DNA of 64,000 bases from Iphione sp. A-MEVVRFRX5 (taxonomy: Eukaryota). The notes below the pieces were generated by a model. The model did not search any database, was not told the DNA's origin, and saw nothing but the letters and a program-made list of their open reading frames with translations. This document shows, one piece after another, positions 1-64,000 of the stretch. Position numbers and translations under genes: made by a program. Location: positions 111,600,001 through 111,664,000 of the forward strand of contig OZ320315.1 of the NCBI GenBank assembly GCA_976226885.1. Direction: 5' to 3'. Each line of letters starts with the position of its first letter. Position 1 is the first letter of the stretch.

Positions 1-388
1 TGACCATAAAACATGTCCTTCTATCATAGGGCAATATATCAGCTTTTTCTACTTTAAACGGAGGAACACATCAATGCATACAAATTATACTACAAATTAT
101 GCATTATGCTGAGAAAAGGTACAAGGATGGATGTGTTACTACATGTCTAGATATTGTGCAAAGCCTTCTTTTGTACAGCCTTGTGTACACATAGAATCAC
201 TGTTTTGATTATGAAGTACATTTAGGCACATATGTTTGATAGTGCCATTGATCCAACAAATTCTAACATGAAATACTCTATTGTGAACAGGGCAAGGTAG
301 TAACCCCAATTTATATTCATATAGAAATGTTCTGCACTAGATATTTTCTAGTTTCATGAAATATTTAATTATTCACTCATAGGCAGAT

Positions 389-402
389 TGTTCTATAGAG
401 CA
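389..402. other. Near-perfect palindrome TG(T/C)TCTATAGAGCA, present in all three units
   Basis: Perfect TGCTCTATAGAGCA at 26198-26211 and 55433-55446; one mismatch in this copy. Confidence 0.6.
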
Positions 403-1375
403 GTTCACCTACTGAAACAGATGTATATCTGACCCATTTTCTCTGTGTAGTGTACTAACTTCATAACTAGGACTTCAAACTAGGAGACTTAATACTGCAT
501 CTAGTATGTGGTGCTATATAAGAATTCATAAATGAGGACAAAATTTGCTACGGAAACTAATTATGGCCCCTCATTTGAATCCTGCATAACATACTGATAA
601 CAAACATAATATACATCTGTATGTAATAGGCTCATCGAATGAATCCACATTTTGATAGTCTGTAAAGAATTTAGTGATTTTTGTTTGTTGTTTTGCTACA
701 CTTCACCCAGTGAGGTTGTTTGCCCTAAGGAAGAACTATCACTGGGTGTGTAGAGGGTTCAGTCCTCAATCTAGTTCTGTGTAGGGTTGCAGCTGAGGAG
801 TAAACACTCCACTTGCAAGTCAATCACCAGGTGCTGTTGTTCTATCGATGGCTTATTGTTGTCTCCTGACCACTGTTATGTAGTCTGATCTAAACTTGGC
901 CTAATCAGGACACCCCCCTCAACCTTGTTTAGGTCTTGGCAGGTGGGAAAATGGTAGCAACAGGCTCCAGTTAAGACGGCACATAACATGGTAGATGAGT
1001 GGCAAGACAGTGGGGTAATGGTGTGCTCCTCTGGTAACGATGGTTTTCCTCTGTGTGCAGCCGCCCCCAAGTCCTAGGGTTACTAGGAGAAAGCACTAGA
1101 TTTTCTGTACAAGAGAAACAACTTAATAAATAGTGCATATTTCTGCAGGAGCAATTTCTAAATCTACACTATTCTGGAAAAATGTATTAAAAAGACAGAC
1201 AATGAGTCTAAGAGAAAACTTGTAATTATCTCATAATCTAGAATGTCAAAATGCAGCAGGAGGTAAATGGGTATCAGGAGGTATCAGGAGGAAATGGGAA
1301 GGGGAGGAAAGGTACAAGGACACCTTTCACCCCTAAGCAGATTAAGCATCTGCTAATTGCCCTAATTGCCTACCA

Positions 1376-1600
1376 TTGAGAGTCTCTTACTATTATATAA
1401 AGTCTCTTGCCACTACTTGGGTTCACTGCTACTGAGTGGTTCTTACCACTACTGTTGGTCCTTTACCACTAAAAAGGTCTCTTTGTGCTACCTCAGGTCT
1501 ATTTCCACTACTTAGGGTCTCCTGCCATAATATAGGGTCTTCTCTCACCAATGAGGGTATTGCCATTAATGAAAGTCCCCTGCAATTAATGAGGGCTTAG
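1376..1600. repeat. Degenerate ~22-bp minisatellite (GGTCTCTTACCACTACT-like), also at ~27850-28080 and ~56580-56810
   Basis: Recurrent gtctctt/gggtctc...ccactac units in all three segmental copies. Confidence 0.7.
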
Positions 1601-3017
1601 ATGTTATCCAGCTTCAACGTTCTGAAAGACTTTGAGAAGCGAATACTTGATTAAGACTTGTACTTGTTGAATCTGTTCGCCCACTGATTCATTGTTTTAA
1701 TTGAGACTGGATACATATCCACTAATATAAAGTCTCAATAACATTCTGAACTGACATTGAAAACTTACATTATATAATTTAATGTAGCACTTCAAGGTTT
1801 CCAGGTGAAAATGACTCTAATTCATTAGTAAAATACATGCATGGAACATGAGTGCATCGGGTCTCAAGATTAAAAGTTACAGCTCTGTAGTGTTTTCCAA
1901 TGAACTCAAGATGTCAATGACATACATTTTACAGTGCGTATAAACAACATAATACCACATTGTTATGATTAGTCAATTACAATGAAGGTAAAGTCAAGGC
2001 TGGGATTTTGATGATGTCCAAGTTCAGTGAAAGTGTTAGGGAGGCCAGAGGTCAACCCATAGCCTGCACTTCCTTAACTTAACAAATTACAAAAATATTT
2101 TCAGATAAGGTCGAAACAAATCAAAATGATGTGCAAGATTCAGAAGCGCAGATACTGGAATGATACTTGTACTTATGGTATGCTGTAAATTTGAAGAATT
2201 CTGAACTTATTACAAGATTATTAGATAAGGGCACAAACTGGCATTGTTCCAGCTTGAGGAGTAAGAGGTTGTGTTTTGATGCAATATATGGATTATCACC
2301 CAGCTCAATCAGTTAAGACGTAGTATTATCACTCACTGTACTTGATGAGAATAACAAAGAATTATTTCACTGCCTGGACAGTCTTCTATTTTCAGAGTCA
2401 GCACTGATCTGAGACCAGGTGCATGTTAGAATATTAATAATTAACTGATTGTATTATAACATTTGAACACTTTACACTGTTGAGTGGCAAATACTGCATT
2501 AGGCAGTCATGTAAATCTTTTGAAAGAATAGATATTTCAAATTTGAACTGAGATATCTCAGGATCTAGATAGAGTCTTTGAACAATCTTTGTACAAAATG
2601 ATGCCCAAAAATATTCTTTAGAATGTATAAATTTAACACTACCAAGCCCCTGAGTATTGGAGTGCTAATCATACTGCGACTACATATTGCTTTGAGTGTT
2701 GGGATCAACATGCAGCCCTTCTTGTCCACATCAGTAGTTGCTCTTTACAGTAGGCCCTGGTCTGCTGACATCAAAGGATCTGTTTTGTATCATATTGACA
2801 GATAGATCTTGTATGTGCTAACATCTCTTAAGAAGGATGAGGTGACATGAGGAGCATGCTTTCTTGAAATTTTAGTGTTGAGGAAAACACACAACGTAGT
2901 GTCCCAAATAACAGCAGTGTAAGTTGAGAGAAGTATGAGTATGATATAACCTGTAGGTATATCTCTATACTTGTGTCTGTGTCTGTTTCTCCATGCATGT
3001 CTATTTGGGTACGTCAA
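1600..3017 (-). pseudogene. Possible heavily decayed F-box/LRR-like coding remnant (tentative)
   Basis: Frame-jumping minus-strand translation gives DIPT..VI..YFSQL....GTLRCV near 2990-2890 and LxxLxL-type pieces (NLLLLKLEQC, LTLSLNLD). Many stops. Confidence 0.25.
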
Positions 3018-3636
3018 TCCTCAATGAGAAGGGTTCTTATACATGATTTACCTGCTCCATCAAAGGAGGTCTAAATGAAAGAGTGTTTTGGTTAGTAAAT
3101 AAGCAATTAGACGAATAAGCATCCTCCGCTCTTTTGGAGTGGAGGGGGAACCATCTAGATCCCAGTACATAACCAGTATGATCCTAACAGTTAACATCTA
3201 TTGCATAATCTTCTGTATAAATGAACATGCAAAGATTATGTCAGATGTTTTAAATAAACAATGATGACATAATGGTATTTTGTATGTTACATAATCAGGA
3301 GTTCTCAATGACCCTAATTATATGATACTTATTGTTTTAACAGCACAAAACTTTTGTGTATTCGAGGAGAGACCCCTCTCCAGTAGAATTGTGTTTGGGC
3401 ACATGGCCTCCATGCAAAAATTAGGTCCAAGGCTTACAGTGGCAAAGCTACAGTTTCTCAGATACCAGGTGCCTTGGTAGAGCTGTTTTGGGGAGTTTAT
3501 GACTTAACAATAGCTTTATATTTGATTGATTCATGTTTTTTACCTTGTGCATTGATTTATATTTTCCCAACAATTCTTGTACATGAAAGTCTTACAGTTT
3601 TTGCTTAACTAAGAATTTTAAAAAAATAATTATATA

Positions 3637-3933
3637 GTTTATATATATATATACTTATATAATTTTTTCAATATATTAACCCACAAGTTAACAGTTATCT
3701 GCATACTCAGCATGACCTTTGACCTAGTTATATGTATTGACCTTTGACCTGTGACCCTAATTCCATCCATAAAAGCATAGCTCAGTAACACCACATGGAC
3801 ACCAATCCATCAAATGCTCCTGAAGAAGGGCCACATAAGGTCACGAAACGTTGAGCTTGTACAATAAGAAATAAAAGCCTTCATTATCAAGAAGAAATCT
3901 GGCATTGGGTTTTGATTGACTACATATCTGTTG
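3637..3933 (+). mobile_element. 297-bp Penelope-like/retrozyme-like insertion unique to copy 1
   Basis: Absent from copies 2 and 3. Flanked by a 12-bp direct repeat AATAATTATATA (3625-3636, 3934-3945). Contains a hammerhead core followed by AATAAA. Confidence 0.75.
3816..3856 (+). ncRNA. Minimal type I hammerhead ribozyme
   Basis: GCTC-CTGAAGA-AG-GGCC-acataa-GGTC-AC-GAAA-CG-TT-GAGC: CUGANGA and GAAA core, stem I GCTC/GAGC, stem II GGCC/GGTC, palindromic ACGT in place of a full stem III. Confidence 0.7.
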
Positions 3934-4039
3934 AATAATTATATACTTGTTCAATGATGTAACATAATTGACAATATCATAAGAGGGTGTTCATGAGGAC
4001 AACAGAATTTTAAGTTGTATATCAACAGCAGAGTGTGCG

Positions 4040-5053
4040 TTAAAGGTCTTCATGTGTATTTCGTATTGAGCTCAGCATGGTGAATAATACAATCAATATG
4101 CAACCCATTACTTCTAATATGTTTCCCCTTCCTCTCAAACTCGGATCCATTACCATATATTGTAGTATCAAGTCAACCACTGGTAACAGAGTGAAAATAA
4201 TTGAGGCTGTCAGTGAACCAAATATCTTAATCACTACTAAAGCTAATAGTAGACTTACAGTAGAACCAATTGTATGTATACTAAACATTAAGAAACTGTA
4301 AAGGTCATAAGGGAGTTGGGGATTTTCAAAATAAAATATTGAAATCAGAGATGGCAGTATCCCGATAGCACCCATGTAGAATGCTATCAATACTGAATGT
4401 ACATTTTTAAGTTTAATACCAATATGAGTGAGGTAAATCCCATTGCATATGCTTGCAATTAATACAGCAGTGATTCCTATGGTGACTGAATAGCTACCAT
4501 ATAATTCTAATGTCATTGTAGAAGGAGATGAATCAATCATACTACCATTCAAGTCTTGTTCTGTATTTGATAAAGCCGTTAGTAAATATGATGGCACAAA
4601 TCCATCCCCAAATCCTTTCCAAGGCTGTAGAAGAGCAACCAAGCCAATTGTGCAACCAACAATACCCACAAGAGATAGAGTTTCAGTTTGTGTTCCCTCT
4701 ATATAACTGGTACCTATGGCTGTAAAAATCATTCCAAAAACACTGAAGAAGCAACTAACTTGAGAGAGTGGCATAACAGATGTTGCTATGAAGTAAAATA
4801 ATGTTGATCCAGTGAATGCCAGTGAGCTAGTAAGGAGGGACTTGATTTGTACTTTGTCTACTCGAATGGTGCATCCTTTAACTTTTAGATAAGCACTAGA
4901 GACTAGAACTATGGTACTCAGCCGTGTGATACACAGCACCAAGTCAGACACAGTTCTTTCTAGTGCTTGTACTGCTGCTCCAGATGCAGCTCCACCAAGG
5001 ACAGTAAGTATTCCTGAAAGGATTCCAGTGATGTAAGTTGTTAAAATGCTCAT
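4040..5053 (-). CDS. EamA/DMT-superfamily (SLC35G-like) transporter, copy 1, 337 aa
   Basis: Uninterrupted, highly hydrophobic ORF with about 10 TM segments in two EamA-like halves (QP and GCILIV motifs); single coding exon. Confidence 0.85.
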   Translation of the reverse strand: MSILTTYITGILSGILTVLGGAASGAAVQALERTVSDLVLCITRLSTIVLVSSAYLKVKGCTIRVDKVQIKSLLTSSLAFTGSTLFYFIATSVMPLSQVSCFFSVFGMIFTAIGTSYIEGTQTETLSLVGIVGCTIGLVALLQPWKGFGDGFVPSYLLTALSNTEQDLNGSMIDSSPSTMTLELYGSYSVTIGITAVLIASICNGIYLTHIGIKLKNVHSVLIAFYMGAIGILPSLISIFYFENPQLPYDLYSFLMFSIHTIGSTVSLLLALVVIKIFGSLTASIIFTLLPVVDLILQYMVMDPSLRGRGNILEVMGCILIVLFTMLSSIRNTHEDL

Positions 5054-5073
5054 CTTTAAACTGGATGAGAGTC

Positions 5074-5180
5074 CTGCAATAAAAGGAAACTTTTACAATT
5101 TAACAGGCATCTGCTTATAATGGTACCATACTTCATGTTCTTATATTAGATTATGTGCCACACCTATGATATATTCCTAC
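5074..5180 (-). other. Predicted 107-nt 5'UTR intron of the transporter (also 34518-34624 and 60219-60325)
   Basis: Donor AAG|GTAGGA and acceptor TTCCTTTTATTGCAG| lie exactly 107 nt apart in all three copies; the acceptor is 20-21 nt upstream of the ATG. Confidence 0.6.
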
Positions 5181-5292
5181 CTTAGAATGACTAGTTTCTT
5201 AACTTCAGAGAGAGTTACTTGGCAATAATTAAGTTTGTAATGTATCAACATGTTTTTACCTTATCACCTTCATCTTATGATGTACTCTGCAT

Positions 5293-6650
5293 CTTATTCA
5301 TGAAATCTAATCAATGGTTTCCAGTTTTTCTATCAGAGTTTTACAATCTGAATGGGAACATGTCAATTGATTTTTCATGCAAAATTTTAGGTAAAGGCAA
5401 ATATGTATACCAAACAATGAAATATGAACCTCTAGCTTTCAAATCAACTAAAAACCTCAAAATTTAAAAACACTGCACTCCCTTTTATGGAAAGAATATC
5501 CTACATAACTAAGGTTATCATACAAGTGTTTTTGACTGGACTGCATTCAAGGGAAATTCAAGGGAAAAACTAGAACAGAGTTTATGCTGTCCATCTGATA
5601 GGCCATCTATAAATGCACCCAGTTAACTGTATTCTTTTAATTATTACAGCAGTTCCTATAGAAATAATTTACATAATTAGCTTTCATGTTAGTGTTTCTT
5701 CTTGTAATCCCATTGCATTTATTTCTTTTATGAAAAATGCACCATATAAACATCTCATACATGTGACACAAATAGCAGACATCTTGTTGCTTGGTAATTG
5801 TAAGAATGAATTATGATAAAAATCAATTATTTTCAGACAATGTATGAGAAGATTAAAGTTGACCCATTGCTCTGTTCAACTGATTTCAATGCATATTTCT
5901 TATTGACTAAAAGATTTTCAGCAACCAGCAACCTTATCAATGGTTGCCACCTAATACTTCAGGGTTTGACAGTCTAAAGGAGAGCTTATCAATGACTATG
6001 CAATAATTCTTTTCTAAAACTCTAGGTTGGGCCAAATGATTTATGCAAAATGTTCAGTAAAACTTACCTTCCATACCTAAAGTATATTATACCAATGACT
6101 ATGCAATAATTCTTTTGTAAAACTTTAGCTTGAGCCAAATGATTCATGCAAAATGTTTAGTAAAACTCACCTTCTATCCTTAAAGTCTTTAAATACCTTA
6201 AAATCTGGAAACATAGGTATGTATCATCTGCACCTATGTAGACTTGCACTCCCCATAGAAGTTAAAAGACTTTGAATAAGGACAGTAATGTTCCGCTATA
6301 GTACACATGAGTTGGTAAAGAAATTGGCATGACCTGTTCTATGAATAGAATACTCTACATAATTAATGATATTATACAAGTGGATTTTGGACAGGACTAG
6401 ATATCAGGAAACTGTAAAAAAATCTTAATGAATGTGGTATGAATAGATGGAAGTAGAAAAAAGTATATGCTGGCAATCTGATAGGCCATATATATCTGCA
6501 CCCTGTTGGTTATCTTCTTTTTAATATTAAAGGCTAAATTTAATGTAGACACAACTTATCAATGTCTGTTCAAGCTATCTCTGTCTATTTTCCTATTGAA
6601 CAAAAGGTCTTTGCTTAAAGTCATCATTTTAACCAAAACCATAAATCACA
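5293..6650 (+). pseudogene. Decayed LRR (TLR-ectodomain-like) gene, copy 1, 5' part deleted
   Basis: SIDFSCKIL...EPLAFKSTKNLKI and further LxxLxxLxL-like fragments with stops and frameshifts; homologous to 35881 onward and 62960 onward. Confidence 0.4.
5991..6185. repeat. ~103-bp tandem duplication (two units here and at 63771-63965; one unit in copy 2 at ~41120-41220)
   Basis: AATGACTATGCAATAATTCTTTT starts at 5991 and 6094, and at 63771 and 63871. Confidence 0.85.
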
Positions 6651-8639
6651 AATCTACATGTTGTGTGGTTCCTTATTTGGTCAGAAACATAGATCCTGAA
6701 AAATCAGCTAGTTACACTTGTCTGAGCAATTAATATGCACTAAAATACCTTTTAGTGTTCAGTTGATATTTGTGATCCATATTTACATTGCTATATAAGA
6801 AATGAGTGTAAGGCTTTCAATTTAGTGAGAAGCATTCATTTTATAGATTCCTCGTAAAAAAAATGTGTGCACCACACCAGTAGCTTCAATTCTTTTGCCT
6901 TTATTTCTGAACAGCAGATTAAGCATTTCAGCAGCTAGTGTTAATAGGCCTGATGAAAGTCTCTGAACTTAGATTTTGTATATTTTATATTTTCATCTGA
7001 TTTCTCAGCATGTGAGTGTGAGTATGGGAGCTAGTGAGTATGTGGCCCACAACTCTTCTTCTGGGGTCATCTCTCCAAACTATTTAATTTAGGTTCAGTT
7101 GCTCTTCTACCTATGTCCTCTTGGCTTTTAGTGGGTTGTTTAGTTTCCAAATACAAAATGCAGTCATTATAAGATTTTGAGGGATATTATTTCTGAGGTG
7201 AACTAAGAGCTAAGTAGCTGAATAAGTTGGATATATCTTCAGTTAGGTCTAGGCAGCAAAGGTATATTGAGGTAAGGTAGTTCTCTTGTATAAGTCTCTT
7301 CCAGTGACTCCTTCTAGATGGATTGTTTCTGCTTGGCATCTTTTTATATCGGTATTGTGTCTAGAGTCTCAAGTAACTAGTATTCAGTATATGTCTTCTC
7401 ATGGAGGGTCCTTATATAAAATATATATATAATTGAGACCAAAGGTTGTTGTGATATACATAATGCAGAGGTATTTAATCATATGATCTATAGGTAAGCA
7501 TCTGTTATTCGAACTGTTATGCAAACAAACATTATGTCAGCTTTATAAAGTAATCAGAGATGATTTAACAATATCTGTTACATCAACAGGGTTTCTCTCA
7601 ATCCCTGATTTAGATATATAGGGTTCCTATGCCTTGGGGTCATCACTTTTCTTCTAGCCTGGGACCCAGATGCAGAGATACCATGTCTAAACATGCCTAG
7701 CTGTTGGAAACACAATGATAAGTGGCATCAGTCCTTATGGTGTTGATGTTTCAAGGGGTCAATAAATTAACATATACAAACGTCATAACAAACATTTCAC
7801 ACTAACATCATTCCACTCTGGAAAAACCACTTGAACGACACTCTTATGATCTGCTCACATCAAGTAACAACACTATCAAGTGCATGCAAGGGACATTAGA
7901 TGGAGCCAATAATGTACATATTTCATATGTTTTTAACAATTTGTCAGCATGTACAACCTATTAACATTCACACATCACAATAATTACATGCAGTTTTGTT
8001 TTAATAAAGCAAATTAAAGGACATTATATGCTGTATGATTAGTATTATTCCCACCAATGACTCATCAAGAACTTCTGATAAAGAAATAAAGACTCTTTTT
8101 GTTTCAGGGGAATAGCTTGAGAAGCATAGCATAGCATAAATTTATCACTTATTTAGTGTTTTAGACATATTTGTATTAATATGTCTATAAGGTTATGCAC
8201 ATATGGTAATTTTTCAGTTTGCTATAGGTCATGTGACTGCTTTTCCATGGCAACCCACTATATTCTCACAGTATTTCAAGTGACATTGGATGGCTTACCA
8301 TATGATCTACTTTTATGCCAAAAATGAGAGAAATCCATGAAAGATCAATTATCTAATAGATTGAATATTATCGATCACTGGTGACCGATTTACCATTGTT
8401 GGTCCTTGAAAGGTTAAGCCAAACATCCACAAAGTTTGCTTTTCATTGTTTCTTCTTCACATTTATCATCAACCCATGGCTTTGCAGGTTTTTTTTGCAG
8501 CTCAGACCTTCTTTCGGTATTGTCCCATAATATTATGTGATATTTGAACTAATGCCATTCTTTAACAATGCTAAAAGTTTCAACTAGAGAGTATCAGTAC
8601 TTCACATCCTTTATATATTTTGAAAAAATATAGATGATA

Positions 8640-9170
8640 GAAGAATCCTTCTGTATCTTGTCAAACTGACGAAAAAAGAGCTCAGGAAATATTTGAAATT
8701 CCAAATTAAAAATAGTGCAGGGAACACATAAAAATGCTGGTAACTAATTAATTACCTGATTGGTAAAATAAAGACTGGCAATATTTTGGAATCAAAACAA
8801 AATTATGTTACTGTAAGTGGTACATTATTGGCAGAGTTACTGAATGACACTTATACAGGCAAAATTTAGTAATTAGTCGATTCCATTCTGCCCCTGATCA
8901 TTCTAGAAATGCTACATATTGACAAAAGAATTGAATTTAGCAATTTCACCAATGATGGTATCACCAATGATGGCTATTTCAAGAATTGATATGTTTATAT
9001 CAACAAATGTGCAAAACTTAGATACAACATTCAGACATGCATTAAATATGGGTGTTGATCCATTGGAATAATTACTTAATAAAATTTTTGAATCAGGATG
9101 TAAGGCCGATTCTTGGAAAGTGCTTAAAATCTCTCGAGTATATGAGTCAGAATGCTGAAGTGACTCAGGT
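8640..9170 (+). mobile_element. Old degraded LINE ORF2 fragment, part of the duplicated unit
   Basis: Aligns to 52168-52665, which continues a degraded APE region at 51370-52000. Confidence 0.55.
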
Positions 9171-9578
9171 ATTTATGGGCCCATTTCGATTTTATCATTG
9201 GATAGGATACTTTTTAAGACCCTATTTTGTTAAAAAAAAAACACTACAGGAAGGTTTAAATGTAGTTGAATGCTGGTTGGATTATTATTATTATAGAACT
9301 TTATTTATTCTGGCAATATCGATACATAAGCATAGTATTTGTAGCCAGTAGTACAAAACCTTATTCATCTAACATAGTCTTAATAATAATGATAATAAAC
9401 ACAGCAAAATTAAACTAAAATTAAATAATGTTGAAAGATGTTGTCCCAGTACCACAAACAAAATTATATTACCATAAATTTAAATTTTCTTAAAGCTCAA
9501 ATCTATCTCACTTCTTGCCCACTGATGCAATTACAACTCTTTAGTCTCATAAATACTCTTACAATTACAATTAATTTT

Positions 9579-9614
9579 TTCAAGAATTTCAAGAATTTCA
9601 AGAATTTCAAGAAT
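9579..9614 (-). repeat. (ATTCTTGAA)4 LINE 3' tail preceded by AATAAA
   Basis: On + strand, TTCAAGAAT x4 followed by TTTTATTTCC. Confidence 0.8.
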
Positions 9615-10286
9615 TTTTATTTCCGTCTCTTACTTACAGTTCAGAGCTTCCCTTGGAAATATATGTGCATTGTTTTTAAAAAGCAACTGTGCTGCAAAAT
9701 AAACAGCAACGTCAGGTAAACAGTAGAAATATATCTGGAATATGTACCATAAATTTACAAAATGACAATGATAAATATATGTGAGCAATACAATGATTAT
9801 GTAGATACGGTATATTACACAGTAGTAAAGATTCGGTAACAGGGATATGTGTATCCAGTAGATCCGATAGACTAGATTAGCAAGAACAGCAGTATTACAG
9901 ATCAATATCACAATACAAAAACATCGATTAATTGTTATACAGTGGAAGAAGGTACAAAATACATTAGATCATGGACATAATATTAGAACAAAAATGACAG
10001 GAAATTTAGAAGACAAGGTAGTACACAGTATCACAAATCAATATCACAATCCAGAAACATCATCACAATTGTTCATACAGTAGAAAACGGCACAAAATAA
10101 ATTAGAATACAGACTGACTCTCCAACAGAACAAGGAAACAAACATGTAATGATTTCAATTCAATTCAATTCAATTCAATTCAAGTTTATTGTCAGAACAC
10201 TCATTTCACAATGGGAAATGCTATACTAGGTTGACAATTGAAGGTGTCTTAATGCTAATACATGTGAAAATAATGTTAATTGCGAC

Positions 10287-12995
10287 TTAATCTAACATCA
10301 AGTGAGCATTCCACTGTAAGACACCACGGTAACGCAAGGATCTCTCAAAGAGCGCAGAATGTGGTCTGGGGAGAGCACCCCTCGGAAGTAAACCACATCT
10401 TGTCTTGGTTTTGGAAGCAAGTGGAATGTTACCAAGCTTGATCAGCTTACCAACACATGCCATGCCTTTTTGTGCCAGAAGCGTATCCACTCTGGGTACA
10501 CCATAGCGTTCATTTAGGATCCTAGGAAGAAGGAAATCCTTAGTTTGAAGACATACACGCGCACATTTGTTAACAAATATCTGAAATCGAACTCGCTGAG
10601 AAGCTGTCAAAGTAAACATGGCAGCAGCTTGGTAGTTTAGGTGTGATAAAACAAGAGCCGAGAAGAGTGTTTTCCGAGCCAGTACCGGCAGGTTATATTC
10701 AACTCTACCAATACCAAGGGAAGCTACCCACATTTTCCGTTTCAAATGACCTAAACCAGCATTGGGCTTCAGAGTTGAGTCAACAGTGTACCCTAGGATA
10801 TTGACAGTCGATTCCATCTTAAGTTTCTCACTGTCAAGCTGGAGGTCCAGGTCCGTCCCCCGTCCTTTGCCTACGGTGATGTATGAACATTTCTTTTTAT
10901 TCAAAAAGAATCCTGTGTTGCTACACCACTTAGAGACATTGTGTAGAACTGAAAGGGCTAACTCCCTGAGCTTTGCCAAGTTACGACTGTAGACTGCAAC
11001 CGTTAAGTCATCAGCATAAAGCACAGTGGTGCATGAGTCAGGGATCACATTAGTTATGTCATCAATGGCAACACAGAAAGCACTGGGTCCCATTACAGAA
11101 CCTTGTGGAACGCCATGTGTCAGAGGTAACACCCTTGATTTCCTACCACTACATGCCACTCATTGGAAGCGCTTACTTAAGTAACTAAGGACGAATTTCA
11201 AAGTGTCTTGACCAATACCTCTCTTAGCAAAATCATGCAGTAGCTTGGCATGACTCACCACATCAAAAGCACTTTTCAGATTAAATAACAAAATGCAGGT
11301 ATACATGTCATCATTACACTTATCGAAGACATCACACATGAGGGAGGAGAATGCCGTTTCTGTAGAGCGCCCCTTTCTGAACCCATGTTGTGAATTCGAA
11401 AAGTGACCTTCAGACTCCAACCATGTAACCAATTTCTTGTTAAACCAGGACTCAAAGATTTTTGCCTGCAAGGGAAGAATGGAGACCGGTCTGTAATTGT
11501 CTAGAAGCTCCGAATCCCCCTTCTTGTATACAGGGGTGACAGTGGCTGTCTTCCACGAGCTGGGAAATCGACATATGAGGATGGACTGAACAAAAATCCA
11601 AGTAAGCAGCTCATGGCAGCTGATAAGTACTGGCTTTAAGATACAGGTAGGAATACCTTCCACCCCTGAAGATTTGGACAATTTTTGCCGCATAATGATA
11701 GGGAGAATTTCAGGTGGGGTGGGTGGGGGAAGATCGTAGGTCACCGGTGGTGGAGCATAGGACGGGACAATTGGAGGGCCCCTGACACTGGTCAAGTCGT
11801 CAACCTTTCTTATAAAGTGCTCGTTAAACTGTGTAGCAAGGGTGGTGGATGCTGTACTAGATTCAGTCGGAAGTCTGGTTTTGGAGGACCTACGCCCCGT
11901 AATCTTGTTCAGAATGTCCCAAGTGGATTTGGAGTCACCCCTAACTTTTGCCAGAGTGTTAACCCAGTAGTCCCTTCGTTCCTGTTTGATGGCAGTCCTA
12001 ACCTTTTTATTAAGAAATTTGAAGATACGCCTACTGTCCTCATGCCCCTCCCTCTTCCATCGTCTGAAGAAATACCTTCTATCTGCGATTAGGTTTAATA
12101 AGCCTGGGCTAGGGGAGAATCCATCCTTTTCTTTTTTGACTACTCGCACTCTAGGGGGGAAAGCCTTATCCAGATAATCCGTTATTGAAGACTCCAGTCC
12201 CTCCCATTTCTCCTCAAAGTCACCTTCCAAGTCAAGATGACCTTCATTCTTCAACAAGTCAAGTAACTCCGTCAAGTCAGCACTGGACCAGTTTTGTACT
12301 TGTATAGTCTCCCGGACAAGTTTACCAACACCTTTCTTGATCACAACTAAAACTGGTAAATGGTCACTATAGAACTCAGGCAATGCAGTACCTGTCGAGT
12401 GTGAAGTAAAATCCAGCCATAAATTGTCAAGGCAGTTGGTGCTGTTTATCATAGTGGCCTCCTGCATAGCTTGATGGAAGCCCAGACCACTTAGATGGTT
12501 GATAAATAAGGATCCAACTCTTGACTGCCTAGGATAATCATAATTGAAGTTGCCCATAACAATACGATCCGACCCTCGAGTGGTAAAAAGTTCAGCACAT
12601 GCAGCAGAGAGAGCAGAAACCGAGTCATCAGGCTTATCCCCAGGCGGTCTGTAGACACCGAGAATCTCTAACAATTTCCTATCCCCAGCCTTCACTTGGA
12701 TGCCTAGAAACTCAGAGCTAGACACGTCATCAATATACTGTGTAACTCTCTTGACACAGAAGGCATCATTTATATACATCATTAAGCCACCTCATCTATT
12801 TTTGTGTGTACTAATCCTATCCGCTCTGACAAGGTCATATCCTGGTATTGACAATACTCCGCTATCAATGGTGTCATTAAGCCACGTTTCAAGACAAATA
12901 TCGATATTGTTATCAAGGAGAACCCTACGAACATCGTCAACCTTTTTTACAATACTCCTAACATTGTGGCACAGTACCTTCAGACCAGGTGACAT
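10287..12995 (-). pseudogene. LINE A ORF2 (APE endonuclease + reverse transcriptase), one frame with two TGA stops
   Basis: HNVRS, ETWL, YRPP, SDH, NYRPVS, GVPQGS and YADD motifs. The three ORF pieces share one frame, with stops at 12792-12794 and 11160-11162. Confidence 0.92.
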
Positions 12996-13237
12996 AATGG
13001 AGTGATTAATTGATTGAAGAGATACTAGATGTTATGCTCAAAACAAATTGAGGACTAATAAAGGTATGGATTAGGAGTTAAATGATAAAGGCTAGAGAGC
13101 ATAAATTATTAAATAGATGACTAATAATATAAAGGTAGGGAATAGAGTAGAAATACAAATATGGACAACTGAGCCCAGATCGCAATTATTAACACAGCTT
13201 ACACAAGGACAATAAGACAGACAGAAAAGCTGTGGCA

Positions 13238-13470
13238 GTGCTAACCGATCAACATACTTTGATGAATACTAAACTACACCGTAAGAGTTTGGTATGTACA
13301 CATGATTATCAACAGTCCATCAAATCCGATTACACAGTATCAGTCAGGATTAAGTGCTTACTGATCAATATGCTTGGATAAATCGATAAAGTATTTCACA
13401 GAAGAGGGTTAAGTAAGTACAAGAATATCAGCAGGCCCTCGAATCGGATTACACAATGCTAGTCAGATTG
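13238..13470. repeat. Diverged ~116-bp tandem duplication in the LINE A inter-ORF spacer
   Basis: GTGCT.AC.GATCAA.AT.CTT starts at 13238 and 13354; GATTACACA...AGTCAG ends both units. Confidence 0.6.
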
Positions 13471-13982
13471 TTACATGAATAAGATACAGTGTATACCCTA
13501 TGTTAACACAGAATATGTACATCAACGTTCCACACATATAATGTCATCAAGAATGCTACATGTGAAGTAACTTCAGAGAGAGTTAGAGAAATACAGACAC
13601 AAAATGAGATAACAGTAACAGCAAAGTAGCAATTACAGATCAGTATCAAGAATAATGTGGGGTCAAGTAATTGTAATTTTAAAAATAAGTCCACCTGAGA
13701 AAGAGCCCACTGAGAAGAAAGTTCAGAAAAGTTCAGAAAAGTTCACCTGGCTCTCCTGGTAAGCCGTCAGGTTGTGAGCTAGAAGGCAATATATGCTTGC
13801 CAGGACAGATATCAAAATTTCCTAAGTAGAGGTAGTGTTTAGTATAAAATAGTTGGTGATTAAGGCGTAACTTGTGCATCATAGAAAAGCATCGATCGCC
13901 AGTTCCTGGACATAATACAATCTAGAACAGAATAGATGTTACACATCTGATGCAGTCGTAAGGATATATCAGGCAGTACCAG

Positions 13983-14700
13983 TTAGAAATGCACATGCAT
14001 CAGCGGCCCATTATTAGATATGTGGTAGTATCCATACTGGGCAATGTACTCATGGAGAAACAACCTAATGGAGTAACTCCATTCCCCAATAGTAGCGGCT
14101 TTGGGTCTAAAACCATCCGAGCAGAGATGGCTAAAATTGTTGACTACCTCACCACCACTTGGATGAGAGACAGGCGTGGCGAGTGAACAGGGGAAAACAC
14201 CAATCATGGAAGATGAGGACTCACATCGCAGGTTGTGGATTGCTACAGCTGAGTCCACCTTGAACTGATCCAGTTCATCAATCGAGTCAGGATCCAGGCC
14301 TTGGATGTCAACACTTGCAGCTGTACAGAAAACCACGTGTGGGCCACCGTCAGGACCACTGCTGCAAAAATGATTGATTTTTCCTTGATAATAGTCAAGA
14401 CGTTCTGCATACTGGGCAGGCGAACCTGTGTGTACAGTCCATGTACCATCCACCTTGACAACCCAATCGTACATCCCGCAAGCTATGAGGACAAGATGAA
14501 ATCGCGACACATCAGATATATGTTAACCAACGTGCGATCATCCTATAGGAACCTCTCTTGAGGGTGATAAGATGGATCAAAGTTGGGGGCAGCAGATGCA
14601 GCACTGCTTCCAACTCTTTGAATGCGGGAGCCGACCTGGAGTCAGCCACCACAAGGATCTTCGTCCGATGACTAACTGTATCTTGGTCCGGGTGTCACAT
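13983..14700 (-). pseudogene. LINE A stand-alone SGNH/GDSL hydrolase ORF (early stop plus one frameshift)
   Basis: Block I ILVVADSRS at ~14660-14630 lies in a different frame from block III IACGMYD and block V DGFRP. ATG at 14700 is immediately followed by TGA. Confidence 0.7.
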
Positions 14701-14783
14701 GATCTTAGCTTAAATACAAAAGGAGCAGCATCTCAGTAACACAGAAATAAATATGTGCTTTAATGTTCAATGAACTACAGAAT

Positions 14784-15266
14784 TTAAGACGCAGTCGCAT
14801 ATTCTTTACGAAGATCCATTAGCACAACTCCGACCAGATTTTTCCCAGGCATGTTTACATCGGTTGACCCACTTACGGCCATTGCCAGGTGACCCCCAGT
14901 TCCAAGAATAACATCTCTATCGACAAAGTTCACAATACGCGATCCAGAACCAATCAGAGCATCCTTTGCAGCCAGATTTTTGGAGAAGTATTCCTTGTAC
15001 ATTTTCGTAAGGATTACCTTCAAATTCGAGTCCCATGATGCGCTTATTTTCGTCTTGGAGAATGCCCGTTTCGCCTCAGAATTCGTGCGACAATTATTCA
15101 ACGCATGACCTAATTTCAGATCACGTTCCAGTTCACTACAACGCGAGAACAGGGCGACTTCCGGCGAGTCATAATGTTTACCATCCAGGACGACTGGACC
15201 AATACATTCTGGCGAAAACAGTGAGTTATCTGCATCAAAATTGTATTCATTGTCCATAATGGCCAA
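14784..15266 (-). CDS. LINE A NADAR (YbiA-like) domain, in frame with ORF1
   Basis: VLDGKHYDSPE, SW...L..MYKEYF..N..AK.AL..SG, DRDVILGTG and PGKNLVGVVLMDLR match the NADAR pattern (G.y.s.E...W...KF.N.L.L.TG...D..WG.G...G.N.LG.LM.R). Confidence 0.8.
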   Translation of the reverse strand: MAIMDNEYNFDADNSLFSPECIGPVVLDGKHYDSPEVALFSRCSELERDLKLGHALNNCRTNSEAKRAFSKTKISASWDSNLKVILTKMYKEYFSKNLAAKDALIGSGSRIVNFVDRDVILGTGGHLAMAVSGSTDVNMPGKNLVGVVLMDLRKEYATAS

Positions 15267-15302
15267 GTGAAGGGAGTTGTCCTTTAGAAAATCTGGCAGA
15301 TA

Positions 15303-16442
15303 TTAGGTGTCAAGAGGTGAATACCTCTCACCGTCGATTAGAAGATCAATACCACGCGCGGACGCCATGTGTCCCAGCCCATGTGCTTTGGAGGCTAACC
15401 GCTGATTCCTTTTGTTTACATCCAGCGCAGAGACTGGCAGGTCCTCCTTGATGTAGATTCCCTTTACGCGGAACTTCATAAGCTTGTGCTTATTTCGTAG
15501 AATTATATTGCGCGATTCTATAGAATCCAACAGAACCCCGACTCTAAGGCTATGCGATGTTTCATTGTAGACAACACAGTCAACAAGTTCATTGGGTCGA
15601 ACCCCAGCTGTGAATCTCAATAAATCGGACAGGAACCATTTAAGATTCTGTCGGTTAGCTTTTGGAACTCCATCAATCAGCAGTCTCCTGTTCCGATCAT
15701 TGATTTCGAGACGTGTTAGGTCAGACCGCATCCCTTCATAATTAGCGGACAATGCCCTTAGCTTGTTTTCAATGTCTACTATTTTGCTGTCAAGTGCAGC
15801 ACATCGAAGATTCTCAGCCTTATTGAAAGTAGACTCATTCTTGTCAATTCTAGCCTTCAGCTTGCCCAAGTCCTCCTTAATACCTTCAATATCAGCACTG
15901 AATTTCTCTTCAATTACTTGTAGTCTGCTACTGATCTCTAGTGCAAACTCCATACTGACAACGGATGCACCATTACTATTGACAGGTGTAGATGTCAGCA
16001 AATGATCCAGGCTACTCGGACTACGAAAGGTAGCACTCATTGTACCAATACTATGATCAGGCTCCGTTTCACTTTGAACATGTGATGTACTTGAAGAACA
16101 GGCAACTGAATCAATACCCGATGTAGCAGATTTGGTAGTAAATGTGGTATTGTAGGTATTGTTTGACACTGGGTTCGAATCGGACATAGTACCGTCAGTG
16201 TTGTGACAGGTATTTGTGCTAGACTCGGATACGAATAGCGAACTTACTGTACCAGTATTGTTGCCAGTAACACTCTCGATCACCTTTTCTTTAGTTCCAC
16301 TCACAGTAGTAAAGGTAGAGTTGGCCAGTTCCGCAAGAGTTAGCCTAGTCAGCGCGACCGTTGGGTTCAAACTGACCCTCGTTCTGTCCATCGTGGCGGT
16401 TACCTTACCAGCACACACTTTAGATTGCGATTGTGGAGCCAA
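15303..16442 (-). CDS. LINE A ORF1 (S/T-rich N-terminus, coiled coil, L1-type RRM); first ATG at 16391
   Basis: Heptad region ISSRLQVIEEKF...LTRLEIND, then RNRRLLIDGVP...LRNKHKL...IYIKEDL, typical of LINE ORF1 RRM/CTD. The listed start is TTG. Confidence 0.85.
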   Translation of the reverse strand: MAPQSQSKVCAGKVTATMDRTRVSLNPTVALTRLTLAELANSTFTTVSGTKEKVIESVTGNNTGTVSSLFVSESSTNTCHNTDGTMSDSNPVSNNTYNTTFTTKSATSGIDSVACSSSTSHVQSETEPDHSIGTMSATFRSPSSLDHLLTSTPVNSNGASVVSMEFALEISSRLQVIEEKFSADIEGIKEDLGKLKARIDKNESTFNKAENLRCAALDSKIVDIENKLRALSANYEGMRSDLTRLEINDRNRRLLIDGVPKANRQNLKWFLSDLLRFTAGVRPNELVDCVVYNETSHSLRVGVLLDSIESRNIILRNKHKLMKFRVKGIYIKEDLPVSALDVNKRNQRLASKAHGLGHMASARGIDLLIDGERYSPLDT

Positions 16443-16576
16443 TTAGGGCTCAACATTGCTTTGACTCTTACTAGAGCATGTGCAAGGCATCCTAAGTTGT
16501 TGATACAATCCAAAATAAGGGGTCACGCATCTTGGAGCTATTTAGGATGGCTATTGCCTGGGAGAGCCAGGAACGA

Positions 16577-16600
16577 CACATCTACTCGTCCGCCATCTTG
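16577..16600 (-). promoter_or_regulatory. LINE A 5' internal promoter-like motif (YY1-like CAAGATGGCGG + DPE-like AGATGTG)
   Basis: Motifs lie at the 5' terminus of A; the arrangement is similar in B and C. Confidence 0.55.
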
Positions 16601-16697
16601 GTACCAAAAAAGACAATACATTATCCGTTGAACAGTTAAAATAAGGATAGTTGTAGTATTGTATAGGTAGTAGAGCCTGAACCAAAGACAACGACAT

Positions 16698-16989
16698 AGG
16701 ATTACATCCTTCCCGTCTCATGGTAATATCGATACTAACCTTACGACAATATACTAAAATAATGCGAATCAGGATTATATCCTTCCTTATCCACATAAAA
16801 ATTCTGTGTGTATTAAACTCTATTGATAATATTACTATCTAATAGTCCTTTATGAAGGATTACATCCTGCTTTATTCCGCTTTTCTACTTCTATACGTAC
16901 GTAACTGATTGTCTAGCATAAGGACTTATATTCTCATAGTATTATTTCTCTACTAATTCCAACAGTTCCAGCTACTAGGATTACATCCT
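16698..16989 (-). repeat. Four copies of a 13-nt mini-hairpin AGGAT-TAY-ATCCT in the LINE B 3'UTR
   Basis: Copies at 16698-16710, 16771-16783, 16856-16868 and 16977-16989. Confidence 0.8.
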
Positions 16990-16999
16990 TCCATGTCAT

Positions 17000-19782
17000 T
17001 CAAGGTACATAATAGTTCACAGTTCTCTTCCTACTAGTTCTTAGGCGCTTCCAGAGAGACTTCATTTTACTTTCATTATAATAACTCTCCTCCTTAGTCA
17101 AGTTTTGCCACATCTTCTGAAATCTATGCGTCACTGATCTACGAAATGACTCACTATTAGGATAATTTACCTTTATCTTTCTTTTCAAGCCTTGTCTAGT
17201 GTATCTTTGACATCCCATATTATCATTATCGCCCTTATTTAGTGCGTTATGATAGTATCCCAAACGCAGAACATTTGACTCCATTATACCCTCCATTTCT
17301 CTAAAAACATCATCTCTGCTTGGTTGTTGATTTAATCCCACACATACTCGATAGATTCTTCTTCTAAGAGTAATTAATTTTTCCATTGATCGCCCTGTCA
17401 CATTGATAAGTACAAAATTTGAAAAATCTATAATAGGAAATATCATAGACTTACTCAGGTATAAAGATCTGTTGACAGTTAGGTCTTGTCTTATTGATCG
17501 TAGATGAGCCAATTTACAATAACCTTTCCTTAATATCTCATTAATATATGCATCCCACTTCAGATTCTGATGTATCATAACTCCTAAGTATTTAAAGTTC
17601 TTTACCCATTCTATTATTTTACAGTCTAATTTTACTTCAAAATTATATGTTGTTTTACCAAAAGTAATTGTCATTAACTTGGTTTTCTCCACATTTACTA
17701 GGATTTTGTTTTGAATTGACCATCTGTAAAGTGCCATGATATTTTTCTCTGTGTGCCGCTGTAAATCATATACAGTTTTTCCTACTGAGACTATGGCTAC
17801 GTCATCAGCATACATAAAACATTTTGCATTATGTATTTCTTTGGGTAGGTCATCTATAAATATTAAAAACAATAGGGGTCCCTAATAGACCCTTGTGGGA
17901 CCCCACATGATAAGGACAGTCTATCCGATACTTTATCATTAATTCTTGTTTCCATCCATCTTTCACATAAGTAGACTTTTATTAATGGCACTAAAGACCC
18001 TAATCCTTTTTCCTTCAACTTCTGTAATATGATATTATGATTTACACTATCAAATGCTTTAGAGAAATCTATAAAGCATGTAGCCACTTTCAATTTACTA
18101 TTAAGTGATGTATTTACGTAATCAAGAAATGAATAAATGGCTGTATCCACCCCATGTCCTCGACGAAAACCATGTTGTGCTACATGTATCAAATTATTAT
18201 CTTCCAAGAATGTAATAATTCTACTACATATTATCTTCTCAAGTATCTTTACTGGATAAGGTAATTGGCTTATAGGCCTAAAATTATTAATATCGTACAC
18301 AGTACCAGCCTTATGTAGCAGAGTGACCAATGCTGTTACCCATTCGCACTGAAATTTATGTAATCGGATTATCTCGTTAAATAAGTGCAATAATTCAAAG
18401 TGTGTATTAGAAAAGATAATTTTCAATATCCACGTCGGTATATCATCAATAAGACTAGCCTTGTTCACTGTTACTCCCTTCATTGCCTTTAATAACTCAT
18501 TTGAGGATATTTCTTCCATTTCCATTTCACAAGTCGGTGACCGATTTGAATTATAATCACTGTCACCAATTTTAGCTGCCACTCTCGAGCCTATTGAACA
18601 AAAATATCGATTAAAACTTTGAGCCATTTCCTCATCAGATAATATCTCATTTCTGTCATTTTTTAACATTGGTTTCTTTCGTGCCTTGTTATAACCATAC
18701 GATCGTTTCAGTTTACCCCAAAATGCTAATGGATTATTACGTGATTTATCCAGTTCACTTTCAATTAATTCTCTCTTCAATTGACTAGCCATTGTCCTGA
18801 CTTGATATTTTAATATTCTTGACTCCAAAACTAGCATAGGGCTATTGTTAATTCTTACTTTTTTGATAGCTTGGTGTTTTCTCCTTACTAGATCTAGAAA
18901 TTCACCTGTTACCCACCTTGGGGTATTAGTTCGTCGTCTTACGCGTTTCTTATTAACAAGTCTATGTATTAGTGCCCTAATACGTTCCAGCATTATATTC
19001 CATTTTTCTTGTGTGTCAGTACTTCTATAATAATCTCCCCAACACAATTCATTTACCGACTTTACTAACCGCACTTGATCTAACTTGGAGTAGTTTATAA
19101 TTTCTTGGTTTTCATAACTATGGACCCTTTTGATTTTATTCATTAATATAATTTCTAACATATCATGGTCACTAATAGTTGATTCAATTACCTTTACAAA
19201 AATATCTTCGTTTAAATCACTGATACATAAATCAATGCATGTACGACTTGTCGCAGTAACCCTAGTCGCTTCCTTGACTAGCTGTTTCAGATTTTCCTCT
19301 AACAAAATACTGTTGAGCAATTTTTTATTAGTTGACGTTTCCAACCAATTGACAATCATGTCACCTACCATTAAAATATTGCTCACATTATTAATACTTT
19401 CAAATAAATCAGATACTATTTCAAGAAATCTTTTGAAATTTCCTTTTGGGGGTCTATAGCAACCAATTAGGGTAAACGGTTTTCCACCTTTCCAGTATAA
19501 AGTAAGTTTTATATACTCAATATCCTCTTCAAGTTGACTGACTACATTAGTTACTGCTTCAGCTAGTACATTTGTAATATAAATTAGTATTCCACCTCCA
19601 TGTCTGTTGCGATCACATCTAAACAACTGATAATTATCTATATGTACTACAGCATCCGGGATATCACTACTTAACCAAGATTCTGTTAAAACAAATATAT
19701 CCGGCCTAGTACTTGAAAACAAGAGATGAAATTCATTCAACTTACCGACGACACTGCGTATATTAAGATGATATATTGTCAT
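17000..19782 (-). pseudogene. LINE B ORF2 (APE + RT) with a single frameshift at ~17870
   Basis: HLNIRS, TESWL, YRPP, SDH, NFRPIS, DFSKAFD, GVPQGS then frameshift to FLIFIDDLP...YADD. Confidence 0.92.
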
Positions 19783-20495
19783 ACCTCGTCAGAGCTTATC
19801 CATTATCCAAATCATACATAATGCAGGGGCAGTTCACATCACCTGTTAAATATAGTACTTGAACACATTCATTAATTTTCAATTCAAATGACATTTCTGG
19901 GACTAACATCTTCAACAAAGAAATCATATAAGTACAAAGTATTTTTATATTTAGTAAATTAAATAAAGTAAAGTTGGCTAGCATTTGCCCGCTGCTCCCA
20001 ATCCACATCATTACCTCTTATTCTAGTCCATCTGTTACTGTCAATTCAATATAATTTTTCAACTAATACATATTACTTTAGTGGACGGTGCACAGGAACA
20101 AGTAACTCATATGACATAAAGTCTGAGTTAGTTTATTTCAACAATGTGACATTAGTTATCCCTCATAATAACATAAACAAACTCTTTAACCATAGCGTCC
20201 CAGATATACCAACAAATACGATCGAACACAATTGATTTAGTTACAATCAATAATATCCTGTACGTTATTGTCAATAATCTTAAGCTAGTTTCTTATGAGC
20301 AAATATCATATTAACATAAATACATTTATAATCAAGTATAAAGACCACGCCGCGCACTTGTATTACATACTAGGTACGCGGCTAGTCATTCAACTCAATA
20401 TATATATATTCTAAAACAATAATATTGTGTTCAACATGCCAGTATTACATACCTAGCATGTCATTCTGTCCTAGGTCACAATAATTCAAACAAAT

Positions 20496-21182
20496 CTAGC
20501 GTGAATAGCCATAGATAAGCCGCTCGAGAGCATTTATAATCCTGTGAACCAACCTGTGCTTCCATACTGTCCTCAAGTGACACCCATCATAGTATCTACC
20601 TAACCTATGATGCCATCCACCTTGATTTCTAGTGTGGACAACCATACTTGTCCAAGGAGTTGGTATCCCAAAATAACGATTCATTAACATAATCCTTTGG
20701 TTCAAAGTGATCACAGAAGTCAGTAACATAGACTGAATCATGTGTGACTGTACATCATCGAGCATGTGTCCATTCAACCAACAGTTATATCTGATGTAAT
20801 CCACACAGAAAATAGTGCAAAACATCACTGCTGAGTAGGGGAAACACCATTGAATGGCTTTTCTTGTCATCCAATATACGTATTCCACCTCAGATACTGC
20901 AGTCTCACTATCTCCAAATCGTGGCACCACATACTTGGTCGTCTCGTCTCCCTCACCAGTACGGACACGTATAAGCTTCATCAAATTGTTCCCACCACCA
21001 AGCACTACTATCGTATATGGGTACGGATACCATTCTCCTTGAATTATTGTCTGACATAAATCCTCCAACCTTGCTCCGGGGTAATAATGTACAGTAATAT
21101 ACCACCCCCACATGTCAAACAACTCCTGTAGCCCTCTCCCATGGCTACTAGTAAAAAGGTGTACATGACGGGCATACTCCAT
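20496..21182 (-). CDS. LINE B stand-alone SGNH/GDSL hydrolase (esterase-like), ~228 aa, intact
   Basis: Block I FTSSHGR, block II YPGA, block III VLGGGNN, block V YDGCHL. First ATG at 21182 (the track start at 21200 is TTG). Confidence 0.8.
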   Translation of the reverse strand: MEYARHVHLFTSSHGRGLQELFDMWGWYITVHYYPGARLEDLCQTIIQGEWYPYPYTIVVLGGGNNLMKLIRVRTGEGDETTKYVVPRFGDSETAVSEVEYVYWMTRKAIQWCFPYSAVMFCTIFCVDYIRYNCWLNGHMLDDVQSHMIQSMLLTSVITLNQRIMLMNRYFGIPTPWTSMVVHTRNQGGWHHRLGRYYDGCHLRTVWKHRLVHRIINALERLIYGYSR

Positions 21183-21274
21183 TATATCTGTTGTAAACAA
21201 GCACAGTATTCAGTTCGCAGGAACAAAACGGTCTGAGCCGTCCCCATGCCAATCCAGCTAATTACAGTCACGAC

Positions 21275-22786
21275 TCATTTACCCCCTCCCCTCTTGTAGT
21301 TCACTGTAACACGTTGTAAAATTAGCCCCAACTTATTCTGGCCACGAAAACGACCTGTCTTTAGCTCCTTGGACTTCTTAGTCGCACCTGCCCCCCAAAA
21401 TTGATTTGAAGTTGCTTCAATCAACGATACGTCACCTGTTTTGACCAGATCATCACCAAGTTTTTTGTTACTCAAGAACTTCTGTCTAACAATACCCTCC
21501 ATTATTTTCAGCTTCTGACTCTCCCAGTCGGGTATATTAGGTAGATCTCTTCGGATTATTTTTAGTGCTTGGGGGTCACTTGTGTGCAAACTCAGGGAAT
21601 TTTTTGCTGATACTTTTGCTGCATTACATTTCGCATAAGTGTATGCTTGTTCTGAACTGGAAAATTTTAAACCAGCCCAGGGTACCTCGCAAGGATACAG
21701 GTTTGATAGGAAGGAGCTTCCCCCTGCAAACAACATAAACCCTGAGGCAGAACTCGATATATTTTCACTATTTCTCCCTTCTTGTGAGTCACCTTTCTTC
21801 GAATCAGCTACCTCAAATTCAGCACCCTCCAGGTATTCATTTGTATACCATTGCCCCTCTATCTGTATCTTATCCCCTCGGATAAAAACTTGACTAGTTG
21901 GATTCAGAGTTTTAACCTCTTTTGCAATAGCCCTTAGAGATGATTGTACACGTCGTTGTTCCGGCGTGAGATCTGGATTGATCCAGATATTTCTTCCCTT
22001 CAATCTAGTCTTAGCTCGTAAGACCTGGTCTTTAGTCATTCCTCTCACAAATCGAACAAATATGGAGGGAACCTTAGATTTATCCTTTTTCGGCAATAAG
22101 AACATTTCATCAATATCACCCTCTCCAATCACAACACGTATCGACGAGAAGAGCCTCAGCACATTGTCAAGTAGGGTACCATTAGCATCCAATACAAGCC
22201 CATCTATGTATAGACTATTTTTTCTTGACCTTTTGTCGAGTTCGTCATAGCCCTGTATCGAGGATATTTTACTTTGTTTGTCCTTCATCAAGTTCAATTC
22301 TGCCCTTAATTTAGTATTTTCACTCTTCAAGCTAGTTACAGAGGCTTCCAACTCAGATATCTTTGAAGTATTTTCCCCAATTTTGGTAGTAGCTTGAGTG
22401 ATTTCAGTCCGAAGTGCCGCAATATCAGATGATAATTTATTCAACTCTGACACTGATATTTCTTGATTTTTCAATATTTCAGCCATTTGATTTTGAAATA
22501 ATTCATGAATCTTATCTGGCTCTTCACTCATGCTCATCTCAGTTAATGGACTATTATCCTTTTTACGTTTATTTCGAGCTATATTTGAGTCACCTGCAGG
22601 TGTCGATTGGACACGTGAGAAGAAATTCCATAAACTCTGTTGTTTTGAAGTAGAGGTACTAGAAATTGTTACATTATCAGATAAATCTCCTGTCTTCTGT
22701 GTTTCATTGATTATTTCATTATCAGAAGTAATATCAGAGATATTACCCTCCCCACACTGAACAGAGGTCGATGCAACTGAGGCCAT
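21275..22786 (-). CDS. LINE B ORF1p-NADAR fusion, 503 aa, intact
   Basis: Coiled coil; RRM (RKNSLYIDGL...VRFV...IWINPDLT); C-terminal ~150 aa FLSNLYPC...FSSSEQAY..AK...W...KF..N..L...L.KTG...LIEA...FWGAG...GQNKLGLIL. Confidence 0.9.
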   Translation of the reverse strand: MASVASTSVQCGEGNISDITSDNEIINETQKTGDLSDNVTISSTSTSKQQSLWNFFSRVQSTPAGDSNIARNKRKKDNSPLTEMSMSEEPDKIHELFQNQMAEILKNQEISVSELNKLSSDIAALRTEITQATTKIGENTSKISELEASVTSLKSENTKLRAELNLMKDKQSKISSIQGYDELDKRSRKNSLYIDGLVLDANGTLLDNVLRLFSSIRVVIGEGDIDEMFLLPKKDKSKVPSIFVRFVRGMTKDQVLRAKTRLKGRNIWINPDLTPEQRRVQSSLRAIAKEVKTLNPTSQVFIRGDKIQIEGQWYTNEYLEGAEFEVADSKKGDSQEGRNSENISSSASGFMLFAGGSSFLSNLYPCEVPWAGLKFSSSEQAYTYAKCNAAKVSAKNSLSLHTSDPQALKIIRRDLPNIPDWESQKLKIMEGIVRQKFLSNKKLGDDLVKTGDVSLIEATSNQFWGAGATKKSKELKTGRFRGQNKLGLILQRVTVNYKRGGGK

Positions 22787-23026
22787 TCTAAAAATAGTTA
22801 CCAGTACAAATACACGTGCTATATGTGCAGGTTACGTTGCACGAACCTCCTATTGTCGCTCAAACTTCTTTAAATAGCCGTACAATTAATGTTTCTATTA
22901 TTCTTGCATTATTTTCTACTTTCTTTCAATGCACAATCAATGTATCTTCCCATATAAACTCTCAATAATGCCTAAATGTTCCTGTGCACCTACCTTTTTT
23001 ACAAAAATTGGGAGCGGCAAGCACAC

Positions 23027-23052
23027 CACGTCTACCCCATGCTAGCCATGCA
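23027..23052 (-). promoter_or_regulatory. LINE B 5' promoter-like motif (TGCATGGCT ... AGACGTG)
   Basis: Same motif order and similar spacing as in A and C, ~250 nt upstream of the ORF1 ATG. Confidence 0.45.
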
Positions 23053-23099
23053 CAACGAATATGGTTTCACAAAATCAAGATCTACAAAAGTTGCAATGG

Positions 23100-23830
23100 C
23101 TAGGATAATATGTTAAAATTGATGAAGGTCTAAAAGTGGGAAAGCATAACACTATATTCATTTGACTTAGGTAAAGCTTTTGATATATCAGATCACAATA
23201 TTCCAATTAGAAGCTTGTAAAATGTTGACCTTGAGATCAGAGCCATTAACTTACTGCAAGATTACTTCAGCAATCATATCAATTTGTTATCTTAAACAAT
23301 GAGAAATCAGCATGAAGTTAAGATATTGGGTTTTATATCAATGAGAGAATAACAATGAAAAGATGTGTAGATAGGACAAAAGGAAATGTGATGTTACAGG
23401 TATATAATTTAAGTAAACTTAGACACGATCTTCCACTCACTATCAGAATAATGCCCTAAAATCATTAGTACGACTGCATACTTCATATACCACACCACTT
23501 ATACTAGCAATAGACAAAACTACAAGACAACCCATGGAAGGGGGATACAGCAAAGCACTAAGTCTCTGTGTATATGGAAACAAGCAAGCCAGTTGAAAAA
23601 CAAAGACATTGTTCAAAACCAGTTGATACATGAACTTGCTATAAAACAGAGGTTGCAAATAAAAACCAAGACCAAAACTCCAGAAGGTCTACACTGCATA
23701 TAACCATTGCTAAGACTAAGGACTGTATTGTCTCAAAAAAGATGTTTTATTCTATGGGAGCATTAGGTGGAATGATCTGTATACAGAAGCAAAAATAATG
23801 CAATGATGTTAAATAGATGAAGAAATGCAT
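23100..23830 (+). mobile_element. Old degraded LINE RT fragment
   Basis: Frame-jumping translation gives DL.KAFD..DH.I, DYFSN..Q and a C-terminal GSIRWNDL. Confidence 0.6.
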
Positions 23831-23960
23831 GTAGACATAACATTGGCTTAATGTTTAAACTGCCAACATTAACTCTTGTTGTGCAGTACACATTCAATAA
23901 TGAAAAGCCTTGTTAAAATGATGATCATTTGTTGACTGCTCGATTAGTGATGGCGTGGAG

Positions 23961-24041
23961 GGAAAGGTCAGAGAGTTTAAGTGGTGAGGGTCGACTTCAT
24001 CCCAGCCCGAGGCCCAAGCCACTTAAACCCTTGACCTTTCC
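23961..24041. repeat. 81-bp hairpin with ~23-bp arms (tiny MITE-like or foldback)
   Basis: GGAAAGGTCAGAGAGTTTAAGTGG (23961-23984) is nearly the reverse complement of CCACTTAAACCCTTGACCTTTCC (24019-24041). Confidence 0.7.
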
Positions 24042-27000
24042 TGATAAAAGGTTCTTAATTGTGGTCCTTCTGACATGGTTTGAAGGAAACTAACCTCCTG
24101 CAGGGTTTAAATTCTCCATATTTAGTCATTTTGGAAATGTTTTGAGTAGGAAGAGGAATGTTGACATATGGTACCATTTTGAATGAAGTCAACAGATGTA
24201 TCGTGCACTCTCATTGGCTGACTATGTTCACAACAACCAATTCCAGCCATCAACTCTTATTGTGGGACAGATTTTTCCCCAGGGATTTATCTCCAGTTTT
24301 AAGATGTTTTGAGTCCATTGCAAGTATAGGAGTGTCACTGCCAGCCATATAAATAATACACAATACTCAATGATAACTTTATTGCATGACAAGGTTCAAT
24401 TCAAATGGAAAAGAGCACCTTGACATAGATATATTTCTATATATAATACCCATTTGCAATCTATACAATCATAGTTGCCCAATGTTAAACATGAACTTTC
24501 AAGAAATTCTGCCATTTGTCAATAAATTTCTCATGTACACCCTCATCCAGGAGGCACCTGTCATGCATTTTGTAGCTTTTTTACATCCATTTAGCATGTA
24601 CCAAGTTGTGAATGATGTAAGAACCTGTGTTTGATGATCCACTCAAGCCCAAAAGTTCCTGATTAAGAGAATATATGACATTGATCAATCTGTTCTGGTT
24701 GATCCTGGATGCCATCAGAAGAAAGAGCCAGTATATAATTAAGATATTTGGGGAATGAAAACAATTATCAGGGAGAAAATTACCTAGGAAGTTTGAAATG
24801 TCCTTATCGAGTAAAACCAGATGATGTAAGCATTGATCATAATACCTGATGTTATCATATTTAGATTTCCTTCTGGCAGTGTTAGTATTCTGTGGAGCTC
24901 TCCTTTTCACTGCTCAATATAGAAATTCTGCAGATGCCAGCATGGAACACAATCGCATATAGCTGCTTATCATAGTTGTGTGAGCTGGCCTTCTTTGATG
25001 AGAGTAGCTCTTGGGTAGGTTTATCTTGCAAGTGCCACATCCAAACCTCTGCCATGAGTGTTGATGAAATGCTGGCATGCAGACCTCATACCTTGAGGTC
25101 ATGAGCTTATCATCAGGATTACAGCTTGGAAATAACATAGAAAAGAGAGTCTAGCAAGGCTTCTCATGCAGTTCAAGGATGAGATTATAACAAATGAGAT
25201 GAGCTAAGAGGAAAATATCTCTTTGGAAACAAATAATCCAATCTGTAGGAGACTACACTTCCTCTCTCACTCTAGATGTATCCATCAATCAACTATTGAT
25301 TTACCTTGTTAGTTTACGCATAAATATTACATAAAATGTGTAATGGAGCTGTGTGATGATACACCAGTCACAGAACTAGCCAAAGAGCGACTGTTATGAG
25401 TGAGATGTACCCTAAATACCCTATTTAATCTGTCTTCTAGGTATCCACCTTTCCTCAGAGACATTGAAGACTAAGACACAGTTAGTCCCTTTATGTGAGA
25501 CTGTCAAGCCAAGACTGTTAATGAGCTGATCACTAGCAATTGAAGTAATTGGTACTGTGGAAGTAATGTTTACTTATTGTGATGTCATAACGAGATTCAA
25601 GCAATCGGATTACAGCAATTTGTGACATTCTTTTCACAATTAAAAATTATGTCAGTTGTACCCATTACTTCGACCACTGGCAATCAGTTGATTGATCTTC
25701 ACTCAGATGCTCTTGTGTTGGTCTGCTTAGAGTTTAAGATTCAACTCTTTAATGGTGCTGGCTCTCAGATAGACCAGAAAAGTCTATATTCACACATAAA
25801 TTACACTAAAAATCTAAAAACATACTCAGTGTTGGTGGGATGCACTGAGATTTTATGTTGTCATGTGCAGATTTGAACAGCCACTTTACTCATCACCATA
25901 CTATCACGTAGCTATGCCTACCCATCACCAATATCCATACTATTATGTCTATATAGTGTGCAAATCTTTATTTAGTACTGCCTTGTGTATATCTAGAATC
26001 ACTACTTTGACTATGAAGAAAATTAAGGCATATATGTTTGATTGTGTCATTGATCTAACAAATTCTAACAGGAAATGCTCTCTCTTAAATTGTGAACAGG
26101 GAAAGGTAGTAACCTAAATTTATATTCATATAGAAATGTTCTGCACTAGATATTTTCTAGTTTTATGACATATTTAGTTATTCACTCATAGGCAGATTGC
26201 TCTATAGAGCAGTTGACCTACTGAAACAGATGTATATCTCACCCATTTTCTCTGTGTGATGAACTTCATAATTAGGACTTCATACTAATATAATAAATAC
26301 TGCATCTGGTATGTGGTGCTAACATATAAATATGTATATATATGTGAACTCATTAATGAGGTTGAAATTAAATTTTGCTATTGAAGCTAAATGTGTTCCT
26401 TAATTTGATTTATGTACTACATATTGATAATAAACATAATATACATCTTAATGTAATATGTTGATAATAACGAATCCACATTTTGATAGTCTGAAAGAAT
26501 TTAGTGATTTTTGTTTGTTTTTGTTATGTTCATTGCATGTTTTGCTGCACTTCAGGCAGCAAGGTTCTTTGCCCTAGAAAAGAACTACCACTTGGTGTTT
26601 AGAGGCTTCAGTCCTCAATCTAGTATTGTGTAGGGTTGGAGTTGAGAAGTAAACATGCCGCTTGTCAGGCAATCACTAGGTGCTGTTGTTGTATCACTGG
26701 CTTATTGTTGTGTCCTGACCACTGTAATGTGGTATGATCTAAATTAACCGTCATCAGGGCACCCTCCACAACCTTGTTTGGGTCTAGGGAGGTTGGGGAA
26801 ATGGTAGCGACAGGGTCCAATTAAGGTAGCACTCAGGCATAACATGGTTTACAGGTGGCAAGACAGTTGGGTGACTGTGTTCTCCTCTAGTGCTGATGGT
26901 TTATGTCTGTGTGGTGCAGCCACCCCCTTGTCATAGCGTTACAAGAAGAAAGTACTAGGCTTGTTTGTACAATCAAAACCATTAACAAATAGAGCATATT

Positions 27001-28999
27001 TCTGCAGGAACAATTTCCAAATTTACACTATACTAGTAAAATGTAGTGCAATTCTGAAATCTTACTACACAGAAGTGAAAAGCATAATCGCAGGGGAACT
27101 TCCTGGAATAGATCAATCACCTTTTATGTTGTTTTACATCTGTTTAGACCATGGTGAGATGCAAACCAATGAAATGATGCAAATGACATTGTTCAAGCTA
27201 CAATAGTATTTACATTCTGGTATTAAAAGGTCAAGATAGAATGTTTTTTCTCAAGGCCAAAATACATACTTCTAATGGTTTGATTTCGATGTAATTAAGT
27301 TTATACAAAAGCTAAGAGTTTAACTGTAGCATGTCACTATAAAACCATTATTCAGGTTTCGGTGACCTATAAATCGTTACTATTGTCTGTAGACTCACAG
27401 TAAACTTACGATGAGTATGTGGATCATGATAAAAGTACTGTGAGTTCATGGATTGTAGTAATGGCCATAACGTTCATAATTATGAATCTAGGAGGACATG
27501 CAATGACTAAATTTCTTCAATTTGGACAAAAAGGCAGATGATGAAGCCAACAGAAAATCTACAAATATGTAATAGGCTAGAATGTCAAAATGCGTCATAA
27601 GGTAAAATGGTGATTGGGCCATTGCACAAGTACTAATGTTTATTCTATACCCAAAATTGTTTGGTGCTATTCTGGAACTGGACAGTAGAAATGAAAAGAG
27701 GAGGGAAATTCTCTTGAAACTGCTGAGCCCATCCAGTGCTACTGAACATCTATGAAATACCTAGAAAATGGGAAGAGAAAAAAACAGGTGCAAGGACACT
27801 TTTCTCCCCTTAGCAGACTAAGCATCTGCTAATTACCCTAATTACCCACCATTGAGAGTCTCTTACTTTTATATAAAGTCTCTTGCCACTACTTAGAGTC
27901 TCTTACTGCTACTGAGTGTCTCTTACCACTACTGTTGCTCCCTTACAACTAAAAAGGTCTCTTTGCACTACCTCAGGACTATTTCCATTACTGAGGGTCT
28001 CCTGCCAAAGGTAAGGGTCTTCAACCGGCTATGAGGGTCTTGTCATTCACGAAAGTCTGAAGCAACCGATGAGGGTTTAGATGTTATACAGCTTTAATGA
28101 TCTCATAGACTTTGAGAAGCAGATACTCGATTGAGACTTGTACTTCTTGAATCTGTTTGCCCACTGATTCATTGTTTTATTGATACTGGATACATATCCA
28201 CTAATATGTAGTCTCAATAACATTCTGAACTGACATTGAAAACTTACATTATATAATTTAACAAAACACTTAGAGGTTTCCAGGTGAAAAGTACTTTATT
28301 CATTAGTAAAATACATGCAACAAAGTGCATGAGTGCATGGTGCATGCAGATTAAATGGTAGTTTTTAATTGACTGATTTACCGAGAAGTTACAGAGTAGA
28401 GTTGTACAGTTTTCCAATAAACTCAAGATGTAAGTGACATAAATTTTACAGCCCATGTAAACAACATAATACCACATTGCTATGATTAGTCAATTACAAT
28501 GAAAGTAAAGTCAAGGTTGGTATTTTTATGATGTCCAGCTTCAGTGAAAGTATTAAGGAGGCCAAAAGGTCAACCCATATCCCACCACTTCCTTAACTTA
28601 ACAAATTACAACAAAATTTTCAGATAAAGCCAAATCATATTAAAATGAACTGCAAGATTCAGAAGTGCATATATTAGAATGATACTTGTACTATTCTTCA
28701 CAAGATTATTAGATCAGGGCTCAAACTGGAATTCTTCCAACTTGAGAAGAAGAGGTTGTGGTTTGACATAATATCTGGATTATTGTCTAGCTCAATCAGT
28801 TAAGAGGTATTATTATCACTCACTGCACTTAAAGAGACTAATAAAGAATGATTGGACTGCATGGACAGTCTTCTATTCTTCTATTCTATTAGAATACTAA
28901 TAATTGCATTATAACATTTGAACACTTTACACTGTTGAGTGGCAAATACTGCATTAGGCAGTCAGTTACATCTTTTGAAAGAATTGATATTTCATATTT

Positions 29000-31630
29000 C
29001 CAACAAAACTACAGGAAATGATTACGAATGAATACAATAGAAAAATCATTTATTTAAATAAACAACTTTGGCAGGATAGTACATGAGTGGCAAATCGATC
29101 ATGTGAGAGGGAAGGCAGACTACTGGCCTGTGAAAGAAACATTTATACAATATGTGCCTAGGATACAGAGGCTGAACACTGCTGGTAGCCTAGGGAACAT
29201 ATAAAGCAGGCCAAATCTGCCATTTTTTCTGAATGTGGCAGTGGCGTTAGCTGAGGCCAGAGATCTGGAGGTGTAAACCATGTAAGATGGGAGGGATTTC
29301 CAAGTCCCTTGGGCCATAATATCGGTTGTGGAGGCCCCAAGAGATTGGAGGGTGGTAGCCCCTCCACGTCTAAAGCTATGTAGAGTGAATCGAGAGGGGG
29401 ATATCCTAACCTTTTATTCATAATCTTAAGAATGGAGGTGACTTTGTAAATAGATAAGGGTAGGTGTAATAGGGTCAACAAATGGCTGATTAGGGTTGAG
29501 AGAGAGAGTCAGGGCAAAGGCTTGCTTTAGAGCTTTAACAGGGCATGAGGCTGAATCAGGGATATCTGGAAGAGTAAGCACATGAGGGTTGTTATGAGTG
29601 ATTGTCTTTGACCAACGAATACTGACAGTAATAGAGGATTCCTAACATTTTATATTCGTCCTAACAATTTGTTTGGTAGGATCGAACGTGAGGGGGGCCT
29701 TTGGTAGGATGTTGGATTGGCGAACTAAAGCGTATAAGAGGAATAGAAATAATGATTTAAGAATAATCCGTAGAGGGACTAGATGAGAGAGAAAAGAAAT
29801 AAGCAATGACAAATGATCTGGTGAAATAGGGGATTTACGTTCCACCACATGGGAGGAGGTCTTCTCTATGGCCTTGAGGGCATTTATTACCCTGGGTGAT
29901 GAGAGAACAGCAGGATCTGCTTCCATGGCCTGGGAGAACTGGCACAAAGCCGATATATGCTGAGCAACTACTTGGGGGCTTGCATATTGAGAATTCAAAT
30001 ATTCGATATAAATGAGGAGTTCCTCTACAGTAAGGGATGGAAGATCTATCGAGAGGTATTGAGCAAATCCAAGGAATGTCTGAACCATCCTATGTCTGCT
30101 GTTTAGTGATGTCTGTAATGGATTGCTGCTGCCTGCAGGTGGCCAGGAGGGCCAGGGGCTGGAGCCTTGGATCTGTAATGATCGAAATGATAAGACTTTT
30201 ATGATTTGGGAGTTGGAGGGATGTAGGCGGGAGAGAGTTGGATTGTTTCTAATGAAAGTTAAGGCTATGGCAGCATGTTTGGGAGAGGAGAGGGATCTTG
30301 AGAGGGCATCAGCAAACACCATGTGGGTGCCCGGTAAATGGGAATGAAATATGTGTAGATCATGGTTACATTGTAGAAACCAGAGACCATGGGCTATGGT
30401 GAGGAGAGTCTGATCACGAGCTCTGCCGGTGGCAAACACTGAGACTGCGGCAGAATTATTGCAATATAATTTAATAGTGATACCTGGCAGGGCAGGCATC
30501 GAAGAATATGGTCTCAGTGAGCTGCTTTGCTTTGATAATTGACCTACCATTACATGGGGATAATAACCTTGATAACCATCTCAGGTCAGAGCGGATGAGA
30601 GAATCAATGTGATACTTGGGCTGTCGTGCAGCCAGTTGACATCTGTAAGAGTGGAGCATTCACCCAACAAAAAGGCAAATTGGTTGGATGCATTTAGAAA
30701 TATGATTCAGTGATCCTAGGAGAGTTGGGATGGAGACTTTACGCCTAACCAGGTCAGGCACTTTGTAGGTGGAAGACATTTGTTTTTAGGCAACGCTAAA
30801 CCTAAGGATTGAATGTGTGAGAGGGCTTAATCGTATGCTTGGAGAGCTATGGGAAGTTCATCTGACAAAAAGATGTAATCATCGAGGTAAGGCAGGGCCT
30901 TGAGGGCTGGAAAGGATTTACATATGTGGTGAACTTTTAACCCAGAGATAACCTGGAGGAACAGTAAACTATATCCTGTGCCAAATGGTAACCTTGTGTC
31001 TATGTATATCTGGTCAAAGGCAAGAAGTGCTAATAGAGGCCATTCGAGTGGATCTGCAAGAAAATGTCTATAGGCCCTAGACAAGTCTAGTGAGAATAGG
31101 TAAGGGTCAGAATATGTCTGAATAAGAGAAATAACAGCATCAGTGGAGGGGAGGGATAAATAAACAGGATAGTCATAGTAAGAATTTTCAGGAATAAAAG
31201 AATTGACTCCACTATTGGAAAGGTCCACAATTATCCTACAAAGGGGAGAATCTGACTTTGCACGTGACATGAATCTCTTTGTCTGGACCCCTGAACAGAG
31301 GCTTGATATGCGTTGAGAGCTGTGGACTTTAACTGCTGTATTTGTTGGTGATCATCAAGGGTTAAGCGTCCAAAATGAAATGCGTCCCACAACTCTCCTA
31401 CCCAGTCAGGCAGGGGGGGCCAGGGGAGGTTGTGGGACTCATCTGTGAGATCAATAAGATGTTGTAATCAGAGCCACTTTGTCTAAAGATGTAGGGACTT
31501 TTTCATCGATAAGCATAAGCAATGCACCCTTAATATACTGATGGATACTAAGAGAGTCTATGTCCGGCTTATCTTTACCACGCAGATATACATAAATGGC
31601 AGGGGAGTATTGTTGTTTCCTACCTTGTAA
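29000..31630 (-). mobile_element. Ngaro/DIRS-type tyrosine-recombinase retrotransposon, truncated and internally deleted
   Basis: gag C-terminal motif (PWP..DWV.E.WDA..GRLT.DDH..IQ.LK), RT (RIIVDLS, LDLSRAYR, LPFG, YLDD), RNase H (FDAC, ADALSR) and YR (LVRQSN, HSFRRGGAT, GTWKS...Y). Unique to copy 2. Confidence 0.85.
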
Positions 31631-31802
31631 AGTGGCAAATACTGCATTAGGCAGTCATTTACATCTTTTGAAAGAATGGATATTTCAAATTTGAACTGAG
31701 ATATCCCAGGATCTAGATAGAGTCTTCACACAATCTTTACACAAAATGATGTCCAAAAATGTTCTTTAGATTGTATAAATTTAACTTTACCAATACCTGA
31801 GT

Positions 31803-32404
31803 TGTAGCACAAAGCGAACTCCACAGCGTCAGGTTCAGTATTAGCTTTTATTCTCCTTCATCAACTAGTACAGCGAGTCAGCAATTCAGCAGCAGTAGGA
31901 AGGTAAGTCTGATGAGAGTGCCGGACCACTCTCATTATATACTCTACTTGCTAACAGTGACAACACAATTTACTCGTGCTGACTGGACATAGTCGTTCAT
32001 TACATGTCATCTACACAAGAGGTCATTACGACTTACGTATCATGACGTCACTAGAGCCTGGCACCCAGGATCTCGTTAAGGATCACTGATAAAATCTTGG
32101 TTGTTCACAAAGTGACTCGACACGAAATGGCTTTACACTGTTTTAAAGGACTAGTTCTGCTTAGCACTGATATGAAGAACACAAGAACCTGTACACTATA
32201 CATGAACCACATAATATAACATTATTTCAGTACCACTTGCACTAGAGCATTATCTGAATGTTAATGGCATAATGTTATCTCACGCTAACATAACAATACT
32301 TTATTGAGTGGTAGCTATACATTGGTTCAAATGTTATATAATATACCCTTTTAAGTACACCATTTCTAATGACACATCATCACCTTTATCCAAACTGTGT
32401 TACA
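31803..32404 (-). mobile_element. Solo LTR (602 bp)
   Basis: TGTAGCAC...GTGTTACA termini; 4-bp TSD GAGT/GGGT; absent from copies 1 and 3; TATATAA and AATAAA in order on the minus strand. Confidence 0.8.
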
Positions 32405-33483
32405 GGGTATGGGAGTGCTAATCATACTGTGACTACATAGGGCCTTGAGTGTGCTGGTATCGATATGTAGCCCTTCTTGTCCACATCAGTAGTTGCTCTT
32501 TACAGTAGGCCCTGGTCTGCTGACATCAAAGGATCTGTTTTGTATCATACTGACAGATAGATCTTGTATGTGCTAACATCTCTTAAGAAGGATGAGGTGA
32601 CATGAGGAGCATGCTTTCTCAAAGTTTTAGTGTTGAGCAGAACACACAACGTAGTGTCCCAAATAACAGCAGTGTAAGTTGAGAGAAGTATGAGTATGAT
32701 ATAACCTGTAGGTATATCTCTATACTTGTGTCTGTGTCTGTTTCTCCATGTATGTCTATTTGGGTATGTCAATCCTCAATGAGAAGGGTTCTTATACATG
32801 ATTTATCTGCCCCATCAGAGGAGATCTAAATGAAAGAGTGTTTTGGATGGTGAATAAGGAATTAGAAGAATTACGATAATCCACCCTATGGGAGAGGAGG
32901 GGTAACCATCTATATCCAAGTACATAATCAGTATGATCCTAACAGTTAACATCTATTGCATAATCTTCTGTATAAATGAACATGCAAAGATTATGTCAGA
33001 TGTTTTAAATAAACAATGATGACATAATGGTATTTTGTATGTTACATAATCAGGAGTTCTCAATGATCCTAGTTATATGATACTTATTATTTTAACAGCA
33101 CAAAACTTTTGTGTATTTGAGGAGAGACCCCTCTCCAGTGGAATTGTGCTTGGGCACATGGCCTCCATGCAGAAATTAGGTCCAAGGCTTACAGTGGCAA
33201 AGCTACAGTTTCTCAGATACCAGGTGCCTTGGTAGAGCTGTTTTGGGGAGTTTATGACTTAACAATAGCTTTGTATTTGAACGATTCATGTTTTTTTCCA
33301 TGTGCGTAGATTTATATTTGCCCAACAATTTTTGTACATGAAAGCCTAACAGTGTTTGCTTAACTAAAGATTTTAAAAATAATTATATACTTGTTCAATG
33401 ATGTAACATAATTGACAATATCATAAGAGGGTGTTCATGAGGACAACAGAATTTAAACTTGTATATTAACAGCAGAGTGTGCA

Positions 33484-34497
33484 TTAAAGGTCTTCATGTG
33501 TATTTCTTATTGAGCTCAACATGGTGAATACTACAATTAATATGCAACCCATTACTTCTAATATGTTTCCCCTTCCTCTCAGACTCGGATCCATTACCAT
33601 ATATTGTAGTATCAAGTCAACCACTGGTAACAGAGTGAAAATAATTGAGGCTGTCAGTGAACCAAATATCTTGATCACTACTAAAGCTAATAGTAGACTT
33701 ACAGTAGAACCAATTGTATGTATACTAAACATTAAGAAACTGTAAAGGTCATAAGGGAGTTGGGGATTTTCAAAATAAAATATTGAAATCAGAGATGGCA
33801 GTATCCCGATAGCACCCATGTAGAACGCTATCAATACTGAATGTACATTTTCAAGTTTAATACCAATGTGAGTGAGGTAAATCCCATTGCATATGCTTGC
33901 AATGAATACAGCAGTGATTCCTATGGTGACTGAATAACTACCATATAATTCTAATGTCATTGTGGAAGGAGATAAATCAATCATACTACCATTCAAGTCT
34001 TGTTCTGTATTTGATAAAGCCCTGAGTAAATATGATGGCACAAATCCATCCCCAAATCCTTTCCAAGGCTGTAGAAGAGCAACCAAGCCACTTGTGCAAC
34101 CCACAATACTGACAACAGATAGAGTTTCAATTTGTGTTCCCTCTATATAATGGGTACCTATGGCTGTAAAAATCATTCCAAAAACACTGAAGAAGCAACT
34201 AACTTGAGAGAGTGGCATAACAGATGTTGCTATGAAGTAAAATAATGTTGATCCAGTGAATGCCAGTGAGCTAGTAAGGAGGAACTTGATTTGTACTGTG
34301 TCTACTTGAATGGTGCATCCTTTAACTTTTAGATAAGCACTAGAGACTAGAACTATGGTACTAAGCCGTGCGATACACAGCAGCAAGTCAGAGACAGTTC
34401 TTTCTAGTGCTTGTACTGCTGCTCCAGATGCAGCTCCACCAAGGACAGTAAGTATTGCTGAAAGTATTCCAGTGATGTAAGTTGTTGAGATGCTCAT
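33484..34497 (-). CDS. EamA/DMT (SLC35G-like) transporter, copy 2, 337 aa
   Basis: Intact ORF; 17 amino-acid differences from copy 1 by manual alignment. Confidence 0.85.
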   Translation of the reverse strand: MSISTTYITGILSAILTVLGGAASGAAVQALERTVSDLLLCIARLSTIVLVSSAYLKVKGCTIQVDTVQIKFLLTSSLAFTGSTLFYFIATSVMPLSQVSCFFSVFGMIFTAIGTHYIEGTQIETLSVVSIVGCTSGLVALLQPWKGFGDGFVPSYLLRALSNTEQDLNGSMIDLSPSTMTLELYGSYSVTIGITAVFIASICNGIYLTHIGIKLENVHSVLIAFYMGAIGILPSLISIFYFENPQLPYDLYSFLMFSIHTIGSTVSLLLALVVIKIFGSLTASIIFTLLPVVDLILQYMVMDPSLRGRGNILEVMGCILIVVFTMLSSIRNTHEDL

Positions 34498-35880
34498 CTT
34501 TAAACTGGATGACAGTCCTGCAATAAAAGGAAACTTTTACAATTTAACAGGCATCTGCTTATAATGGTACCATACTTCATGTTCTTATATTAGATTATGT
34601 GCCACACCTATGATATATTCCTACCTTAGAATGACTAGTTTCTTAACTTCAGAGAGAGTTACTTGGCAATAATTAAGTTTGTAATGTATCAACATGTTTT
34701 TACCTTATCACCTTCATCTTATGATGTACTCTGCATACTTGGTGTTGTGACATCACACTTTGTAAAACATTTGAGATCTATCATTCAAACTACCTTAAAC
34801 TAATGACAGTTTTCTGATGATGTAATAGTTGTTTGCAGTGTTTGTTATTGTAATTTGTCTGCTCTAATCAGACTTGCCATTGCCATTGCTGAACTCTGGT
34901 GCATGCTGTATGCTGTGAAGAATAAAGGCCGCTATCAAACCTGTCAGTGTGGCATACACATTGTTATTACAAGTATAAAAACTTTCTGGTAGTGTATTAA
35001 GAGAGCATTCCCTGCCATTTAATGCATATATTTCGTACAAATACTGCTATTTGGAGGAGCTTTTGGGTTGACTATTTGTTTTTCTTGGCTGAGGTAGCTC
35101 CTGCAGAGAGTGGAGACTTCTGAGTGTAACAGAAGGAGTTTGATAGCTCTTGGAGAATAGGAATATCTAGAGAATGTTAGCCCAAAAGATTATAGAGGAA
35201 ATCAGTCTGTTCCAGACAAAAATGCCTGTAATAGTGAGGGTACTGCTATGCTGCTTGCATATACAAGTTTTGTATGTAATGTCAGTAAACTTATAAATTA
35301 GCAGACATTCCCATTGGTCATATTTGTTTTTCTGCAAGTCTCAAATGAAATGATGTTGTTGTGATATAAAAGACATGGATGATGTTTTGCAATGGTCAGT
35401 TATCTGGCTGTAGGCAAATATAGGTGTGCTGTCATATGAAAAATTTCTTTCTTGTCATATTTAAGTAGATTTTGTCATACAATATGAGCACAGATGAAGA
35501 GATTGACATGGACTATGAGTCCAATAACAAGAATAGGAATCTAATTCGAACACAGAGGAACTGATTCAACTCATATACCTAGTGCATGCAGAAGGCACTA
35601 CAGAATATAATGCTAGTGATGGTCTGCAAACAAAACATGATAAAATAGGAAAATGAAAGGAATTCATAAAGATGTTTCACATGTATCTTTGCACATGTAT
35701 CAAGCAATAGATTCAACTGCGGGGTAGAAAATCAATCCATTTTTAAATAATGACCAGCAAATAGGGAGCATAGGAAGCATCAATGAGATTATGTATATAA
35801 CTAGAGTGTCTGTATTTTGATAGTGCAAAGCTGATGCTATACATATATATATTTCATTCAAAATATTATAAAAAGTAATT

Positions 35881-36499
35881 TATTGCACAATACCTATTGT
35901 CAAATGTTCAGAACTTTATAAAATACCTAATAATATTATTAGTATCTTATTCATGAAATCTAATCAATGGTTTCCAGTTTTTCTATCAGAGTTTTACAAT
36001 CTGAATGGGAACACGTCAATTGATTTTTCATGCAAAATTTTAGGCAAAGGCATATATGTATACCAAACAATGAAATATGACCCTCTAGCTTTCAAATCAA
36101 CTAAAAACCTCAAAATTGCACTGCACTCCCTTGTATGGAAAGAATATCCTACATAACTAAGGTTATTATACAAGTGTTTTTGACTGGACTGCATTCAAGG
36201 GAAATTCAAGGGAAAAACTAGAATAGAGTATATGCTGTCCATCTGATAGGCCATCTATATCTGCACCCAGTTAATTGTATTCTTTTAATTATTACAGCAG
36301 TTCCTATAGAAATAATTTACATAATTAGCTTTCATGCTGGTGTTTCTTCTTGTAATCCCATTGCATTTATTTTTTTTATGAAAAATGCACCATATAAACA
36401 TCTCATACATGTGACACAAATAGCAGACATCTTGTTGCTTGGTAATTGTGAGAATGAATAATGATAAAAATCAATTATTTTTAAACAATGTATGGGAAG
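35881..36499 (+). pseudogene. Decayed LRR (TLR-like) gene, copy 2, 5' part; continues after LINE C at ~40971 and ~43240
   Basis: Frame reads YCTIPIVKCSELYKIPNNI (LRRNT-like) then SIDFSCKIL...DPLAFKSTKNLKIALHSL; stops follow. Confidence 0.45.
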
Positions 36500-36511
36500 A
36501 ATAACATGTTT

Positions 36512-36538
36512 AACATGGCGGTGTAGGGTCAAGACGTG
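36512..36538 (+). promoter_or_regulatory. LINE C 5' promoter-like motif (AACATGGCGG ... AGACGTG)
   Basis: YY1-like motif at +5 and DPE-like AGACGTG at +25 to +31 from the TSD-defined 5' end. Confidence 0.6.
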
Positions 36539-36683
36539 GTACTGGTGCGCTCTTGAGTTAATGCAGGTTTTTAGGTATTCCATAAACGATATATTACCTA
36601 TATATCTCAATATTATATCTGCAAACACTCTTGGATATCCCTGAACGCCTATCTGTCGTGCCACTTGAAGTTCTTATTGAGTT

Positions 36684-37118
36684 ATGGCCGGGAAAAAGAG
36701 GAACACTCGGAGTAAAGGAGGTCACTCACCTGAAAGCGTCGACCAAACAAAGGGCAGGGGTGACCACTGTCCAGTCAACGGGTCACCCACCGAGTCAACC
36801 CCCGCCAACAACAATGTAAGCCAGCGGGACGCCCGAGACAGCGACAACTGTATGAGGACCCCCGAAAAACAGATAAGTACCTCTAGCAAAGACTCTCATG
36901 ACATGGACTCCTCTAAACCTTCTCCTTCCTTGAACTCGCCACATTCTCAAACTAGTGACACTTCTCCTTCTAACCTTAAGAGCAGACTAAAATCTGTTCA
37001 GAATGAGATCGCCACACTCAAACATGAGAATCTAATGCTCAAAGCCCAACTCGAGAGTCTGAGAAATCAGTATCTCCATAGGGAAGTAAAGGATAGGAGA
37101 ATGAAACCATTACCATGA
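36684..37118 (+). pseudogene. LINE C ORF1, N-terminal region and coiled coil only
   Basis: Disordered S/T-rich N-terminus and heptads (LKSRLKSVQNEIATLKHENLMLKAQLESL); ends where the RRM should begin. Confidence 0.7.
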
Positions 37119-37278
37119 ATTAACATCTGCCTGGGTAGAAGCTCCTGTGCATGCGTATCATGGTAAAAGTCGTAGGTACCGCTCATTTTTTAATAAGCTA
37201 TATGACGGTCTTCACCCAACAACAGAGACAGTCTATCACTGGGCTACTCAATTCATCAAGGCAGCCCATCGCAACTAA
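37105..37278 (+). pseudogene. LINE C SGNH hydrolase C-terminal remnant
   Basis: Frame reads SAWVEAPVH...FFNKLYDGLHPTTETVYHWATQF*, aligning with TPWTSMVVH...YYDGCHL of element B. Confidence 0.7.
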
Positions 37279-37499
37279 GCTATAATGATGGTGAATAAAT
37301 TTACCTCATTCTGTTGCTGATGGTAAATGAATTTACCTCAGTCATACCAAATCATCTGCATTAGTCTGAATTTGATAAAATTATCTATCCCAAACCAGCC
37401 TAGGGTTCCTTAATAGACTATGGCTATAAAAGTATCTCCTGAGTATCTTTTCTAGGAAAATGTTGATGGTAAGTTATCCTACCTCAACAAGCTACTCAG

Positions 37500-37506
<7 letters not shown>

Positions 37507-37539
<33 letters not shown>

Positions 37540-37542
37540 CAG
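37507..37542 (+). other. T33-CAG tract (splice-acceptor-like) in the LINE C spacer
   Basis: 33 consecutive T followed by CAG|GTT, ~400 nt upstream of the ORF2 ATG. Confidence 0.5.
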
Positions 37543-37937
37543 GTTATGTCACTCAGATACACTGCTGGGTTAATTGACTTGACCACCAGTCTAAGCTGTG
37601 AGTAACCAATGTATATAACCAAAATGGTTCATTACCACATAAGTTTTCGTTTTGTTCCTAATACCTTATTCTCTCAGAGTGCACCACAGTATCACTTTTG
37701 TATTTAGTTGTATCGTATTCATTTACACCTGTGTACTATTTGTGTGTTATTATTTCATCATTATGTGTCATTTTCATATATTGTTATCATACTTACACTT
37801 CAATAAATATATGTTCAGTCTCTCACATCAATTTTCTAGTACAACATGTTGTCAAATTATATACTATAGCCTTGTATGCAGCTATGTAAGATTAAAAACC
37901 CGAATTGATATATTAAGACTCATCATATACTTGTTCA

Positions 37938-40770
37938 ATGACTGACTCAATAGGCAACTTAAAGGGTTTTAAGATATGTCAACTAAATATTCGATCTTTT
38001 TTCAACAAGGCTCCATTACTCAATGTATTGCTAACGAGTAACAACATAGACATTATGTGCCTCCAGGAGACATGGCTGACACCACAAATTGCTACGTCTA
38101 TGATCTCCTTCCATGGATATAATCTGGCCAGATTAGACAGAAATCATTACGATAACCCCACCAAGAGGGGTGGAGGGCTAATCCTATACAGTAAACATGC
38201 AATCAACCAGGACATATATAGTCAACTGAACATCAGTAGTGGCGATATAGAGGTCCAATGCCTACTGTTAACACCAGTGCATCAGAAAAAAACGATTGTT
38301 ATTAACTGCTACCGGCCACCATCTGGCTCAATACCAACATTTACTGCTGCAATCAGAAAAATTCTGGGATCAATTGATTATAGGAGAGAAATTATATTTA
38401 CAGGCGATATAAACCTTCTTGACAAAAACAGCAAGCCAGTGATTGAACTCCAACAGTTAATGTCCTCACATGGCCTTCTACCCCATATTACTGAACCGAC
38501 CAGACAAGGAAAAATGAATGGCACACTCATTGATGTAATATTCACTAATGTCAAACATATCAGCAAAGCGGGTATACTAACAGCTCACCTATCTGATCAT
38601 TATGCAACATACATTATCAAGAAAAAACAAAGAGGTGCCAGAGTGCCCTAACAATACAATCACTACTATACCAGAGTAGTCAATAATGACTATGATAGTA
38701 CTGAAATCAAGGAATATTTGGATAGTTTAAATTGGTACAACCTTTACAACGATGATAATGTTGATGAAGCCTGGGGATCTTACTACTGCAACTTGCTGGC
38801 AGCTGCAGACAGATTCTTCCCCGAGAAGAAGAGATGCAGACGCACTGACTACAACCCATGGATGACCAAACAACTACTGGGTCAAATTAGGCTAAAGAAC
38901 TACTACTTACGTAAGGCCAAACAGAGAAAGGATCCCGACACTACTAACATAGCAAGAAAGTTAAGAAATGATCTGATCAAAAATGTGAAATTACATAAGG
39001 AATTCTGTTAGATCAAGGATAGAGATGGATAAAAAATGTCCTGCTAAAATGTGGCAAAGCATCAAGGCTCTACTTGGTGATGAGAAAACAAAGACAACGC
39101 ATATCAACCTGACTGAAGCCCAAGACGATACATCCAAAGTGCCTAACATCTTCAATGAACACTTCATTAACTGTGGATATCAAATTATGAACAATGTTCC
39201 GGGTCCTAAAAAAACTGATGATCAAAACATACATACCTCCTCAGAAGAAGAGTTTGTACTGCAACAATTCACCATTGGTGAAATAACATCAGTTCTGAGG
39301 AATCTGAAAACCTCCAAGTCCTCGAATGTACCTAAAATCAATGCAAGAATTCTAAAAATACTACTAGGACTAACTCTTAATCAACTGACTCACCTGCTTA
39401 ATCTGTCAATTGAGACTCTGAGTCTACCAAGAGATTGGAAAATAGCAACAGTCATCCCTTTACATAAATCAGGCTCTCAACTTGATCCTAGTAATTTCAG
39501 GCCCATCTCTCAATTATCAATATTTGCCAAAATCATTGAAAAACTGGTCTACAACCAGCTATACAGATACTTGGAGCGCAATTCACTGTTAGCTAACTCT
39601 CAGTTCGGCTTTCAACAGGCGAGAAGTTCTCACTCTGCAATCCTGAAGCTACTGAATGAGCAATACATGTCATTGAATAATAACACGATCTCCAGTCTCC
39701 TATTCATAGACCTCAAGAAAGCATTTGACACAGTTAACCATGACCTGCTAATCCACAAACTTAAAGATGAGTTCAACTTCACAGATCAATCACTGACATG
39801 GTTTAGGAACTACTTAAGTAATAGACCACAACGAGTCAAGTGCAATGGTAAACTATCTGATGAACTTATTGTCAAATGTGGTGTCCCACAGGGTTCCACA
39901 CTTGGACCCTTGCTCTTCTCTCTTTGTATAAACAGTCTAATTAGGTTCATTAGTGAACCAGTTATCCTTTTCGCGGATGATACAGTGATCTACACTGAAT
40001 CAAAAAATGAAGAAGATCTATATCACAAACTTGTAATTACATGCAATGAATTAGAAACATGGTGCAATATTAACAGACTTTCTATAAATGCCAGTAAATC
40101 CAAAATTATGATTATTGGCAAACGGAAATCATCAAATGGTCAACCAGTAGTCAAGCTATATGATAAAATACTTGAAGTGGTGGATTCTTACCGATATCTT
40201 GGTATCAACATTGATGACAAATTATCCTTTCATATTGAAGCTGAGAAACTATGTAAAAATCTTGCGACGAAAATATACCAACTTAACAAAATCAAGGGGA
40301 ACTTATCTCCAAATATAGCCCTAATGCTGTATAAGACTACCATCCAACCAATAATTGACTATAGCACCATGTATCTAACCCCATGCACCAATAAAACACT
40401 CACTAGGATCCAAGCTTTGCAAAACAGATCACTCAGAATTATTTACAATATGAAGCACAAAAAGAAAAAGCTCAAGGCCTATGAAATACATAACAAGGAC
40501 CTACATCTAACTCTGGGTGTACAAAGCACATATGTCAGAAGAACTCACATAACTATCAAATCAATGTTCAGGGCAATCAACATTGGAATTCTTCCTATGA
40601 AACCACCATCAATCACCAGAGATGCTGATGGACCTCTTCTTAAACAGATATACACTGGAGCTCAACTATGGAACAAACTTGATCCAATCCTAAGAAACAT
40701 GTTAGATCCAAAAGAATTTTCTATAAACTCAGGACTAGCTTGCTACAAACTGGCTAACAAATTATATTAG
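37938..40770 (+). pseudogene. LINE C ORF2 (APE + RT); stop at 38649 and stop/frameshift at ~39010-39025
   Basis: QLNIRS, QETWL, YRPP, SDH, NFRPIS, DLKKAFD, GVPQGSTLGPLLF and FADD motifs. Confidence 0.92.
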
Positions 40771-42049
40771 ATAAATAGTACTAGATACTGTTGGACACGA
40801 ATTAATCAACCATATCGTTTGTCAAATTAGTCATATGTACATACTCATTCCCTGACATTGTCATTAACTATTCAGACTCTGTCTTGTATTTGTATTCCAC
40901 GCTATGTAAACCGTCCGATAGGACGATGGTTGGAATCAATAAAATATTATTATTATTATTATAATAACATTGACCCATTTCTCTGTTCAACTGATTTCAA
41001 TGCATATTTCTTATTGACTAAAAGATTTTCCTCAAATTATCTTCTATAGTAAAACCAGCAGCCTTATCAATGGTTGCCACCTTATTCTTCAAGGTTTTAC
41101 AATCGGAAGGAGAAAATATCAATGACTATGCAATAAAACTTTAGTTGGAGAAAAATTTTAGGTTGAGACAAATGATTTATACAAAATGTTTAGCAAAACT
41201 TACCTGTCTACTCATAGTCTTTTATAGACCTTAAAATCTGGAAACATAGGTATGTATTATCTTTGCCTATGTAGCCTTGCACTCCCTACAGAAGTGAAAA
41301 GACTTTGAATAAGGACAGTAATGTTCTGCAATGGTACACATGAGTTGTTCAGAAAATTTGAATGACCTGTTGTATGAATGGAATGTTCTACATAATTAAT
41401 AGGTAGATTACAGTACAGTATACCCCCATTCACCACCACAGCTGCCATCACCTGTAAACCCATGTGGCGTCAGAGGTGGTGGCAGCAACAGCAGCGACAA
41501 GAGTGGCCACATTGATCCTGACACTGACCCATTGACACTCTGCCTTCACATGGGATGAGTTTCTCGATGTACTAAAGTACTCCTTATATAGGTAGCAGCC
41601 ACAGCCTAGGGAAGATTCAAAAGAAATAAAAAAAGGTCAGCTGTGGGGGGTTCCCCCAGATTCATAAAAATTTGAGGCTGTGTGGGGGGTCTCCCCCAGT
41701 CCTGATTAGTCAAGATTCTAAAAAAAAATAAGGGGGGTGTGGGGCTTTCCCCCCACCCTAGTAAATCATGATTGTCACTCTTACCTTATTGGAACAGATC
41801 TGCTCATGTGTCTAAATCAGAAAATAATTCTGCAGACTCATCTGATACTCCTTTTTCAGTGTTTGCTTGGTCATCCTCAGTGGCCGTCGCTTCGCTGTTA
41901 CCATTCCATTCTCCAAGGGGATGTCTCTTCTGTGTTGCATTGGGGTTGTACACATGGCTTACTAACTCCAGGAATTTGCAGAACTAGTCACCACTATTCC
42001 TCATCATTTTGCTGCACACCATATATTAGACAAACTAGGAAGTGTACAG

Positions 42050-42830
42050 GTCTTTCACAGTTCCCAAACAGGGAAGTGATGCTCTCACTGTCCAGTAAGT
42101 AGATTCTATGGTGTTTGTGCATGATCCATTTTCTGTGTTTACAAACTCCTTAGAATGGTTCACAGTCACATACTCGTAGCCCAAGTCACCGAGTTTGGAG
42201 TAAGCTTTCCAACAGTCACTGTGGATCTTGGTGCCTGGTCAAACCCACCTGTGAATTATTGGCACCAGTGTCTTGGCCTTGCGGTCTGACAATATGCTGA
42301 GAAACTTTCAGTCTGATCCACATTTGATCCTACCAAAGACCAGGCAACCATCCTATTGTCAGTCTCGGTTGAAGTTCCTCTTTCCAAATTTTCACTTGTC
42401 GATTTCTACCTCCTTGCCCTCTCCACCAACATGTTCATTTTTGGCCTCAAGTATCTCACAACAAAGTTCTCGGCAACAATAATACCAATCCATAAGTGTG
42501 TTAGGGCATCCAATATGTAGCTCGTAATGTACATATGATTGTTGTGCTTTGCAGAAACAGTAGTATGTAAATTTCATAATTTGCTCCATTTCCAGCTTTG
42601 ACTTCTCAAACTATGAGCTGCTCTGGATACTGTGCCTCTTCTGACAGATTTTTGCACTGCACCTCCATATCTATTCATCCTTCAAGGTCTTGTCTTTAAT
42701 CAGTTTCACTGATCCTTTTCCACACTGATCACAGGTGCCAGAAAAGTTATCAAACAGCCCACACTATTGCAGCCACTGATGTAGTCGCTCATTTTCAGCA
42801 CAGATGATTGCAACATCATCACACCTCATG
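42050..42830 (-). mobile_element. Merlin (IS1595/ISXO2-like) DNA transposase remnant
   Basis: Zn-ribbon CDQC...WRC...C, then VGGEGKEVEID.*KFGKR, DR.A.TLVPII, SDCWKAY, TVNHS.EFV and TNTIES motifs, with stops. Confidence 0.8.
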
Positions 42831-43033
42831 CCAGTTTCATATTCTCTCTTCTGTCCTGACTCCATCATGCTCACTTTAGGAGAGCCCTGATTTCTAATCT
42901 GTTAACAGACCTTGTGGGGGCAGTGGTGGGGAAAGCAGGAGTACCTCGTGGTCAGATCCCTACCCCTGCTGCCATTCCCCAACCCCCCATACGTCAAGAC
43001 TCTTAAAACCAACATCTCGGCCATACTTACCAT

Positions 43034-43240
43034 CTGGTCTGGCTGGCCAAGTGGCTAGGGTGCTTGCCTCTTAAGTTACTGATCCGGGTTCGCATCCTGC
43101 CAGAAACCACAAGTTCTCACAGTACAGCAGACCCCCATCGCCACTGACACCACCACTTTCGCCACCTGTGATAGTAGTGCTGGCATTGGTGGTGGCAGCA
43201 GCAGCGACAGGGGTCTTCTTTTCCGTAAGTGCCCCTAATC
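43034..43240 (+). mobile_element. tRNA-derived SINE; a related body fragment lies at ~41405-41515
   Basis: A box TGGCCAAGTGG (43044-43054) and B box GGTTCGCATCC (43087-43097); body CCACC...GGTGGTGGCAGCA.CAGCAGCGACA shared with the 41410 region. Confidence 0.6.
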
Positions 43241-43947
43241 AATGATATTATACAAATAGCTTTTGACTGGACTATATATCAAGAGAATGTAAAAAAATTT
43301 TAATGGATGTGGTATGTATGGATGGAAGTAGAATAAAGTATATTCTGCCCATCTGATAGGCCATGTATATCTACACCCTGTTGATTGTCTTCTTTGTAAT
43401 ATTAAAGCACTTCCAATAGAAATACTTTACATACTTAGCTTCTATGATGGTGTTTCTATGATGGTACATATACATTCATGTGAACAAAAGGGCAGACATT
43501 TTGTCTCTTTGCAATTGAAAGAATGAATGGATATGGAACCTTCAGATGCCCATTAAAGCTATTTTAATACATATTTCCCACTGACCAAACTATCTGAAGG
43601 ATACCATATCAATAGATATGCAATATTTGCATACAACATTTTAGATCAAATCAAATGCTACATACCTGACTTTCAGCTAAAGCTTACCCTCTATTCTTAA
43701 AGTTTATTAAAAACCATAGACTGTAGAAATGCCATCTGTAGCTTGAATATACTGTATTGCATTACACTCCCTACAGACATAAAAAACTATAAATAATTAT
43801 AGTGATAGAAATTTGCTGGGAGACATACTTTTTTTGTGACCTACTCTATATTTACTTTTTCCCAGCCCTTAGTTTATACCTGAAGGTGTCCATATAAATC
43901 AACTTCTTCACGGAAGGTACTAGGCTATTCCATAACTTAAGACCTTT

Positions 43948-46900
43948 TTAATGGAACGACAACTTCATTCTTGGTACCTCAAGCAGCAAGGTCTGCCTGG
44001 TTCCTCTACTAGGTTTTGGCTTTAGAAGCTTTAACAGGACTAGTCTATGGTATAGGCAGGTCAATGTGTAATTGCCAATTTCCGTTAGTCCTGGGATACC
44101 ACTCATGCACTTCAGACGGCAGGAGGACATCTTCCCGTTAACAATGCATCTTAGACTAGAGTTAACTCACATTGAATAGCTAGCTGAATGGCTTTACAGC
44201 TAGATTGCACAAATGGTAGCCCATAAGTGGAGATTGGCAGTACAAACGACTTGAACAGCCTCACCCAGTCACAGATTGGCAGCACTTTTACAATTTTGCC
44301 TAAGAAATAAGACCTTAATCTAGCCTGTCATCTCATTGCCTGTGCCATTGGGTGCAAGGTTAGGCCATCGTTGAGTATGTAATAACTTGGACTCTGAGAC
44401 CTTCCTGATTTTATGGCCATTCATATCCAGATCTAGTTCCAACATCCTGCTGGGGCTTAATGTCATATTCACTGTCTTCTCTTGGTTTATCATTAAGCTA
44501 TTTGAGTTATATAGGAGCCCAGTAGGTCACTGATTAGGATATCAAACAACATCAGCCCCAGCAGGCTACCTAGTTGAACTCCCTGTCTCATCTCGGCTGT
44601 CTTTGACACTACACCATTACAGGCAACAAATTGAGTGTGGCCCGCCCTAAAGATAGTTACTAAACCATTCGACCATCGTTTCATCCCAGCCCATCTTTGA
44701 CATTTGTGCAATATCAATGGGTGTTACATGACATCAAATGCTTTTGACATGTCTACGAGGAGTAGTCCACAATGTCTTTTTTGCATCTACTGTACTATAG
44801 ACTTCACTCAATACACTGGCTGTGGCTGTCTCTGTGCTGCGCAGAGGAACAAAACCATGTTATTCTCTGCAGTACAGCTCATTTTGCATCATATAAGTCC
44901 GCATCTGGTCATGCACAACGTGCTCAAATATTTTGCTTACACTGTTCCATATCACTATGGGGCGATAATTACCAACGGCATAAGGTAAGCCTATTTTATA
45001 CAATGGCCTAACCCTAGCCTTTTTCCATGATTCTAGGAATATACCATAAGCTATGCATACATTGAATACATTATATATCATTTCCACCAGGACAAGTAAC
45101 ATATCCTTGAGAATGAACATGGGTACACCCAGTATACCAATTGGTTTTGTATCCTTTTGTTTTTTGATAGCTTTCCTCACTTGATCTACGGTAGTAGGAG
45201 CTAGCCTCCATATGCCAATGGTATGTTCTTGAAGCACTACTGGCTTGAATTGTTTTGCTATTGTGCTGGCTTGTTCAAGAAAATACGAGTTTAAATCATC
45301 GGGCACTTTTTCTGGACTAAGCATTTCCCCGCCCTCCTTAATTTGAGTGTCTGTTGCGTTTTTATCCTTCCCCAACACTTCCAAACTTATCAATGACCAG
45401 TATTCCTTCAATGATTTACATAACCTTATAGAATTCTTTAAATACTCTTGTTTTAGCTTTTTTCCAAAAGTTAATGGACCTTGTTTTTATAAAATTTGCA
45501 AGTGCAGACTATTGATACATCCTTTATCCCTAAATTCTCTCAAAAAGTAGTCACAATTTGCAATATCACGCAGTACTTCTGCTGTTACCCAGGGTTTCTC
45601 AGATTTTATTTTAACTCTCCGCCTTGGGCATTGTGTTTGTGATATTTTGTTTGATGTGGGATGTCACTTCCCTCGGGATCTTATAAGGGGAGGGTAATGT
45701 TGACTAAAGCGAGCTTCTATTACCAATGGACACCTTTCCAGTGCTGTCTTTCCTTCTTCTCTCTTCTTCTGCCGATGGACATCTCGTGGTGGTTGGATTC
45801 AACCTGACGACTCTTACCAGTACTGTGTTGCTAGAAGGACTGGGCCTTTACGTGTGACAGGTTTAGTGGTAATGGAAACAATGACAAGATCAGTGAAGTA
45901 AAGTTCAGAACTCTTTATTCAGAGTACATCAAAGGGATGGTACTCTCCCTCTCCTGACAGCATACAGCAATGTGGCAGACAGATTCAATAACACACCCTA
46001 AACTCATAACTAGAGGACGGCATTGGACCTGGGAGTCAGACCACAGTTCGTGCCTCGCACCCCAATGTAAGAGCCAAAGTCTTGCGCAGTGTTGGGCCTC
46101 AGCTGGTTCCGGCAAACAGGCTAGCTGGCTGGCTCGCAGGCCGGTGCAGGAGGCTGAAGGCTTGAAGGCTCTGGGTGCAAGCTGGTCTGGTCTCGTCTGG
46201 CATCCTCAGGTGGTGATCTCTGGGGTGTGAGAGATACCCAGCGATGGTGGGCACGCTCCTTATATCCTAACCAGTCTCATCATTGGCCGAGGGAGGAGTC
46301 CCTCTGATTCGCCAGCTGAGAAAAAGTCCAGATCTGATTGGTGGACATAATTGATGACCCCATGCCGGCGGTAGAAGATCAAAGGAAGTGTCAGGTTTAG
46401 ACCACCCGGGGTGGACCTTTGAAGTGAACCAGGGCTTTGAAGTGGACCACATGGCCCAGAGTCTGGCCAGGGGGTATGTCCCAACAAAACACTGATGGCA
46501 GGTCTGCCCTCATGAGGAAGGGGCCATGTGGAGTCTTAGTCTTTGAAGCGGATGGTCCACCTGGACCCATGGCCACCTGGCCTTGGCCCTCAGAACTCAG
46601 GGGAGCCCTCCCGGTGGAGGCCATCTGGTGTCTTGGCTTTGAAGTGAGTACTCTTCCTGGGGCCATAGCTGCTTGACCGTGGCTCCCCAAGGTCAAGAGG
46701 GGTGTCCCTCCAGATGGAGGCCATCTGGAGTCCTGGTCTTGAAAACGAGTACTCCCATCAGGACCATGGCCACCTGGTCTCTGTTCTCAGGAGTCAGGGG
46801 AGTCTCTCCAGAGGAGGGCCATCCGGCCCGGCCGTCGTTTAAAGTTCGGTCTGCCAAGGTCACAGTCTGGCAGGCCTTTGTAGGGTGGACCCAAGGTGAA

Positions 46901-48573
46901 GGTCTCTCAACCCTCGAACGAAGAGCATCAATGTCAAGGTCGGGCAGTTCTTTGAAGTGCAGTCCCAAGGTCAAGGTCTCTCAGCCCTTGAATGAGGAGC
47001 ATCAATGTCAAGGCAGCTGCCCTGGCCTCCAAAGAGTCTGGGAGTCACGACCAACAGTCCAGGGACTGGGGTTATCAGGTCACCGCCCAAGCCAGGCCGG
47101 GGCGCCCCCAATATACGACCAAATAGTATTGATAATCTAACATGTCTCTATCTCCTCCCTGAGATTTTCTTTGAACATGGACCAGGAGGTGTCCAGGCCC
47201 ACGTTGTCATTAGAGAGATTATCTACCGATTCTGAAATGGATTCTAGCATTTGTTTCTATCATCGTTTGACTAAGCACATTTCTCGCACCAAATCTTTGC
47301 TTTCTTTTCCCTGTTTTTTTTTGTGTAGAACAAAAGTAGGGTAATGATCACTTATCAGGCAACCTATAGTCCCTGCAGATGAGACATATGTCAAATTAGT
47401 ATAGATATGATCAAGGCATGATGAGATCGACTGGTGAATAAATGTTTCTTAGATAATGTATTCCTTTAGGTTATATGAGGTCATCAGATTTCTAAGGTGG
47501 ATCTTAATTGGTCTCTCATGTAGCCAGTCTACGTTAAAATCTCCACCCAGTATTATGTCTCTGAATTCAGATTTAAGCAAGTGAGAGCATCCTTCAAGTA
47601 TGAGGCTGCTATCCGAAGTTGGCACTCGGTTGTCAGTAAAGCAAGCCTATGTGCAGCAATTGCCTATGCTTTTGTTCGATTGTCACCCACAATCCCTTGA
47701 TGGCTTTGTTACAGAAGGTATATTCTGAAACTGTGACAAAGTTAAAACCTTTTTTTACATATAGCAACAGCCCCCATCCTCTATTCTTTTCTTCTGATTT
47801 CATATCAACCCTCACAAAATCATAGCCATCAATAGTCAGATAATGACCCAGCATAGAGGCGGTTAACCAGGGTTCAGATATGCCCAGAACCTCTGGGCTC
47901 TCATCATTTAGCAGTGAATGCAGATCCTCAAGTTTGTTGAAGACAGTATGAACATTCAGAAAAATAAACTCTCCCTTTTATAATAAAGAAAGAGATAAGT
48001 GAACAAACATGTGAAATAAAGTAACATCCAGCAAGATTCCTGATTATATTTTACCATGTTCCTGCCATTTTCCCAGGGCCAAAAAATCTATTGGCCCTGT
48101 TTATATCCATAATTTTAGAGTCCACAAACCATACAATCTGGTTCAATACATCTTTGGCATCAGTGTTATAAGACTCTATGGAGTACACTCTCCAATTAAT
48201 TCCTATTATTGAGTAGAACACAATATCTAAACCATTTTTTCAATTAAATGTTGTCAATACTTATCAATTAATCCTTGTACTGTGTCTTGCAGTAAGCGAG
48301 ATGCTTGTAGCGCAGATGAATAGAGCCTTTATAGTGTTCTGTGATATCGCAAAAGCTAGCTTGAAAAATGATTAATGAATGATTATGAAAATCATCACCA
48401 ACCAGATGCTCCAGGAAGGTGTCATACTGTAGCCCAGGTGTCATGCTTGTGTGTACAACTATAGCATCATCATGATGCCTCTCCAGCATCTGGGCCATGT
48501 CCTGTCTCCTTGAGTCGGCAATATACAGGACACGCTTAGCAGCGCATAGTTGATGGGTCATGTTGAACATCAT
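43948..48573 (-). mobile_element. LINE D: degraded, 5'-truncated CR1-group element (SGNH remnant, APE, RT) split by a solo LTR
   Basis: SGNH at 48573-48050 (VLYIADSR, QASFCDIT, VFYSIIGIN); APE at ~47975-47300 (FLNVHT, SEPWL); RT at 45411-44490 (NYRPI, GVQLGS); C-terminus at ~43948. Confidence 0.8.
45638..47142 (-). mobile_element. ~1.5-kb GC-rich solo-LTR-like insertion, possibly itself nested
   Basis: TGT...ACA termini; TSD TGTT/TGTC; removing it restores LINE D ORF2 as EEIET-QCPRRRVK; CCAAT, TATA and AATAAA in order on the minus strand; internal ~75-bp repeats. Confidence 0.7.
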
Positions 48574-49926
48574 TTTTGAGAGTCCTTATATATAATTTGC
48601 CCGTCCCATCAGGAGGACTTAGACAAAAGGTTGTTCCTATGCATTAGTGTCATTGCTTTTTGTCTGGCCTGGGACTCAGATGCAGAGACACCATGTCTAA
48701 ACATGCCTAACTGTTGGAAACACAATTATTGGTGGCATCAGTCCTTATGGAATAGATGTTTCAAGGAGCCAATAAATGAACATATACAAATGTGTGTCCA
48801 GGTACATTCGATGGAGGCAATAATGTACAACCTACAAACAATTAAATTCAGACATCACAATACTTAAGAACAAATTTTTTCAGCATCATTCTTAGGAGGA
48901 CAAGTATCAACAAAAAAGTTTGTTTGTCCTGGTTAGATACTTTGCACAAGGCTTTTACATATCTGCTCACTTATATTTATACACTTTACAATATACAGTG
49001 GCTTAATTACTAAACCAACAATATGACTTGTTATCTCATTATTTGCAGACATTATACATTCATCAAATTACCAAATACACACTTTGTTATATCATACATA
49101 CAATATTAACATTTATATATACATATCTGAATAAAAAGATGAGCACAGTCATTCCGTTAAAGTCTTGAACATATGTAGATTTTGTCTTTGCTCACAGATG
49201 TTCCTCTTTCCTTATTGCAGTCCTAGGCCAGGTGCTGCCATTCAATATATTTGGTTGTATATTTAGAAATCCATTTAACCAAATTGCAGGGGTACATATT
49301 TTACCGAAGATAGAATTTCACATATTAAAGAGTCAGTCATCAGAGAGGCAGGCATGTGCAAAGAGTATGTAATCATCAATCTTCAGCTCTTATCATGTAG
49401 TTGTGTACTATCACACACCCTAGTCAGAGTGGTGGTCCCACTGAACAAATTGAGGTTGTGAATCACATTGATGGGAAGTGTGGTACCACATAACACAGTA
49501 TCTTTCCGGTTTAAGGTTAAATTGTACCTACATATGATTTTGTAAATTTTGTCTTTTCAATAATCACCTTCTCTTAAACCACTGTAACACAGTGATAGTA
49601 CCATTATTGGCAAGAGATAACATCTATTTGTACTAAGCCAAGCATTATGTTCAAGGTATCAATTGTAATGATTGTCTTATACACTCATGTGTTTGGATGA
49701 TGTACAGTTGTATGTGGCATAATAAAAGCCTTTGAAGTATATTTCTTAAGTAGCCATGTTCCAGTGAGACCATATACAGGACTTCTGTTGTAACCATGCC
49801 TATTGTTAACTTGCTTACACCTTAAACCGAGACCTATTAACAATAAACCATCATGTAGAACATAGTGTGTTTATCTCCGGTATCTCTCAAGGTATCCTTG
49901 AAACACCTCATAGTTACTTAGTTGGA

Positions 49927-50298
49927 TGTGAGTAAGCCAAACGTGTTGTTCAGTTGCCATGTATAACACAACTCAAGATGACACAGGCTTCCAAGTTAGT
50001 TGATGTTCTTTATTACGGACAGTAGACTTGTACAGGTGGTAGCCGCAGAGCTTTCCGAAAAGTGTGAGAAAATCGAGATATTATATACAGATAGTTCATG
50101 ACCCCATGTCAGAGGTCTGCAACCTTAGGCACAAGGTTCGTAACCTTAGGTATAAAGTTTGTAACCTATCATAACCTTAGGTCATAGTTCACCTGACCTC
50201 CAACCTGGGTGCAGGCCCTGGGTCACAACCGGTCAAGAATTACATTAACCTTCGGTTCCACTCTAACACCTTTCAGTGATGGATGTGAAAACTGTCAA
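49927..50298 (-). mobile_element. LTR-like segment (right boundary 50268 or ~50298)
   Basis: TGTGAG left end, CTAACA or TCAACA right end, TATATAA then AATAAA on the minus strand, AACCTTAGG x3. No TSD found. Confidence 0.4.
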
Positions 50299-51369
50299 CA
50301 CCCTTCCTGGAAGTGCCTCGAAATCCCCATTCCAATGTAGCGTTTATTTAGACTATCCTGTCAAGGCAACATGGTTTATGAGTGTCTACTGGTGTACGGG
50401 ATGTCAATGTCCAGACCACCATGGGCATCATGTCATAACATGACGCACCTGTTGTCTGAGACAAAGATCTGCTCTTATAACCCTATATCTGTACACTGTA
50501 CATAGGAACTCTCTTTATTACGAAACATACACTTATTAACATCTTTCATGTACACATTATATGTGTATGTAAACCTTACAATTGATTGTCCATGAGGTTT
50601 AAATGTCCGCAATGTCCACAAGATGTCCACAATACAATGTTCACAATAAAATGTCTGCAATATAACACTACTGTGTTACACATGAGGATAATGGTTAAGA
50701 GTCACTTGCAGGAGGATTGTTCACAGTATTTCCAAGTCTTTGTGTATATAAGAAGGTGCCACAACACCCTCTCCAGACTCCCCTATGGTCAACCACTGAA
50801 GTGTTGTACCACTGTTCAGAAATAAAAGCTGAAAATTAAAACTACCAGTTTGGCGTTCATTCTATTGTTACACCAGTGTGAAATAGGAAGTATTGTTTGT
50901 TTTGCAATCATTATGGATTAGTATATATAGAAACTCCAGTTCAAATATACTGTTAAGCATATGCCTATTTCCGAATAACTTCCTGGCAACTGAGCACCCC
51001 CTATCTCCAGCACTTCCCTTATATAACATCACTGTGGAGCATTCAGGCACACTCTCATCCACACAGCACTCCCTCATGCCACACACAATAGCACAACCAT
51101 GCCTGCACGCACCCCTGCATCAAGACCCTGCATGCAAGCCACAAAAAATTGATGCTTCAAGAACCTAGAAACTCAGATTCTAGTCCATCTGCTTGGTGCC
51201 AGGTCATAATTCAACATGATATCAATATTGATATACTTAAAACAAAATCGGGTGAGATTATATTTCTTTTGAGTCCTAATCAATCTGCCACCAAAAATGT
51301 CCGTCCAAGCACATATTACCAAGAGGAGAAGAATTCATTCAATGACTACATGAAAACATAGTGAATATA

Positions 51370-52660
51370 AGAAGTGATATTTACTGATTATGATTCCCAT
51401 GGTTAGATGATGATGGAAACTGGATGAGGTTGCAAATAATGACCAAGATTGAAGCATGAAAACAGATTTCACTATGATGAAGACTGCATCGAATATATTA
51501 CTGCCGGGCAAAACAGAATTAATAGTTAGAAAGGTATACAGACCCTGCAGGGTCTATTGATGCCTTCATTCCGTATCTAAACATCAACTTTCTGTAAAAG
51601 TCATAAATTAAGGTTTGTAATGATGGGTGATTTCAACGTTAACAGGCTTTGGAACACTAACAAAAAGAAAAACTTACAGGCTATGGCATGTAGTACAAAC
51701 TCACACAACTAATTGAGGAAAGTTCAATGACTGAGTGTGCAAGCTATCTGGACCTGATCTTCACAGTCGTGTATTCAACCAGAGTGAGGTTCTGGACAAA
51801 AGTATCAGTGACCATTTCAGTATTGTAGTATTATATAAAACAGGGAATATTGAAAATAGGATCAACAGAAATACAAAATACCAATGTTACGTGAAGGGTT
51901 ATTCCAAATGGGCACTAGAAGACAGCTATCACTTGCATGACTGTTTCCAGAAAGCAACCACAGCTCCTAGTGACTATGGTTGGGACACGATGCAGACTAA
52001 AATACAATGAGATACTGACAAAGTAGCACCAACTTGTGTTCTAAAATGGGACCAAGGTAGAAAATGTTGGATCCCATTTTCTCAAACCCTGAAAAACCTT
52101 ATTGAATATAGGAAATATTTTCTCATGAGAAGGAGAAGGGAAATAATTGAGAAGAAGAATTGAGAGAAGAATCTTTCTGTATCTTGACAAACTGATGAGA
52201 AAAGAGATCAAAAAGAAAGAAGCATCATATCTAAAATTCTGAATTGAAAATAGTGCATGGAACACTTAAAAATGCTGGAAACTAATCAATAACCTGATTT
52301 GTAACAGAAAGACTGGCAATATCTTGGAATTAAAACACAAAGATGTTACTGTTAGTGGTATATTAGTGGCAGAGTTACAGAAGGACACTTATATAGGCAA
52401 CATTGAGCAATTAGTCAATTCTATTCTGCCCCAGATCATTCTAGAACTCCTTCATAGTGAAAAAAGAATTGAACTTAGCATTCAACAATGACGATATCAA
52501 GATGGCTATTTCTAGAATGGATATGTCTAAATCATCAAATGTAGAAAAGAGAGATACAATACTGAAAGATGCATTCAATGTTGAGGCTGACCCATTAGTC
52601 AGTATCTTATGCAGATACTTGGAAAGTTTGTAAAATCTCTCTAGTATACAATTCAGAATG
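51370..52660 (+). mobile_element. Old degraded LINE ORF2 (APE/linker)
   Basis: Fragments VYRP, MGDFNVN and ISDHF are recognisable among many stops. Confidence 0.6.
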
Positions 52661-52730
52661 TCAAAGTGACTGGTGGGCCTGAGCTGCCGGATTATAAAGG
52701 GTCCTGGTCTTTATGATAATGGGGGGGGGG

Positions 52731-53250
52731 GTCAATCAGACCTTCTGGCAAAGGTAGACCCTCTACCAGGGGTACCTTCCCCCAAAGGTACCTTCCCATA
52801 AAGGTATGTTGTAATACAGGGTGTGATCTAATATGACATAACGGGGAGGGGTGGGTGGATCAGTTAGACCTTCTGACAAAGGTAGACCCTCCACCAAAGG
52901 TACCTTCTCTCAAAGGTACCTTCCCATAAAGGTATAACAGGGAGGGGTGGGTGGATCACTTAGACCTTCTGACAAAGGTAGGCCCTCTCTAAAGGGTACC
53001 TTCTCTCAAAGGTACCTTCCCATAAAGGTATAACGGGGAGGGGTCAGTGGATCAGTCGGACCTCCCGGCAAAGGTGGACCCTCGGCCAAAGGTACCCTCC
53101 CTCAAAGGTACCTCCCCTCAAAGGTATTATATAAGGTGTGCTCTAATACTATATAATGGGAAGGGGGAGGGTGGGTGAGTCAGACCTTCCGACAAAGGTA
53201 GACCCTCTGCCAAAGGTACCCTTCCCCAAAGGTACCTTCCCTTAAAGGTC
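52731..53250. repeat. Five-unit minisatellite (periods 128, 96, 96, 124 bp) with AAAGGTACCTT sub-repeats and G-rich spacers
   Basis: GACC(T)..C.G.CAAAGG anchors at 52739, 52867, 52963, 53059 and 53183. Confidence 0.85.
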
Positions 53251-54477
53251 GGGTCCTCAGACATAAGTTTGCAGGTGAGGAGATTTTGAGGGGGAAAACG
53301 TGTCCCAGAGTTGATAACTTAACACCAGCTGGTGGCATGTCTTTGCCGTCCACAGTCGATGCTACCAACAATTAACAACAAATGGTCTATGATCAGTTTT
53401 CCCACGGAGGTCTAATATGGCACCCGATAAGATCCCACTGGATGGCCTGCTGGATTGGTACCAGTGCGAAGTAGAGCTGTTCTACTTGGATTCAAGTAAA
53501 GCCTATTCTAGTTTCCAATGTATGAAATACATCAAGGGAAGCCTAAGATATTCATGCATTAAAGTTTCAGCCCACAGGTGACAAAACCCGCAAGATTAAT
53601 TTTACGCCAAACCAGCCCATTTTACCAAAATGACCAGATACACTCTCCAATATTTCTGGTAATATCTGACTTATCATCGGCCATCATCCAGTCATTACTA
53701 TGTAGACCACACAACAAGAAAGTCTTATGCACATAGGATTGAAATTTTCCACCCCCGCATGTGGGTGATGCTTTGCCTGACAAATGTTTTTTCTCTCCTT
53801 CCAGCATGAAAGAAAGGCAGAAGGGCCATTGGGGGCCAGTAAGTAGAATCTCTGATCGAGTGGTTAAATTAATTCTCTCATGTCCTCACAAAACCTAGAC
53901 AGCATGCAGTTACCGACTGCACATACTGCGGGTGGGTAGGATGTAGCCGTCTTGGAATGCTGCAGGGGCTGGGCGAGCCAGTCCTGCGCATATCACCTTG
54001 TGTGTTGTATTGCTGGTGGCAATCTCAGACCTTCCTGGCTTGTTGGGTGCTAGGTAATTAAGAAGCATTTAACATATGATACTGGGCCTGTCCCGCAATA
54101 TGGATCATTTTCACCCAATTTACCTCTCATCGCAGAAATACTTATTTGCCATAGCTATAGCGCAGGAAACCTAAGGTAGTAAAACCATGCTACCAAAACC
54201 TGTTTACTGAAACCAGTCCACATCAGCTCTCACTGGCTTGCCAAGGGTGAAAATCTGAATGTATGCATTTAAGGTCTAATAGATTTTTGAGACACACAAC
54301 CTACTGAAGCTTACTAGATTGATAAATATTCGACTCATGAATGTCCTTCCAAAAGTTTTAATGTCCTAAGAAACATATTTGACTTAGGAACAAGTCACGG
54401 CCCAGACAAGGGTTTCAAATGTGCATGCTCATGACATAGAAAACTATGTCAAACGTGCGCAGTGAGGTTGTTTGAGA

Positions 54478-54675
54478 TCACAGTGGAAGCTCATTCCAAG
54501 CTCTCAAACCCGAGTACCTCAAGGACCTTGCTGTCAGTGCTGACATCAGCTGTTTTGTTGTGCCCATCAGAGTCCATCCCTGCCTTGTTTTTGTCCTTGA
54601 TCTAGATGGTAGCAACCCTTGCCTCATTTGCTGATGGATAGCATTTAGGGACCTCTCAGTCACTAGATTTCCCAC
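54478..54675 (-). mobile_element. LINE ORF2 C-terminal fragment
   Basis: RSLRYSGLRAWNELP matches the C-termini of the other ORF2s (RSLRYRGVLQWN in A). Confidence 0.6.
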
Positions 54676-57600
54676 AAGACAAAAAAAACATAGTATTGGT
54701 GGGATGCACTGAGATTATATGTTGTCATGTGAAGATTGGAACAGTTACTTCATCATCATACCATCACATAGATATGCTTACCCATCACATGACATCACAG
54801 TCATACTTTTCCTACAGTGAGGTACAATATTTGACAAAAGAAGGGTTTAAGTTGCAGTGTCAGTGTACTGCATTTTCTCACATACTTTGTTCTCAATAGA
54901 TATGCATGTATACATTTATTTAACAACATAATGACCTGTGAGTGTTGGTCAAATGTCATCTGCATGGATTAGTTATGTGAGTCACATGACAAAATGTCAT
55001 AACCTCATTGGCCATGCAGGGCTTTTGATTGACAGTCATCATGACCTTAAAACATGTCCTCCTTTTATAGGGCAATACATCAGTTCTACTTTAAACAGAG
55101 GAACACATTAATGCATATATGCTACGCTACAAATTGTGTATTATGCTGAGAAAAGGTGCAAGGGTGGATGTTCTATTACATGTCTAGAAAGTGTGCAAAC
55201 CTTTCTTTAGCACAGCCTTGTGTACATCTAGAATCACTACTTTGACCATGAAGAAGGTTTAGGCACATATGTTCGATAGTGTTATTGATCTAACAAATTC
55301 TAGCATGAGATACTCTTTCCTAAATTGTGAACAGGGAAAGGTAGTAACCTAAATATTTATTCACATAAATATGTTCTGCACTAGATATTTTCTAGTTTCA
55401 TGACATGTTCAGTTATTCACCCATAGGCAGATTGCTCTATAGAGCAGTTGACCTACTGAAACAGATGTGTATCTGACCCATTTTCTCTGTGTGGTGTACT
55501 AACCTCATAACTAGGACTTCAAATTAGGATACTAAATACTCATCTGGTATGTGGTGCTAACATACATATGCATATATATGAATTCATTAAGGAGGACAAA
55601 ATTTGCTACTGAAATTAATTGATGTCCATAAGTTGAATACTGCACTACATATCGAAAGTAAACATAATATACATCTTTATGTAATATGCTCATCTAATGA
55701 ATCCACATTTTGATGGGCTGTAATGAATTTAGTGATTTTTGTTTGTTTGTTGTTTGGGTCATCATATGTTTTGCTGCACTTCATGCAGGTTGTTTGTCCT
55801 AGGGAAGAACTATTACTGCATGTTTAGAGGCTTCAGTCCTCAATCTAGTTCTGTGTAGGGTTGCAGCAGAGGAGTAAACAGTCAACCTGTCAGGCAATCA
55901 CCAGGTGCTATTGTTGTATCAATGGCTTATTGTTGTCTCCTGACCACTGTTATGTGGTCTGATCTAAACTTGCCCTCATCAGGGCACCCCCCTCAACCTT
56001 GTTTAGGTCTGGGTAGGTGGAAAAATGGTAGCAACAGGCTCCAGTTCAGACAGCACATAACATGGTTTATGAGTGGCAAGACAGTGGGGTGATGGTGTGC
56101 TCCTCTGGTAATGATGGTTTACCTCTGTGTGCAGCCACCCCCAAGTCCTAGGGTTACTAGGAGAAAGCACTAGACTTTTGGTACAAAAGAAACAACTCAA
56201 TAAATAGTGCATATTTCTGCAGGAGCAATTTCTAAATCTACACTATTCTGGAAAAATGTAAAAAAAAGACAGACAATGAGTTTAAGAGAAAACCTGTAAA
56301 TTTGTCACAATCTATAATGTCAAAATGCATTGTGAGGTACAATGATAATTGGGCCATTGCAAAAGTACTTATATTTATTCCATACCCAAAATTGTCTTGT
56401 GCTATTAACAAACTGGACTCTACAAATGAAAACAGAGGGAAATGTCCTGCGACTGCTGAGCCCACCCAATGCTATTGAACATTGATGAAATCCCCAGAAA
56501 ATGGGAAGGGATGGAAAGGGGTAAGGACACTTTTTGCCCCTAAGCAGACTAAGCCTCTGCTAATTACCCTAATTGCCCACCATTGAGAGCCTCTTACCAT
56601 TATATAAAGTACCTTGCCACCACTTCGGGTCTCTTACTGCTACCTAGTGTCTCTTACCACTACTGTTGGTCCCTTACCACTAAAAAGGTCTCTTTGCACT
56701 ACCTCAGGTCTATTTCAACTACTTAGGGTCTCCTGCCATAAATAAGGGTCTCCTACCAGCAATGAGAGTCTTGCCATTAGTGAAAGTCTCCTGCAATTAA
56801 TGAGGGTTTAGATGTTATCCAGCTTCAATGTTCTCAAAGACTTTGAGAAGCAGCTACTAAATTGAAACTTGTACATGTTGAATCTATTTGCCCACTGTTT
56901 CATTGTTTTATTGATACTGGATACATATCCACTTATATTAAGTCTCAATAATATTCTGAACTGACATTGAAAACTTAGATTAGATATTTGTATTTAACGT
57001 AAAACTTCAAGGTTTCCAGGTGAAAATGACTTTGATTTATTAGTAAAATACATGCATGGAACATGAGTTCATGAGCATTGTTTTTATATCAAGACAAATT
57101 GCTCTGTATCAATTATAAACCTTAAACTTGTTTTCTTTTAGATATTGCTAGACTGTATATAATAGGTAACAATTCGACCCTTGAACATAAGTTCATTACT
57201 CCTTTCCCCAAGATTATCATATGGTTACCGGCAACAGAGCAAAATTTCATGAAACCTTTGTTGGAAACATTGGAATGAAATACATGTTAAAACTTAACAT
57301 CATAACAGAATCATAAGTATTTTTAAGCAGAAATCTAAAATGATACTTATTCAGGGGTTTCAAAATTAAATGGTAGTTTTCAATTGACCGATTTACAGAG
57401 AAGTTACAGCTCTGTCAATTTTTCCAATAAACTCACAATGAAATTTGACATAAATTTTACAGCACATGTAAACAACATAAAACCACATTGTTATGATTAG
57501 TCAATAACAATGAACCCGAAAAATCAGTCAAGGTTGGGATTTTGATGATGTCCAGCTTCAGTAAAAGTGTTAAGCAGGCCAGAAGGTCAAACCATAGCCC

Positions 57601-59174
57601 ATAAGTTCCTAAACTCAACGAATTACAAAAAGATCACATCAAAATGATCTGCAAGATTCAGAAGTGCAGATACTGGAATGATACTTGTACTTATGGTATG
57701 CTGTAAATGTGAACAATTCTTAACTTATTACAAGATTATTAGATAAGGGCTCAAACTGGAATTATTCCAGCTTGAGAAGTAAGAGGTTGTCTTTTGATGC
57801 AATATATGGATTATCACCCAGCTCAATCAGTTAAGAGGTAGTATTATCACTCACTGTACTTGATGAGAATAACAAAGAATAATTTCACTGCCTGGACACT
57901 CTTCTATTTTCAGAACCAGCACTGATCTGGGACCAGGTGAATATTAGAATATGAATAATTAACTGATTGCATTATAACATTTGAACACTTTACACTGTAG
58001 AGTGACAAAAACTGCATTAGGCAGTCATTTACATGTTTTGATAGAAAGGATATTTCAAATTTGAACTGAGATATCTCAGGATCTAGATAGAGCCCTCACA
58101 CAATCTTTGCACAAAATGATGCCCAAAAATGTTCTTTAGAATGTATAAATTTGACACTACCAAGCACCTGAGTATGGGAGTGCTAATTATACTGTGATTA
58201 CATAAGGCCTTGAGTGTGCTGGGATAGACATGCAGCCCTTGTTGTCCACATCAGTAGTTGCTCTTCACAGTAGGCCCTGGTCTGCTGACATCAAAGGATC
58301 TATTTTGTATCATACTAACAGATAGGTCTTGTTTGTGCTAACATCTCTTAAGAAGGATGAGGTGACATGAGGAGTATGCTTTCCTGAAATTTTAGTTTTG
58401 AAGAGAACACACAAAGTAGCATCCCAACAAACAGCAGCATAAGATGAGAGAAATATGAGTATGATATAACCTGTAGGTATATCTCTATACTTGTGTCTGT
58501 GTCTGTTTCTCCATGCGTGTCTATTTGGGTATGTCAATCCTCAATGAGAAGGGTTCCTATACATGATTTACCTGCCCCATCAAGGAGGTCTAAATGAAAG
58601 AGGGTTTTGGTTTTTGAGTAACAATTAGAAGCATTAGCATGCTCCACTGTATGGGGGACAAGGGGTAACCATCTAGATCCATGTACATAACCAGTATGAT
58701 CCTAAAAGTTAACATCTATTGCATAATCTTCTGTATAAATGAAAATGCAAATATTATGTCAGATATTTGAAATAAACAATGATGCCATAATGGCATTTGG
58801 TATGTTACATAATCAGGATTTCTCAATAATCCTAGTTATGTGCTTGGTCACAAGGCCTCTGTACAGAAATGAGGTCCAAGGCTTACAGTGCCAAAGCTAC
58901 AGTTTCTCAGATACCAGGTGCCTTGATAGAGCTGTTTTGGAGGGTTTATGACTTAACAATAGGTTTGTACTTGATTGATTGATGTTTCTTAGCTTGTTCA
59001 TATTTAAATTTGCACAACAATTCTAGTACATAAAGGCATATCAGTTTTTGTTTCACTAAAACTTTGAAAATAATTATATACTTGTTCAATGATGTAACAT
59101 AATTGACAATATTATAAGTGGATGTTCATAAGGACAACAGAATTTAAAGTTGTATAGTGATAGCAGAGTGCACA

Positions 59175-60197
59175 TTAAAGGTCTTCATGTGTATTTCTTT
59201 GAGATATTATTGAGCTCAACATGGTGAATACTACAATTAATATGCAACCCATTACTTCTAATATGTTTCCCCTTCCTCTCAGACTCGGATCCATTACCAT
59301 ATATTGTAGTATCAAGTCAACCACTGGTAACAGAGTGAAAATAATTGAAGCTATCAGTGAACCAAATATCTTAATCACTACTAAACCTAATAATAGACTT
59401 ACAGTAGAACCAATTGTATGTATACTAAGCATTAAGAAACGGTACAGGTCATAAGGGAGTTGGGGATTTTCAAAATAAAATATTGATATCAGAGATGGCA
59501 GTATCCCGATAGCACTTATGTAGAATGCTATCAATACTGAATGTACATTTTTAAGTTTAATACCAATGTGAGTGAGGTAAATCCCATTGCATATGCTTGC
59601 AATTAATACAGCAGTGATTCCTATGGTGACTGAATAACTACCATATAATTCTAATGTCATTGTGGAAGGAGATGAATCAATCATACTACCATTCAAGTCT
59701 TGTTCTGTATTTGATAAAGCCGTAAGTAAATATGATGGAACAAAGCCATCCCCAAATCCTTTCCAAGGCTGTAGAAGAGCAACCAAGCCAATTGTGCAAC
59801 CAACAATACCGACAACAGATAGAGTTTCAATTTGTGTTCCCTTTATATAACGGGTACCTATGGCGGTAAAAACCATTCCAAAAACACTGAAGAAGCAACT
59901 AACTTGAGAGAGTGGCATAACAGATGTTGCTATGAAGTAAAATAATGTTGATCCAGTGAATGCCAGTGAGCTAGTAAGGAGGAATTTGATTTGTACTGTA
60001 TCTACTTGAATGGTGTATCCTTTAACCTTTAGATAAGCACTACAAACTAGAAATATGGTACTAAGCCGTGCAATACAAAGCACCAAGTCAGACACAGTTC
60101 TTTCCAGTGCTTGTACTGCTGCTCCAGATGCAGCTCCGCCAAGGACAGTAAGTATTGCTGAAAGTATTCCAGTGATGTAAGCTGTTAGGTTGCTCAT
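59175..60197 (-). CDS. EamA/DMT (SLC35G-like) transporter, copy 3, 340 aa
   Basis: The orthologous ATG is at 60197; the track start at 60281 falls inside the predicted intron. 3-aa insertion (ISQ) near the C-terminus. Confidence 0.85.
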   Translation of the reverse strand: MSNLTAYITGILSAILTVLGGAASGAAVQALERTVSDLVLCIARLSTIFLVCSAYLKVKGYTIQVDTVQIKFLLTSSLAFTGSTLFYFIATSVMPLSQVSCFFSVFGMVFTAIGTRYIKGTQIETLSVVGIVGCTIGLVALLQPWKGFGDGFVPSYLLTALSNTEQDLNGSMIDSSPSTMTLELYGSYSVTIGITAVLIASICNGIYLTHIGIKLKNVHSVLIAFYISAIGILPSLISIFYFENPQLPYDLYRFLMLSIHTIGSTVSLLLGLVVIKIFGSLIASIIFTLLPVVDLILQYMVMDPSLRGRGNILEVMGCILIVVFTMLSSIISQRNTHEDL

Positions 60198-61515
60198 CTT
60201 TAAAATTGTATGACAGTCCTGCAATAAAAGGAAACTTTTGTATTTTAGCAGGCATCTGCTTAAAATGGTACCATACTTCATGTTCTTACATTAGGTTATG
60301 TGGCACACCTATGATATATTCCTACCTTAGAATGACTAGTTTCTTAACTTCAGAAAGACTTACTTGGCAATGATTAAGTTTGTAATGTACATGTTTTTAC
60401 CTTATCATCTTCATCTTACAATGTACTCTGCATACTTGGTGCTCTGACATCACACTTTGTAAAACATTTGACAACTATCATTCAAACTACCTTAAACTAA
60501 TGACTGTTTTCTGGATGATGCAATGTTTGTGTGCAGTGTTTGTTATTGTAATTTGTCTGTTCTAATCAGACTTGCCATTGCCATTGGTGAACTCTGCTGC
60601 ATGCTGTGTTCTGTGAAGAATAAAAGGCGCTATTGAATATATAAGTGAGGTATACACTTTGTTGTTACAAGTATAAAAACTTTCTGGATGTGTATTAAGA
60701 GAGCACTACCACAAAGTGGTAGTTGATCAATCAGCCACCACTAAAGTCGGGTTTTGTGTTTATTCCCTGCCTGTTTATGAATATAATTGGTACAAATACT
60801 GCTATTAGGAGGACCTATTCGGTTGATTATTTGTCTTTCTTGACTTTAACATGGCATATCCACTAAAACTGTGATCGATTGTTCTACATGTCTGACCAAA
60901 TCATTAACTTACTACTAAGTATGCTTGTTGAACAAAGTCTTTGTTGACTTCTAGTTTGTATCAAACAAGATGCCCTTGATTAAAAGACTATGCATGAATT
61001 GAAATATACTTCAAAGTAGTTTCCAAATAAAACAGAAAGTGCTGTTTCTATCAAATTAATTTTCATCATAGTTTCACCAGGACTACTATATTCTCTCTAT
61101 AGTTTCATGTAGAAAAGTCATGTTGACATCAGTCTGCCATGCTGTTTCAGTAAAAATGGAATGTATTCCATTATTTGTCCTATACTGTCTGAGGGTGTGG
61201 TGTTTTTTTTGCAGGACTTCTTTGCAATGAATGCTGTACAAGTGGGAAATAATCTCGAAGAGTGTATTGAAAAAGGGCAATAATTGTGTATAAGGTGCCT
61301 CTTTGTTGATGTTGCTGCCCAAACATAAATCTGTGTTATTACCATAATTATTATTATAAAGAAGCAGATTATATCCACACATATAAAAATCAAGTGTACA
61401 GTGTCTGTCTGTATGAATTAACTATTCTTATATTGCATCAGCATGAATTGATTGAAAAAATTCAATTCTGTTATGAGTCATAGAATGAACTGATACATTT
61501 TTAGTGCAGGGTTTA

Positions 61516-61694
61516 CAGTGGATTATGTATCTAAAGTCAGCACCCTCTTAGAGACCAACCCTTGAGAGAGAACAAAATTGGCTAGTCCCAAACTATCTGT
61601 TCATATTAAAAATCCACACACAGGAGAGACCAACCCTGGGATAGGTCTAAAATCCTCCAGTCCTGAGGTTGGTCTCCTATGCAAGGTTCCCCTG
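61516..61694. mobile_element. Tc1/mariner-pogo-type MITE
   Basis: TA|CAGTGGA...GGTTCCCCTG|TA ends; internal GAGACCAACC x2 and inverted GGTTGGTCTC. Confidence 0.5.
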
Positions 61695-62214
61695 TATATG
61701 ATTTATGTTTAGAGTGGATAAAATATAATGGCTAGTAAATAGGAGGGTTATAAAGCATTAATTACACTGTATGTAAATCCTATGTCTGTAGTGCAAAAGC
61801 TTTGCTGTACATATATTTATTTCCTTCAAAACAATATGACTAGTATTCAATACAGAATATTCTCAAAGTTTAGAACAATGCTATATACATGATAATATCA
61901 TTAGCATCTAATCATAATATCTTATCAATGGTTGCTGTCTTTTGACTATCTGACGTAGAATATATGAGCAAATATGCAATATGTCTCCTGCAAGACTTCA
62001 GGTAGAGACAATTACTGTATGCAGTATACCCTCGCTATAACAACACTCCGTGGTACCAAGTGGTTATGCCTGTAGTGGCAAGGTGACGCAATACTGAAGG
62101 GTAGGGTCTGACAGGGTGTGGGGATTTCTGAGGGTAAAAGGAGGACAGCCAAGGGCAGGGCTACCACTTGATGAGGTGTGGAGACTTGTTAAGGGGTGAC
62201 AGAAGAACAGCCAT

Positions 62215-62390
62215 GGGCAAAGGTAGCTCCTGGAGAGTGTGGAGACTTCTGAGTGCAACAGAAGGAGTGTGGTAGCTCCTGGAGAGATCTAGAGACTTCT
62301 GAGAGCAACAGGAGGAGCATGATAGCACCTGGAGAGGTGTGTGAACTTCTGACAGAGCTATGGGAATATCTAGAGAATGTTAGATAATAG
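62215..62390. repeat. ~50-bp tandem repeat (about 3 units; about 1.5 units in copy 2 at ~35095-35170)
   Basis: GGTAGCTCCTGGAGAG...AGACTTCTGAG..CAACAG.AGGAG is repeated. Confidence 0.7.
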
Positions 62391-62959
62391 GGGTTGTAAG
62401 GTGAGGGTCTCCCCTCCATACCTGATTTTGTACCTGTAATACTGGAGGGTCTGCATTTAGATTATAGACAAAATCAGTCTGTTCCAGACAATCGTGCCTG
62501 TAAAAGTGAGAGTACTATGGTGCTTGCATATACAAATTTTGCATGTCATGTCAGTAAATGTATAAATTAGCAGACATTTCCATTAGTCATGTTTGTTTTT
62601 TCTGCAAGTCTCATATGAAATGATGTTGTGATGTAAAAGAGATGGATGATGTTTTGCAACAGTCCGTTATCTGGCGGTAGGCAGTTGTAGGTGTGGTGTC
62701 AAATGAAAAATAAAATAAGAAAATGAAAGGAATTCATAAAGATGTTGCACATGTAACTTTTTTTATCAAGCAATAGATTCAACTGTGGGGTAAAAACTTA
62801 ATCCATTTTTATATAATGACCAGTAAATAGGGAGCGTAGGAAGCATCAATGAGATTATATATATAACTAGAATGTCTGTTTTTGTTAGTGTAAAGCTGAT
62901 GTTGTACATATGTATATTTAATTCAAAATATTACAACCAGTATTCATTGGACAATATCT

Positions 62960-64000
62960 AGTTTCAAATGTTCAGAACTTTATAAAATACCTAATAATAT
63001 TATTAGTATCTCATTCATGAAATCTAATCAGTGGTTGCCACTTTTTCTATTAGAGTCTTACAATCTGAAGGAGAACATGTCACTTGATTTTTCATGAAAA
63101 ATTTTAGGTAAAGGCAAATATGTATACCAAACTTTCAATGAAATATGACCTTCTAGTTTTCAAATCCACTAAAAACTGCAAAATTTAAAAACACTGCACT
63201 TCCTTCAATGAATAGAATATCCTACATACCTAAGAATATTATACAAGAGTTTTTTAACCGGACTTATCAAGGGGAATGTCCCCCCCAAAAATTGACAGAC
63301 TTAAGGACTATATATAGGTGGCAGTAGAATAGAGTATATGCTGCCCACCTGATAGGCTATCTCTATCTGCACCCAGTTGATTGTATTCTTCAAATTATGA
63401 CAGCACTTCATACAGAAATAATTTACATAATTAGCTTCCATGTTAGTGTTTCTTCCTGTAATCCGATTGCATTTATTTTTCATGAAAAATGCACCATATA
63501 AACATCTCATACAAGTAAATTTCTCTGACACAAAATGCAGACATCTTGTTGCTTGGTAATTTTAAGAATGAATTATGATAAAAAGCAATTATTCTAAGAC
63601 AATATATGAGAGGAATAAAGCTGATCCATTGCTCTGTTCAACTGATTTCAATGCATACTTCTTATGGACTAAAAGATTTTCTGAAATAATCTTCTGTAGC
63701 AAAACCAGCAACCTTATCAATGGTTGCCACCTAATACTTTAGGGTTTTACAGTCTAAAGGAGAACTTATCAATGACTATGCAATAATTCTTTTGTCAAAC
63801 TTTAGGTTGAGACAAATGATTTATGCAAAATGTTTAGTAAAACTTACCTTCCATACTTAAAGTATATGACAATGACTATGCAATAATTCTTTTGTCAAAC
63901 TATTGGTTGAGACAAATGATTTATGCAAAATGTTTAGTAAAACTTACCTTCTATCCTTAAAGTGTTTAAAAACCTTAAAATCTGGAAACATAGGTATGTA
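62960..64000 (+). pseudogene. Decayed LRR (TLR-like) gene, copy 3
   Basis: FKCSELYKIPNNI...SNQ and MNRISYIPKN (N.I..IP..F-type LRR) fragments with stops and frameshifts. Confidence 0.45.

What the first reader, a model, noticed from the sequence alone, without database searches (positions are those of the whole stretch)
13983..22786. LINEs with an ORF1p-NADAR fusion plus a separate SGNH hydrolase ORF: a candidate undescribed retrotransposon module set
Seen: two divergent LINE families (A and B) share the order coiled coil-RRM-NADAR, then SGNH ORF, a 0.7-1 kb spacer and APE-RT. Established: SGNH esterases occur in some CR1/L2 ORF1 proteins (e.g. ZfL2-1). NADAR/YbiA proteins hydrolyse N-glycosidic bonds, and in DarT1-NADAR toxin-antitoxin systems they remove ADP-ribose from guanine in DNA. 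Guanine ADP-ribosyltransferases exist in animals (pierisins, clam CARP-1). Inference: these LINEs carry their own de-ADP-ribosylase in the RNP as counter-defence, analogous to viral macrodomains, plus a lipid-binding or esterase accessory. I do not recall NADAR being listed among LINE ORF1 types, but cannot verify that.
Basis: partly seen in the sequence, partly recalled or inferred. Interest (0 to 1): 0.93.

Follow-up and report, generated by a model that had tools for sequence, protein, structure and literature searches.

The report
Three-gene LINEs with NADAR and esterase
Two neighbouring jumping genes (LINEs) each encode three proteins: an L1-like RNA-binding protein ending in a NADAR domain (an enzyme type that strips ADP-ribose from DNA/RNA bases), a separate small SGNH esterase, and the usual endonuclease/reverse transcriptase. 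The design is real, old and widespread in invertebrate assemblies, its NADAR part has been mentioned once in print, and its function is untested.

Summary

**Element B** (window 23049-16611, minus strand) has four parts in order:
- ORF1: coiled coil, RRM, CTD, then NADAR (Pfam E 3e-21; fold matches YbiA, 8BAU and the human L1 ORF1p trimer).
- A free-standing SGNH-fold ORF (Z 17 to GDSL hydrolases; the Ser/Gly/Asn/His blocks are kept).
- A 716-bp AT-rich spacer.
- APE-RT, broken by one frameshift.

**Element A** (about 16600-10305) belongs to a very different family. Its ORF1 is homologous over its whole length (hhalign 95%). Its NADAR has lost the catalytic Glu and a Trp. Its middle ORF is a pseudo-SGNH (His to Arg). 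Even so, A-type copies are 98.7% identical to each other and under purifying selection.

All 20 sampled genomic relatives of B keep the same gene order. dN/dS is about 0.12 for NADAR and 0.06 for the esterase.

In public data, 414 clusters match the ORF1-NADAR profile. One foreign assembly has the same three-ORF layout. Another has ORF1-NADAR plus APE-RT with no esterase.

A 2025 paper (PMC12477816) already noted NADAR in oyster Tx1 LINE ORF1s. This scan has also reported the fusion many times on other DNA of this genome.

The counter-defence reading is plausible for B-type elements but untested. Family A, which is active with both modules catalytically dead, weakens it.

Verdict: a new variant of a known kind.

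The parts
16611..23049 (-). Element B, full length (6439 bp). It is a tricistronic non-LTR retrotransposon. This copy is inactivated by one frameshift in the RT.
   Evidence: The 5' end is where homology with L011-L013 starts (ATGGCTAGCATGGGGTAGACG). The 3' end is where it stops (...AATGTATTGTCT, no poly(A)).
21275..22786 (-). B ORF1 (503 aa): disordered N-terminus, coiled coil, RRM, CTD, linker and NADAR
22271..22519 (-). B ORF1 coiled coil (aa 90-172)
   Evidence: A single long helix with pLDDT above 90. It aligns to the stalk of the L1 ORF1p trimer.
21830..22219 (-). B ORF1 RRM plus CTD-like part (aa 190-319)
   Evidence: Secondary structure. Foldseek hits to 2yko, 2ldy, 2w7a and generic RRMs.
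21293..21739 (-). B ORF1 NADAR domain (aa 350-498), YbiA type, with the catalytic set retained
   Evidence: Pfam E 3.2e-21. PDB 8bau E 1.8e-7. Fold TM 0.75 and 0.68. Residue mapping. dN/dS about 0.12.
20496..21182 (-). B middle ORF (ORFe, 228 aa from its ATG): a free-standing SGNH/GDSL-fold esterase
   Evidence: S10, G33, N62, D196 and H199 are conserved. dN/dS about 0.06. It has its own ATG 92 nt after the ORF1 stop, and its frame relative to ORF1 varies between copies.
19783..20495 (-). B spacer between ORFe and ORF2: non-coding, AT-rich (GC 0.32), with 29 ATGs
17000..19782 (-). B ORF2 (APE endonuclease plus reverse transcriptase). The reading frame breaks at about 17863-17885, inside the RT.
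   Evidence: Pfam Exo_endo_phos_2 and RVT_1. Relatives have one ORF of about 935 aa across this point.
16611..16999 (-). B 3' UTR with four copies of the palindromic motif GGAT(G/A)TAATCC (16978-16988, 16857-16867, 16772-16782, 16699-16709)
10305..16600 (-). Element A, from a different and much more divergent family with the same gene order. This copy is broken. Its 3' end was not determined.
   Evidence: Homology with L032 (98.7% nt) ends at 16600. ORF2 homology reaches 10305.
15303..16442 (-). A ORF1, coiled-coil/RRM/CTD part, cut off from its NADAR by an in-frame TAA at 15300-15302
   Evidence: Intact relatives have a 585-aa single frame. hhalign to B ORF1 gives 95% probability over 360 columns.
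14784..15266 (-). A NADAR-like domain, degenerate: the equivalent of 8BAU E125 is Phe/Tyr and that of W133 is Leu
   Evidence: Pfam 28-32 bits, below the 35.1 cut-off. Residue table, sequences. dN/dS 0.13-0.30.
13983..14510 (-). A middle ORF remnant (175 of 238 aa): a pseudo-SGNH with DGFR in place of DxxH and no Asn block
   Evidence: Linked to the B esterase only through the L047/L048 middle ORFs. Atlas feature hits are all GDSL.
10305..12986 (-). A ORF2 (APE-RT), interrupted by a stop. About 24% identical to B-type ORF2.

Best explanation
**What it is**
Both elements are autonomous-type non-LTR retrotransposons with a three-cistron design.
- ORF1p is an L1-type (coiled-coil, RRM, CTD) RNA-binding protein. 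A disordered linker ties a YbiA-type NADAR domain to its C-terminus.
- A second, independently initiated ORF encodes a small SGNH-fold protein.
- After a long AT-rich spacer, ORF2 encodes APE endonuclease plus reverse transcriptase.

**What is shown**
- The domains and folds are as stated.
- The gene order is conserved in dozens of lineages.
- Every module is under purifying selection.
- The same design occurs in other organisms' assemblies.
- The catalytic residues are retained in B-type elements and in most public NADARs.

**What is inferred**
- ORF1p coats the LINE RNA. That places many NADAR domains on the RNP and at the integration site.
- In catalytically intact lineages, such as B, NADAR would hydrolyse N-glycosidic ADP-ribose adducts on guanine or cytosine. 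The substrates would be the element's RNA, its cDNA, or the exposed target single strand. This would remove a block to reverse transcription, whether a host enzyme or a microbial toxin put the mark there.
- The SGNH protein would do what the esterase domain of CR1/L2-type ORF1 proteins is thought to do: bind or process membrane lipids during RNP assembly or transport.
- In family A both modules persist as non-catalytic binding or scaffold domains.

**How likely**
I put the architecture at about 0.95. The de-ADP-ribosylation mechanism is much less certain.
For: **Architecture**
-.

**Selection**
- dN/dS is 0.05-0.12 for NADAR and ORFe among B lineages.
- dN/dS is 0.13-0.30 for the A-type NADAR-like part.

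**Catalytic set**
- The HMMER alignment to 8BAU was read against the residue roles given in PMC11543638.
- That gives E43=E379, K50=K386, E125=E457 and W133=W464, invariant or nearly so in 16 B lineages.
- The same residues dominate in about 170 public ORF1-NADAR domains: E 156, K 116 plus R 31, E 155, W 152.

**Known activity of the enzyme family**
- YbiA-type and eukaryotic NADARs remove ADP-ribose from G and C in DNA and RNA in vitro (PMC11543638, PMC12945103).

**Esterase role**
- The ZfL2-1 ORF1p esterase is active and binds acidic phospholipids (PMC3905857).
- A weak sequence link to that structure exists (4c1b, E 0.046).

**Spread**
- 414 clusters match at E<=1e-30.
- The three-ORF layout appears in loci L047 and L048 of a foreign assembly.
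Against: - Family A has lost the catalytic Glu and a Trp of NADAR, and the His and Asn of the SGNH motif set.
- Yet family A copies are 98.7% identical, have intact ORFs elsewhere in the genome, and are under purifying selection. So neither activity is needed for transposition in that lineage.
- No ADP-ribosyltransferase was found in or beside the elements.
- PF01375 and PF03496 found nothing in the genome, but the controls were silent, so this is inconclusive.
- Bicistronic relatives (L043, L049) lack the esterase, so the two modules are separable.
- There are no expression data: no sequencing run was listed.
- No enzymatic test exists for any LINE NADAR.
Confidence: 0.42

Rival explanations
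1. **Non-catalytic module.** The NADAR domain, and likewise the SGNH protein, serves mainly as a binding or scaffold part of the RNP. It could act as a reader of ADP-ribose or NAD-derived ligands, a nucleic-acid or lipid binder, or a docking surface. On this view the conserved 'catalytic' residues in B-type elements are kept for ligand binding rather than turnover.
For: - Family A keeps both folds under purifying selection (dN/dS 0.13-0.30; the middle ORF is 71-76% identical between sublineages).
- It does so after losing the equivalent of E125 (now Phe/Tyr), of W133 (now Leu), the SGNH His (now Arg) and the Asn block.
- Family A is also the most recently active family sampled (98.7% nt identity between copies).
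- Non-catalytic SGNH proteins are known; Oskar is cited as one in PMC3905857.
Against: - About 90% of public LINE NADARs and all 16 B lineages keep the full E/K/E/W set. This is what one expects of an enzyme.
- All SGNH blocks are invariant in B lineages.
- PMC3905857 reports that transposon esterases keep their active sites and are active.
Confidence: 0.3
2. **RNA-processing or metabolite-repair enzyme, not counter-defence.** NADAR acts as an N-glycosidase on some other substrate tied to the element's RNA. Candidates are NAD-derived RNA ends or caps, ADP-ribose-containing splicing or repair intermediates, or damaged nucleotides. This follows the suggestion in PMC12477816 that the domain processes the RNA intermediate of transposition.
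For: - YbiA enzymes were first known as N-glycosidases acting on riboflavin-pathway intermediates. The NADAR family was also predicted to act in NAD/ADP-ribose and RNA pathways, as summarised in PMC11543638.
- PMC12477816 proposes RNA processing.
- The domain is fused to the RNA-binding protein, not to ORF2.
Against: - No specific substrate can be named from the sequence.
- The residues that bind the ADP-ribose pyrophosphate and adenine in 8BAU (K50, K75, W89, R93 as Lys, W133) are conserved in B-type domains. That points to an ADP-ribose-containing substrate.
Confidence: 0.18
3. **Artefact or host-gene adjacency.** On this view the NADAR and SGNH ORFs are host genes or unrelated fragments that merely lie next to LINE ORF2s.
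For: None beyond the absence of a Pfam hit for the middle ORF.
Against: - NADAR sits in the same open frame as the CC-RRM in hundreds of copies.
- The gene order is identical in 20 of 20 loci and in foreign assemblies.
- The copies share their 5' and 3' termini.
Confidence: 0.02

Closest known systems
Tx1-group LINEs of Crassostrea gigas in Repbase, whose ORF1 proteins carry YbiA-family NADAR domains (noted in PMC12477816, 2025)
   Same: - A YbiA-type NADAR domain sits at the end of a LINE ORF1 protein in a marine invertebrate.
- The foreign relatives L043 and L047 have ORF2s that match human L1 ORF2p (E 1.7e-14 and 5.5e-23). That fits an L1/Tx1-like group.
- Family B is sister to them in an RT tree (SH 0.935).
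   Different: - The paper gives one sentence and a supplementary alignment. It does not mention a separate esterase ORF, catalytic-residue status, selection or distribution.
- A profile of family B ORF2 does not detect L1 ORF2p at all.
- Family A is far outside this group.
- I could not compare directly with the Repbase sequences.
Human/mammalian LINE-1 ORF1p (Type II ORF1p: coiled coil, RRM, CTD; PDB 2yko)
   Same: The N-terminal two thirds of B ORF1 match the ORF1p trimer structure (Foldseek E 6e-6). The domain order is the same.
   Different: - There is no Pfam Transposase_22 hit.
- The protein has an extra C-terminal enzyme domain.
- It has a PIP-box-like motif in the N-terminal tail.
- The element has three ORFs and no poly(A) tail.
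Type IV esterase ORF1p of CR1/L2/RTEX/Penelope-like elements (ZfL2-1 ORF1p, PDB 4c1b; PMC3905857)
   Same: It is an SGNH-fold esterase encoded by a non-LTR retrotransposon, with the active-site blocks conserved in B lineages. There is a weak direct sequence link (E 0.046).
   Different: - Here the esterase is a free-standing ORF of about 228 aa with no coiled coil.
- It coexists with an RRM-type ORF1p. The described esterase ORF1ps replace the RNA-binding ORF1p and lack RNA-binding domains.
- Family A carries a catalytically dead version.
NADAR antitoxins and YbiA enzymes (DarT1-NADAR, E. coli YbiA, P. nicotianae NADAR 8BAU)
   Same: The fold is the same (TM 0.68-0.75). The Glu/Lys/Glu/Trp active-site set, including the Glu that marks the YbiA subfamily, is present in family B.
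   Different: - There is no partner ADP-ribosyltransferase.
- The domain is fused to an RNA chaperone of a eukaryotic retrotransposon.
- The equivalent of D130 is Asn in B lineages, as in 42 of about 170 public domains.
- Activity is untested.
Viral macrodomains (analogy only)
   Same: The concept is the same: a mobile genetic parasite carries its own ADP-ribose-removing domain.
   Different: The fold, the chemistry (N-glycosidic base adducts rather than protein or phosphate-linked ADP-ribose) and the carrier all differ. No homology is claimed.

Membership tests
NADAR (Pfam PF08719) | Profile match above the curated cut-off (35.1 bits) | tested here: met
   B ORF1 scores 76.7 bits, E 3.2e-21. 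Element A and its intact relatives score only 23.5-31.9 bits and so do NOT meet the cut-off. A is tied to NADAR through hhalign with B ORF1 (95% probability).
NADAR (Pfam PF08719) | NADAR fold | tested here: met
   The B model matches 2b3w (TM 0.75, rmsd 2.4) and 8bau (TM 0.68).
YbiA subfamily of NADAR, catalytically competent | Glu at the E125 position of 8BAU, plus the equivalents of E43 and K50 | tested here: met
   B has E379, K386 and E457, invariant or nearly invariant in 16 lineages. In family A the E125 equivalent is Phe/Tyr and the W133 equivalent is Leu, so the feature is not met for A.
SGNH/GDSL hydrolase | SGNH fold | tested here: met
   The B ORFe model gives Z 17.0, rmsd 2.5 A over 167 aligned residues to 4rw0, and PAF-AH gives Z 15.7. 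Foldseek E is about 1e-6. No Pfam match was found.
SGNH/GDSL hydrolase | Four catalytic blocks (Ser, Gly, Asn, Asp-x-x-His) | tested here: met
   B lineages have SSHG, PGA, GGNN and DGCH, with S10, G33, N62 and D196 invariant and H199 in 14 of 15. Family A has DGFR and no Asn block, with Ser changed to Thr in some copies, so the feature is not met for A.
Type IV esterase ORF1p (CR1/L2 type) | Esterase fused behind a coiled coil within ORF1, with no RNA-binding domain | tested here: not met
   The esterase is a separate ORF with its own ATG. Its frame relative to ORF1 varies and it has no coiled coil. ORF1 has an RRM.
L1-type (Type II) ORF1p | Coiled coil, then RRM, then CTD | tested here: met
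   AF2 secondary structure. Foldseek matches 2yko, 2ykp and 2ldy at E 6e-6 to 2e-4. Pfam Transposase_22 gave no hit.
APE-type non-LTR retrotransposon (LINE) | ORF2 with APE endonuclease and RT, multiple dispersed copies, shared termini | tested here: met
   Pfam Exo_endo_phos_2 and RVT_1. Thousands of candidates. Shared 5' and 3' ends. No target-site duplication was identified for B.
Tx1/L1 clade | RT groups with named Tx1/L1 references in a phylogeny | not testable with these tools
   - No named reference RTs were available.
- As a proxy, L047 and L043 match human L1 ORF2p.
- The family B profile does not match it, but B is sister to L043/L047/L048 in a FastTree (SH 0.935).
- Family A is unplaced.
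DarT-NADAR type toxin-antitoxin pair | An adjacent ADP-ribosyltransferase partner | tested here: not met
   The elements hold no ORF other than ORF1, ORFe and ORF2. PF01375 and PF03496 gave no match in the genome, but the controls were silent.

The most novel reading that the evidence does not exclude
Nucleic-acid base ADP-ribosylation, by host or symbiont enzymes, is a real restriction on retrotransposons in marine invertebrates. On this reading a large, ancient assemblage of LINEs answers it with an RNP-borne NADAR eraser, and in some lineages a dedicated esterase works in the same pathway. Many 'metazoan NADAR homologues' would then be LINE genes. Lineages such as family A would have escaped the restriction another way and kept both proteins as scaffolds.
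Probability: 0.15. Interest if true: 0.85.

Novelty: new variant of a known kind. Interest (0 to 1): 0.6.

Why it matters
NADAR enzymes were shown only in 2023-2026 to erase ADP-ribose from guanine and cytosine in DNA and RNA. Their role in eukaryotes is still open.

This work finds the domain hard-wired to the RNA-coating protein of hundreds of LINE lineages, under purifying selection and usually with its active site intact. That gives a concrete, testable setting for nucleic-acid ADP-ribosylation in animals. It also warns that 'animal NADAR genes' may be transposon genes.

The three-ORF layout, an RRM-type ORF1p plus a free-standing esterase, widens the catalogue of LINE architectures. It offers a natural experiment: family B has both active sites intact, and family A has both dead. 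It also raises the question of how ORF2 is translated behind a spacer of 0.5-1.3 kb that holds 16-34 AUGs.

Tried and rejected
- **Word-indexed protein search, ORF1.** The search with ORF1 found nothing, both with the whole protein and with residues 190-503. The index is too insensitive for this query, so this is not evidence of absence. The exhaustive profile search found 29,365 hits.
- **Direct comparison of the two middle ORFs.** hhalign of the B esterase against the A middle ORF failed (probability 0.2%). Homology rests on the intermediates L047 and L048 and on Atlas feature hits.
- **Esterase fused elsewhere.** Esterase profiles found no fused esterase in 150 public ORF1-NADAR proteins or in 120 ORF2 homologues.
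- **Sequencing runs.** None was listed, so expression and the organism could not be checked and read laying was not used.
- **Further loci.** The 3' end and intact ORF2 of family A were therefore not examined.
- **Cluster names.** The listing of cluster members gave no names or taxa. The only taxon hint is 'Annelida' from Atlas clusters.
- **Early CR1 idea.** My early idea that family B is CR1-like came from a bird protein topping. I dropped it after the tree: the bird and frog sequences sit elsewhere.
- **Host ART search.** PF01375 and PF03496 were uninformative.
- **Coupled loss of the two active sites.** This was considered but not established. Only two independent lineages were compared, and L023 has the esterase His changed to Asn while its NADAR is intact.

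Full report
**What is in the window.**
On the minus strand two LINEs lie head to tail, 10 bp apart.

Element B runs from 23049 to 16611. Its 5' end is where homology with three related copies (L011-L013) begins, at ATGGCTAGCATGGGGTAGACG. Its 3' end is where that homology stops, at ...AATGTATTGTCT, with no poly(A) or microsatellite tail.

Element B has, in order:
- a 5' UTR of 263 bp;
- ORF1 (22786-21275, 503 aa);
- a 92-nt gap;
- a middle ORF (ATG at 21182, stop at 20496);
- a 716-bp spacer with GC 0.32;
- ORF2 (19782-17000);
- a 389-bp 3' UTR.

ORF2 is split into 639-aa and 290-aa frames by a frameshift inside the RT, at about 17863-17885. Relatives have a single ORF of about 935 aa across this point.

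Element A starts at 16600, where 98.7% identity with L032 ends. It runs at least to 10305.

**ORF1 of element B.**
- Pfam finds NADAR (PF08719) at aa 358-493, E 3.2e-21, 76.7 bits against a cut-off of 35.1.
- An AlphaFold2 model built on 16 natural relatives shows a disordered N-terminus and one long helix (90-172).
- It then shows an RRM-like beta-alpha-beta-beta-alpha-beta unit with a small CTD (190-319), a disordered linker (320-348) and a compact domain (350-498) with pLDDT above 90.
- Foldseek ranks E. coli YbiA first (2b3w, TM 0.75), then Phytophthora NADAR with ADP-ribose (8bau, TM 0.68), then the human LINE-1 ORF1p trimer (2yko, E 6e-6).
- ORF1p is therefore an L1-type coiled-coil/RRM/CTD protein with NADAR added at its C-terminus.

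**Is the NADAR likely to be active?**
The HMMER alignment to 8BAU was read against the residue roles in PMC11543638. It gives these equivalences:

| 8BAU residue | Element B residue | Note |
|---|---|---|
| E43 | E379 | |
| K50 | K386 | |
| K75 | K409 | |
| W89 | W421 | |
| R93 | K425 | |
| E125 | E457 | the Glu that marks the YbiA subfamily |
| W133 | W464 | |
| D130 | N461 | |

- All except the last are invariant or nearly invariant in 16 B-type lineages.
In 8BAU that Asp is only a water-mediated phosphate ligand.
- Asn occurs at that position in 42 of about 170 public LINE NADAR domains.
- In the same public set, E, K (or R), E and W are present in about 90% of domains.
- The B-type domain therefore looks catalytically competent. 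This is inference from sequence, not a test.

**The middle ORF.**
- It has no Pfam hit.
- Its AF2 model (pLDDT 83, pTM 0.83) is an SGNH hydrolase fold. Foldseek finds GDSL lipases and acylhydrolases at about 1e-6.
- VIA gives Z 17.0, rmsd 2.5 A over 167 residues to 4rw0, and Z 15.7 to PAF acetylhydrolase.
- The four SGNH blocks are conserved: SSHG (S10), PGA (G33), GGNN (N62) and DGCH (D196, H199).
- A profile search of PDB sequences gives a weak hit to the ZfL2-1 ORF1p esterase (4c1b, E 0.046).
- The ORF has its own ATG 41-190 nt after the ORF1 stop, overlapping it in two copies. Its frame relative to ORF1 differs between copies. It is therefore a separate cistron and not a frameshift or read-through extension.

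**Conservation and selection.**
- ORF1 of B has at least 4178 first-look candidates in the 1.18-Gb genome. 88 were scored, at 38-81% identity, and most have open frames.
- I fetched 20 loci. All 20 have ORF1-NADAR, then the esterase ORF, then a spacer of 0.5-1.3 kb, then APE-RT. Seven have all three ORFs intact.
- Among the closest pairs, dN/dS is 0.12 for NADAR, 0.06 for the esterase and 0.10 for ORF2. Synonymous sites are near saturation.
- The sampled copies therefore represent old, separately maintained lineages, and every module is under purifying selection.

**Element A.**
- Its ORF2 is only about 24% identical to B-type ORF2. Its ORF1 is barely detectable by BLAST.
- A profile-profile comparison of eight A-type ORF1s with the B-type alignment gives 95% probability (E 3.9e-8) over 360 columns, from the coiled coil to the end of NADAR.
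- In the window copy, an in-frame TAA separates the NADAR part and the middle ORF is truncated. Relatives 94-98% identical have a single 585-aa ORF1 and a 238-aa middle ORF.
- A-type NADAR scores below Pfam's cut-off (23.5-31.9 bits). It has Phe/Tyr at the E125 position and Leu at the W133 position.
- The A-type middle ORF shows no direct profile similarity to the B esterase.
- However, the middle ORFs of two foreign elements (L047, L048) match both profiles (1e-11 and 6e-8).
- The ESM-Atlas feature search also returns only GDSL clusters for the A protein.
- Aligned, the A-type middle ORF has DGFR where the others have DGxH. It lacks the Asn block, and Ser is Thr in some sublineages. It is a pseudo-esterase.
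- Both degenerate modules are nevertheless conserved: NADAR-like dN/dS is 0.13-0.30, and the middle ORF is 71-76% identical between sublineages.
- The family is young. The window copy is 98.7% and 98.2% identical in DNA to two other copies.

**Outside this genome.**
- An exhaustive profile search of 1.84 billion representatives found 414 clusters at E<=1e-30. Typically one match spans coiled coil to NADAR in proteins of 400-680 aa.
- No names or taxa were attached to these. Atlas clusters point to Eukaryota, with Annelida the commonest phylum among three members with a known phylum.
- In assembly ERZ25767047, two elements have ORF1-NADAR, then a GDSL-like ORF of 209 or 219 aa, then a spacer, then APE-RT.
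- In ERZ26222911, two elements have ORF1-NADAR followed directly by APE-RT, with no room for an esterase.
- So the esterase is an optional module within a larger NADAR-ORF1 assemblage.

**RT clade.**
- The ORF2 of L047 matches human L1 ORF2p over APE plus RT (E 5.5e-23). That of L043 matches at 1.7e-14. This fits the 'Tx1' label used for the oyster elements.
- A nine-sequence profile of family B ORF2 does not detect L1 ORF2p at E<=1. R2 proteins are its best matches.
- In a FastTree of RT domains, family B is monophyletic and sister to the clade holding L043, L047 and L048 (SH-like support 0.935). L049 and family A fall elsewhere, and A has no support.
- Without named references, the clade names remain open.

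**What is already known.**
- PMC12477816 (Genome Biology 2025) reports NADAR in an Ectocarpus Gypsy lineage. [quoted passage not shown]
- No other paper in the searched library links NADAR or DUF1768 to transposons.
- Esterases in LINEs are known only as ORF1p domains behind a coiled coil, in proteins that lack RNA-binding domains. They occur in CR1, L2, RTEX and Penelope-like elements (PMC3905857, PMC4120745).
- An RRM-type ORF1p together with a free-standing esterase ORF was not found in those sources.
- This scan's own notes record the same fusion many times on other DNA of this genome. I re-derived the points I use here.

**How it most likely works, and how sure I am.**
- *Shown:* the architecture, the folds, the selection, the residue states and the distribution.
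- *Inferred:* ORF1p trimers coat the RNA, so NADAR is concentrated on the RNP. In intact lineages it removes base-linked ADP-ribose from the RNA template, the cDNA or the nicked target. The esterase mediates lipid or membrane steps, as proposed for ZfL2-1.
- *The main counter-argument is family A.* It is active with both sites dead. This shows the chemistry is dispensable in at least one lineage and supports a scaffold or binding role as a serious rival.
- No ART partner was found, but that search was inconclusive.

**Limits.**
- There are no expression data.
- The organism is not identified.
- The A-type proteins were not folded.
- Full-length A-type loci could not be fetched.
Broken frames were read in pieces, or with X at the break for the tree only.

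Noticed in passing
window 22619-22642 (minus), aa 49-56 of B ORF1; the same position in L012-L030 ORF1s: A PIP-box-like motif occurs in all 16 B-type ORF1 N-terminal tails: QQSLWNFF here, and Q-x-x-[IL]-x-x-[FY]-[FL] in general. It is followed by a conserved KRKK..NSPLTE stretch. It is absent from family A. In 131 public ORF1-NADAR proteins it is no more frequent than in shuffled sequences (5 hits against 6). It may be a PCNA-binding motif on ORF1p rather than on ORF2p.
   Followed up: partly
window 16978-16988, 16857-16867, 16772-16782, 16699-16709 (minus); 3' UTRs of L011-L030: The 3' UTR holds 2-7 spaced copies of the 11-nt palindrome GGATGTAATCC in 14 of 20 loci. These include lineages only about 40% identical in protein. 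The motif is absent from the foreign loci L043 and L047-L049. It may be a repeated stem-loop recognised by the RT or ORF1p. The elements end in ...AATGTATTGTCT with no poly(A).
   Followed up: partly
window 19783-20495 (minus) and the equivalent spacers in L012-L024: The spacer between ORFe and ORF2 is 523-1308 bp long, has GC about 0.31 and holds 16-34 ATGs. It is unalignable between lineages except for a TATGTAATA motif. That motif is present twice near hairpin-forming flanks in the window copy, L012, L013 and L015. Scanning or reinitiation to reach ORF2 looks unlikely. An internal entry site or a separate transcript is possible.
   Followed up: partly
window 16600-16611: The 3' end of element B lies 10 bp from the 5' end of the unrelated element A, head to tail. 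Both 5' ends begin with a similar string, ATGG...GTAGA(C/T)GTG. No target-site duplication was seen for B.
   Followed up: no
window about 37974-40440 (+) and about 44706-47959 (-): Two further LINE ORF2 remnants, 25-31% identical to the B or A ORF2. BLAST found no NADAR or esterase match beside them.
   Followed up: no
public proteins P0142, P0155, P0164, P0193 (C-terminal extension of about 290 aa) and P0135, P0153, P0170, P0185 (N-terminal extension of about 260 aa): Some ORF1-NADAR homologues carry large extra regions with no Pfam hit and no match to either esterase profile. These may be further accessory modules in this LINE assemblage.
   Followed up: partly
literature: PMC12945103: The 2026 paper interprets NADAR homologues in sponges, corals and sea cucumbers as host protection against symbiont genotoxins. 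ORF1-NADAR LINEs are very abundant, so some of those homologues may be transposon genes. This was not checked.
   Followed up: no
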